A model generated the notes under the pieces. The model had not been told where the DNA came from. It was given only the letters and a program-made list of their open reading frames with translations, and searched no databases. The position numbers were made by a program, and so were the translations under genes. From contig NIVC01001658.1 of NCBI GenBank assembly GCA_002269645.1, forward strand, positions 62,001-126,000: 64,000 bases of DNA, read 5' to 3'. Shown in pieces: positions 1 to 64,000 of the stretch (positions are counted from its first letter, which is position 1; the number at the start of each line of letters is the position of its first letter). This stretch comes from Macrostomum lignano. Its lineage: Eukaryota.

Positions 1-91
1 TGCAGAAACACAAAGTTAGACTGGTCTACTATAGACAGAACAAAGGTAGCTAGACCATAGACTATAGACTGAACTACCCAAGTCCGGACTA

Positions 92-869
92 CTACTACTA
101 CTACTACTAAATAAGTAATATGGCGCCTCAGCCATTGAACAGGCTCTAATTACGCCACTAGGAATGAATTAGGATCCATGTTGGGAGTCAGGGAGTGTAC
201 TAATGTACACTAGGTTTCTAAGCTATCTAAAAGAGGACTGTGGCCATCAAGCCGAGCAGGCGACACCAGTCGGGCTGAGGGCGCGGGCCCTACCCCCTAC
301 CGTCGGGGCGTCGCACCTACTCCAAACTCAAATCAAAACCTCCCCGGGGCTAGAGGGGGTTGAGTGAACCAATCAGGGAAGCCCGTGCCTTCTCCTGGGT
401 TAGAAAGCCAAAAAACCGGTCATATGACCGCCCCCACGGCAAGTGCATGGCGACCCGAAGGAACCTCCCCACCCACTAAACCCCGGGTACTCTTGCCAGA
501 CAGTCTCTCATCTTTGAAGCGGCGGAGGGCTATTCGCCAGGACTGTTTCACCATTTGCTTCGCCAACCCGCCATTTTAATAGTGGCCATGTCAATTCGGC
601 CCCGTCCTGCTCAGACTCAGTCCTGGTTTTGGCACACTCCAGCTTTAATAGAATCGCTGGTCTGTTCACCAGAGGACACTCCAAGGGAGACCGTGAGAGC
701 ATCAACTGGAACAGGTATAGGCCTGCCTTCCTATACAGCTACCCACAGCCACAGCCCCCTCCTGATCTACCCTCTAACCCAGCCTACTAACTCATTACAA
801 GCTTTCAGCCAGGCAGAGACAAGTGTCACAGGGGTACTGCGGTTCGGCGTCTCTATGCGAGACAAAACC
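92..869 (-). mobile_element. 5'-truncated non-LTR retroposon (LINE 3' part or SINE) with (TAG)n tail
   Basis: Direct repeat AACTACCCAAGTCCGGACTA at 72-91 and 870-889 (TSD); (CTA)7 at 89-109 is a minus-strand tail; no long ORF. Confidence 0.7.
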
Positions 870-3059
870 AACTACCCAAGTCCGGACTAGCTAGTCTGGA
901 CTAGGCTTTATACATACGGCGCGGCCCAATGTATTTTACAAGTATTAAAGAGTCTGTAGACTCTTTAGGATACACATAATTAAAGGTAAACAAACCACTT
1001 AGAACAGCAAAACTATAAATCAAATCTTTCAATTTCAACTGAATTAGTCACTTATAGTTCTACTATTTTTTTCTTTTACGATCATATTTGATTTACTGAT
1101 GTAACTATTTTATTATCGCTTTTAACTTTTTTGTCTTGCCTTTATCATCGACGCGCGTTTACTGAAACATCCCTGATTATTTGTGTTTTGTTGTTTCGCC
1201 TATTGTTTGTAACTTTGTACTGGGGCAAGGCCAGCTATCCCTAGCTGGCCAACTCACTAACTAACTAAGCCGAAAAAATTGCTGTTTGTCTAGACAGATA
1301 TATAGGTTTGAGTAATTAGTTGTTGGCTTGTTTTTAGTCGTGAAGTTTTCACTACTGTGGTTCTGGCGTGTGTGTAGATCATTTCTTTTTTACACTAATT
1401 TGTTTCTTGATTCTAAGCCTGCATTATTATATAAAATGTTTTTGAACAACACATTTTACTCGTACATCGCATAAAATTGTATCAAGATTAAAGAGGCAGT
1501 AAAAAGTTGTAAAAAGTATGCAGAATAGGCCTATGCCATGCCATCGATAGTATAATTTTTTTAATTTTTTTTTGCCTACAGCAAAATAATATTTTGGAAT
1601 AGAAGGCATATTTTAAACTAGAAATAGATGTTTTTTATCATCTTTTATTTGTTTTAGGTCTACATAATAAGAAACTTAAATTATATATAATAAACAAACT
1701 TAATAAAAGGTTATTTTTAAATTATAATCTGCCAAATTATTTATTAACTATTGATTAAGTCCAGGAGGGCCTCCATTATAATGTCTCATTTCAGAATAAT
1801 GGAAATTAAAAATAATATGTTTTTATTTCAAAAATCAGATTAGGCCTAACTTTTGTTGGATCTATATATGTTAATTAATATAGCAATCAGAGATTATATT
1901 GAGTCTGCTAAACAAACTTGTTTTACTATAATAACTTAAGACATTGTATTGTAATAATAGGAAAGTCACCATATCTATTATGTGTACCAACTAACTTTTG
2001 CCAACCTGGCTAAAATCTAAAATTTATACTAGAAATTTTTAGTGTATGTTGCATGATCTCTAATGTAGGCTAGAGACAACAAATTAACAAACAACATATT
2101 TTCATTTAGGTCTATTGTAAAAACTTATTATATCCAATCTGTTATATTTATACTTATTTAATGCTATATGCATAATATAAACCAAGTTCTTAAATCACCA
2201 AGGCTTTATAAGCAATTTTAATTAATTAATTTATTATTGCAATCATTATATTAAAGAAAATATTAACATATCTAACTTAATAACATATTATTGACAATTT
2301 TTTGACAAAAGTTTAGACAATTTTAGAAATATTATATAAAATAAGAAATATAATAATAAAAGTATAAGACCCATTTGTGTATTTTTTAGTTAAAGATTAG
2401 TAATTAAGCCTTTAAGTGATATTAGTAAAATAAGTTTTTAGTTTTTAAAATAAATTTTATTAAAGCATCAACAGCTAATATTAGCCAAAGATAAGGGTAA
2501 CAAGGCTAGTAGTTTAGCACATTTGCTACTAAGTTAAGCTAGTAGCAAATGAGTTGGTTAGGTTAGTATATAGCTAAATGGGCTACTTGTGCAAATTACC
2601 CAACAGTAGTGAAATATGGCTTGCATAAGAGTTTAAACAAGGAAGTTGTCTATAGTTTGTAGAGCAAACTCAGTACAATTCAGCCCATTCATATACTAAA
2701 TTGTTTGTCTGAAATATGTCTAGAGTCAGATTTTTACTATAGAACCTTGGGGATTAGTCCTCAATGGGTGTGAATTACATGACAAATCCCAGTCAGTTTT
2801 TATGGATAAACACCAATATAGGCTGCTCTACCTCTGGAAATCCCTTTTTGGCATTGTTGTGTCATGACTTATTTCATTGGGGCTGCAATGGTGAGGGTTG
2901 TCAAGTGAGTAGGCTGCATATTAGTACTCTCGTATCATCTCTAGTTAGCACAGTACATCCATTGAAGTAGAAACCTTGTTTTTAATTTGTATTTAATGTG
3001 TAAAATGGAGTTGCAGACTTGCATAATAATAATGAGAATTGATTACACCTGCATCAATT

Positions 3060-3263
3060 GGGCTGTTCAGTCCAAGGACTGGGGAGGGGGTTGCCACACA
3101 CACCCTCAATTACCCCAGCTAATGCTGGCATCCATTTTACAGCTGGGTGAACTGAAGCAATACAGAGTTAAGCGTCTTGCTCAAGGACACAAATTGTTCC
3201 AGTGGGATCGGGAATCGAACCCCTGACCTTTAAGTCGTGAGTCCGACGCTCTAACCACTAGAC
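3060..3263 (-). mobile_element. tRNA-derived SINE with CORE (MIR-like) domain
   Basis: Minus strand: A box TAGTGGTTAGAGC (3248-60), B box GGTTCGATTCC (3211-21), then GTGTCCTTGAGCAAGACGCTTAAC...CAGCTGTAAAATGG, which resembles the CORE consensus GTGACCTTGGGCAAGTCACTTAAC...CATCTGTAAAATGG. The 3' boundary is approximate. Confidence 0.8.
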
Positions 3264-3361
3264 TAAAAGTAAAACTGCAGGCTTACAACTAAATACAATA
3301 GTTATGATATAGTTATGATATATGCACTTGTTTCCAAGTCTCCTTTATTGATTGAAACTCT

Positions 3362-3380
3362 CTCCCTAAATCTCTGTCAG
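3362..3380 (+). promoter_or_regulatory. Splice-acceptor-like site 40 nt upstream of the CAPS ATG (5'-UTR intron or trans-splice acceptor)
   Basis: ctctctccctaaatctctgtcAG at 3379-80. Confidence 0.5.
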
Positions 3381-3420
3381 CACATATTCCAGCAGTCTTA
3401 GACAAGCCTTAACTTGTTCA

Positions 3421-4053
3421 ATGCTTCGCGACTCATCATCCGATGACGATGACGACGATTGGGACTACTCAAAGGGTCCGCCGCCTGGCGCCATCTTCGC
3501 TCCGCCAGTGGCAGCCGCAGCGGCAGCCGCTCGCGGTGGTCTCGGCGCTGCAACGGCGGCTGCTGTTGCCGCCGCCGCTTCCAGCGGTGCCAGCGGTGCC
3601 GCACTGTCTTCGCCAGGCGGTTCCAGTTTGAGCTCTCACAGGCCTATCGCCGCTCAGCAGCATCCGCCTCCGCCATCGTTAAACATTGAAGCTCCAATTG
3701 TTCCGAGGCCAGCAGCTTCCATGGCAAATTCTTGTGCGCCATCGCCTATGCACCAACAGCAGCAGTCGGGCGGTGCGAATTCGCTATCATCGGCAACAGC
3801 AGCTCTCGCTTGCGTCGATCAACAGCAGCATAGCAGGCGACGCCAGACTAGTCCATCGCCCAGTATGCAGTCAGTTTACGTTGGCAACAATTCCAGATCG
3901 GCATCTGCAGCTGGTGACAATCCTGAGCAGCAATCGATTGACGAAGAGGCCGATAGGCGACAAAGACTGCTATTGTACGTCTTTGTTATGCGTTGCATTG
4001 CCTATCCGTTCAATGCTAAACAACCAACGGATTTGGCCAGACGACAGCTCAAG
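3421..4053 (+). CDS. CADPS: CAPS coding exon 1 ([10 protein letters not shown]...RRQLK)
   Basis: ATG 3421; acidic N-terminus resembles vertebrate MLDPSSSEEE; donor aag|GTTGGT at 4054, phase 0. Confidence 0.92.
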
Positions 4054-7000
4054 GTTGGTTAGTCTTGATACCAAGCAGATGGTTTTGTAACCTCACAACC
4101 TGACAGTTTGTGACGTCAAAACCAGACAGTCCGTAGCGTCACAACCAGACAGTTCGTAGCGTCACAACCAGACATTTCGTCGCGTCACAACCAGACAGTT
4201 CGTAGCGTCACAACCAGACAGTCCGTAGCGTCACAACCAGACAGTTCGTAGCGTCACAACCAGACAGTTCGTAGCGTCACAACCAGACAGTTCGTGACGT
4301 CAAAATCAGACAGTCCGTAGCGTCACAACCAGACAGTCCGTAGCGTCACAACCAGACAGTCCGTAGCGTCACAACTAGACAGTCCGTAGCGTCAAAACCA
4401 GACAGTTCGTAGCGTCACAACCAGACAGTCCGTAGCGTCACAGCCAGACACTTCGTGACGTCACAACCAGACAGTCTGTAGCGTCACAACCCGACAGTCC
4501 GTAGCGTCACAACCAGACAGTCTGTAGCGTCACAACCAGACGTCTGTAGCGCCACAACCAGACAGTCCGTAGCGTCACAACCAGACAGTCCATAGCGTCA
4601 CAACCAGAGAGTCCGTAGCGTCACAACCAGAGAGTCCGTAGCGTCACAACCAGACAGTCCGTAGCGTCACAACCAGACAGTCTGTGACGTCACAACCAGA
4701 CAGTTCGTAGCGTCACAACCAGACAGTTCGTAGCGTCACAACCAGACAGTCCGTAGCGTCACAACCAGACTGAGACAGTTCGTAGCGTCACAACTAGACA
4801 GTCCGTAGCGTCACAACCAGACAGTCCGTGATGTCACAAGCAACAGCTCACTAGATCACAACCTGACACTTCGTGACGTCACAAGCAACAGCTCACTAGA
4901 TCACAACCTGACACTTCGTGACGTCACAAGCAACAGCTCACTAGATCACAACCTGACACTTCGTGACGTCACAAGCAACAGCTCACTAGATCACAAGCGT
5001 AAGACAGAACTGTCATAACCAAACCGTTCACAACAACCTATTATATTGCAGGTGACTCAGTCGCAGCTGAAACAGGTGAAAGAGCGCTTTCAGAATTTTC
5101 TCTGCGGTGACACCGGCATAGTGGCCGATGAAGCATTCAACAACGCCGTCCAGAGCTACTTCGAGGTGTTCCTGAAGTCCGACCGAGTAGCCAACATGGT
5201 TCGCGGCGGCGGATGTTCCATTCGAGACTTTCGCGAAGTGTTCAAAAACAATATCGAAAAGCGGGTTCGCTGTCTGCCAGAGATTGATGGCCTGAGCAAA
5301 GAGACCGTGCTGAGCTCGTGGATGGCCAAGTTCGATCAGATCTATCGCGGAGATGAAGACCCCAGACGGATTCAGAAGATGAACGCCAGTCAGAGTGAGC
5401 TGGTGCTGAGCAAAGAGCAGCTGTACGAGATGTTTCAGAATATCTTGTCCGTGAGAAAGTATGAGCACCAGATCATGTACAATGCGTGTCAGGTGAGTCC
5501 CCCGGAATGAGTCCGAACTAATTTTGTTTGCATGATACAGTTGCCCTTCGCACAATCGCCCTTCAGTAAGTGATGAGAATCGCCCTTAGATCAGTGATGA
5601 GAATCGCCCTCGAATCAGTGATGAGAATCGCCCTCAAGTCAGCGATGAGAATCGCCCTCGAATCAGCGATGAGAATCGCCCTCAAATAATTCAGTGATGA
5701 GAATCGCCCTCAAATAATTCAGTGATGAGAATCGCCCTCAAATAATTCAGTGATGAGAATCGCCCTCAAGTCAGTGATGAGAATCGCCCTCAAGTCAGTG
5801 ATGAGAATCGCCCTCAAATAAGTCAGTGATGAGAATCACCCTCAATTAATTCAGTGATGAGAATCGCCCTGAAGTCAGTGATGAGAATCGCCCTCAAATA
5901 AGTCAGTGATGAGAATCGCCCTTAGATCAGTGATGAGAATCGCCCTCAAATAAGTCAGTGATGAGAATCGCCCTCAAGTCAGTGATGAGAATCGCCCTGA
6001 AGTCAGTGATGAGAATCGCCCTCAAATAAGTCAGTGATGAGAATCGCCCTTAAATCAGTGATGAGAATCGCCCTCAATTAATTCAGTGATGAGAATCGCC
6101 CTCAAGTCAGTGATGAGAATCGCCGTCAAAAAAGTCAGTGATGAGAATCGCCCTTAAGTCAGTGATGAGAATCGCCCTGAAGTCAGTGATGAGAATCGCC
6201 CTCAAATAAGTCAGTGATGAGAATAGCCCTTAAATCAGTGATGAGAATCACCCTCAATTAATTCAGTGATGAGAATCGCCCTGAAGTCAGTGATGAGAAT
6301 CGCCCTCAAATAAGTCAGTGATGAGAATCGCCCTTAGATCAGTGATGAGAATCGCCCTCAAAAAAGTCAGTGATGAGAATTGCCCTCAAATAAGTCAGTG
6401 ATGAGAATCGCCCTCAAATAAGTCAGTGATGAGAATCGCCCTCAAATAAGTCAGTGATGAGAATTGCCCTCAAATAAGTCAGTGATGAGAATCGCCCTAA
6501 AATAAGTCAGTGATGAGTATTGCCCTCAAATAAGTCAGTGATGAGAATCGCCCTCAAATAAGTCAGTGATGAGTATTGCCCTCAAATAAGTCAGTGATGA
6601 GAATCGCCCTCAAAAAGGTCAGTAATGAGAATCGCCCTCAAATAAGTCAGTGATGAGAATCGCCCTCAAATAAGTCAGTGATGAGAATTGCCCTCAAATA
6701 AGTCAGTGATGAGAATCGCCCTGAAGTCAGTGATGGGAATCGCCCTGAAGTCAGTGATGAGAATCGCCCTGAAGACAGTGATGAGAATTGCCCTGAAGTC
6801 AGTGATGAGAATTGCCCTGAAGTCAGTGATGAGAATCGCCCTGAAGTCAGTGATGAAAATCGCCCTCAAGTCAGTGATGAGAATCGCCCTCAAATAAGTC
6901 AGTGATGAGAATCGCCCTGAATTCAGTGATGAGAATCGCCCTCAAATAAGTCAGTGATGAGAATCGCCCTTAGATCAGTGATGAGAATCGCCCTCAAATA

Positions 7001-10000
7001 AGTCAGTGATGAGAATTGCCCTCAAAAAAGTCAGTGATGAGAATCGCCCTCAAATAAGTCAGTGATGAGAATTGCCCTCAAATAAGTCAGTGATGAGAAT
7101 CGCCCTAAAATAAGTCAGTGATGAGTATTGCCCTCAAATAAGTCAGTGATGAGAATCGCCCTCAAATAAGTCAGTGATGAGTATTGCCCTCAAATAAGTC
7201 AGTGATGAGAATCGCCCTTAAATAAGTCAGTAATGAGAGTCGCCCTCAAATAAGTCAGTGATGAGAATCGCCCTCAAATAAGTCAGTGATGAGAATCGCC
7301 CTGAAGTCAGTGATGAGAATCGCCCTGAAGTCAGTGATGAGAATCGCCCTGAAGACAGTGATGAGAATTGCCCTGAAGTCAGTGATGAGAATTGCCCTGA
7401 AGTCAGTGATGAGAATCGCCCTGAAGTCAGTGATGAAAATCGCCCTCAAGTCAGTGATGAGAATCGCCCTCAAATAAGTCAGTGATGAGAATCGCCCTGA
7501 AGTCAGTGATGAGAATCGCCCTCAAGTCAGTGATGAGAATCGCCTTCAAACCAAGCATGAGAATCGCCCTGAAGTCAGTGATGAGAATCGCCCTGAAGTC
7601 AGTGATAAGAATTGCCCTCAAGTCAGTGATGAGAATCGCCCTGAAGTCAGTGATGAGAATCGCCCTCAAGTCAGTGATGAGAATCGCCCTGAAGTCAGTG
7701 ATGAGAATCGCCCTCAAGTCAGTGATGAGAATCGCCCTCAAGTCAGTGATGAGAATCGCCCTGAAGTCAGTGATGAGAATCGCCCTCAAGTCAGTGATGA
7801 GAATCGCCCTGAAGTCAGTGATGAGAATCGCTCTCAAGTCAGTGATGAGAATCGCCCTGAAGTCAGTGATGAGAATCGCCCTCAAGTCAGTGATGAGAAT
7901 CGCCCTGAAGTCAGTGATGAGAATCGCCCTCAAATAAGTCAGTGATGAGAATCGCCCTCAAGTCAGTGATGAGAATCGCCCTGAAGTCAGTGATGAGAAT
8001 CGCCCTCAGATCAGTGATGAGAATCGCCCTGAAGTCAGTGATGAGAATCGCCCTGAAGTCAGTGATGAGAATCGCCCTCAAGTCAGTGATGAGAATCGCC
8101 CTCAAGTCAGTGATGAGAATCGCCCTGAAGTCAGTGATGAGAATCGCCCTCAAATAAGTCAGTGATGAGAATCGCCCTCAAGTCAGTGATGAGAATCGCC
8201 CTGAAGTCAGTGATGAGAATCGCCCTCAAGTCAGTGATGAGAATCGCCCTGAAGTCAGTGATGAGAATCGCCCTGAAGTCAGTGATGAGAATCGCCCTCA
8301 AGTCAGTGATGAGAATCGCCCTGAAGTCAGTGATGAGAATCGCCCTGAAGTCAGTGATGAGAATCGCCCTCAAGTCAGTGATGAGAATCGCCCTGAAGTC
8401 AGTGATGAGAATCGCCCTGAAGTCAGTGATGAGAATCGCCCTCAAGTCAGTGATGAGAATCGCCCTGAAGTCAGTGATGAGAATCACCCTCAGATCAGTG
8501 ATGAGAATCGCCCTCAAGTCAGTGATGAGAATCGCCCTGAAGTCAGTGATGAGAATCACCCTCAGATCAGTGATGAGAATCGCCCTGAAGTCAGTGATGA
8601 GAATCGCCCTGAAGTCAGTGATGAGAATCGCCCTGAAGTCAGTGATGAGAATCGCCCTGAAGTCAGTGATGAGAATCACCCTCAGATCAGTGATGAGAAT
8701 CGCCCTCAAGTCAGTGATGAGAATCGCCCTGAAGTCAGTGATGAGAATCACCCTCAGATCAGTGATGAGAATCGCCCTGAAGTCAGTGATGAGAATCACC
8801 TTCGCAATTTTGCAGATATTGAAAAAATAACCAGTTGGATAAAAACTGTTTTTAGACTCTTATTAGATGAGCTTTCGGCTGCCTAAGAGTTTAGTGGGAG
8901 CAAGAAAACTAGAATAATCCCGGTGAATCCGATTATGATTGAGTTGGGATTTAATTTTTTTTCAAAGAATTATTCTTTCTTGCCTTTTGAAAATGTCTCA
9001 GAGCTCGGATAAGCATAGGTGTTTTTTTCTTTCGTGTCACTTGTGTCAGCTTATGAAATATTCAATGTCCATTATTGCTTAGATAAGCTTGTCATTATTT
9101 TTTCTAACCTGAGAAAAAGCTGCAAAAATCTTGATTGATTCTGTGCTGGAGGATTTTGTCTCGATCTAATCTTTTTGAGATTCGATTGGTTAATAAACAT
9201 AAGGAGGAAGTCTATTTAACAAAATAATTTTTGAATGCCAAGGCGGATATACTGAAAAAGATACATTTTTCGAACCGGGAGAGACTGAGAGATGGAAGCT
9301 TAGAGGATGAGAAATGAAAGCTCAGAGGCTGAGAAATGGAAGCTCAGAGGCTGAGAAATGGAAGCTCAGAGACTGAGAGATGGCAGCTCAGAGGCTGAGA
9401 AATGGCAGCTCAGAGGCTGAGAAATGGCAGCTCAGAGACTGAGAGATGGTAGCTCGGAGGCTGAGAAATGGAAGCTCAGAGACTGAGAGATGGCAGCTCA
9501 GAGGCTGAGAAATGGCAGCTCAGAGGCTGAGAAATGGAAGCTCAGAGACTGAGAGATGGTAGCTCGGAGGCTGAGAAATGGAAGCTCAGAGACTGAGAGA
9601 TGGTAGCTCGGAGGCTGAGAAATGGAAGCTCAGAGACTGAGAGATGGTAGCTCGGAGGCTGAGAAATGGAAGCTCAGAGACTGAGAGATGGTAGCTCGGA
9701 GGCTGAGAAATGGAAGCTCAGAGACTGAGAGATGGTAGCTCGGAGGCTGAGAAATGGAAGCTCAGAGACTGAGAGATGGTAGCTCGGAGGCTGAGAAATG
9801 GAAGCTCAGAGACTGAGAGATGGTAGCTCAGAGGCTGAGAAATGGTAGCTCAGAGGCTGAGAAATGGCAGCTCAGAGGCTGAGAAATGGCAGCTCAGAGG
9901 CTGAGAAATGGCAGCTCAAAGGCTGAGAAATGGCAGCTCAGAGGCTGAGAAATGGCAGCTCAGAGGCTGAGACACGGAAGCTCAGAGGCTAAGTGATGGA

Positions 10001-13000
10001 AGGAAAAGAGACTAAGAGCCTCTCTTCCATTGTTTATAATGACTATTGCAGCAATTTTCCGTGAGTAAATTTCAAAATCCAGAATCGAAAAAAATCCCAA
10101 TAAATTGATAAATGAAGCTTAGGCACCGCAGATGAATTTAATAATAAATCTGCAGATTACAGACCTAGAATATAAGTGATTAATCACGATTATTCCTAAC
10201 TGCTGGGCCTAAATGAGTGCCTGGAAGCGGTTTTTATCCACATCGGAGTGTATTTGTTCTGGGTGAGCCGCAGGGAAGAGGGTCAATCATTTAGGGATAA
10301 ATACTGAATGCAGTCGCTGCTTACCAACTGATTTTGCCTCGCCTTAGTTTTCTTTCGTTTCTGTGCGTGCTCTGAAATCAAATTGCTTTTTTATCCTTCT
10401 GTATATGAAATGCACCCTCAGATCAGTGATGAGAATCGCCCTCAAATCAGTGATGAGAATCGCCCTCAAATCAGTGATGAGAATCGCCCTCAGATCAGTG
10501 ATGAGAATCGCCCTCAGATCAGTGATGAGAATCGCCCTCAGATCAGTGATGAGAATCGCCCTCAGATCAGTGATGAGAATCGCCCTCAGATCAGTGATGA
10601 GAATCGCCCTCAAATAAGTCAGTGATGAGAATCGCCCTCAAATAAGTCAGTGATGAGAATCGCCCTCAAATAAGTCAGTGATGAGAATCGCCCTCAAATA
10701 AGTCAGTGATGAGAATCGCCCTCAGATCAGTGATGAGAATCGCCCTCAGAGCAGTGATGAGAATCGCCCTCAGATCAGTGATGAGAATCGCCCTTAGATC
10801 AGTGATGAGAATCGCCCTCAGATCAGTGATGAGAATCGCCCTTAGATCAGTGATGAGAATCGCCCTCAAATAAGTCAGTGATGAGAATCGCCCTCAAATA
10901 AGTCAGTGATGAGAATCGCCCTCAGATCAGTGATGAGAATCGCCCTCAGATCAGTGATGAGAATTGCCCTTAGATCAGTGATGAGAATCGCCCTTAGATC
11001 AGTGATGAGAATCGCCCTCAGATCAGTGATGAGAATCGCCCTTGAGTCAGGGATGAGAATCGCCCTCGAATCAGTGATGAGAATCGCCCTCAAATCAGTG
11101 ATGAGAATCGCCCTCAGATCAGTGATGAGAATCGCCCTCAGATCAGTGATGAGAATCGCCCTTAGATCAGTGATGAGAATCGCCCTTGAGTCAGGGATGA
11201 GAATCGCCCTCAAATCAGTGATGAGAATCGCCCTCAGGTCAGGGATGAGAATCGCCCTCAGATCAGTGATGAGAATCGCCCTCAGATCAGTGATGAGAAT
11301 CGCCCTTAGATCAGTGATGAGAATCGCCCTCAGGTCAGGGATGAGAATCGCCCTCAGATCAGTGATGAGAATCGCCCTCAGATTAGTGATGAGAATCGCC
11401 CTCAAATCAGTGATGAGAATCGCCCCCAAAAATCAGTGATGAGAATCGCCCTCAAATCAGTGATGAGAATCGCCCTCAAAAATCAGTGATGAGAATCGCC
11501 CTCAGATCATTGATGATAATCGCCCTCAAATCAGTGATGAAAATCGCCCTCAAATCAATCATGAGAATCGCCCTCAGATCAGTGATGAGAATCGCCCGCA
11601 GAAAACATTCGTGTCAGGGGCTTATCTTTTATCTGGGCGCGTTAAATTTGGATCTATATACATGAGGTAAACGCAGCGAGCTTTTAACATATAGTTACGC
11701 TCATAAAAATGATCGTCATCCTCTTATTAAAGCCCCGAGCTGGCACGCTAGCAGAGTAAAATCATTGCAGACACGGAGAATGAAACTGAAGGGGAAAGCG
11801 GGTTAGAGGGGAGAGAGGATAGAGAGCAGAGGGAGGACGTAGACGAGATGGAGTGGATTTCTGTCCCAGTCTCCTGACATTGGGAACGAACGACGACAGG
11901 CTCAAGCCTACTCATATTGTGTTGCGCGTATCTGAGCAGAGACCCAATATTCTATATATAGTCAGTATTATCTTCATCAGAAATCCAGTGCAGTATACAA
12001 TTTAGGCGTGTCTAAAATTGCGCAGTCTTTAAGATTTTTGATGGCAGGTCATATATCTTTATAATAAGACTAGTGGATTAAACTTACTAATTATAAGATT
12101 TCTAAGAACGAGTTTGAAGACAGAGTAGCCCATCACATACTTGGCGATGAGAAAGTCAGGACAACTTGTACACTCTGTGTGAGCTGGCTTAGTGGCCAAG
12201 CAGAATAGGGCATGACTGCTATGGAATGAGCTAAATGGTACACTCGATCAGATTCGTTCCAGCAGTGTCGGTGTCCGCAGCGTCCAGGAGAGTCCAGGAG
12301 GTGGTCGCTCGCCCAGTAGCCCTTGGCTAGCGGATGAGTTGGCAGAAATTCTCAGGTCTGAAAACGTCGGAGAGGTCCGGGTTTGGGCCGAGGTAGGTAA
12401 GCCTGTCCTGAGGGAGGCAGAACCATCAAATCCTCCATCACGCGGTACAGAGGTACAACTAATTTATCATATAATTCGTTCACCTTGAACGGCATCATCA
12501 AAGCCATGTAAGGCGTGGATAAACATCATTCTTAGGCTCATGTGGTACACACTTCATCGACATTTCGACTGTAAATAAATCAGTGAGACACGCATGTTGG
12601 ACTGCCTGCAGACTCGTGCAGTGTCGAATCTTCATTGAAGAGGGCATATATGGGGCGATGCGAGGTTGCCTCCCGCTGAGGGGTTTCGGAAGACCTCAAA
12701 AGAGAGGACAGAGCTCTTGCCAGCCGCTGTAAGAATTCTCGTCTGCACTCGCCAGGTCACAGACTAACAGCCTGCACGCTTCTCTTCCCATCTAGATTCT
12801 TGCTCCCCGAGTTTGCTGCCCGCGTTCCTGCTGTTGTTGGATAGCATAGATGACGGCTTTAGGCTAATAAGCCTTTGAGGAGGGAGGCAAGGGCGAAAGG
12901 TCAAAGACGGGCTTTTGGGCAGAGCGGACTCGCTCAATAAGCCTTGCGGCCCCTTCAACTCGCGTCGGATTCCGCTTCTGCGAGGGGTTAGGGCTTCGGG

Positions 13001-16000
13001 ATAGTGCGCTAGGATTATTTTTGAATCTCCCTGTCGCTTCTTTTGACCTGTCTGCGCGCATTGATTTTTGTCTTCTTTGCCTTCTCTCTGTAGTTCGTTG
13101 GCTTGCTTATTCTGCCTCTCTAAGCTGCTTCTGCTAGCTTCCTAAGAGTCATAAGACCTGCTTGCCTGTCTGTGCGTTTGTCTTGGTTGTGTCTAAGTGT
13201 CTGCCTTAGTGTCTGTCTATGCGTCAAAGTGTCACTCTAAGTGTCTGTCTCAGTGTGTCTTAGTTTCTGTCTTAGCGTGTATCTTAGTGTCTGTGCTAGT
13301 GTGTCGTAGTGTCTGTCTTAGTGTCTGTCTTAGTGTCTGTCTTAGTGTCTGTCTTAGTGTCTGTCTTAGTGTCTGTCTTAGTGTCTGTCCTAGTGTGTCT
13401 TGGTTGTCTGTCTAAGTGTATGTCTTAGTGTCTGTCCTAGTGTGTCTTAGTGTCAGTTATAGTGTCTGTCTTAGTGTCTGTCTTAGTGTCTGTCCTAGTG
13501 TCTGTTTAGTGTCTGTCTTAGTGTCTGTCTTAGTGTCTGTCCTAGTGTCTGTCCTAGTGTCTGTCCTAGTGTCTGTCTTAGTGTCTGTCTTAGTGTCTGT
13601 CCTAGTGTGTCTTAGTGTGTCTTAGTGTCTGTCCTAGTGTCTGTCTTAGTGTCTGTCCTAGTGTCTGTCCTAGTGTCTGTCCTAGTGTCTGTCTTAGTGT
13701 CTGTCTTAGTGTCTGTCCTAGTGTGTCTTAGTGTGTCTTAGTGTCTGTCCTAGTGTCTGTCTTAGTGTCTGTCTTAGTGTCTGTCTTAGTGTCTGTTTAG
13801 TGTCTGTCTTAGTGTGTCTTAGTATCTGTCTTAGTGTCTGTCTTAGTGTCTGTCTTAGTTTCTTAGTGTCTGTCTTAGTGTCTGTCCTAGTGTCTGTCCT
13901 AGTGTCTGTCCTAGTGTCTGTCTTAGTGTCTGTCCTAGTGTCTGTCTTAGTGTCTGTCCTAGTGTGTCTTAGTGTCTGTCTTAGTATCTGTCCTAGTGTC
14001 TGTCTTAGGGTCTGTCTTAGTGTGGGTCTGAATGTCTGTCTTAGTGTGGGTCTGAATGTCTGTCTTAGTGTATGTCTGAGTGTGTCTTGCTGTGTGTCTA
14101 TTGTCTTAGTGTGTCATTGGTGCTTGAAAGTGTTTTATTACTCTATGAAGTGCTAAATCTTCTGTTTGTTAACGCTGAGAAGTTCTGGGAATTTCTTCCA
14201 AAAATGCTTTCAGGAATGTCTGTCCGCTTATTTTGTTTCTAATTTAGTCCTCTGTCTGCGTTTTCGTCTACAGTTGTGCTTGACGGTGCCACTTCAGAGG
14301 ACATCAAAGGGTTTTTAGCAGATGTCGTTGAGCCTTTGCAGTGCTGAAGTTTTATAAGAAAAAAAAGGTTGCACAAGAAATTTTTGTATCGCATTTGCGA
14401 AACACCTGATGATTTTTGCAGTTATTTTACCAATCATTCATCTTAATAAGCGTCCCATTCGTTTATTGTTTTTACATCGTTTTTTTCTTCACTTTTTTAC
14501 AGCTCGACAATTTAGACGAGCAGGCTGCTCAAGTCAGACGAGAACTCGACGGTCGACTAACCATGTACGAGGACATGGTTAAGGTGAGATTAAGGGTGCA
14601 CTTCAGTTTTATCAAATTATTAAAATTGGGTTATTGTAGTTTCGGTGGCAACATCAAAGGATTTAAATTTTTGGGTTATCAGGGCCGTTACAGAACCGGC
14701 GGCAACATCAAAGGATTTTAATTTTTGCCTTATCAGGGCCGTTACAGAACCGGCGGCAACATCAAAGGATTTAAATTTTTGGGTTATCAGGGCCGTTACA
14801 GAACCGGCGGCAACATCAAAGGATTTTACTTTGCCTTATCAGGGCCGTTACAGAACCGGCGGCAACATCAAAGGATTTTAATTTTGGGTTATCAGGGCCA
14901 TTGCAGAGCCGGTGGAAATTTCAAAGGACTTTTAATTTTTGGGTTATCAGGGCCATTACAGAGCCGGTGGCAACTTCAAAGGATTTTAAATTTTTGGGTT
15001 TTCAGGGCCATTACAGAGCCGGCGGCAACTTCAAAGGATTTTTACATTTTGGGTTATCAGGACTTTTGTAGTGTTGGAAGAATTAAAGTATTTTTAATGT
15101 TTTTGATTTGCAGAACCGAAAATTTCCCAAGTTCGTCGTTAAAGACATGGAGCCACTCTATTACGAGGAGGTGAAATCCGCAATAAACCTTCTAATGACC
15201 AACCTGGAGAGTGTGCCGGTAACCAAGGGCAACCAGGACACCAAACTGATTGGTCAAAAGCCAAAGAAGCACCAGAAAGGCGCATCTAGCGGCCAGGGGG
15301 ACGCTGATGTGGACACCAGCTTCTCTCGGAGTAGCATTCATCTGAACTTCTCTATTGAGGTTTGCTATTGTTTTTCTGATCTGATTGGGCGCCATCTTTA
15401 CTGATTGAGGCGCCAACTTCACTGATTGAGGCGCCAACTTCATTGATTGAGGCGCCAACTTCACTGATTTGGGCGCCAACTTCACTGATTAAGGTGCCAA
15501 CTTCACTGATTGAGGCGCCAACTTTATTGATTTGGGCGCCAACTTCACTGATTGGGGTGTCAACTTCACTGTTTTTGGCGCCAACTTCACTGATTGAAGC
15601 GCCAACTTCATTGATTTGGGCGCCAACTTCACTGATTGGGGTGTCAACTTCACTGTTTTTGGCGCCAACTTCACTGATTGAAGCGCCATCTTCACTGATT
15701 GAGGCGCCAACTTTATTGATTTGGGCGCCAAATTCACTGTTTGGGGCGCCAAATTTATTAATTGCATCATATGAAACTATATTTATCTACTTCCATACAT
15801 TGCGAAGGTCTTGTTGAACACTAAAGACAAACATGGGCATGCGAGTACACCAGGAAGCTATAAGGGTACTTGCCTGCACTCGCGCGACTTTTCTTGCAAA
15901 AGAAGAGAGAACGCCGAGCTTTGCTTGTAACACCCACCCCTAGCCCCGCAAGAAGCCTGCTGCAGGTTGCTTTTTGACCAAAAATTCATCAATCATCGCT

Positions 16001-19000
16001 CTTTCTTCTCTACCCTTCTCTCTCTCTCTCGTCTGTCTTGAAACTTGAAATTCTTTGATCTACAGGCTAGAACGATTTGCATGCTAGCATATTTCTTTTG
16101 CTTCAAGCTACGACTTCTCAACTTTAATTTTCCATTTTCTTATTTGTGCTTTTTTTCTCCGCATGTCTTTACTGCGTTTCATTTTCTTTTGATGTTGATT
16201 TTGTCTTTCTATGATTGGCTAGATTCTATTATGTCTATCTTTAATTTTCCTTGCCATTGCTTTTCGCATCTCAACATCCCTCATCTCCCATCCCTCATCT
16301 CCGATCCCTCATCTCCCATCCCTCATCTCCCATCCCTCATCTCCGATCCCTCATCTCCCATCCCTCATCTCCGATCCCTCATCTCCCATCCCTCATCTCC
16401 GATCCCTCATCTCCCATCCCTCATCTCCCATCCCTCATCTCCGATCCCTCATCTCCCATCCCTCATCTCCCATCCCTCATCTCCGATCCCTCATCTCCCA
16501 TCCCTCATCTCCGATCCCTCATCTCCCATCCCTCATCTCCGATCCCTCATCTCCCATCCCTCATCTCCCATCCCTCATCTCCGATCCCTCATCTCCCATC
16601 CCTCATCTCCGATCCCTCATCTCCGATCCCTCATCTCCCATCCCTCATCTCCGATCCTTCATCTCCCATCCCTCATCTCCGATCCCTCATCTCCCATCCC
16701 TCATCTCCGATCCCTCATCTCCCATCCCTCATCTCCCATCCCTCATCTCCCATCCCTCATCTCTCCATCCCTCATCTCCCATCCCTCATCTCCCCATCCC
16801 TCATCTCTCCATCCCTCATCTCCCCATCCCTCATCTCCCATCCCTCATCTCCCATCCCTCATCTCCCATCCCTCATCTCCCATCCCTCATCTCCGATCCC
16901 TCATCTCCCATCCCTCATCTCCGATCCCTCATCTCCCATCCCTCATCTCCCCATCCCTCATCTCCCATCCCTCATCTCCCATCCCTCATCTCCCATCCCT
17001 CATCTCCCATCCCTCATCTCCCATCCCTCATCTCCCATCCCTCATCTCCCATCCCTCATCTCCCATCCCTCATCTCCCCATCCCTCATCTCCGATCCCTC
17101 ACCTCCTATCCCTCATCTCCGATCCCTCATCTCCCATCCCTCATCTCCCCATCCCTCATCTCCCATCCCTCATCTCCCATCCCTCATCTCTCCATCCCTC
17201 ATCTCCCATCCCTCATCTCCCATCCCTCATCTCCCATCCCTCATCTCTCCATCCCTCATCTCCCATCCCTCATCTCCCATCCCTCATCTCCCATCCCTCA
17301 TCTCTCCATCCCTCATCTCCCATCCCTCATCTCACCATCCCTCATCTCCCATCCCTCATCTCCCATCCCTCATCTCCCCATCCCTCATCTCCCATCCCTC
17401 ATCTCCCATCCCTCATCTCCCATCCCTCATCTCCCATCCCTCATCTCCCATCCCTCATCTCCCATCCCTCATCTCCGATCCCTCATCTCCCATCCCTCAT
17501 CTCCGATCCCTCATCTCCCATCCCTCATCTCCCCATCCCTCATCTCCCATCCCTCATCTCCCATCCCTCATCTCCCATCCCTCATCTCCCATCCCTCATC
17601 TCCCATCCCTCATCTCCCATCCCTCATCTCTCCATCCCTCATCTCCCATCCCTCATCTCCCATCCCTCATCTCTCATCCCTTATTTCTCATTCCTCAAAT
17701 TGTTGAAATATATACACGAAATGTTAGCACCACACGTATGATTATCAGTTTAAATGTAAAGGGCGGGTTTATTTAAAAATTTACATTAAAGCATCAGGGC
17801 AAATAGAAAGGCCTTAAGGCTGCATTTAAACTGGCCCGCTAGACGGCAAGGGAGAGTTTTGCTGAATATCGATTTTGCATAATGTCGCTGTTCGGCTAGA
17901 AAAAATCGAAAAAAATAGATAGGTTATTTCCTGAAATTCCTTCCTTCAGCAAAATGCCGGCAGAGATGGCCGCAGTGTAGACTTTTCCTCCGAATTCCAA
18001 ATTAATTCGTTTTCCGCTTTATCCTCTGTTTACAGCAGATTTTGATAAGCTTGAAATGACTCTAATGCATACAGTGTTTAAATGGCGGAGTTATCTGTTA
18101 GTTAAATAAAAGTACATCTGTCTGGTGGAATTCGGAGTTTAAAATAATAATGATATAATGTAATAAAGTACAATGGTAAGCATCGTTAAATCTGCGCAAT
18201 AACTGAGACAGGGGCGCCAAATTTAAGATCGAGGCGCCAATTTAAGATCGAGGCGCCAAATTTAAGATCAAGGCGCCAAATTTAAGATCGAGGCGCCAAA
18301 TTTAAGATCGAGACGCCAAATTTAGGATTGAGGCGCCAAATTTAGGATCGAGGCGCCAAATTAAAGATCGAGGCGCCAAATTTAAGATCAAGGCGCCAAA
18401 TTTAAGATCAAAGCGCCAAATTTGAGATCAAGGCGCTAAACTTGAGATTGAGGCGCTAAATTGAAGATTATGGCGCCAAATTTGAGGGTAAGGCGCCATG
18501 CCGCCAAATTTGAGGTTGAGACGCCAAATTTGAGGTTGAGACGCCAAATTTGAGGTTGAGACGCCAAATTTGAGGTTGAGACGCCAAATTTGAGGTTGAG
18601 ACGCCAAATTTGAGATCGAGGCGCCAAATTTGAAATCGAGGCGCCAAACTTGAGATCAAGGTGCAAAAATTGTGATTGAGGCGCCAACTTCGAGTTTAAG
18701 GCGCTAAATTTGAGGTTGAGGCGCCAAATTGTAGATTGAGGCGCTAAATTTTAAATCAAGGCGCCAAATTTAAGATTAAGGCGCCAAATTTAAGATCAAG
18801 GCGCCAAATTTAAGATTGAGGCGCTAACTTTAAAATAGGGGTGCCCGATCTAAATTATAAAATAAGGCGCCAACTCGGTAAGAACAACTTTAGGTGATTA
18901 CAGATTGCCACCCTAAACCCGCTCTTTCTACTCGCTCAAGGTTGTGGTCTCCGAGGTGAAGAATTTGAAATGCGTGCCCGGCAACCGCATCGTCTACTGC

Positions 19001-22000
19001 ACTATGGAGGTGGAGGGCGGCGAGAAACTGCAAACTGATCAAGCTGAGGCCTCCAGACCCATGTGGGACACGCAGGGCGATTTTTCAACATCGCATCCGT
19101 TGCCAATTGTTAAAGTGAAACTGTTCGCCGAGAATGCCAGAATGTTGAGCTTTGAGGATCGCGAATTGGGCAAGGTGAGGAGGTTTAAGGCGCAGTATTA
19201 CGGATTTTTGAGAGGATGAACGAAATGTAAAGGATTAGAGGGATGTACTTTAAAGTATGTTTGGTAGGAATAATTTGATATACTGTCAAAGAGATTCTAA
19301 GAGGTTTCTAAGAGGATCACTCTCAAACAGATAAAAGTTATTCTCAAAAAAGTGGTTAAGGATTTTCTCAGGGATTATTGATCTTCTCAGAGGGATAACA
19401 TACTCGTATTTTTCGAATGGATTAAAAGTGTTCTCAACGGTGTTAAGGATGTTCTTAGTAAGATAAAGGGTGTTTTCGACGGGATTAATGGTGTTCTTAA
19501 AGTGTCAAGGATGTTCTGAACGGGATTAAGGATGTTTTTAAAGGAATTAAGAGTGTTCTCAACGGGATTAAAGGTGTTCTCAAAGGGATTAAAGGTGTTC
19601 TCAAAGGAATTAAGGGTGTTCTCAACGCGATTAAAGGTGTTCTCAACGCGATTAAAGGTGTTCTCAAAGGAATTAAGGGTGTTCTCAACGGGATTAAAGG
19701 TGTTCTCAACGCGATTAAAGGTGTTCTCAAAGGAATTAAGGGTGTTCTCAACGCGATTAAAGGTGTTCTCAACGCGATTAAAGGTGTTCTCAACGCGATT
19801 AAAGGTGTTCTCAAAGGAATTAAGGGTGTTCTCAACGGGATTAAAGGTGTTCTCAACGCGATTAAAGGTGTTCTCAAAGGAATTAAGGGTGTTCTCAACG
19901 CGATTAAAGGTGTTCTCAACGCGATTAAAGGTGTTCTCAAAGGAATTAAGGGTGTTCTCAACGGGATTAAAGGTGTTCTCAATGGGATTAAAGGTGTTCT
20001 CAATGGGATAAAAGGTGTTCTCAACGGGATTAAAGGTGTTCTCAAAGGAATTAATGGTACTTTAAAAGTATTAGGTGGTTGTGGAATAAAATGTTTATGG
20101 AATTTTAAATGGAATAAAGTGTTTTATAGGAGATTACATGCGTTTTAGAAGCATTGACAGATGCTACATTGTAATTAGAATGTACTTATAACTTGCATCA
20201 ATGATTAAGCGCGGCCTGATAAATGAATCGCGGCCACTTGTTTATCTGACTCTCCCCCGCCGCAGGTGCTGATCAGGCCCACCTGCACCACGGCAAAGGG
20301 TCCCGAGTGGTACCGCATGACCACCAGCAAAGGCTGCCCGGATGATTTGCGCATCAAAATTGTTGTTCGAATGGAGAAGCCATCAAATTTGAAGCACTGC
20401 GGCTGGCTGTGGGCCGTGGGAAAATCTGTGTTTAAGAAGTGGAAAAAGCGCTACATGTGTCTCATTCAGGTAATGCGCTTGCCTTGGTAATGTATTGGTG
20501 TCTCAATTATAGTACACGTAAAATGGTTGTTGAGCTGTGGATATTGTGGTGCGTGTAACATTATATAACCATTACGGTATACAATGATCTATCATTGTTT
20601 CTGATTTGTACTGTGTACAGTGCTTTTATCTGTGTATTTACCTTTGATATTGTGCGTGTATGGTGTACAGTACTTTAATGTGTTAACTAACTTTTGAAAT
20701 ATGAAATAATTACAGTAGTTACATAGAAAAGATTGTAATGTAAACTGTACAATATACTGTAAACTGTACACTATAATGTAAACTGTACACTATAATGTAA
20801 ACTGTACACTATAATGTAAACTGTACACTATAATGTAAACTGTACACTATAATGTAAACTGTACACTATAATTTCAACTGTACACTATAATGTAAACTGT
20901 ACACTATAATGTAAACTGTACACTATAATGTCAACTGTACACTATAATGTAAACTGTACACTATAATGTAAACTGTACACTATAATGTAAACTGTATGCA
21001 AAGTGTTACTAATTTATAATGCATATATAATGTGCTAGTTAAACAATTACTACTGAGCAGCTAAATTTCAACAAACTCATTTGTTTATCTTCACCCAAAG
21101 GAGATGAAAAAAACAGTTTCTTAGCAAACTTAACTGGTAAGATTCCATATCTATAATTATCTTCATTGACTTTTAATTAATGGTTTAACATGTTTCCTTT
21201 GTATTATTGATAAACTAGATGAATGAATGCTTTTTGTTAAACTTTTTTCATTGCACTTCGAGCGGAACGTTGACTTTGGTAGATTTAACACAACTTTTGA
21301 ATATGAGAAATCATTTATAATTGCAAATAGCCCGTAAACTGATTGCGTATAGGACAATCTGAACTTTAATTATTAATTTTTATAAAATTTGATATCAAAA
21401 CTGCAGCATGCACTACTGTTCTATGATTGAAGATCATTTTTGCACGTGTAGCCACTATTAATAAATGAATCTTTCTCTCACATTGCAACAAATTTTTTAA
21501 TTAGTAAAACTTTTTCATTAGTTTGCATTGCATCATTCTGAAAATGGTAATTTAAAATTGCTCTTGTACATGCTAAATTCTATTTGTAAACTTAGACAAC
21601 TTATTATTTTATACAATTTTTTGCCAACAATTTTGTTCGGTCTTTAGTAGCATTTATTAATTGATTCCTTTAATTTTTAATAGATAGAAGAGCTGGAAGA
21701 AAATATTCGATTTTTGTTACTATTATGCGCTATAAGTAGTATGGCTAGAATCTTACGCTGATATTTAAAATAAGTGAAACTAGAGGTTTCGTATCGTGTT
21801 TGTCAACTGAGCGCCGAAATTTTAACATCTTTCTTAGAAAGGGCGATTTTTGGCTCCAAAATAGCATACTTTCAGGTTAGCGCCAAAACTGTATAGCGTC
21901 AGGCTGGCGCCAAAACTGTATGGCGTCAAGTTGGCGCTAAAACAGCATAACTTCAGATTAGCGCCAAAACATTGTACTCGTAGCGTCAGGCTAACGCCAA

Positions 22001-24191
22001 AACAGCATAGCGTCAGGCTGGCGCCAAAACATTTTAGCGTCAGGTTGGCGCCAAAACATTTTAGCATCAGGCTGGCGCCGAAAAGGTGTAGCGTCAGGTT
22101 GGCGCCAAAATGTTATAGAGTCAGGTAGGCGCCAAAACAGTATACATGTAGTGTCAGGTTGGCGCCAAACAGTAGTATACATGTAGTGTCAGACTGGCGC
22201 CAAAACTTACTAGTCAGATTGGCGCCAAAACTTACTAGTCAGATTGGCGCCAAAACTTACTAGTCAGATTGGCGCCAAAACTTACTAGTCAGATTGGCGC
22301 CAAAACTTACTAGTCAGATTGGCGCCAAAACTTACTAGTCAGATTGGCGCCAAAACTTACTAGTCAGATTGGCGCCAAAACTTACTAGTCAGATTGGCGC
22401 CAAAACTTACTAGTCAGATTGGCGCCAAAACTTACTAGTCAGATTGGCGCCAAAGTTATAGTATCAGATTAGCGCTAAAATAGTGTAGTTTTTTATTATT
22501 CTGCACCAAAAGCAGAATTTCAATGCCCGACTGTCTTTAACTCGCCAGTTCGAATTTCTCAACCCCTCTGCAGGTCAGTCAGTACAATTTCGTCATGGCA
22601 TCGTTTCGAGAGAAGAAATCCGAACCCATGGAGGTGACCAGCCTCGGCGACTACACCGTTGACTACCTGATCGAGACTCCACCTGAGCTGCTGGCCGAAG
22701 CTGCCAGCGGTAAATTCTGCTTCTTCAACACCGTACGAGAGGGAGATTGCGTCACCTACGCTAGCGAAGACGACACGGACAGGCAGTTGTGGGTGCAAGC
22801 AATCTACAGAGCTACTGGCCAGACTCACAAGCCTGTAGCTCCATCGCAACCGGCTGCTCAGAGGATCTCCAGCACCCAGATGCACAAGATGGCTGGCGAA
22901 GCTGATAAGGCGAAGCGAGCCGGTCTGGAGGAGTTCCTGCACGCTGATCCATGCCAGTGCGATCATGTGGCGCTGTTCCGCAGGCTGCAGGTTCTCACGT
23001 TAGACTATCGATTGAACGATCCTTACACTAGTCTTGGTTGGTTTAGTCCCGGTCAAGTCTTTGTCCTAGACGAGTACTGCGCCAGGTACGGAGTTCGAGG
23101 CTGCCAGCGTCACGTGTTCTACATGGAAGATTTGTTAAACGCCGCCGATAAAGGATTTATGATTGATCCGACTTTGATTCATTATAGCTTCGCGTTCTGC
23201 GCCTCCCACGTGCATGGCAATCGGTTAGTTATGTATATATTATGCTTGCTAACTACTGTCAGTAGCTGTCTAGGGCGGCAATTCGGCCAAGTTTACATCT
23301 GTGGCGCCAAACTCACCTCTGTGGCGCCCAAGTTCTCCTCTTTAGCGCCAAACTCACCTCTGTGGCGCCAAATTTACATCTGTGGCGCCAAACTCACCTC
23401 TGTGGCGCCAAACTCGCCTCTGTGGCACCAACTTCTCTTTAGCGCTAAACTCACCTCTGTGGCGCCAAATTTACATCTGTGGCGCCAAACTCACCTCTGT
23501 GGCGCCAAATTTGCCTCTCTGTCGCCGAATTTATCTTTGTGGCGCTAAATTTACCTCTTTGGCGCCGAATTAAACTCTGTAGTGCCAAGTTCTCCTCTCT
23601 GCCAAGTTCTTCTCTGTGGCGCCAAAAACACTTATGCGGCGCTAAATAAACCTGAGGGACACTAAACTCACCTAAGGGCGCCAAAGTCACCCGAGAGGCG
23701 CCAAATTATCTGAAGTTCTCTAATGAAACGGCAAAAAGCAGACTGATAAAACAAATCCAATTTCAAATTTTAGCCCGGACGGCATTGGCACGGTCCTCTA
23801 CGACGAACGAGTTCGATTCGAAGATGTCAAACGACGCCTAAAAGAGTTGTTGATGCGACAAATCACCGAATTCCGATATTATTTTCCTTTCGGCCGACCG
23901 GAGGGCGCGCTCAAAGGGACTTTGTCGCTGTTGGAAAGGGTGATTAACTGGGCTTGTTTTTTTATATAGCAAGTCTGCCGATATGTATCGAAAAATATCT
24001 TTATCAATGTACATTTTTTAAAAACTAATACTAATACAAACAGGTGCTGATGAAGGACATTGTTACTCCGGTGGACGCCGACGAAGTGCGGAAAGTTGTG
24101 CGCAGCTGTCTTGAAGAGGCGGCCAGATTGAATTACAGCAGGATTGCCGACTTCTCCAATATTGAAGGTCTGTCTGTCTGTCTATCTGTCC

Positions 24192-24232
<41 letters not shown>

Positions 24233-24280
24233 CCTGTGTGTGTGTGTGTCTGTCTGTCTGTCTTTCTGTCTGTCTGTCTA

Positions 24281-24339
<59 letters not shown>

Positions 24340-24340
24340 T

Positions 24341-24381
<41 letters not shown>

Positions 24382-24433
24382 CTGTGTGTGTGTGTCTGTC
24401 TGTCTGTCTTTCTGTCTGTCTGTCTATCTGTCC

Positions 24434-24488
<55 letters not shown>

Positions 24489-24576
24489 CGTATGTCTGTG
24501 TGTGTCTGTCTGTGTGTGTCTGTCTGTCTGTGTGTGTGTGTGTGTCTGTCTGTCTTTCTGTCTGTCTGTCTGTCTA

Positions 24577-24617
<41 letters not shown>

Positions 24618-24664
24618 GTCGGTCTGTCTGTCTGTCTGTTTGTCTATCCGTCTGTCTGTGTGTT

Positions 24665-24733
<69 letters not shown>

Positions 24734-24790
24734 CTGTGTGTGTCTGTCTGTCTGTGTGTGTGCGTGTCTGTCTTTCTGTCTGTCTGTCTA

Positions 24791-24843
<53 letters not shown>

Positions 24844-24847
24844 GTCG

Positions 24848-24889
<42 letters not shown>

Positions 24890-24892
24890 TTA

Positions 24893-24933
<41 letters not shown>

Positions 24934-24934
24934 A

Positions 24935-24969
<35 letters not shown>

Positions 24970-24970
24970 A

Positions 24971-25015
<45 letters not shown>

Positions 25016-28000
25016 GTCTGTCTGTCTGTCTGTCTTAGTGTCTGTCCATCTGTCTTAGTTGTTCTGACAGTATTAACAACCATAGCCGCCATCTAATTGC
25101 CTCCAAACCAATCCAGTATTGACCACCCAATTGTCGAGCCGGTCGCCCAGCATAAGGAGTGTTTATAACCCAAGTTAGTTGGTTCCAAATTCTCTCCGTT
25201 TATTGACTGTATTGACCACTATCAATATTCCATGGGGGAGATTCTTTGTTTACCTTGGTGTGGAAGGTTCTGGTTTTACTTTTAAATGTCCGTCATTAGT
25301 ATCTCTTCTGTTTTAACATTTCACGCAAAATCTTTTTCACCTGTCGCAGAAATTGTCCAATCTGATGTTCCTACGGAGAAGAAGCTGGAGAGCATTGTAC
25401 ACCTAGCCGAGATGTGCATTGAAGTTTTGCAACAGAACGAGGAACATCATTCCGAGGTAATGTGGTGCTTTATTTACAAAACGAATTTTATTGACAAGAG
25501 AAACAATGAACTTTTGTGCAAAGAAGCTCACCCTCTAAATATAATTTGTCCTTTAATTTTTTCTCTCAAATTTTAGGAGTGCAGAGAGGTAAACGCGAAA
25601 TCCTCCACAAAATCTTTAATATTTCTTTTCTATTTTTTCTCTATTTTTGGATTATAGTGTGATATACATACTACTATATTACTACTGTTAATAATGTAAG
25701 ACATGGTTATTAGTCTATGGCCTTAACTGCATGCAATGTTTTGGTCAGTTATATGTCCATGGGGTCATTTCTAAACTGGTATTAAGACTCGCTGTTCATT
25801 ATTGTCTATGGCACATAATAGGGAATGCACGCTAGGCACGCTGGAAGTGTAAGTTGTCAAAATCAAAGTGTTAATTAATACCTAAATTGTCTATGGCAAT
25901 CAAGAAGGCTCTTTCCCGTTTGCCATTCCCATATCTAGTTCGAGCCAACCGACAGACAGTAGTCTATGGTCTGAAACTAACCAATCACAAGACAGAATGG
26001 CCATAGACACTTTAACTGCTTCACATGTTACAGCCAAGGACAACTCAAGTGAAAGGACGGGAGACTAGCAACGTTTCTTACAGAAAGTTAAGGAGGCTGC
26101 TTTTCGCCGAAAAATACACTATGGCGATAGGAACTTCTCACGTTTTTCATAATAAAATTGTTATTGCTTTTGATGGGAGGAAGACCCTATGTTCATCTTT
26201 TGATATGTTGTGCCTTTCTTATGGCTCTATTGATATTTATAGGGAAAAACATATGATGAGCATAAGATCTGCCTTCTATCAAAAGCAATAACAATTTTAA
26301 TATGAAAAAAACGTGAAAAGTTGTCCTTAATTACAACATTGAGCCCGGAATTCGCTTGCCCAACTTTCTCAAACTGTGTGCTCTCACGGACCCATTTTGT
26401 GTCATTAGACAATTTACGAAAATCCTCAACGGATTGATTCTCAATTGCTCATTTGGCATGGAGAATACTATATTAAAGGATTAACGCAAATGTTTGTTAC
26501 AAAGCATTTTAAAATCCTCAGATTTGTAGACCAATACTAAAGATAAAGATTATAATTTACGCGGAAAAATAGTTAACACAAGTTAAAAAGTATTAGTAAA
26601 CATAAGATACTTTCTGCGCAGTGCTTTCACTCTATGTATATACTACTCACTTCAATCGCGCAAAAGTAGTCTACAATCTGTATATAACTTTTTGAGAGAA
26701 AACGTTTAATTATGAGTGCAAATTTTTATACACTATTTACTAGTAGTTTCTGGGCACTTCATTGCGCTATTTTTTCTAATTATTTCATATATGCAAACAC
26801 TACTTCCTTGCAAGTCGATAGAAATGTCAATCAAGCTGATAGAAATGTCAATCAAGTTGATCAAAATGTCAATCAAGTTGATAAAAATTTCAATCAAGCT
26901 GATAAAATGTCAATCAAACTAATAAAATGTCAATCAAGTTGATAAAAATGTCAACCAAGCTGATAAAAATGTCAATCAAGCTGATAAAAATGTCAATCAA
27001 GTTGATAAAATGTCAATCAAGTTGATAAAATGTCAATCAAGTTGATAAAATGTCAATCAAGTTGATAAAATGTCAATCAAGTTGATAAAAATATCAATCA
27101 AACTAATAAAATGTCAATCAAGTTGATAAAATGTCAATCAAGTTGATAAAAATGTCAATCAAGTTGATAAAATGTCAATCAAGTTGATAAAATGTCAATC
27201 AAGTTGATAAAAATATCAATCAAACTAATAAAATGTCAATCAAGTTGATAAAAATGTCAATCAAGTTGATAAAAATATCAATCAAGTTGATAAAATGTCA
27301 ATCAAGTTGATAAAATGTCAATCAAGTTGATAAAAATGTCAATCAAGTTGATAAAATGTCAATCAAGTTGATAAAAATATCAATCAAACTAATAAAATGT
27401 CAATCAAGTTGATAAAAATGTCAATCAAGTTGATAAAAATATCAATCAAGTTGATAAAATGTCAATCAAGTTGATAAAATGTCAATCAAGTTGATAAAAA
27501 TGTCAATCAAGTTGATAAAATGTCAATCAAGTTGATAAAATGTCAATCAAGTTGATAAAAATATCAATCAAACTAATAAAATGTCAATCAAACTAATAAA
27601 AATTTCAATCAAGCTGATAAAATGTCAATCAATCTGATAAAAATGTCAATCAAACTAATAAAATGTCAATCAAGTTGATAAAAATGTCAATCAAGTTGAT
27701 AAAAATATCAATCAAACTAATAAAATGTCAATCAAACTAATAAAAATGTCAATCAAGCTGATAAAAATGTCAATCAAGCTGATAAAAATGTCAATCAAGC
27801 TGATAAAAATGTCAATCAAGTTGATAAAATGTCAATCAAGTTGATAAAATGTCAATCAAGTTGATAAAAATATCAATCAAGTTGATAAAATGTCAATCAA
27901 GTTGATAAAATGTCAATCAAGTTGATAAAACTGTCAATCAAGTTGATAAAATGTCAATCAAGTTGATAAAATGTCAATCAAGTTGATAAAAATGTTAATC

Positions 28001-31000
28001 AAGTTAATAAAAATGTCAATCAAGTTGATAAAAATATCAATCAAACTAATAAAATGTCAATCAAACTAATAAAAATGTCAATCAAGCTGATAAAAATGTC
28101 AATCAAGCTGATAAAAATGTCAATCAAGTTGATAAAATGTCAATCAAGTTGATAAAACTGTCAATCAAGTTGATAAAATGTCAATCAAGTTGATAAAATG
28201 TCAATCAAGTTGATAAAAATGTTAATCAAGTTAATAAAAATGTCAATCAAGTTGATAAAAATATCAATCAAACTAATAAAATGTCAATCAAACTAATAAA
28301 AATGTCAATCAAGCTGATAAAAATGTCAATCAAGCTGATAAAAATGTCAATCAAGCTGATAAAAATGTCAATCAAGTTAATAAAATGTCAATCAAGTTGA
28401 TAAAATGTCAATCAAGTTGATAAAATGTCAATCAAGTTGATAAAATGTCAATCAAGCTGATAAAAATATCAATCAAACTAATAAAATGTCAATCAAACTA
28501 ATAAAAATGTCAATCAAGTTGATAAAATGTCAATCAAGTTGATAAAAATGTCAATCAAGTTGATAAAAATGTCAATCAAGCTGATAAAAATGTCAATCAA
28601 GCTGATAAAAATGTCAATCAAGTTGATAAAATGTCAATCAAGTTGATAAAATGTCAATCAAGTTGATAAAAATATCAATCAAACTAATAAAATGTCAATC
28701 AAACTAATAAAAATTTCAATCAAGCTGATAAAATGTCAATCAATCTGATAAAAATGTCAATCAAACTAATAAAATGTCAATCAAGTTGATAAAAATGTCA
28801 ATCAAGTTGATAAAAATATCAATCAAACTAATAAAATGTCAATCAAACTAATAAAAATGTCAATCAAGCTGATAAAAATGTCAATCAAGCTGATAAAAAT
28901 GTCAATCAAGCTGATAAAATGTCAATCAAGTTGATAAAAATGTCAATCAAGTTGATAAAATGTCAATCAAGTTGATAAAATGTCAATCAAGTTGATAAAA
29001 TGTCAATCAAGCTGATAAAAATGTCAATCAAGCTGATAAAAATGTCAATCAAGCTGATAAAAATGTCAATCAAGTTGATAAAATGTCAATCAAGTTGATA
29101 AAATGTCAATCAAGTTGATAAAAATATCAATCAAGTTGATAAAATGTCAATCAAGTTGATAAAATGTCAATCAAGTTGATAAAAATGTCAATCAAGTTGA
29201 TAAAATGTCAATCAAGTTGATAAAATGTCAATCAATCTGATAAAAATGTCAATCAAACTAATAAAATGTCAATCAAGTTGATAAAAATGTCAATCAAGTT
29301 GATAAAAATATCAATCAAACTAATAAAATGTCAATCAAACTAATAAAAATTTCAATCAAGCTGATAAAATGTCAATCAATCTGATAAAAATGTCAATAAA
29401 ACTAATAAAATGTCAATCAAGTTGATAAAAATGTCAATCAAGTTGATAAAAATATCAATCAAACTAATAAAATGTCAATCAAACTAATAAAAATATCAAT
29501 CAAGCTGATAAAATTGTCAATCAAGCTGATAAAAATGTCAATCAAGCTGATAAAAATGTCAATCAAGTTGATAAAATGTCAATCAAGTTGATAAAATGTC
29601 AATCAAGTTGATAAAAATATCAATCAAGTTGATAAAATGTCAATCAAGTTGATAAAATGTCAATCAAGTTGATAAAAATGTCAATTAAGTTGATAAAATG
29701 TCAATCAAGTTGATAAAATGTCTATCAAGTTGATAAAAATGTTAATCAAGTTAATAAAAATGTCAATCAAGTTGATAAAAATATCAATCAAACTAATAAA
29801 ATGTCAATCAAACTAATAAAAATGTCAATCAAGCTGATAAAAATGTCAATCAAGCTGATAAAAATGTCAATCAAGCTGATAAAAATGTCAATCAAGTTGA
29901 TAAAATGTCAATCAAGTTGATAAAAATGTCAATCAAGTTAATAAAAATGTCAATCAAGTTGATAAAAATATCAATCAAACTAATAAAATGTCAATCAAAC
30001 TAATAAAAATGTCAATCAAGCTGATAAAATGTCAATCAAGCTGATAAAAATGTCAATCAAACTAATAAAATGTCAATCAAGTTGATAAAAATGTCAATCA
30101 AGTTGATAAAAATATCAATCAAACTAATAAAATGTCAATCAAACTAATAAAAATGTCAATCAAGTGGATAAAAATGTCAATCAAGTTGATAAATATATCA
30201 ATCAAACTAAAAAAATTTCAATCAAACTAATAAAAATGTCAATCAAGCTGATAAAAATGTCAATCAAGCTGATAAAAATGTCAATCAAGCTGATAAAAAT
30301 GTCAATCAAGTTAATAAAATGTCAATCAAGTTGATAAAATGTCAATCAAGTTGATAAAATGTCAATCAAGTTGATAAAATGTCAATCAAGTTGATAAAAT
30401 GTCAATCAAGTTGATAAAAATATCAATCAAACTAATAAAATGTCAATCAAACTAATAAAAATGTCAATCAAGTTGATAAAATGTCAATCAAGTTGATAAA
30501 AATGTCAATCAAGTTGATAAAAATATCAATCAAGTTGATAAAATGTCAATCAAGTTGATAAAATGTCAATCAAGTTGATAAAATGTCAATCAAGTTGATA
30601 AAAATGTCAATCAAGTTGATAAAAATATCAATCAAGTTGATAAAATGTCAATCAAGTTGATAAAATGTCAATCAAGTTGATAAAAATGTCAATCAAGTTG
30701 ATAAAATGTCAATCAAGTTGATAAAATGTCAATCAAGTTGATAAAAATGTTAATCAAGTTGATATAAATATCAATCAAACTAATAAAATGTCAATCAAGT
30801 TGATAAAATGTCAATCAAGTTGATAAAAATGTCAATCAAGTTGATAAAATGTCAATCAAGTTGATAAAATGTCAATCAAGTTGATAAAAATATCAATCAA
30901 ACTAATAAAATGTCAATCAAACTAATAAAAATTTCAATCAAGCTGATAAAATGTCAATCAATCTGATAAAAATGTCAATCAAACTAATAAAATGTCAATC

Positions 31001-34000
31001 AAGTTGATAAAAATGTCAATCAAGTTGATAAAAATATCAATCAAACTAATAAAATGTCAATCAAACTAATAAAAATGTCAATCAAGCTGATAAAAATGTC
31101 AATCAAGCTGATAAAAATGTCAATCAAGCTGATAAAAATGTCAATCAAGTTGATAAAATGTCAATCAAGTTGATAAAATGTCAATCAAGTTGATAAAAAT
31201 ATCAATCAAGTTGATAAAATGTCAATCAAGTTGATAAAATGTCAATCAAGTTGATAAAACTGTCAATCAAGTTGATAAAATGTCAATCAAGTTGATAAAA
31301 TGTCAATCAAGTTGATAAAAATGTTAATCAAGTTAATAAAAATGTCAATCAAGTTGATAAAAATATCAATCAAACTAATAAAATGTCAATCAAACTAATA
31401 AAAATGTCAATCAAGCTGATAAAAATGTCAATCAAGCTGATAAAAATGTCAATCAAGCTGATAAAAATGTCAATCAAGTTAATAAAATGTCAATCAAGTT
31501 GATAAAATGTCAATCAAGTTGATAAAATGTCAATCAAGTTGATAAAATGTCAATCAAGCTGATAAAAATATCAATCAAACTAATAAAATGTCAATCAAAC
31601 TAATAAAAATGTCAATCAAGTTGATAAAATGTCAATCAAGTTGATAAAAATGTCAATCAAGTTGATAAAAATGTCAATCAAGCTGATAAAAATGTCAATC
31701 AAGCTGATAAAAATGTCAATCAAGTTGATAAAATGTCAATCAAGTTGATAAAATGTCAATCAAGTTGATAAAAATATCAATCAAACTAATAAAATGTCAA
31801 TCAAACTAATAAAAATTTCAATCAAGCTGATAAAATGTCAATCAATCTGATAAAAATGTCAATCAAACTAATAAAATGTCAATCAAGTTGATAAAAATGT
31901 CAATCAAGTTGATAAAAATATCAATCAAACTAATAAAATGTCAATCAAACTAATAAAATGTCAATCAAACTAATAAAAATGTCAATCAAGCTGATAAAAA
32001 TGTCAATCAAGCTGATAAAATGTCAATCAAGTTGATAAAAATGTCAATCAAGTTGATAAAATGTCAATCAAGTTGATAAAATGTCAATCAAGTTGATAAA
32101 ATGTCAATCAAGCTGATAAAAATGTCAATCAAGCTGATAAAAATGTCAATCAAGCTGATAAAAATGTCAATCAAGTTGATAAAATGTCAATCAAGTTGAT
32201 AAAATGTCAATCAAGTTGATAAAAATATCAATCAAGTTGATAAAATGTCAATCAAGTTGATAAAATGTCAATCAAGTTGATAAAAATGTCAATCAAGTTG
32301 ATAAAATGTCAATCAAGTTGATAAAATGTCAATCAATCTGATAAAAATGTCAATCAAACTAATAAAATGTCAATCAAGTTGATAAAAATGTCAATCAAGT
32401 TGATAAAAATATCAATCAAACTAATAAAATGTCAATCAAACTAATAAAAATTTCAATCAAGCTGATAAAATGTCAATCAATCTGATAAAAATGTCAATAA
32501 AACTAATAAAATGTCAATCAAGTTGATAAAAATGTCAATCAAGTTGATAAAAATATCAATCAAACTAATAAAATGTCAATCAAACTAATAAAAATATCAA
32601 TCAAGCTGATAAAATTGTCAATCAAGCTGATAAAAATGTCAATCAAGCTGATAAAAATGTCAATCAAGTTGATAAAATGTCAATCAAGTTGATAAAATGT
32701 CAATCAAGTTGATAAAAATATCAATCAAGTTGATAAAATGTCAATCAAGTTGATAAAATGTCAATCAAGTTGATAAAAATGTCAATTAAGTTGATAAAAT
32801 GTCAATCAAGTTGATAAAATGTCTATCAAGTTGATAAAAATGTTAATCAAGTTAATAAAAATGTCAATCAAGTTGATAAAAATATCAATCAAACTAATAA
32901 AATGTCAATCAAACTAATAAAAATGTCAATCAAGCTGATAAAAATGTCAATCAAGCTGATAAAAATGTCAATCAAGCTGATAAAAATGTCAATCAAGTTG
33001 ATAAAATGTCAATCAAGTTGATAAAAATGTCAATCAAGTTAATAAAAATGTCAATCAAGTTGATAAAAATATCAATCAAACTAATAAAATGTCAATCAAA
33101 CTAATAAAAATGTCAATCAAGCTGATAAAATGTCAATCAAGCTGATAAAAATGTCAATCAAACTAATAAAATGTCAATCAAGTTGATAAAAATGTCAATC
33201 AAGTTGATAAAAATATCAATCAAACTAATAAAATGTCAATCAAACTAATAAAAATGTCAATCAAGTGGATAAAAATGTCAATCAAGTTGATAAATATATC
33301 AATCAAACTAAAAAAATTTCAATCAAACTAATAAAAATGTCAATCAAGCTGATAAAAATGTCAATCAAGCTGATAAAAATGTCAATCAAGCTGATAAAAA
33401 TGTCAATCAAGTTAATAAAATGTCAATCAAGTTGATAAAATGTCAATCAAGTTGATAAAATGTCAATCAAGTTGATAAAATGTCAATCAAGTTGATAAAA
33501 TGTCAATCAAGTTGATAAAAATATCAATCAAACTAATAAAATGTCAATCAAACTAATAAAAATGTCAATCAAGTTGATAAAATGTCAATCAAGTTGATAA
33601 AAATGTCAATCAAGTTGATAAAAATATCAATCAAGTTGATAAAATGTCAATCAAGTTGATAAAATGTCAATCAAGTTGATAAAATGTCAATCAAGTTGAT
33701 AAAAATGTCAATCAAGTTGATAAAAATATCAATCAAGTTGATAAAATGTCAATCAAGTTGATAAAATGTCAATCAAGTTGATAAAAATGTCAATCAAGTT
33801 GATAAAATGTCAATCAAGTTGATAAAATGTCAATCAAGTTGATAAAAATGTTAATCAAGTTGATATAAATATCAATCAAACTAATAAAATGTCAATCAAA
33901 CTGATAAAAATGTCAATCAAGCTGATAAAAATATCAATCAAACTAATAAAATGTCAATCAAACTAATAAAAATGTCAATTAAGTTGATAAAATGTCAATC

Positions 34001-37000
34001 AAGTTGATAAAAATGTCAATCAAGTTTATAAAATGTCAATCAAGTACATAAAATGTCAATCAAGTTGATAGAAATGTCAATCAAGTTGATAAAATGTCAA
34101 TCAAGCTGATAAAAATATCAATCAAGTTGATAAAAATATCAATCAAACTAATAAAATGTCAATCAAACTGATAAAAATGTCAATCAAGCTGATAAAAATA
34201 TCAATCAAACTAATAAAATGTCAATCAAACTAATAAAAATGTCAATCAAGCTGATAAAAATGTCAATCAAGCTGATAAAAATGTCAATCAAGTTGATAAA
34301 ATGTCAATCAAACTAATAAAAATGTCAATCAAGCTGATAAAAATGTCAATCAAGTTGATAGAAAAATCAATCAAGCTGATAAAATGTCAATCAAACTCAA
34401 AATGTCAATCAAACTCATAAAATGTCAATCAAACTCATAAAATGTCAATCCAACTGATAAAAATGTCAATCGAGCTGATAAAAACATCTATCCAGTTGAT
34501 AAAATCCAGTGATCCACTTAATTGGGCTTTTGATAACTTGATTAACTACCTGTGCATGCTAACAAATGAGTAGACTGAATCTTTTTCATCTCGATAAAAT
34601 AGCTATTTCTCTTTATTTTTTCCTAAATTAACAAGCGCGCAAAAGAAGTAAAGATTTTTCATTAATTTGCAGAGTTTTATATTTATCAATGGAGATTTCA
34701 TTCCCTTAAGTCCTAATGAGTTGAAGAGTGAGCTAAATTGGCCAGCTTATGAAACTTTACTAACAACTTCAATAAAATATTTCTATTCCTTGATTTCAGG
34801 CATTCGCCTGGTTCTCAGACCTTCTAGTTGAGCACGCTGAAATATTCTGGGCCAAATTCGCGGTCGATATGCTCACGGTGCTTGAGAACCAGCCGCCGGA
34901 CGTGTGGGACTCGTTCCCTCTGTTCCAACTGCTCAATGACTACCTTAGATCTGATGGTGAGCCTTGCGGTGACTCATGCTGCACTCCACTCTACTTTACT
35001 CTACTCCACTCTACTCTACTCCACTCTATTCTACTCTATTCTACTCTACTCCACTCTACTCCACTCTACTCTACTCTACTCTACTCTACTTCACTCTACT
35101 CCACTCTATTCTACTCTACTCTACTCTACTCCACTCTACTCTACTCTACTCTACTCCACTCTACTCTACTCCACTCTACTCTACTCTACTCTACTCTACT
35201 CCACTCTACTCTACTCCACTCTACTCTACTCTACTCCACTCTACTCCACTCTACTCTACTCTACTCTACTCTACTCCACTCTACTCTACTCCACTCTACT
35301 CCACTCTACTCTACTCTACTCTACTCTACTTCACTCTACTCCACTCTATTCTACTCTACTCTACTCCACTCTACTCTACTCCACTCTACTCTACTCTACT
35401 CCACTCTACTCCACTTAACTCTACTCTACTCTACTCTACTCCACTCTACTCTACTCCACTCTACTCTACTCCACTCTACTCTACTCTACTCTACTTCACT
35501 CTACTCCACTCTATTCTACTCTACTCTACTCTACTCTACTCCACTCTACTCTACTCCACTCTACTATACTCCACTCTACTCTACTCCACTCTACTCTACT
35601 CCACTCTACTATACTCCACTCTACTCTACTTCACTCTACTCCACTCTATTCTACTCTACTCCACTCTACTCTACTCCACTCTACTCTACTCCACTCTACT
35701 CTACTCCACTCTACTCTACTCTACTCCACTCTACTCTACTCTACTCTACTCTACTTCACTCTACTCCACTCTATTCTACTCTACTCCACTCTATTCTACT
35801 CTACTCCACTCTACTCTACTCCACTCTACTCTACTCCACTCTACTCTACTCTACTCCACTCTACTCTACTCTACTCTACTCTACTTCACTCTACTCCACT
35901 CTATTCTACTCTACTCTACTCCACTCTACTCTACTCCACTCTACTATACTTCCTCTACTCTATACTACTCTACTTTACAGTACTCCTCACTCTACCTAAA
36001 TTTACCCCAATTCTCCACCAACCCTAACAGCGAACCTTCGCAGCGGCAAATTCCACCAGCAACTGCGCGACATCTTTGCTCCCCAAGTGGTTCGCTATGT
36101 GGACCTGATGGAGTCCTCCATCGCCCAGTCCATACACAAAGGCTTCGAGAAGGAGCGCTGGACTTTAAAGGGTGCCGGCTGCTCCAGCAGCGAAGACCTG
36201 CTGTGGAAACTGGAAGCTCTGCAGTCGTTCATATCGGATCTGCACTGGCCAGACCCCGTGTTTGCTGAGCACCTGGACAACCGGCTCAAGCTCATGGCTG
36301 CCGACATGCTTGAAGCGGCTGGCAAGAGGACCGTGTCCGCATTTGAGACCATCATGAAACGGACTAGCAAGAGTACAGATTTTCTGCTGCCTGTGGAAGT
36401 GTGCGTCATGTTGAATACATGCGTTAGTTTGAAGGCTAGCGTGTTTAAACTCTGCACCATGGGCGCTGGGGAGAATATGGTGAGTGACATTGTACTTGGG
36501 AAATTGTGGATTAAACTGTTTTTTTTACATTTCCGAATGAATTTAGGTGTAAAATGGTAGATTAACTTTTTTAGTGAATTGTAGAGTGACATTATAACCG
36601 TGTAGAGTGACATTAAAAACTCGTAGAATGGCATAAACATGTAGTGACATTATAAACATGCGGAGTGACATTATAAACTCGTAGAATGACATAACATGTA
36701 GTGACACTATAAACATGTAAAGTGACACTATAAACATGTAGAGTGACATTATACACATGCGGAGTGACATTATAAACTCGTAGAATGACATAACATGTAG
36801 TGACACTATAAACATGTAAAGTGACACTATAAACATGTAGAGTGACATTATACACATGCGGAGTGACATTATAAACACGTTAGAGTGACATTATAAACAC
36901 GTTAGAGTGACACTATAAGCATGTGGAGTGACACTATAAGCATGTGGAGTGACACTATAAACATGTGGAGTGACATTATAAACACGTTAGAGTGACACTA

Positions 37001-40000
37001 TAAGCATGTGGAGTGACACTATAAACATGTGGAGTGACATTATAAACATGTAGAGTGACATTAAAAACTCGTAGAATGGCATAAACATGTAGTGACATTA
37101 TAAACATGCGGAGTGACATTATAAACTCGTAGAATGACATAACATGTAGTGACACTATAAACATGTAAAGTGACACTATAAACATGTAGAGTGACATTAT
37201 ACACATGCGGAGTGACATTATAAACTCGTAGAATGACATAACATGTAGTGACACTATAAACATGTAAAGTGACACTATAAACATGTAGAGTGACATTATA
37301 CACATGCGGAGTGACATTATAAACACGTTAGAGTGACATTATAAACACGTTAGAGTGACACTATAAGCATGTGGAGTGACACTATAAGCATGTGGAGTGA
37401 CACTATAAACATGTGGAGTGACATTATAAACACGTTAGAGTGACACTATAAGCATGTGGAGTGACACTATAAACATGTGGAGTGACATTATAAACATGTA
37501 GAGTGACACTATAAACATGTGGAGTGACACTATAAGCATGTGGAGTGACACTATAAACATGTGGAGTGACATTATAAACATGTAGAGTGACACTATAAAC
37601 ATGTGGAGTGACATTATAAACACGTTGGAGTGACACTATAAGCATGTGGAGTGACACTATAAACATGTGGAGTGACTTTATAAACACGTTAGAGTGACAC
37701 TATAAGCATGTGGAGTGACACTATAAACATGTGGAGTGACATTATAAACATGTAGAGTGACATTATAAACACGTTAGAGTGACACTATAAGCATGTGGAG
37801 TGACACTATAAACATGTGGAGTGACATTATAAACATGTAGAGTGACACTATAAACATGTAGAGTGACATTATACACATGCGGAGTGACATTATAAACACG
37901 TTAGAGTGACATTATAAACACGCTGGAGTGACACTATAAGCATGTGGAGTGACACTATAAACATGTAGAGTGACATTATAAACATGTGGAGTGACACTAT
38001 AAACATGTGGAGTGACATTATAAACACGTTAGAGTGACACTATAAGCATGTGGAGTGACACTATAAACATGTAGAGTGACATTATAAACATGTGGAGTGA
38101 CACTATAAGCATGTGGAGTGACACTATAAACATGTGGAGTGACATTATAAACACGTTGGAGTGACACTATAAGCATGTGGAGTGACACTATAAACATGTG
38201 GAGTGACATTATAAGCATGTGGAGTGACACTATAAATATGTAGAGTGACACTATAAACATGTGGAGTGACATTATAAACACATTGGAGTGACACTATAAG
38301 CATGTGGAGTGACACTATAAACATGTGGAGTGACATTATAAACACGTTGGAGTGACACTATAAGCATGTGGAGTGACACTATAAACATGTGGAGTGACAT
38401 TATAAACACGTTGGAGTGACACTATAAGCATGTGGAGTGACACTATAAACATGTGGAGTGACATTATAAACACGTTAGAGTGACACTATAAGCATGTGGA
38501 GTGACATTATAAACATGTAGAGTGACATTATAAACACGTTAGAGTGACACTATAAGCATGTGGAGTGACACTTTAAACATGTGGAGTGACATTATAAACA
38601 TGTAGAGTGACACTATAAACATGTGGAGTGACACTATAAACACGCACTCTCCATTCCCGCCTAGCAGCACGAGTACCACACCAAGACAGACGAATTCCTG
38701 GAAGGCATTCAATCGCGAATCACGGGCGGTATCATCACCCGCTTCGGCGAGGTGCTGGAAGGCCTCCTGGTCAGACTGGCTCGCTACGATGAGACCGCCA
38801 TGTTCTCAAGTATTCTGTCTATTGCTAAGCCTACTGACGAGATTGGCAAAGAGTACATCGAGTTCTGCAGCTCGAATCTGGAACAGATCAGGCATCATAT
38901 CTATGATGAGCTGCTAGTGCTGAGTCTGTTTGATGTGAGCAGAATCCCAATACTGAAAAATCCCCATTTCCAAATCCCAATTCTGAAGAATCCACATTTT
39001 CAAATCTCAATTCTAAAAACACCCCGTTTCCAAATCCTGATTTTATCCTCAATATTCTATTTCCATATCCCAAATTCCCAAAAAATCCCATTTTCCAATC
39101 TCAACTCTAAAAATATCCCATTCCCAAATCCCAACTCTAAGAATATCCCATTTCCAAATCCCAACTCTAAGAATAGCTTATTTTCAAATCCCAATTCTCA
39201 AAATATCCCAGTTCCAAATCCCAATTCTAAAAATATCCCATTCTCAAATCGCATTTCAAAGAATCGCCTTCCCCATTCGGGCTTTCTAGAGCTGGTACAG
39301 CCGCCAAATCCGCCTAATTCACGACTGGCTGGTGAAGGACCGGGCCCAGGCCTCTCTGCACGCCTACCAAGTCACCTGTCTCGGATTTATCGTCAAAAAA
39401 GTTCACGGCGACTTTGAATTGCAAGGCGTTACTCACGACGTGCTGGACACGAGACAGTATCAATCGCTGATTTCTAGAATTCAGGTTTGGAGTCTGTTTT
39501 CTATTGCTTCTTTTGTTTTCGATCTTTCTGCCATCTTTCCCTGAGATTCTCTATGAGACTCTCCCTGAGATTCTCCATGAGACTCTCCCTGAGATTCTTC
39601 ATGAGATTCTCCCTGAGATTCTCCATGAGACTCTCCCTGAGATTCTCCATGAGACTCTCCCTGAGATTCTTCATGAGATTCTCCCTGAGATTCTCCATGA
39701 GACTCTCCCTGAGATTCTCCATGAGACTCTCCCTGAGATTCTTCATGAGATTCTCCCTGAGATTCTCTATGAGACTCTCCCTGAGATTCTCTATGAGACT
39801 CTCCCTGAGATTCTCTATGAGACTCTCCCTGAGATTCTTCATGAGATTCTCCATGAGACTCTCCCTGAGATTCTCCATGAGACTCTCCCTGAGATTCTTC
39901 ATGAGATTCTCCCTGAGATTCTCCCTTGAGATTCTCCATGAGACTCTCCCTGAGATTCCCCATGAAACTCTCCCTGAGATTCTCCATGAGACTCTCCCTG

Positions 40001-40726
40001 AGATTTTCTATGAGACTCTCCCTGAGATTCTCCATGAGACTCTCCCTGAGTTTCTCTATGAGACTCTCTCTGATATTCTCCATGAGACTCTCCCTGAGAT
40101 TCTCCATGAGACTCTCCCTGAGATTCCCCATGAAACTCTCCCTGAAATTCTCCATGAGACTCTCCCTGAGATTTTCTATGAGACTCTCCCTGAGATTCTC
40201 CATGAGACTCTCCCTGATATTCTCCATTCTCCCTGATATTCTCCATGAGACTCTCCCTGAGATTCTCCATGAGACTCTCCCTGAGATTCTCTCTGAGATT
40301 GTCCCTGAGATCCCAGCTGAGATTCTCCCTTGAGATTCTCCATGAGATTTTCCCTAAAATTACATCGAGATGCTTCCAGAGATTCTCCAAGAGACTCTCC
40401 CTGAGATTCTCGTTGAAATTTCGGATAATTCATCAATTCTTACTGAGGCTTTTGCATCTACTATTAATCAAAACAGCTTTATTATTACAGATTACAATGT
40501 AATTCTAAGAAACCGCCTCACTACCCTCCCGCACTGCCAGACCGAGGAGGCGACCCAATCGATAAAGATTGGCGAAGCCACCAGTTCGCCCAAGCCGGGT
40601 CCGAAGTCTCTCCTCGGCAGCATGGCCGGCTCATTTTCTTCACTTAGCAACGGCAAGCTGGCCACGTCGGGCCTGTCCTCCATCACCAGCAGTTTCTCAA
40701 ATTTTCTGCCAAAATCATCCAATTGA
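3421..40726 (+). CDS. CADPS: CAPS / calcium-dependent secretion activator (unc-31 orthologue), full gene span; 15 coding exons joined give 1380 aa
   Basis: All 14 junctions are GT-AG and phase-compatible; exon lengths sum to 4143 nt (1380 aa + stop). Recognisable CAPS motifs in order: [11 protein letters not shown]-terminus, [22 protein letters not shown]2 domain ([26 protein letters not shown]), PH domain (KKWKKRY..QVSQY), [22 protein letters not shown] region ([21 protein letters not shown]). Confidence 0.97.
4093..4997. repeat. Intron 1 minisatellite: 23-bp GTCACAACCAGACAGTCCGTAGC, changing to a 45-bp dimeric unit at ~4831-4997
   Basis: Read directly; about 32 copies of the 23-mer and 3.5 copies of the 45-mer. 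Confidence 0.95.
5052..5492 (+). CDS. CADPS: CAPS exon 2 (VTQSQLKQ...IMYNACQ)
   Basis: ttgcAG|gtg at 5050-51; cag|GTGAGT at 5493; 147 codons. Confidence 0.96.
5552..8802. repeat. Intron 2 minisatellite block A: 24-bp AGTCAGTGATGAGAATCGCCCTCA (28-bp variant with AATA)
   Basis: Read directly; includes a 580-bp internal duplication (the GAAGACAGTG variant at ~6771 and ~7351). Confidence 0.97.
9294..9995. repeat. 22-bp minisatellite CAGCTCAGAGGCTGAGAAATGG
   Basis: Read directly; about 32 copies. Confidence 0.95.
10414..11597. repeat. Intron 2 minisatellite block B: same 24-bp family, AGATCAGT variant dominant
   Basis: Read directly. Confidence 0.96.
13190..14110. repeat. 12-bp repeat GTGTCTGTC(T/C)TA
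   Basis: Read directly; a degenerate copy in the opposite orientation lies at ~46405-46635. Confidence 0.93.
14503..14583 (+). CDS. CADPS: CAPS exon 3 ([27 protein letters not shown])
   Basis: Long T tract then acAG at 14501-02; aag|GTGAGA at 14584; conserved LDN.DEQAAQ.RRELDGR. Confidence 0.96.
14644..15062. repeat. Intron 3 54-bp tandem repeat (GGCGGCAACATCAAAGGATTT...GGGCCGTTACAGAACC)
   Basis: Unit starts at 14644, 14698, 14752...; about 8 copies. Confidence 0.93.
15114..15359 (+). CDS. CADPS: CAPS exon 4 (NRKFPKF...HLNFSIE)
   Basis: ttgcAG at 15112-13; gag|GTTTGC at 15360; RKFPKFV...[13 protein letters not shown]. Confidence 0.95.
15385..15755. repeat. 21-bp minisatellite TTCACTGATTGAGGCGCCAAC
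   Basis: Read directly. Confidence 0.94.
16275..17690. repeat. 14/15-bp pyrimidine-rich repeat ATCCCTCATCTCCC
   Basis: Read directly. Confidence 0.96.
18212..18872. repeat. 20-bp minisatellite GGCGCCAAATTTAAGATCGA
   Basis: Read directly. Confidence 0.94.
18941..19174 (+). CDS. CADPS: CAPS exon 5, C2 domain (VVVSEVK...DRELGK)
   Basis: ctcaAG at 18939-40; aag|GTGAGG at 19175; 78 codons. Confidence 0.95.
19425..20050. repeat. Intron 5 21-bp minisatellite GATTAAAGGTGTTCTCAACGC
   Basis: Read directly; degenerate left edge. Confidence 0.94.
20266..20469 (+). CDS. CADPS: CAPS exon 6, end of C2 / start of PH (VLIRPT...YMCLIQ)
   Basis: cgcAG at 20264-65; cag|GTAATG at 20470; 68 codons. Confidence 0.96.
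20743..20997. repeat. 19-bp minisatellite GTAAACTGTACACTATAAT
   Basis: Read directly; about 13 copies. Confidence 0.95.
21850..22480. repeat. GGCGCCAAAA-core repeat: degenerate 27-31 bp units, then homogeneous 25-bp GGCGCCAAAACTTACTAGTCAGATT
   Basis: Read directly. Confidence 0.93.
22574..23223 (+). CDS. CADPS: CAPS exon 7, PH domain and following region (VSQYNFVM...SHVHGNR)
   Basis: ctgcAG at 22572-73; cg|GTTAGT at 23224 (phase 2); [34 protein letters not shown]. Confidence 0.96.
23275..23705. repeat. Intron 7 20-bp minisatellite GTGGCGCCAAACTCACCTCT
   Basis: Read directly. Confidence 0.92.
23774..23939 (+). CDS. CADPS: CAPS exon 8 (PDGIGTV...GTLSLLER); absent from the ORF track
   Basis: ttttAG at 23772-73 completes the Arg codon (cg|c); agg|GTGATT at 23940; [15 protein letters not shown]. 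Confidence 0.96.
24044..24167 (+). CDS. CADPS: CAPS exon 9 ([10 protein letters not shown]...SNIE)
   Basis: acAG at 24042-43; gaag|GTCTGT at 24168, phase 1. Confidence 0.93.
24168..25035. repeat. (TCTG)n/(TG)n microsatellite in intron 9
   Basis: Read directly; begins at the splice donor GT. Confidence 0.97.
25350..25456 (+). CDS. CADPS: CAPS exon 10 (EIVQSDV...QQNEEHHSE)
   Basis: cgcAG at 25348-49, phase 1 in; gag|GTAATG at 25457; conserved [11 protein letters not shown]. Confidence 0.94.
25577..25588 (+). CDS. CADPS: Candidate 12-nt CAPS microexon (ECRE)
   Basis: Pyrimidine tract ttttttctctcaaattttAG | GAG TGC AGA GAG | GTAAAC; phase 0/0; 120-nt upstream intron. Confidence 0.7.
26034..26328. 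mobile_element. Internally deleted copy of the same MITE family
   Basis: Shares CCAAGG...ACGTTTCTT...AGGAGGC...AAAATTGTTATTGCTTTTGAT with 59102-59260; terminal IR AAGGACAACT/AGTTGTCCTT; internal ~60-bp IR (about 26139-198 vs 26255-315). Confidence 0.6.
26813..34500. repeat. 7.7-kb AT-rich satellite, 20/21-bp TCAATCAAGTTGATAAAA(A)TG, in CAPS intron 10
   Basis: Read directly; roughly 370 units. Confidence 0.98.
34636..34647 (+). CDS. CADPS: Candidate second 12-nt CAPS microexon (RAKE)
   Basis: tatttctctttatttttttcctaaattaacaAG | CGC GCA AAA GAA | GTAAAG; phase 0/0; 152-nt downstream intron. Confidence 0.5.
34800..34956 (+). CDS. CADPS: CAPS exon 11 ([14 protein letters not shown]...NDYLRSD)
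   Basis: tttcAG at 34798-99; gatg|GTGAGC at 34957, phase 1; [14 protein letters not shown]. Confidence 0.96.
34982..35975. repeat. Pentanucleotide (CTCTA/CTCCA)n satellite in intron 11
   Basis: Read directly. Confidence 0.97.
36031..36479 (+). CDS. CADPS: CAPS exon 12, MUN region (ANLRSGKFH...GAGENM)
   Basis: aacAG at 36029-30; atg|GTGAGT at 36480; [27 protein letters not shown]. Confidence 0.96.
36582..38642. repeat. Intron 12 21-bp minisatellite GAGTGACACTATAAACATGTG
   Basis: Read directly; 448-bp internal duplication (36613 vs 37061). Confidence 0.96.
38665..38934 (+). CDS. CADPS: CAPS exon 13 (QHEYHTK...LSLFD)
   Basis: Tandem acceptor cTAGCAG (exon start 38665 or 38668); gat|GTGAGC at 38935; LARYDE..MFSSILS. 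Confidence 0.94.
38943..39260. repeat. Degenerate 30-bp repeat CCAAATCCCAATTCTAAAAATATCCCATTT in intron 13
   Basis: Read directly; about 10 diverged copies. Confidence 0.85.
39290..39484 (+). CDS. CADPS: CAPS exon 14 (SWYSRQ...LISRIQ)
   Basis: ttctAG at 39288-89; cag|GTTTGG at 39485; [12 protein letters not shown] corresponds to the conserved KK.Y.DF.LQGV. Confidence 0.93.
39535..40410. repeat. Intron 14 24-bp (2x12) minisatellite CTCCCTGAGATTCTCCATGAGACT
   Basis: Read directly. Confidence 0.95.
40541..40726 (+). CDS. CADPS: CAPS terminal exon 15 (TEEATQSI...PKSSN*)
   Basis: gccAG at 40539-40; TEEAT corresponds to the vertebrate T(V)EEAT motif; TGA 40724-26. Confidence 0.88.
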   Translation, partial: TEEATQSIKIGEATSSPKPGPKSLLGSMAGSFSSLSNGKLATSGLSSITSSFSNFLPKSSN

Positions 40727-40839
40727 TTTGAAATGTGCGATCGATAAGTTTTTTTCTGGCGTTGCTGACTTTATGATTTGATTTGCTTTTAGCAAGGTGC
40801 GTGGATTATAAACTTTTTTGAAGTATTGAATTGTGCAGA

Positions 40840-41645
40840 GTCTACCCCGACTACCCAATCGTCTACGCTGACTAGCTACCCAATAGACTACTTTGACTAC
40901 CCAATATTGTACTATGACTACCCAATAGTCTACCCTGACTTACCCAATAGTCTACCCTGACTTACCCAATAGTCTACCCTGACTACCTAATAGTCTACCC
41001 TGACTACCAAATAGTCTACTTTGACTACCCAATAGTCTACTTGACTACCCAATAGTCTACCCTGACTTACCCAATAGTCTACTTGACTACCTAAAAGTCT
41101 ACCCTGACTATCCAATAGTCTACTTTGACTACCCAATAGTCTACCCTGACTTACCCAATAGTCTACTTGACTACCAAATAGTCTACCCTGACTACCAAAT
41201 AGTCTACTTTGACTACCCAATAGTCTACCCTGACTTACCCAATAGTCTACTTGACTACCTAATAGTCTACCCTGACTACCAAATAGTCTACTTTGACTAC
41301 CCAATAGTCTACTTGACTACCCAATAGTCTACCCTGACTTACCCAATAGTCTACTTGACTACCTAAAAGTCTACCCTGACTATCCAATAGTCTACTTTGA
41401 CTACCCAATAGTCTACCCTGACTTATCCAATAGTCTACTTGACTACCAAATAGTCTACCCTGACTACCAAATAGTCTACTTTGACTACCCAATAGTCTAC
41501 TTGACTACCTAATAGTCTACCCTGACTACCCAATAGTCTACTTGACTACCTAAAAGTCTACCCTGACTATCCAATAGTCTACTTTGACTACCCAATAGTC
41601 TACCCTGACTACCCAATAGTTTACCCTGACTACTTAATAGTCTAC
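40840..41645. repeat. 19-21-bp minisatellite TGACTACCCAATAGTCTAC(CC) just downstream of the CAPS stop
   Basis: Read directly. Confidence 0.95.
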
Positions 41646-42734
41646 TGGGAAGTTGTCTAATGCCTTCTAAAATTAAGATGCTCTCAACAAATGCTACTCC
41701 AGCTCTACAATTATCACTTCACTATCCAATCCAATCTTTGACTTTATTTGATTAAACTATTTTTTTGCGCCTACAATTTTTTTTGTTTGTTTTTCGATTT
41801 CTTCAATCTTAACAAAGCAATGCGGCCTATTGACATGTTTTTACCCTCTACATAACATAGCATAGCTGATTTGGTAAGCTGGGGAAAGTATTTTCTCATG
41901 TTACCATGCAATACACTTCAAAATGTAGTTATCGCTCAGTTACATTGTGTTGTGACTCAAACTTCGGAATTTTTTCTATTGTAGCTCGTAGTTCGAGTTT
42001 TTTGTGCAATTTTGTGTCTGACACGGGTGAATTTTGATTTATGATTATTTTTGCTGGATCTTTGTTCATTTTTTGAGCAACTGTTGCGTTTTCTAAGAAA
42101 TGAAAGATTCGCTTTTGAGCAGCTCTGAATGTGGTGTAACAAAAGTATGTTGCTTGCATTCCCACCATGCTACTGACAGTTTGCCATTTCACAAGTAGCA
42201 TGATAAGGATATTGATACATTCAAATTTATTCAGTTTCAATTTCGCTTTTACAGTTTCAATAGAATTCCAATCGAGTTCTGCTACTATCAAGTAGCTGTT
42301 TGCAAATATCTACGTTGCAATAAAATATTCTAATTTGCCAGTGGGTTTTTTAATTCCTTGAGAATTGAAAGATTTATTTTTTGTTGTGGCTATCAATGTG
42401 AGTATTGTATTATTGCTGTTGTCATTTTGTTTAACCGTATTAAAAAGTGGCTGATTTGAATTTGGTTAAGTTATATTTTTGTCTGTGTTTTTTTACTGTT
42501 TTTTGGCAATAATATTACATGGTACAGTGATACATATAGAGCTGATAGTAGTAACATGAGTCCGTTTTTTGCATAAATTATATTGCTGCTGGCACTGCTC
42601 GAATATTTTATAGTATCGTGTCTTTTTGCTTTTTCTTGAATCTTTGGAGCTAAATTCAACTTAGAGAATGTTTTTAAGGTACGAGGTATAGGGTCAAGCT
42701 GTTAGATATGACGCCAAGTTGTTATGGGTGTTGA

Positions 42735-45365
42735 AACTAAACAGGGTGTTAGACACGACGCTAAACAGCGTGTTAAACACGACACTAAAAAGGTGTTAGA
42801 CACGGTGTTAATATGCGTTAGGCACGACGCTAAACAGGGTGTTAGACACGGTGTTAATATGTGTTAGACACGACGCTAAACAGGGTGTTAGACACGGCAT
42901 TAAACAGGGTGTTAGACACGACGCTAAACAGGGTGTTAGACACGACGCTAAACAGGATGTTAGACACGGAGCTAAACAGGGTCTTAGACACGACACTAAA
43001 CAGGATGTTAGACACGGAGCTAAACAGGGTCTTAGACACGACGCTAAACAGGGTGTTAGACACGACGCTAAACAGGGTGTTAGACACGGTTTTGAATATG
43101 TGTTAGACACTACGCTAAACAGGGTGTTAGACAGGGCACTAAACAGGGTGTTAGACGGGGTGTTAAATATGTATTAGACACGACGCTAAACAGGGTGTTA
43201 GATACGGTGCTAAACAGGGTGTTAGGCACTGCACTAAACAAGGTGTTAGACACGGTGTTAATATGAGTTAGACACGACGCTAAACAGGGTGTTAGACACG
43301 TCACTAAACAGTGTGTTAGACAAGGCACTAAACAGGGTGTTAGGCACGGCACTAAACAGGGTGTTAGAAACGGCACTAAGCAGGGTGTTAGACACGACGC
43401 TAAACAGGGTGTTAGACACGACGCTAAACAGGGTGTTAGACACGGCACTGAAAGGTGTTAGACACGACGCTAAACAGGGTGTTAGATACGGTGCTAAACA
43501 GGGTGTTAGGCACTGCACTAAACAAGGTGTTAGACACGGTGTTAATATGAGTTAGACACGACGCTAAACAGGGTGTTAGACACGTCACTAAACAGTGTGT
43601 TAGACAAGGCACTAAACAGGGTGTTAGGCACGGCACTAAACAGGGTGTTAGAAACGGCACTAAGCAGGGTGTTAGACACGACGCTAAACAGGGTGTTAGA
43701 CACGACGCTAAACAGGGTGTTAGACACGGCACTGAAAGGTGTTAGACACGACGCTAAACAGGGTGTTAGACACGGCACTGAAAGGTGTTAGACACGACGT
43801 TAAACAGGGTGTTAGGCACGGCACTAAACAGGGTGTTAGACGGGGTGTTAAATATGTATTAGACACGACGCTAAACAGGGTGTTAGACACGACGCTAAGC
43901 AGGGTGTTAGATACGGTGTTAAATATGTGTTAGACACGACGCTAAACAGGGTGTTAGACACGACGCTAAGCAGGGTGTTAGACACGGCACTAAACAGGGT
44001 GTTAGACACGACGCTAAACAGGGTGTTAGACAGGACGCTAAAAAGGGTGTTAGACACGGTGCTAAACAGGGTGTTAGGCACGGCACTAAACATGGTGTTA
44101 GACACGGTGCTAAACAGGGTGTTAGGCACGGCACTAAACAAGGTGTTAGACACGGTGTTAATATAAGTTAGACACGACGCTAAACAGGGTGTTAGGCACG
44201 GCACTAAACAGGGTGTTAGACGGGGTGGTAAATATGTATTAGACACGACGCTAAACAGGGTGTTAGACACGACGCTAAACAGGGTGTTAGACACGACGCT
44301 AAGCAGGGTGTTAGACACGGTGTTAAATATGTGTTAGACACGGCACTAAACAGGGTGTTAGACACGACGCTAAGTAAGGTGTTAGACACGACGCTAAACA
44401 GGGTGTTAGAAACGGCACTAAACAGTGTGTTAGACACGGCACTAAACAGTGTGTTAGACACGGCACTAAACAGGGTGTTAGGCACGGCACTAAACAGAGT
44501 GTTAGAAACGGACTAAACAGGGTGTTAGACACGACGCTAAACAGGATGTTAGACACGACGCTAAACAGGGTGTTAGACACAGGGTGCTAAACAGTGTGTT
44601 AGACACAGCACTAAACAGTGTGTTAGACACGGCACTAAACAGGGTGTTAGAAACTACGCTAAACAGTGTGTTAGACATGGCACTAAACAGTGTGTTAGAC
44701 ACGGCACTAAACAGGGTGTTAGGCACGGCACTAAACAGGGTGTTAGACACGGCACTAAGCAAAGTGTTAGACACGACGCTAAACAGGGTGTTAGACACAG
44801 GGTGCTAAACAGTGTGTTAGACACGGCACTAAACAGTGTGTTAGACACGGCACTAAACAGGGTGTTAGGCACGGCACTAAACAGGGTGTTAGAAACGGCA
44901 CTAAGCAGGGTGTTAGACACGACGCTAAACAGGGTGTTAGACACGACGCTAAGCAGGGTGTTAGACACAGGGTGCTAAACAGTGTGTTAGACACGGCACT
45001 AAACAGTGTGTTAGACACGGCACTAAACAGGGTGTTAGGCACAACACTAAACAGGGTGTTAGAAACGGCACTAAGCAGGGTGTTAGACACGACGCTAAAC
45101 AGGTGTTAGACACGACGCTAAGCAGGGTGTTAGACACGGCACTAAACAGGGTGTTAGAGACGGTGTTAAATATGTGTTGGACACGGCACTAAACAGGGTG
45201 TTAGAGACGGTGTTAAATATGTGTTGGACACGGCACTAAACAGGGTGTTAGACACGACGCTAAATAAGGTGTTAGACACGACGCTAAACAGGGTGTTAGA
45301 CACAGGGTGCTAAACAGGCTCTTAGACACGACAGTTAACGCGGCGCAAAACAGATGTTAGACACA
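42735..45365. repeat. Intergenic 24-bp minisatellite GTGTTAGACACGACGCTAAACAGG
   Basis: Read directly; about 110 units. Confidence 0.97.
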
Positions 45366-45726
45366 GCATATTAGCTTTATTTAGCGCCATCAGGCTTTAC
45401 ACACAGTTATATTTTCTGTTCTTATATGAAATTAATACTAGTACATACTGCTCTTCAAAGGCATTCATACTATAATTTCTGAATGAGTCAGTTCGTTCCC
45501 TGTTAAAATATTTTCTCGTAGAAGCGACACAATCAGACGCCACTGCAGTTTGGTGCTACTTTGAACACCAACCAGCGTTTTATGTAGCGGAATCTTGCAT
45601 GCCCTGCGCTAGGCTCAAGCTGAAGAGACTCTCTCATTTTTCCATGCGATTCGTCTTTTAACTGGGCTTGTGTTTTATTTCAGTAGACTACTATGAGATA
45701 AAGAAGGAAAGAAGGACAGGCACTCG

Positions 45727-45875
45727 GGACTGACACTAAGACTGACACTTAGTGCTGACACTAAGACTGACACTTAGTGCTGACACTAAGACTGACACTT
45801 AGTGCTGACACTAAGACTGACACTTAGGGCTTACACTAAGACTGACACTTAGTGCTGACACTAAGACTGACACTG
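45727..45875. repeat. 25-bp repeat GACACTAAGACTGACACTTAGTGCT
   Basis: Read directly; about 6 copies abutting the foldback element. Confidence 0.9.
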
Positions 45876-45880
45876 AAACA

Positions 45881-46395
45881 AGTATTGGTTTTGTCAGCCT
45901 AACTGAGAATAAAGCCATCCAAAGTGAGAATCCTGCCTACGCTGACTGCGAAGGGCCTGGCTGCGTGCAGCCTTAGTCTATGGGCCATAGACTATAAAGG
46001 ACAAGCAAAGTGATAAAAAGCCATCCAATGTGAGAATCCTGCCTACGCTGAATACGAAGGGCCTGGCTGCGTGCAGCCTTAGTCTATGGGCCATAGACTA
46101 TAAAGGACAAGCAAAGTGATAAAAAGCCATCCAATGTGAGAATCCTGCCTACGCTGAATACGAAGGGCCTAGCTGCGTCCAGCCTAGTCTATGAGCCATA
46201 GACTATAAAGGACAAGCAAAGTTTTAAAAGACCAATCGATTCTCACATTGGATGGCTTTTTATCACTTTGCTTGTCCTTTATTGTCTATGGCCCATAGAC
46301 TAAGGCTGCACGCAGCCAGGCCCTTCGCAGTAAGCGTAGGCAGGATTCTCACTTTGGATGGCTTTGTTCTCAGTTGGGCTGACAAAACCAATACT
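45881..46395. mobile_element. Foldback/MITE-like element with ~158-bp terminal inverted repeats built from a 106-bp subrepeat
   Basis: 45881-46038 is nearly the reverse complement of 46238-46395; the left part has 3 tandem 106-bp units; no clean TSD. Confidence 0.7.
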
Positions 46396-47091
46396 AAAAC
46401 AGAGTACAGACACTACATACAGACACTGCAGACAGTCACTAAAGAAAGACACTAAGACTGTCAGTAAGACACACCGAGACAGACACTAGGACAGACGCTA
46501 CAGACAGACACTGAAACAAACCCTACAGACGGATACAAAGACAGACACTGAGACAGACCGACACAGACAGACACTGAGACAGACCCTACAGACAGACCCT
46601 ACAGCAGACCCTACAGACAGACACTACAGACAGAAACATTTGTTGAAAATATTGCATGCTACCCGGCCTGCTTGTTAGCAGCATGCAGGCGCTGAGGCTG
46701 AAGTGTGTTAACCGAAGTGCAACTAAGAAGGATCAGAGAGAGAGAGAGAGAGAGAGAGAAAGGCAGGGCCGCAGCAACCAACCGATGAACCAACATGCAG
46801 AGCCAAGCCTGCAGCACTTCATCTTCGGACAGATTTTACCCCAGCTCTGACCCCTAGCGTACATGCAGACCATGCAGTCAACCAAAGCCAACCACCTCAA
46901 GCTGACGGGGGTTTACCAGCTTAGTTGCGATGGCATGTTGATAAATTGATGCTGCAGCATATTTCGGTAACCAGTCAGTCAGGAAGGTGCTTTAAATTCC
47001 TTAGCATTTTGCCGCACCCTCAGTCGGATTCAAGTTAAAGTGATTGTGAGAGGAAATCAATTCAAATAATTATTCTTGTTTTGAAACTGAG

Positions 47092-47180
47092 ATGGCCCAG
47101 CATCAACAGCATCAGCATCAGCAGCCGGCCCCGCCTCCGCCTCCACCAATTAGGACTACGGCGGAGCTGCAGCATCATAA
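47092..47180 (+). CDS. Orphan ATG-initiated exon-like segment (MAQHQQHQHQQPAPPPPPPIRTTAELQHH), partner exon unknown
   Basis: GC-rich, codon-like Q/H/P run ending at a consensus donor aa|GTGAGT (47181, phase 2). Confidence 0.4.
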
Positions 47181-47294
47181 GTGAGTTTTTGGGTTGACAT
47201 TCGATGGATCTGCTGTTATGGAGCGAAGTTTTTAGCTGTCTCGTTTTAATATCTATAATTTTACTTGTACATCAAGGTTTCATCTTCATGGCAA

Positions 47295-47585
47295 TCTCTG
47301 CCTACTCTCCTCTCTCCTCTGCATACTCTCCTCTGTCCTCTGCCTACTCTCCTCTGTCCTCTGCCTACTCTCCGCTGTCCTCTCCGTACTCTTCTCTCTC
47401 GTGTCCTAACTCTCCTCTCCTCTGCCCTATCTCCTCTCTCCTCTCTCCTCTGCATACTCTCCTCTCGTCTCTCCTCCCTTCTCTCTTCCCTCTCCGCTCT
47501 CCCCTCTCCTTTCACCCCTCACCTCTCTCCTCTCATCTCTCTCTCTTTTCTTCTCTCTTTCTTTCTCCTCCCTTCTCTCCTCTCT
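47295..47585. repeat. CT-rich degenerate 21-bp repeat
   Basis: CTCCTCTGTCCTCTGCCTACT-like units decaying into CT-rich low-complexity sequence. Confidence 0.75.
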
Positions 47586-47914
47586 ATCTTTTCGTCTCGT
47601 CTCTTATTCCCTATCACATTTTCACCTGTTTACACCTGTTATTCAAAATGACCTGGAACATTGCCAAACAATCTTTGACTAATATTTCAATTATAAAAGC
47701 TTGTGTGTCATGATTTGGTACATTAACTTTAACCATATTTTTATTGGCAAGGCCGCACAATCATTTGAACAAGCGATGAATATATAGATAATTCTGTAGG
47801 TGTAAACACAGCTTGCATGAAGTGTCAATGCAGTATACCTACAGGGTAATAAAACCTTTAACCTTAATAATATCGTTGGGCTTATATTTTGATATATTTT
47901 ATTGCTATATTTAG

Positions 47915-47980
47915 CGGTTTTAAGGAACTTCGGGTTTCCAGGGAATTTCGTGTTTCCAGGGAAACTGCACGCGGGTCTAA
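47915..47980 (+). mobile_element. Possible Helitron-like 3' end
   Basis: Hairpin GTTTCC-AG-GGAAAC followed by CGCGGGT...ATAG|T; the terminus is not a canonical CTAG. Confidence 0.2.
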
Positions 47981-48569
47981 GAATAGTCGGAACAACAAAT
48001 AAATATAATCAAGTATTTTTGAATTAAACAATATTTGCTTTGTTAAGATGCAAGTTTTAAAAAGCCTGCATAAAAACATTCTAGATTTTTAAGAATCTTT
48101 GAGTAAAATTTCACTGAAGCCTTTAAAAGCTTATCTAGCTTAGCAATGCTTGAGCTCTTTATTCCCTGTGCTTCAACTTGTTTCAATATCAGCTCAACTA
48201 TATCAAGTCTATTTAAAAGTATATTTTGCAAACCATTGAGCAATCGATCGGTGACAATGCCCTGCTCAGTACGTACGGAGTTTATTGATTGATTTGACCC
48301 CCAGAACAGGTGGCACCAAATGCATTTTTTTAAACGCGTGGGTGCTTTAAAGCTATTATACTAGTATTTTCATTTTTCGCTTTAGTTTCAGCATTGGATT
48401 GACATTTTATTAAAGTAGTACTACTAATAGTAGCTTTAATGGACATTACCTGCATATGCATCCCGTATTTATAGTGCTCACTAATTCTATACTCAAAATT
48501 GTAAAGTATCTAGGCGTAGAGTCCTAGAAAATTGTTTACATCTAATCGGAAATACATAAGTACATCAAT

Positions 48570-49350
48570 CAACCAATCAAAGACGCATTATCCCCAATCG
48601 AAGACACATTATCCCGAATCGAAGACACATAATCACCAATCAAAGACACATTATCACCAATCAAAGACGCATTATCCCCAATCAAATACACATTACTCCT
48701 AATCAAAGACACATAATCCTCAATCAAATACACATAATCATCAATCAAATACACATAATCATCAATCAAAGACACATTATCCCCAATCAAATACACATTA
48801 TTCCCAATCAAAGACACGTAATTCTCAATCAAAGACCCATTATCCCCAATCAAATACACATTATCCCCAATCAAAGACACGTAATTCTCAATCAAAGACA
48901 CATTATCCCCAATCGAAGACACATTATCCCCAATCGAAGACACATTATCCCCAATCAAAGACGCATTATCCCCAATCAAAGACGCATTATCCCCAATCAA
49001 ATACACATTACTCCCAATCAAAGACACATAATCCTCAATCAAATACACATAATCTTCAATCAAAGACACATTATCACCAATCAAAGACACATTATCCCCA
49101 ATCAAATACACATTATCCCCAATCAAAGACACATTATCCTCTATCAAATACACATTATCCCCAATCAAAGACACACTATCCTCTATCAAATACACATTAT
49201 CCCCAATCAAAGACACATTATCTCCAATCAAAGACACATTATCCCCAATCAAAGACACATTATCACCAATCAAAGACACATTATTCCCAATCAAAGACAC
49301 ATAATCCTCAATCAAAGACACATCCCCTAATTGAAGACACATTATCTCTC
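48570..49350. repeat. 21-bp minisatellite CCCCAATCAAAGACACATTAT
   Basis: Read directly. Confidence 0.94.
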
Positions 49351-49789
49351 ATCCAAGACACACACTATTCTGTCTGTTCTTCAGTCAAGATGTTGAGAAG
49401 CCCTCTTCAAAATGACTGCAGGCGCACAAGACTGTTATCAGACATCTTTCTCTCTATAATGTTGAAACGTGTAAGTTAATAATTAAAGTGGACAAAGTGA
49501 AGTATAGGAGCGAAAAAGAGATGGGATTCTGTTTGACTGTTAGAGATGTTGATAGGCTTCTTGAGGGGGCGAATGCTCTGGCTGGGATCACGTGATGCAA
49601 GCCCTCATCAATTCTAAGAGCCTGAAGCTCTATGTGAGTGGGTTATTCTGCTATTTCTTGAGTAATTTCTAAATCTGCATGTCAGATAATTATTGCCTCG
49701 AATCCCTTTTAATCTCTTGCTGAGACTATCGCGTTTAGAAACTACTTCTGCCTATCATGGCGGCTTCGGATATGCCCCAACTCTGTTGG

Positions 49790-50339
49790 TCTATCTCTCT
49801 TGGTCTATCTCTCTCCCTTGGCGTACCTTGCTCTCTTGGTCTATCTCTCTTGGTCTATCTCTCTTGGTCTATCTCTCTTGGTCTATCTCTCTCTTGGTCT
49901 ATCTCTCCCTTGGCCTATCTCTCTCTCTTGGCCTATCTCTCTCTCTTGGCCTATCTCTCTCTCTTGGCCTATCTCTCTCTCTTGGCTTATCTCTCTCTCT
50001 TGGCCTATCTCTCTCTCTTGGCCTATCTCTCTCTCTTGGCCTATCTCTCTCTCTTGGCCTATCTCTCTCTCTTGGCTTATCTCTCTCTCTTGGCTTATCT
50101 CTCTCTCTTGGCCTATCTCTTTCTTGGTATATATCTCTCTTGGTCTATCTCTCTCTTGGCCTATCTCTCTCTCTTGGCCTATCTCTCTCTCTTGGCCTAT
50201 CTCTCTCTCTTGGCCTATCTCTCTCTCTTGGCCTATCTCTTTCTTGGTATATATCTCTCTTGGTCTATCTCTCTCTTGGCCTATCTCTCTCTCTTGGCCT
50301 ATCTCTCTCTCTTGGCCTATCTCTTTCTTGGTATATATA

Positions 50340-50413
<74 letters not shown>

Positions 50414-50589
50414 GGTCTATCTCTCTCCCTTGGTCTATCTCTCTCCCTTGGTCTATCTCTCTCCCTTGGCCTATCTCTCCCTTGGTCTATCTCTCTCCCT
50501 TGGCCTATCTCTCCCTTGGCCTATCTCTCCCTTGGTCTATCTCTCTCTTGGCCTATCTCTCTCTCTTGGCCTATCTCTTTCTTGGTATA

Positions 50590-50660
<71 letters not shown>

Positions 50661-50803
50661 TGGTCTATCTCTCTCCCTTGGTCTATCTCTCTCCCTTGGT
50701 CTATCTCTCTCCCTTGGCCTATCTCTCCCTTGGTCTATCTCTCTCCCTTGGCCTATCTCTCCCTTGGCCTATCTCTCTCTTGGTCTATCTCTCTCTTGGC
50801 CTA

Positions 50804-50869
<66 letters not shown>

Positions 50870-50889
50870 TCTATCTCTCTCTTGGCCTA

Positions 50890-50966
<77 letters not shown>

Positions 50967-51050
50967 TCTCTCTCCCTTGGCCTATCTCTCTCTTGGTCTA
51001 TTTCTCTCTTTGTCTACCTCTCTCTCTTCGCCTATCTCTCTCTTGCTTGT
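49790..51050. repeat. 18-bp CTATCTCTCTCTCTTGGC repeat interleaved with (CT)n
   Basis: Read directly. Confidence 0.95.
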
Positions 51051-52149
51051 CTCTCTCTATGTATCTCTCTTTGACTGTCTCTCTCTTAGTCTATCTCAGC
51101 TGTGTCTATCTGGGTATATCTCTTTTTCTGATAATGTTTTCTTCATTTTTATTTCCATCTACCTACCAGTATGTCTCACTGTTGTTTACTAATTCCAATT
51201 TCACCTGTTAGAAAAGTTGTAGCAATCAGACTAATAGCCATGTTAGAAAAAGATTGCAAGTAGGGTAATGACTTTTGGGATATCTGCATGATGATTACGG
51301 GATCTAGAATCAAACTTTATGCTTGTTATTCCATTAATGGGCAAATGGGTGTAGTCAGTAGGTTACTTCGTATGCAAGCTTTCTTCATTTATTCATTCAG
51401 TTCAAGTATGCGCGCCATGGATGATAAAAGCAGTCCTAACCAAGTCTCTGCATTTAGTGATCCATGGTGCACCGGTTGGAGATCTCGGTACAGCCAGGGA
51501 TCGAGAGATAGCCAAGGCCATGAAAATCGCTCTATCTCCCAAATCCCATTCACCCAACCCCAACTCCCAAAGCAGAGATCTGCCTGCTGGCATGTTCCTC
51601 GCTCAATTCATGCAAGTCAGTTTCTCGTCTCTCCCTCCCTCCCCCGGGGGTCCCTGGATGGGGAACACGATCCCTCTGCACGCGACGAGGAGTTCTAGAA
51701 TAAATATATCATTAAATTATGGATCTATGTTTGAGGGGGGGGGGGCTATGCCTGAGCGACAGGGTGGCAGAGAGGAGAGGGAGACACGGAGACAAAAACG
51801 GAACGGGGGGTTGATGAAGTGCAGGGGAGGGGGGTAGAAGTGGTCCCTGGGGTTGCCCACACTGTACAAGCTAGGCAGCTTGGCCGATTTCACCGCGCTC
51901 TTCTCTTCCCTCTCTCTCTCGCTCTGTCGCTCTCCGCCGTTCGTTCCAGTAAACCCTTTACCGCAAACCCCTTCGTTTCTCCTCTCCTCTCCTCTCCTCC
52001 TCGCTCTCTCGCTGTCTTTTCCCCCTCCGTCTGCAGTCGCCCACCATATTAATCACCCACCTGCGAGCCCCAACCCCCAATCCCAATCTCTCCCCTCTAA
52101 CAGACAGAAATTCATTCATTTCTCATTGCTCTCCACTCGCCCTTGTCAT

Positions 52150-52172
52150 CTAAGCTCTTTCTATTCCGTTAG
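52150..52172 (+). promoter_or_regulatory. Splice-acceptor-like site 63 nt upstream of the gene 2 ATG
   Basis: ctctttctattccgttAG at 52171-72. Confidence 0.4.
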
Positions 52173-52235
52173 ACAAGTTAATCTGTCGTGTCATCCAAAA
52201 AAGTCACAATTACAAGCAAAACCTTACCGACAATT

Positions 52236-52459
52236 ATGTCTCTACTCGTTGATGAGAACAGTTTCGGAGAGACGTCCACCGATCCGGACGAACCACAGAC
52301 GCGAAACACCTTCAACGCAGCTTCGTGCACCGTCAAGTACGTCACTGTCTACTTGGACAGGGCCGAGGTCTGTCGGATTCTCCGACCGAAGGTGCACGCT
52401 GGTGAAAATGAAATCCTTGTTCGAGGACTGACGCCCGCTATTGATAAGGATTCCATCAG
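52236..52459 (+). CDS. F37C4.5-like exon 1 (MSLLVDE...DKDSIR)
   Basis: ATG 52236 with an in-frame stop upstream (TAA 52179); ag|GTGAGG at 52460, phase 2. Confidence 0.88.
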
Positions 52460-55400
52460 GTGAGGAAGCACTTTAAAAGCATTTGTACCGATTGGCTTTG
52501 GTCTTTTTGGCACCTGCTTCATAAATGCATCATATCCATCAACGTTTCAAATAGTTCCATCAATATTTCAAATGGTTCATCAATATTTAAAATGGTCCAT
52601 CAACGTTTCAAATGGTCCATCAATATTTCAAATGGTCCATCAACGTTTCAAATAGTTCCATCAATATTTCAAATGGTTCATCAATATTTAAAATGGTCCA
52701 TCAACGTTTCAAATGGTCCACCAATGTTTCAAATGGTCCATCAACGTTTCAAATAGTTCCATCAATATTTCAAATGGTTCATCAATATTTAAAATGGTCC
52801 ATCAACGTTTCAAATGGTCCATCAATATTTCAAATGGTCCATCAATGCTTCAAATGGTCCATGAATGTTTCAAATGGTCCATCAATGCTTCAAATGGTCC
52901 ATCAATGCTTCAAATGGTCCATCAATGCTTCAAATGGTCCATCAATGCTTCAAATGGTCCATCAATGCTTCAAATGGTCAATGAATGTTTCAAATGGTCC
53001 ATCAATGCTTCAAATGGTCCATCAATGCTTCAAATGGTCCATCAATGCTTCAAATGGTCCATCAATATTTCAAATGGTCCATCAATGCTTCAAATGGTCC
53101 ATGAATGTTTCAAATGGTCCATCAATGCTTCAAATGGTCCATCAATGCTTCAAATGGTCCATCAATGCTTCAAATGGTCCATCAATGCTTCAAATGGTCC
53201 ATCAATGCTTCAAATGGTCCATCAATGCTTCAAATGGTCCATCAATGCTTCAAATGGTCTATCAATGTTTCGAATGGTCTATCAATGTTTGAAATATCCA
53301 TCAACATTTAATGGTCTACTGCGCCTCAATCAATGCCTCCAAACCTCCCATTCTTAGCCGTTCAGTGAAATATTTCAAAACATATCCTTCAGTCCCATAT
53401 TAAAATCATGCAGTGACACAAACCGTCTCAGTGGCATATAAGCTGTTTCCATTATGATCCTTAAGTGACACCACCTCTTGCTTTGATCCTTCGTAACAAG
53501 GTAAAAAAGCAACTGTCTGAGAATATGAATTTTCAGTGACGCACTCAAACAGTGACTCGTGCAAAAACAATCCACACCAACTTCCCCTCCCCAACCAGAG
53601 TGGAAGTCAAGGGCCCTGCCACCATCGCCGACGTCTCATTTGTTGCTAAGTACAATCGCGACGACGAAGAGAAGAAGGCGGCTCTCCGCGCTCAGACTCA
53701 GGCTTCGCTGGCTGCCGAGCAGCGCGCTTTAGAGAGCCTCGCCAATCGACAGGTTCGGCTGTTGAAACAGCGCGACGTACTAAACAGCTACGCCGACACG
53801 CTGATCAAGAAGCCCGAGCCAGCCAGTGGAAGCGGCGCCGCCGGCCCCTCGGCCTCCGGGGCCGCCGCTGATGCCACCGAGAGTCAGGTGAATGGTTGGG
53901 GTAACGTGATCATCAGGACTAAATTTGTCACATGGTCTGGACAAACTTGTCTCATGGTTGGGACAAAAAGGTCTCATAGTCCATATACTAAAAGTGGCTC
54001 ATCGTCGGGACTAAAAGTGTGTCGTGGTTGGGACTAAAAGTGTCTCATGGTTGGGACTGAAACTGTCTCATAGTCAAGACTAAAAGTGGCTCATCGTCGG
54101 GACTAAAAGTGTCTCGTGGTTGGGACTAAAAGTGTCTCATGGTTGGGACTGAAACTGTCTCATCGTCGGGACTAAAAGTGTCTCATCGTCGAGACTAAAA
54201 GTGTCTCATCGTCGGGACTAAAAGTGTCTCACGTTTGGGACTGAAAGCGTCTCATAGTCAAGACTAAAAGTGTCTCATCGTCGGGACTAAAAGTGTCTCA
54301 TGGTTGGGACTGAAAGTGTCTCATAGTCAAGACTAAAAGTGTCTCATCGTCGGGACTAAAAGTGTCTCACGGTTGGGACTGAAAGTGTCTCATAGTCAAG
54401 ACTAAAAGTGTCTCATCGTCGGGACTAAAATTGTCTCATCGTCGAGACTAAAGGTGCCTCATCGTTGGGATAGACAGTGTCTCTTAGACATCTCTATGTC
54501 CTAGTAGCGGTTTCTTATCATTCGGAAAAATTTTGCAAAGATGCTTATTGCTAAAAAAAGCCATTCCTTGCAGGACAACGCCTCCAAGTCAACCGGTGGC
54601 AACAACAACTTGCACGCCGCAATCGACGCCTTCGACCCGAAGCACATGGACACGCTGAACAGCTTCTTTGATCTGTACGAGAAGCAAGCCGGAAAGTTGG
54701 ACGACGATCTGCAGGAGACTAAAGTGAAAATTCAAGCTAAAGAGGAGGCCATTAAAGTGCTCGAACGTCAGCTGCGCGACATTGAAGCTCGTTACGCTGA
54801 ACTGCAGAGCCGGTAAGTCACTTTGTATAAATGTTTCAAGTCTTTAAATGCGTATACTCAATAATTAAAAGTATCTGGCAACAATAGAAATCCTGTCTGT
54901 TTTTTCATCTGCATTTCTTTCAAAGTTTCTTTAGCATTCAATGCATAAAATGAAACTTTAGCTATGAAACGTTCCTTTCCGGTGCCTTATTCGTAAATTC
55001 CCTTCACATATAGGGTTATCAGTTATCAAAGCGTCGACATTAATATCAGATATGCAATTGTAATTTCACGGGCAAATGTACTTAGATATTTTTAAATACT
55101 TATTAGGAAGCCACGTGTCCTGCAGGGTAATAGCTTTGCGGTAAATAAATTCCATGCAGACACAATAGCAATTCAGGACACCAGACAGCCAGTTGTTAAA
55201 CAAAAAACACGGGCCATTCCGAACCAAGAAGTACATCTCGCATTCCAGTTTTCTGGATTTTCAATATATGCAATTCACTCGCTATACTTGCGCGCTTGGA
55301 AGCCACAGCAACGTCCACAAGAACGCCGACGGTGCCATAAAAAAACTTGTATTTCCATACAGTCATGATAGTTTCTGCGTGCAGCAGCATCGTGGGAACT

Positions 55401-58400
55401 CGCGCTCTCTCTCTCTCTCTCTCTGCCTCGTTTCATGAACAGCGTTCGGAACCTCCCCCGAGGGAGACGATGCTGACGAAAGGCTGTGCAAAAAAAGCCA
55501 GAGAGAATGAGAGAGAAGAGAGAAATATGACTATTAGACGGTTGCCCGGCTTCCGTAGAATTACAGCAACGGCTGCAGCTCCGGCGCACAACGCGCAAGC
55601 AGACGCGAAAGCAGCCAAACACAGCGGGAAGCCAGCTCGGTTGGAAATTGTTCGGGGATTGATGCGGCATGCGGGAGGCTGGGAGAGAGAGGGGAACTAG
55701 TGGAGATAGGCTACAGCTGGGGCGGCCAGGGTAACGCAGCCAAGCGTTATTGATTTTTTTGACGCGTGCACTTCGGTTCCGAGTGGTTTTCCGGTGCCAG
55801 TTCAGCGCGTATCCTGCACAGTGCATTATGATATTATAATATTATTATAATATTATTTTAGCAACGTAGTGCAGTCAGCACAGTGCTACTAGAACTATAC
55901 TTCTGCGGTAGATCATTTTGTGTGACTCTGCTTCGGTTTTATATGCAAGAATCTCATTATTTAGATTTGCATTCCACGCTTAGGGATATGATACATTGCC
56001 CGCTTAAAATAATCCTGAATTTATTATCTTCATCCTCAGGGAGGTATCTGTGGTTCTGGAAAGCCAGGAGGCCACCCAGCTTGAGTTGCACTTCTCCTAC
56101 GTGGTGTCGAGGGCTCGATGGAGTCCGAAGTACGACATCCGTGTGTTCAGCAACGAGTCCGCTATGAAGGTAAGGCATAGAGACTGACGCTTTGTGAGAC
56201 AAGTCTATATTCTATATTAGCAGGAATGTTCTAGGCATTCTAGAGCAATGCGTTCGACGACATCCGCTAACTCGTGCACACATGCAAGCGCGTCAATACT
56301 GTACGATGGCACACACTCATACACACTCACACAGGGTGTACAGCGATCCTGTCTTTCCCATCGTCGCCCCAGGTACTTCCGCATACTCTGCCCTTTAATC
56401 CCTTGTAGATAATCTACTACGGCATGGTGCAGCAGAACACCGGAGAAGACTGGGAGAACGCGCAGATCTCGCTGAGCACCAGCATGCCTGGTGTGGGCGG
56501 TACCGTACCGCCGCTCACGGTTCAAAAGGCTCACTTCAAGTCTAACAAGCCGTAAGATTAAAATAAATCTAAGTAATCCTGCTTATAAATCTGAAATATG
56601 ATTTAAGGGACAGTCTTGAACAGCAGCGTAGTTTTACATGGTTCCTTATTGAGGTTATTAACATGAGCTCAACAGTACAACCATTTCAGCAGAACACTTC
56701 CTAATGATAGTTGAGGGCTCTTCAGTGTTAGAATACCTTTATTTTGTGTTCCTGTCTATTTTTATAGTGCTACCAATATCCTTGTCTCATCTAAATTTGC
56801 GTTAAACTTATTTGTGTACACACGTATTCTGTTATCTAATTGTGCGAAGAGCATTTGGCTCCTGATTCGAAACTGGCCTTGAAGTCACAGTATTCGACAA
56901 TTATCTTGTACAGGGGTCAAAACTGGGGTTGTCGAGAATTGAGCTATGTTTCAAGTAGTGCGTAGTCGTTATAATGTAGTTAATATATGTAAAATTTCAA
57001 TCAGTGTTTTGCTAGCTAATGTTGTCTACAAGCAATGCTAATTGTAGTGGATGACGCACTGTCGCACCAACTATTTCTAGCAATTCTATATAATTTAGTT
57101 CCAGTTTAATCTGATCTGCGCCACGCGTACGTTAGTTATAGCCTTTGTTTTAACAAAATTAATGCGGTCGTATACGTACGCTCGTAGTAGTCAAGCCACT
57201 TGAGGAAAACCGAGTGAATCCCCGGTCCTGCGGTTTTAGACGCTCCAATACACCCTACACTGACATAAAGTTGTCCGCTCTCTGACGCCCCCTGATGTTT
57301 ACACAAGTCTCCGCCTCAATATCCGCTCCAATTCACATGATCTTAACTTGACATCAAACTCTGTATAATCGATGGCAATGCCAAGTATATAGCAAGTATC
57401 TAAATTTAGGCAACCTTCATCGCCATCCATAATGTTTCTAAACAGAACGCGTACATTAGGCGAATACCATTTGAAATTGACAAAATTATTATTGGATGGC
57501 CTTGAAGCCTTCACAAATACCTATATAATAACCTAAATTTACCGAAATCGCTAATCGATATCACCTCAGAATGGCTTTGAATAAAAACAATAAATAAGAA
57601 ATTATAAATCAAGTCATGCGTTAAAGAAGCTAATTAGAAAGCTATGAAACTCGACCTAGTCGTCTGGCACGTCGCACTATTTTCCTCGGGCAAGCAAACG
57701 TTATATTAATTCATTTCTGTCTTCTCGGGAATCCCGGATCATTAGACTGCTACCTGTGCAACATTTGTCACAATTTTGTGTCTGTCAAGTCAATGTTCCG
57801 AATGTTATTATTATCTAGCATGGCGTGTACGTACTTAAATGTCATAGCTACAGAATTAGGTTAATGAACCACGAAATGCCTTCTTCACCCAGCGTCAGCT
57901 TTGTGAGCAGCGTTGTCGGCGGTGGCGGTGGCGTCAGTGGCAGCTCGCCGGTTCGCCGGGCCCAGAGCATGCGCACTGGTGGCAGCTCTACCCTGCGCAA
58001 GTCCAAGCACATGCCGGTGGACGAAATTCTGGCAGCTGAAGCGGCCGACGACGCCTCGATGGCATCGGAGGTAGCGGGGATTTCCGGTGTTTTGGGATTA
58101 TTTAAATAAAATTTTAGATTGAAGTTGAATTGAAAGAAGCGATATAGAAAATGTTGTTATTTATAAACTCACAGGTAAGTGCAGCGTGATTTGAAATTTA
58201 ACCTCTAACGCCTTACTTTACGTTTTCCTACTCTATAAATATTTTTCGTCACCGCTTTCCGCTTTCAATGTTTCGACAAAAAAGCAAACGCACTCAACTA
58301 TTAATAGTTTTGTTATTTTTTCTACTTTGTTTTCCAGTTTTTTGTTTGAATGCTTGGTACGTAAAGATGCTTATTTTGTAAGAAATCGCTTTTGCTGGAT

Positions 58401-61400
58401 CTGTGCAACATAGTCGATTGAACTGCGCTGCTGTTCAGTGTTAACAATGGGAGCAGGAACAGTCAAGATTTTACAAGAATGAAAGCCAGCCAGGCACTAT
58501 TCTGCAATTTCACTTCGTACTCAAAAACACCCGCGTTCAGCGACTGCACGACCTCAGTGACTCTTCGTCGCAACGCCACCAAGGTAAAGAAAACGCGAAG
58601 CGTCGTCAAAGCGCTGAGTTTCCACGCCGCCAACGATCGCGGCTCGATGGCTCGTCTGGGCGACGATTCACCGGGCCTGGACCCCGACGATGAGTCCTCG
58701 CTGATGCTCCGCTCTCCGACAACGGAGGTGCAGGGCTCGGCCTTGTCTAGCGCTGCAGCTGGCGCGGGTCCATTCTTAGATCTGGCGGCCAGCACCAGTG
58801 GCGGAGTAAAAGAGGTTTCCACTGCGCAGTACTTAGCGATCTATAGTTTAACCAGCTATTCGTTTATCTCAAATGTAGTTAATTTTTCAATTTGTGTTTT
58901 TGTCTCCTCGTCAGAAGCGCTCAAAGCGTTTAATACTGCCGCATAGTTCCGTCCAGTCATTGTTGTGTTGCACACCTCAGATGTTTTAATATAGCTCGCG
59001 TCCTTAAACAGCTCAATCAATCTATTAAAAATTAGAATCCCTCTCATGAGACGGCATAAATTTGGAGCACTGACCCATAGTCTTAACGCCTTAAGCTAGT
59101 ACCAAGGCCTAGTCAAGTAGAAGGATGAAAAAACGTTTCTTGGAAAATTTTAGGAGGCCGGTTTTACCGAAACAATACATGGCTGAGATAGTAGGTTTTT
59201 ATTTTTCCAGCACAAAAATTGTTATTGCTTTTGATAGGAGGCAGACCCAGTGGTTATCTTTTGATATAACTTAGCTATCTTACTTATTTATAGCTCTGGT
59301 GATATTCATACAGAATTTCGTTTAGAAAATTGAGAGTTTATTTAAACTTTATATCTTACGTACAGGTCCTATGCCAAAAATCATAAGAATTCCCCAACTT
59401 GACTGATCATTGGTTTCATGAATCTTTGCTTCCATTCTGTTGCACATTTTGTTACACAGTCATTAAGCTAAGAATGATAAAATAGATTCATGAATCCATT
59501 TTGGCACAGAAGATGTACAATTGTACATAAAATAAAATATTAACATCGAATCCTACTTTTATAGACGAAAAGCTTTACGAATATCCCCAGAACTATAAGA
59601 AAGGCAAGACATCATTGGTTCTGCCCCTGATCAAAAGCCACGTAGATTTTGTTCTAAAACCTCCTATCTCCGAAATGTATTTTTCGGCAAATCCTGCCTC
59701 CTAAAATTTCCCAAGAAACGTACTTTCCCGTTCTTCGAATTGACTAATCCTTGGCTAGTACTCGTACTAATTTACAGCATTCTATTTATTGGCCTAAGCG
59801 TTTGCGATTATCTGTCGTCATAGCCAACTAGTTTTGATGCCACATGTGCCATTCCGGATTTATATTTTTGTGGGAGATTTTTTCATCTGGGCTGTGGCTG
59901 ACTCTTCTACCGAAGTGGAAAGATATTGAACTCTCACTTTGAAAGGGTCGTATTAACACTTCTCTAGACTATAGGCGGGTTGTTGACAGCTTTTTAGCTT
60001 ACAGCTATCGTATGAGCATAACCCTCGTAGTCTATAAGCGAAAAAACACAGCCCTGACAGTGAGTGGCCTGGTTAAAAAAAGTACTTCACTCTGGTAGCT
60101 AGCGCTGACTCATCGCTGGCTGAGAGAAGAATTGAATAGCGAAGGGTATTATACGGCGGAGGAAGGAGAGGGGTTTGGCTATTCAGCATTTGAGAGTGAC
60201 TGAATGGGCTGACTGAACAGCAAAAAAGCCCCAAAGCCAAACCATGCACCCTCGTGCCTGCACAGCGACTGCAAGCCTCTGAATGTCTTCACCACAATAC
60301 ACACCCTACAACTCGTGCACCGCTTTGACTGACTCTTGGGCGCTACAAAGCACAAAGTCTAATCCTTCACATATGATCTTTTTTAATAATAAGTTATTAA
60401 TGCACAACCTCTCATGAACAGATAATTGAATACAAATCGTTTTTTTTGTTATTCATCGCTTCCCAATCCCAAGGCTTAGCTTTGCCGCCAGCGTATATTT
60501 TGGATACACTCAACTGTCGGGCCGAAACTTTAATTTTGTCCACGGCGCAAAGTCTTAAACTATTCATTGTACCTACTCCTGCCCATCAAAGTTAGATTGA
60601 GATCAAAGCAGACATAACTGAATTAATCGACTGTTTGAAAAAATTAGTTTATCCCGTAAAACATTCCGCGACGTTGATAGACGTGGCTGGGAAATTAGTA
60701 CTTTTGCATTAGGCCACAGGATGACGATGTTATACGTCGATCGAGCGTCGGTGTAATTTAAAGGTACCTATTTGCCAGTGACATACATCAACGTTGGATT
60801 GCTATGCGGGTATAATAGATAATCAACTGACTGTGATTCAATAGAATATATCTGGGATGTCGGGATATTAGAAGTTTCTTTAAAGTTATCCGTAACGGAT
60901 AGATTCTAGATCTGTCTTTGTAATTACTTTTCGTCCGAGTTCGTATTAAACAGTGATCCCAAATTTTTGCGTTGTCTTTTTTGGAGCCTAGTTTTTTTAA
61001 ATAAGCGTTAATCGCACTACTACTAAAACAACTTTACAGCAAGCTGGTCGCGCCGGAGACACTCTCAGATCTGGCGGTTCCAACATCCAGAGCACCCAGT
61101 TCGAAGTGCCTCGCCTTTTCACTATTCCGTGCGACGGCGAAGAGCACAAGGTGACTATCGCCATTATCGACCTGTGCCCCACATTCGAGTACGAGTCTGT
61201 GCCGCAGAGGGCTCCATATGCCTACTTGAAAGCTGTCGTTACTAACACGTCTAACTATGCTCTGCTGGCTGGGCCTACAAACATCTATGTGGATAACAAT
61301 TTCATCGGAAAGGTGAGAGTCGAAGCATATTTAGTGCCGATTCTAGTAAAACAATTTAACAAAACTGTGCAACAACTATGGAATAGAGTAGATTTTCTTT

Positions 61401-62931
61401 TCATAGTAACCATTTGAAGAAAATTTTATAAGCCCATCTACGGAAGCTCCTTATTTTCTCTACGCCGGTTGGAACCCCGGCGTCTGAATAAATTTAACGG
61501 CTGGATAAATTTAACGATAAACAGAGGTGGGGTCAAGTATCTTGATTGTCTATGGACCGATAGCAGGGCCGCTTAGTACGGAAATATTGAATCAATAGAA
61601 GACATCCGTTGTTTCATAATAATTCGATATCTATATAGTTAAGTCGTTCCTGACGCAAAGCCTAATTTACAAACTGGGATGAATTTTTTGCGTCGGTATA
61701 ATGATCGAAAGCAATTGTAGTTTGGATTTGAAAAATATAGTACACCACATCGTTATTTACATGCAATATCATCAATTATATTATCGCGTAGTTGTAGTAC
61801 GTAATGGATAATCCATGCTGCAAACATGTATCTGATATACTGTATAAATCACTACGTGAACTAATTAAATCCATTTATACCTCCGTCCAATTCAGTCGGA
61901 GCTAAAGGCCGCCGCCCCATCTGAGGAGTTCCACTGCCACCTGGGCGCCGATCACGGCATCAAAATGAGTTACAAGCCAATGTACAAGAAGCGCGAAGGT
62001 GGCCAGTCCAAGACGGCACTGTTCTCGCACAAGCAGGTGATCGAATTGCGCAACACTCACCAGAAGCCAATCCGAGTTCAGGTCATCGAGCCGGTGCCTC
62101 GCCCTATCGAGGACAAGATCAAGGTTAGACCAGTAGTCATTCTACAGAGGCCTGCAGTGACATTACTTATGACACACCCGAAGTAGTTAGAATTAAACCA
62201 ATTAACAGTGTAAGACCACGGGTGCTATCGATGCTAAACACTGATCAACAAACATTCTCAGGTGAACATCGTTGAGCCGCCTAAATTGAACTCGGAAAAG
62301 TACGACAAGCAGAAACCGATTCGGCTGAGCAAGTCACACTGCGTCGAATGGGACGTCGATTTGGATGCTGGTAAGCGAGGTTTTTAGAGAAAAATCATTT
62401 GCTTACTGGAGATAATATTTCATATTGTCATGCAAAAACTACGTAATATTCTTTCTGAGTTAGCTTTACCAAAGCTCCATGCTCGACACCAGATCGTCAG
62501 GCCAAAAAGTATTAAATAATGTCGATATGAAACAGTCCGATTTATTTTACCACGTTGCACGTTTCTGTCAAACTAGCGGAATTCTTCAGCTGAAGACAAC
62601 AAAATTATGCAGAATGTATAAATTTAATTTCCCTTCTTAGGATACTTTTCAGGCTATTTAGAATAATTATTATTACCAGATACAATTAATCACGGCTTCT
62701 ATTCAGCGAATAACTTTTTGTTCATTATGAATAACATATAGCTTAGATGCTGTACTTGTACGGGTTCCATATACGACATATCGTACATATATACATAAGT
62801 AAAAATATTAAAATTGGTTATGTTTGACAATTAAATTTCACCTCGCAGGCGAGGGCAAGGAGCTAGTTCTTCGTTACAACATCGAGCTGCCAGCCGGAGA
62901 AACTTTGGAGTACACCGTGTCGGAGAATTAG
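52236..62931 (+). CDS. F37C4.5-like protein (N-terminal DUF4140, coiled coil, C-terminal DUF4139), full gene span; 10 exons, 631 aa
   Basis: Phase-consistent GT-AG junctions, 1896 nt. Family motifs recognised from memory: VTVYLDRAEV, DSIRVE, YVVSRARWSPKYDIRV, YYGMVQQNTGEDW...LST..P, TIPCDGEEHKVTI, PYAYLKAVVTNTS.YALLAGPTNIYVDNNFIGK, LGAD.GIK, EWDVDL. Confidence 0.9.
52514..53310. repeat. 20-bp minisatellite AAATGGTCCATCAATGCTTC (gene 2 intron 1)
   Basis: Read directly. Confidence 0.95.
53599..53887 (+). CDS. F37C4.5-like exon 2 (VEVKGPATI...ATESQ)
   Basis: accAG at 53597-98; cag|GTGAAT at 53888. Confidence 0.9.
53925..54475. repeat. 23-bp minisatellite GGGACTAAAAGTGTCTCATCGTC (gene 2 intron 2)
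   Basis: Read directly. Confidence 0.93.
54574..54812 (+). CDS. F37C4.5-like exon 3, coiled coil (DNASKS...AELQSR)
   Basis: ttgcAG at 54572-73; cg|GTAAGT at 54813, phase 2. Confidence 0.9.
56040..56169 (+). CDS. F37C4.5-like exon 4 (EVSVVLES...ESAMK)
   Basis: ctcAG at 56038-39; aag|GTAAGG at 56170; YVVSRARWSPKYDIR. Confidence 0.92.
56409..56551 (+). CDS. F37C4.5-like exon 5 (IIYYGMVQQNTGEDW...SNKP)
   Basis: tgtAG at 56407-08; cc|GTAAGA at 56552, phase 2. Confidence 0.93.
57893..58070 (+). CDS. F37C4.5-like exon 6a, low-complexity linker (VSFVSS...SMASE)
   Basis: cttcacccAG at 57891-92, phase 2 in; gag|GTAGCG at 58071, phase 0 out; GC-rich against AT-rich flanks. Confidence 0.75.
58541..58814 (+). 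CDS. Candidate alternative exon 6b of the F37C4.5-like gene (DCTTSVT...SGGVKE)
   Basis: gttcAG at 58539-40, phase 2 in; phase-0 donors at 58584 (GTAAAG), 58728 (GTGCAG) and 58815 (GTTTCC); stop-free and GC-rich. Confidence 0.5.
59102..59754. mobile_element. MITE with diverged ~150-bp TIRs and a 6-bp CTAGTA flanking duplication
   Basis: Starts CCAAGG, ends CCTTGG; the arms align in inverted orientation; CTAGTA at 59096-101 and 59755-60. Confidence 0.7.
61040..61312 (+). CDS. F37C4.5-like exon 7 (QAGRAG...NNFIGK)
   Basis: tttacAG at 61038-39; aag|GTGAGA at 61313; 91 codons, DUF4139 core. Confidence 0.9.
61896..62123 (+). CDS. F37C4.5-like exon 8 (SELKAAAP...EDKIK)
   Basis: ttcAG at 61894-95; aag|GTTAGA at 62124. 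Confidence 0.92.
62262..62370 (+). CDS. F37C4.5-like exon 9 (VNIVEPP...DLDAG)
   Basis: tctcAG at 62260-61; gctg|GTAAGC at 62371, phase 1. Confidence 0.9.
62849..62931 (+). CDS. F37C4.5-like terminal exon 10 (EGKELVLRY...VSEN*)
   Basis: cgcAG at 62847-48; TAG 62929-31. Confidence 0.88.
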
Positions 62932-64000
62932 ATATTTTTATTGATTAAAAACGAATGTATCAACTGATCGAACTTTGAAACTATTAGGCACCTGTTACGT
63001 TTATAACAATATAATATTCGCGAGCTTTATTTATAAATGCTTCATTGTAATAACCAAACTCTCGACTATATTGGTTACTAGTATATATTCATGTTTAATA
63101 CACATATAGATATGAAAACATCTAAATACGTATATAGTGTGTTGTTGCGCGCATATTTAGTTCTTAAACAAATTATTAGTCGAAGCTGTTGTTTCTTTGC
63201 TTCTGACTATTTGCTGGCTACTACTGTCTATAACCACAAAGACAGCCCCTCCTGCGCCCAATCCTTCTAAGGCTGTCTATTGTCATAATTTGTTTGCCAC
63301 GTTAATACACGCAGATTAATTATCTTCTCCTAGCTGAGTGCTTTGTGTCGCTTTACCGAAAATATCCATTTTAATTTTTAATTAGCTCGCACGTTAAAAC
63401 GTTAAGATTTAACCGAACTGAATCATAGAGTTAAAATACCATTAAAATTTTTCAGACCATAAGAATCGATTTATGCTTAAACGCTATTCCTCACAATTTG
63501 TGCGTTTGAAATTTCCCATTTGTTCGTTTAAATTCTGTGGCATATTTTGTGCACAAAACTGTACAGACTGCACAAAAAATAATCGCACCAATCGCTTTGC
63601 AATGTCGGTAATGATGTTGAAGTTTTATAGAATTGTTACGATACCCGAGTAGCAATTTACTCATTTTATTTGCTTTTCCGAGCGCAAGCTGACTTTGAAG
63701 TGCTTATATTGCTTTTTGCACTAATTCTGGTAATTCAGTTTTGTTATTATCATGTTTATAGCCGCTCGTAATACGGCACTTTGCCTTCGCAATTCGCTGA
63801 AGCTGTGTAATTCGTTAATTTAGATCGAGATCTTTTAATTGACTTCTCTGATGGAGATAAAGTTGGTTCCGGAATCACTTTTCACTTTCACTACAGAAGC
63901 TGACAACTCAAAGTAGACACGGTTATCTAGATGAGGGTTCAAAGAAACATAGACGTAAAATCGATTAGTTTATTCGTCGTAAATTTTTTATGCTCGTGTG

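What the first reader, a model, noticed from the sequence alone, without database searches (positions are those of the whole stretch)
25577..25588. Hidden 12-nt microexon (ECRE) at the known variable site of CAPS
Seen: a strong pyrimidine tract and AG, then GAG TGC AGA GAG, then GTAAAC; phase 0/0; it sits between EEHHSE and AFAWFSD. Established (from recall): vertebrate CAPS proteins carry short variable inserts at this junction (GRE in CAPS2, PHVDKGE in CAPS1), and neural microexons are controlled by SRRM3/4-type eMIC factors. Inference: an invertebrate counterpart that gene predictors would miss, suggesting ancient or convergent microexon regulation of vesicle priming.
Basis: partly seen in the sequence, partly recalled or inferred. 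Interest (0 to 1): 0.7.

Follow-up and report, generated by a model that had tools for sequence, protein, structure and literature searches.

The report
Conserved 12-base microexon in flatworm CAPS
The 12 bases are very probably a real mini-exon of a flatworm gene for the vesicle-priming protein CAPS, because a related flatworm has one at the same spot in an RNA-derived gene model; mini-exons at this site are already annotated in many animals.

Summary
GAGTGCAGAGAG (25577-25588) lies 120 nt after CAPS exon 10, behind a strong pyrimidine tract and AG, before GTAAAC, in phase 0/0.

It is the only in-frame AG-3n-GT candidate of this quality on either strand of the 64-kb window. Simulation gives a chance expectation of 0.001-0.007 for the non-repeat part of the intron.

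The gene is a complete 15-exon CAPS/unc-31 gene of a macrostomid flatworm. In Macrostomum lignano, two loci of the closest gene group carry a 12-nt exon, GAAGGAAAAGAG (EGKE), 122-124 nt after exon 10. One RNA-seq-derived GenBank model (PAA69029.1) includes it and another (PAA88459.1) skips it. The rest of the intron does not align.

The same junction carries short cassette exons in many bilaterians:
- GKE/GRE in vertebrates.
- 12-nt exons in molluscs, a brachiopod and a crab.
- The published C. elegans unc-31 microexon.

So this is a real, probably alternative microexon and a new member of a known kind. SRRM/eMIC control is untested, and the typical UGC motif near the 3' splice site is absent. 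I found no RNA data from the window's own species.

The parts
3421..40726 (+). Complete CAPS/unc-31 (calcium-dependent secretion activator) gene: 15 coding exons, 1379 aa without the microexon and 1383 aa with it.
   Evidence: tblastn with M. lignano CAPS proteins, then splice-site-exact reconstruction giving an uninterrupted ORF. Pfam domains C2_CAPS, PH and MUN.
25350..25456 (+). Exon 10 (...[36 protein letters not shown]), donor GAG|GTAATG.
25457..25576 (+). Short 120-nt intron upstream of the microexon, with a 52-nt AG-exclusion zone before the acceptor.
   Evidence: The orthologous interval is 122-124 nt in M. lignano.
25536..25549 (+). Conserved intronic block TAAATATAATTTGT, 28-41 nt upstream of the acceptor; probably the branch-point region (CUAAA).
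   Evidence: 13 of 14 bases match M. lignano (TAAATACAATTTGT) in an intron that otherwise does not align. The branch-point role is inferred.
25550..25576 (+). Pyrimidine tract with a UCUCUC run, plus the acceptor: cctttaattttttctctcaaattttAG.
   Evidence: Acceptor score 7.07 bits, 3rd of 15 in the gene.
25577..25588 (+). 12-nt microexon GAG TGC AGA GAG (ECRE), phase 0/0.
   Evidence: The M. lignano counterpart GAAGGAAAAGAG (EGKE) has the same length, phase and position and is present in the transcript-derived protein PAA69029.1.
25589..25594 (+). Donor GTAAAC, of moderate strength with no G at +5; M. lignano has GTAATT or GTAAAT.
25614..25649 (+). U-rich stretch 26-61 nt downstream of the microexon; candidate splicing enhancer of the ELAV/TIA type.
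   Evidence: A U-rich tract sits at a similar distance in M. lignano. The downstream flank has the highest cross-species local alignment score of the 11 donor-side flanks compared (score 15, z = 3.0). Function is inferred.
25728..25733 (+). UGCAUG (Rbfox-type motif) 140 nt downstream of the microexon.
   Evidence: It is absent from M. lignano, so this is weak and may be chance.
26811..34504 (+). 7.7-kb satellite with a 21-nt unit (about 375 copies) that fills most of the intron between the microexon and exon 11.
   Evidence: GC content 23%.
34800..34956 (+). Exon 11 ([24 protein letters not shown]...LRSD), acceptor tttcag|GCA.

Best explanation
25577-25588 is a genuine cassette microexon of a macrostomid flatworm CAPS/unc-31 gene.

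Proposed splicing mechanism (inferred): the exon is recognised by intron definition across the short 120-nt upstream intron. The signals are a conserved branch region, a long AG-exclusion zone and a strong pyrimidine tract. The moderate GTAAAC donor is probably helped by a conserved U-rich region just downstream.

Effect on the protein: inclusion adds four residues (ECRE; EGKE in M. lignano) at the C-terminal end of the long helix ...[13 protein letters not shown]. This is directly before the kink to the [14 protein letters not shown] helix, inside the MUN region of CAPS. The match to the rat DAMH crystal construct places it in the SNARE-binding domain, as that domain is described in the literature. 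The added turn lengthens the helix and shifts the helix corner, which should tune vesicle priming in the neurons that include the exon.

Shown: the sequence anatomy, its statistical rarity, conservation of the exon and its flanks in M. lignano, and inclusion and skipping in M. lignano RNA-derived models.

Inferred: splicing in the window's own species, neuron-type specificity, the regulators and the functional effect.
For: - Anatomy and statistics.
- Positive control for the scorer.
- Gene identity and exon structure.
- M. lignano counterpart: the protein PAA69029.1 reads EEHHSE-EGKE-AFAWFSD, while PAA88459.1 from a near-identical gene copy lacks the insert.
- Both M. lignano loci carry ttttag|GAAGGAAAAGAG|gtaa 122-124 nt after exon 10.
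- The GenBank annotation of Mlig_3_7 was built from RNA-seq with StringTie, TACO and TransDecoder (PMC5730564).
- Introns of the two species do not otherwise align. The microexon flanks give the top local alignment scores among the 24 intron-flank comparisons made (alignment).
- Structure models put the insert at the end of a helix just before a 1-3-residue break. In chimpanzee CADPS with GKE the helix runs 181-212 with the break at 213. In M. lignano PAA69029.1 the helix runs 374-406 with the break at 407-409. pLDDT dips locally in both.
- The region matches the rat CAPS1 DAMH crystal construct 6a68.
- The same junction carries alternative inserts in many phyla.
Against: - I could reach no RNA data from the window's own species. 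No transcript fragment from a close relative other than M. lignano turned up.
- The M. lignano paralogue group Mlig000167 (locus L002) and the trematode Paragonimus have no comparable candidate in this intron.
- Three of the four M. lignano models of the closest gene group omit the exon. Inclusion may therefore be a minority event, and reads from near-identical gene copies can be cross-assigned.
- Only 8 of 12 bases and 2 of 4 residues match M. lignano.
- The donor has no G at +5.
Confidence: 0.85

Rival explanations
1. It is a chance pseudo-exon: intronic sequence that happens to look like an acceptor and a donor 12 nt apart and is never spliced into mRNA.
For: Decoy splice sites are common in introns. 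The donor is only average. There are no RNA data for this species. No such exon is seen in the M. lignano paralogue or in Paragonimus.
Against: It is the only candidate of this quality in 128 kb of sequence, and simulation gives 0.001-0.007. A 12-nt exon of the same phase and position, with splice sites, is kept in M. lignano although the rest of the intron does not align, and it appears in an RNA-derived model there.
Confidence: 0.07
2. It is a constitutive exon in this species, always included, and gene models simply miss it because it is so small.
For: The acceptor is among the strongest in the gene, and the upstream intron is short and typical. Aligners and predictors often drop 12-nt exons, which could explain the M. 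lignano models without it.
Against: M. lignano has RNA-derived models with and without the exon from near-identical gene copies. At this junction nearly every taxon with several annotated isoforms has both forms. The flanking intron is better conserved than flanks of constitutive exons, which is typical of regulated exons.
Confidence: 0.2
3. It is a neuronal microexon whose inclusion depends on an SRRM3/4-type eMIC factor (Srrm234).
For: It shares several features listed for fly eMIC exons in PMC8797185: a long AG-exclusion zone (52 nt here, 75 nt in M. lignano), a long pyrimidine tract with UCUC, a near-consensus branch motif and a weak-to-average donor. The Lingula exon at the same junction has UGC at -10.
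Against: The hallmark UGC close to the 3' splice site is missing in both Macrostomum species; the nearest is at -60 in the window and there is none within 120 nt in M. lignano. The nematode counterpart module is driven by EXC-7/ELAV and MBL-1 through the downstream intron together with PRP-40 (PMC12287369). I did not check whether macrostomids have an eMIC-bearing Srrm234.
Confidence: 0.25

Closest known systems
Macrostomum lignano CAPS gene group Mlig001216 (PAA69029.1, BOX15_Mlig001216g1): 12-nt exon EGKE
   Same: Same gene, same phase-0 junction (EEHHSE|AFAWFSD) and same 12-nt length. The distance from exon 10 is 122-124 nt against 120 nt here. Both have a ttttAG acceptor and a GTAA donor, the pattern E-x-K/R-E, a conserved TAAATAyAATTTGT block upstream and a U-rich tract downstream.
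   Different: 4 of 12 bases and residues 2-3 differ (CR against GK). The M. lignano downstream intron has YGCY motifs at +31, +63 and +76 that the window lacks. The intron after the exon is about 1.4-2 kb there, against 9.2 kb here, which is mostly satellite.
C. elegans unc-31 microexon (Choudhary et al., EMBO Rep 2025, PMC12287369)
   Same: Same gene family. The published RT-PCR primers translate to IRVTEF and LSDHSEI, which flank this very junction in nematode CAPS. It is alternatively spliced by neuron type and belongs to a MUN-domain microexon group that is co-regulated by EXC-7/ELAV and MBL-1 and is PRP-40-dependent like nearly all C. elegans microexons; the downstream-intron sites and the PRP-40 recruitment model were worked out on unc-13.
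   Different: I could not obtain its size or sequence. A 12-nt candidate QLRG, 65 nt after the upstream exon in C. auriculariae, is only a prediction. Shared regulators are not shown. The window has the downstream U-rich tract but no nearby YGCY.
Vertebrate CADPS/CADPS2 9-nt microexon (GKE in CAPS1, GRE in CAPS2 and lamprey)
   Same: Same junction between EEHH[AS]E and AFAWW. The residues are similar: G-K/R-E against E-[GC]-[KR]-E. The insert sits at the same helix end in the structure models.
   Different: 9 nt rather than 12 nt. Homology or convergence cannot be decided from 3-4 residues.
12-nt microexon of lophotrochozoans and decapods at this junction
   Same: Same junction, same 12-nt length, and both with-exon and without-exon isoforms annotated. 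Examples: AFRS (Haliotis, Petrolisthes), AFSS/AFAS (heterobranch snails), AFVT (oysters), QFVA (scallops), AYQA (chiton) and EFRA (Lingula). The Lingula exon GAGTTTCGAGCG was confirmed in the genome with AG/GT and shares 8 of 12 bases with the window.
   Different: Those exons have an aromatic residue at position 2 and a small residue at position 4; the flatworm has C or G and E. The Lingula exon lies 1355 nt from the upstream exon and has UGC at -10.
eMIC (SRRM3/4, Srrm234)-dependent neuronal microexons of flies and mammals (PMC8797185)
   Same: Size class, a synaptic gene, a long AG-exclusion zone and a strong pyrimidine tract.
   Different: No UGC near the acceptor. Cadps is not among the four exons reported as shared in position between the fly and mouse eMIC programmes.

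Membership tests
CAPS / UNC-31 (calcium-dependent secretion activator) | Domain order C2_CAPS, PH, MUN (MHD1/DAMH) | tested here: met
   Pfam scan of the reconstructed 1383-aa protein: C2_CAPS 1.4e-50, PH 3e-07, MUN 1.5e-96. The region matches the rat CAPS1 DAMH crystal construct 6a68 at 5e-35.
CAPS / UNC-31 (calcium-dependent secretion activator) | Full-length similarity to named CAPS proteins | tested here: met
   75-78% identity to M. lignano CAPS and about 60% to mollusc, annelid and vertebrate CAPS.
Cassette microexon (30 nt or less, frame-preserving) | Length of 30 nt or less, a multiple of 3, open in the frame set by the flanking exons | tested here: met
   12 nt, phase 0/0, ECRE, no stop codon.
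Cassette microexon (30 nt or less, frame-preserving) | Canonical acceptor and donor of a quality comparable to the gene's real sites | tested here: met
   Acceptor ranks 3rd of 15 and donor 8th of 15. It is unique in the window.
Cassette microexon (30 nt or less, frame-preserving) | Presence in mature mRNA | tested here: inconclusive
   Met for the M. lignano counterpart: the RNA-seq-derived model PAA69029.1 contains EGKE. No RNA data from the window's own species were reachable.
Cassette microexon (30 nt or less, frame-preserving) | Skipped in some transcripts (alternative use) | tested here: inconclusive
   M. lignano PAA88459.1 skips an intact copy of the exon. Reads from near-identical gene copies may be cross-assigned, and the window's species is untested.
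Cassette microexon (30 nt or less, frame-preserving) | Conservation of the exon and its flanks in related species | tested here: met
   Same position, length and phase in M. lignano, and the flanks have the best intron alignment scores. Absent in the paralogue Mlig000167 and in Paragonimus.
eMIC (SRRM3/4, Srrm234)-dependent microexon | UGC motif close to the 3' splice site | tested here: not met
   Nearest UGC is at -60 in the window, and there is none within 120 nt in M. lignano. Lingula has one at -10.
eMIC (SRRM3/4, Srrm234)-dependent microexon | Long AG-exclusion zone and a long pyrimidine tract with UCUC | tested here: met
   AG-exclusion zone of 52 nt (window) and 75 nt (M. lignano); UCUCUC is present in the window's tract only.
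eMIC (SRRM3/4, Srrm234)-dependent microexon | Inclusion lost when the eMIC factor is removed; neural-specific inclusion | not testable with these tools
   Needs knock-down and tissue RNA.
MUN-domain microexon group regulated by ELAV/EXC-7 and MBL-1 (with PRP-40), C. elegans (PMC12287369) | Microexon in an unc-13 or unc-31 family gene; for unc-31, at this junction | tested here: met
   The primers for the unc-31 microexon encode IRVTEF and LSDHSEI, which flank EEHHGE|AFAWFSD.
MUN-domain microexon group regulated by ELAV/EXC-7 and MBL-1 (with PRP-40), C. elegans (PMC12287369) | ELAV-type (U-rich) and MBL-type (YGCY) elements in the downstream intron | tested here: inconclusive
   A U-rich tract is present and conserved at +26 to +61. 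YGCY is present in M. lignano at +31, +63 and +76 but absent from the first 200 nt downstream in the window.
MUN-domain microexon group regulated by ELAV/EXC-7 and MBL-1 (with PRP-40), C. elegans (PMC12287369) | [quoted passage not shown] | not testable with these tools
   Needs genetics or knock-down and cell-type RNA.

The most novel reading that the evidence does not exclude
The CAPS exon-10/11 junction holds a single ancestral bilaterian microexon. On this reading it has been kept for more than 500 million years in flatworms (E[GC][KR]E), vertebrates (G[KR]E), molluscs, brachiopods and decapods (x-F/Y-x-x, 12 nt) and nematodes. The splicing regulators would have been exchanged between lineages: a UGC/eMIC-type signal in Lingula, and a U-rich ELAV-type signal in Macrostomum and nematodes. 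That would make it one of very few microexons shared by position across all major bilaterian clades. It would also be a natural system for studying regulator turnover on a fixed exon.
Probability: 0.3. Interest if true: 0.55.

Novelty: new member of a known kind. Interest (0 to 1): 0.35.

Why it matters
CAPS primes dense-core and synaptic vesicles, and the insert sits in the domain that the literature describes as its SNARE-binding domain. A four-residue switch there is therefore a plausible way for neurons to tune secretion.

Published comparisons find almost no microexons shared in position between phyla: four between fly and mouse (PMC8797185). This junction is occupied by short cassette exons in flatworms, molluscs, a brachiopod, decapods, nematodes, echinoderms, hemichordates and vertebrates, so it is a useful case for asking whether microexons are ancient or arise again and again at hotspots.

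There is also a practical point. Three of the four M. lignano models of the closest gene group omit the exon, so microexon-aware annotation is needed in these genomes. M. lignano is transgenic-capable, so the function can be tested.

Tried and rejected
- Exact look-up of a window ORF spanning exon 10 found no record, so the source genome is not in the collection. P0121 is not on record either.
- The first protein search (93 aa) returned only fragments of 161 aa or less and no flatworm. The tool appears to list only targets up to about 1.7 times the query length; the maxima were 161, 1348 and 494 aa for queries of 93, 770 and 289 aa. The 289-aa search, meant to catch Macrostomum transcript fragments, found none.
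- The M. lignano paralogue Mlig000167 (L002) has no comparable candidate and no intron similarity. The trematode Paragonimus westermani (L007) has no convincing candidate either.
- L001 comes from an unidentified species in which exons 9-11 are fused, so it has no intron at this site and is uninformative.
- 'PHVDKGE' is absent from the paper library and from the roughly 480 CAPS sequences on file when I searched.
- I considered a recursive (zero-length) splice site and rejected it. Joining exon 10 (…GAG) to GAGTGC does not regenerate a GT donor, whereas a 12-nt exon with its own donor fits.
- A supplement search for the size of the C. elegans unc-31 microexon found nothing.
- The Rfam scan found nothing and the bacterial promoter scan was irrelevant.
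- A literature search for Macrostomum plus microexon gave nothing relevant.
Full report
**1. The observation**

The sequence is as described.
- Exon 10 of the gene ends ...CAT CAT TCC GAG at 25456 and is followed by GTAATG.
- 120 nt later comes ...cctttaattttttctctcaaattttAG.
- Then GAG TGC AGA GAG (25577-25588, ECRE), then GTAAAC.
- The next coding exon starts at 34800 with GCA TTC GCC TGG (AFAW), so the phase is 0/0.

**2. Is it more than chance?**

I scored every AG-(3n)-GT stretch of 3-30 nt without an in-frame stop, using a generic acceptor and donor matrix.
- In the 9.3-kb intron there are only 20 such candidates. This one scores 10.0 bits in total and the next scores 1.8.
- Across both strands of the whole window there are 3062 candidates, and none other reaches both its acceptor score (7.07) and donor score (2.94).
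- Most of the intron is a 21-nt satellite (26811-34504). I simulated the 1649-nt unique part with a first-order Markov model. 0.1% of simulations reached both scores and 0.7% reached the sum.
- Against the gene's own 14 acceptors and 14 donors, the candidate ranks 3rd and 8th of 15. Its donor equals the constitutive exon-10 donor.
- The same scorer puts the annotated microexons first in the matching introns of M. lignano and Lingula, which serves as a positive control.

**3. The gene and the organism**

The window carries a complete CAPS/unc-31 gene.
- It has 15 exons from 3421 to 40726 and one uninterrupted ORF of 1379 aa.
- Its domains are C2_CAPS, PH and MUN.
- The closest named proteins are from the free-living flatworm Macrostomum lignano: 75-78% identity overall and 92% around the junction. 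Exon DNA is 72-86% identical and the introns do not align.
- The window is therefore from a macrostomid related to M. lignano but distinct from it.
- Nearly every intron is dominated by tandem arrays. This fits the repeat-rich genome described for M. lignano (PMC5730564).

**4. The decisive comparison**

M. lignano has two CAPS gene groups.

The more distant group (Mlig000167, locus L002) has no comparable candidate in this intron.

The closer group (Mlig001216) is present in several near-identical copies.
- Its protein PAA69029.1 reads ...EEHHSE-EGKE-AFAWFSD..., while PAA88459.1 and two UniRef models read EEHHSE-AFAWFSD.
- In both genomic loci I fetched, the intron after exon 10 contains ...tatcttttctacctatcaatcatcgttttag|GAAGGAAAAGAG|gtaa.... 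It lies 124 nt (L004) and 122 nt (L005) after the exon. The window's distance is 120 nt.
- Length, phase and position are the same. 8 of 12 bases match, and the peptide pattern is E-x-K/R-E.
- The GenBank annotation of that assembly was derived from RNA-seq, using StringTie and TACO on mapped reads plus a de novo transcriptome, with TransDecoder ORFs (PMC5730564). The EGKE model is therefore transcript evidence of inclusion, and the other model is evidence of skipping.
- One caveat applies: reads can be cross-assigned between near-identical gene copies.

**5. Flanking conservation**

The intron otherwise does not align between the species.
- A block TAAATAyAATTTGT about 30-40 nt upstream of the acceptor is conserved at 13 of 14 bases. 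A U-rich tract lies 25-60 nt downstream in both species.
- I compared 94-97 nt of intron flank next to each orthologous splice site. The microexon's downstream flank has the best local alignment score of the 11 donor-side flanks (15, z = 3.0).
- Its upstream flank has the best score of the 13 acceptor-side flanks (12, z = 1.9).
- The effect is modest, but it points the way expected for a regulated exon.

**6. How it probably works**

*Splicing (inferred)*
- A 12-nt exon cannot be defined across the exon. The short upstream intron, the conserved branch region, the long AG-exclusion zone (52 nt here, 75 nt in M. lignano) and the strong pyrimidine tract all fit intron definition.
- The donor GAG|GTAAAC pairs with U1 over AG|GUAA but has no G at +5.
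- The conserved U-rich stretch downstream is where ELAV/TIA-type proteins act.
- In C. elegans, MUN-domain microexons, including that of unc-31, depend on EXC-7 (ELAV) and MBL-1. For unc-13 the paper showed that these bind the downstream intron, and it proposes that they recruit the U1 component PRP-40 (PMC12287369).
- The eMIC signature is incomplete. There is no UGC within 50 nt of the acceptor in either Macrostomum species, whereas the Lingula exon at this junction has UGC at -10.

*Protein*
- The junction lies in the MUN/DAMH region and matches the rat CAPS1 crystal construct 6a68. The literature describes this as the SNARE-binding domain.
- AlphaFold models of a chimpanzee CADPS fragment with GKE, and of M. 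lignano PAA69029.1 with EGKE, place the insert at the C-terminal end of a long helix. A 1-3-residue break and the AFAW helix follow directly. Confidence dips locally in both models.
- The exon thus adds about one helical turn at a helix corner. The effect on priming is inferred, not shown.

**7. Comparison with what is known**

About 270 CAPS sequences from many phyla were inspected at this junction. The phase-0 junction EEHH[AS]E|AFAW carries annotated inserts very widely.
- Vertebrates: GKE in CAPS1 (chimpanzee, shark, snake, frog, fish); GRE in CAPS2 of a bird and in lamprey.
- 12-nt exons: AFRS in abalone and a porcelain crab, AFSS/AFAS in heterobranch snails, AFVT in oysters, QFVA in scallops, AYQA in a chiton, EFRA in Lingula.
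- 18-27-nt exons in echinoderms, hemichordates and oysters.
- Longer cassettes in octopus, nemerteans and insects.
- Where several isoforms are annotated, both forms, with and without the insert, are nearly always present.
- The Lingula exon was verified in the genome as gtag|GAGTTTCGAGCG|gtgagt.
- The RT-PCR primers published for the C. elegans unc-31 microexon translate to IRVTEF and LSDHSEI. In nematode CAPS these peptides sit on either side of this junction.
- That paper also states that MUN-domain genes carry microexons in worm, fly and mouse.

The finding is therefore a flatworm member of a known class at a known hotspot, not a new kind of element.

**8. Ancient or convergent?**

The evidence cannot settle this.
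- For common ancestry: the same junction is used, the 12-nt length recurs in lophotrochozoans and decapods, and the flatworm peptide (E-G-K-E) resembles the vertebrate one (G-K-E).
- For repeated origin: the inserted sequences are very diverse, several cassettes can sit in one intron, the exon is absent from the M. lignano paralogue and from Paragonimus, and there is no intron at all in rotifers or in the species of L001.
- Published work favours high turnover of such exons.

**9. Verdict**

| Question | Assessment |
|---|---|
| Observation | Confirmed |
| Regulatory link to SRRM/eMIC | Unsupported |
| Claim of novelty | Overstated |
| Confidence that the exon is spliced in this species | About 0.85 |
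| Confidence that it is alternative | About 0.7 |
| Novelty | New member of a known kind |
| Interest | 0.35 |

Noticed in passing
window 24168-25055: A (GTCT)n microsatellite of about 225 units begins at the first base of the intron after exon 9 (exon ends 24167). The 5' splice site GTCTGT is therefore itself the first unit and a half of the repeat.
   Followed up: partly
window 26811-34504, 34983-35995, 36580-38642 and other introns: Almost every CAPS intron is dominated by a different tandem array. The largest is a 7.7-kb, 21-nt-unit, 23% GC satellite. A 10-nt ACTCTACTCT array starts 27 nt after exon 11, and there is a 21/64-nt array of 2 kb.
   Followed up: partly
window 15114-15137 (start of exon 4): The segment NRKFPKFV at the start of exon 4 corresponds to NRKYPRFAV. 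That stretch is present in M. lignano PAA51579.1 but replaced by AM in UniRef A0A1I8FTN6. This may be a second small alternative segment or an alternative acceptor.
   Followed up: no
L004 18695-18987 and 3185-4890, compared with window exons 1-2 and 8-9: Intron positions differ between the window and M. lignano. Exons 8 and 9 (104-nt intron here) and exons 1 and 2 appear contiguous in M. lignano, while exon 2 is split there by an intron of about 1.1 kb.
   Followed up: no
M. lignano proteins P0121 and P0249, junction of exons 9 and 10: Two UniRef models carry extra residues (GKTR, or GKTRVRTPFIVSGSNRIVYILCKVT) between ...NIE and IIQSDD. This is either intron read-through or another small alternative segment one junction upstream of the microexon.
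   Followed up: no
window about 53540-62930, + strand: A second gene downstream of CAPS has exon fragments that weakly match DUF4140 and DUF4139, individually below the Pfam cut-offs.
   Followed up: partly
L006 12419-12430 (Caenorhabditis auriculariae unc-31 locus): A 12-nt candidate, tttttag|CAACTCCGCGGC|gtaagttt (QLRG), lies 65 nt after the exon ending EEHHGE. It is a possible nematode counterpart of the microexon, with no RNA support here.
   Followed up: partly
L003 27908-27919 (Lingula anatina): The annotated EFRA microexon has UGC 10 nt upstream of its acceptor, the motif typical of eMIC-dependent exons. The Macrostomum exons lack it, which hints at different regulators acting on exons at the same junction.
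   Followed up: partly
oyster, octopus and Ptychodera CAPS isoforms (P0276, P0272 and P0319 clusters): Several cassettes share this one intron. Oysters have AFVT plus three alternative 27-nt exons (RVKANIVNQ, KSKTKNIHQ, KNMANNFNQ), and octopus and Ptychodera each have two cassettes used alone or together.
   Followed up: no
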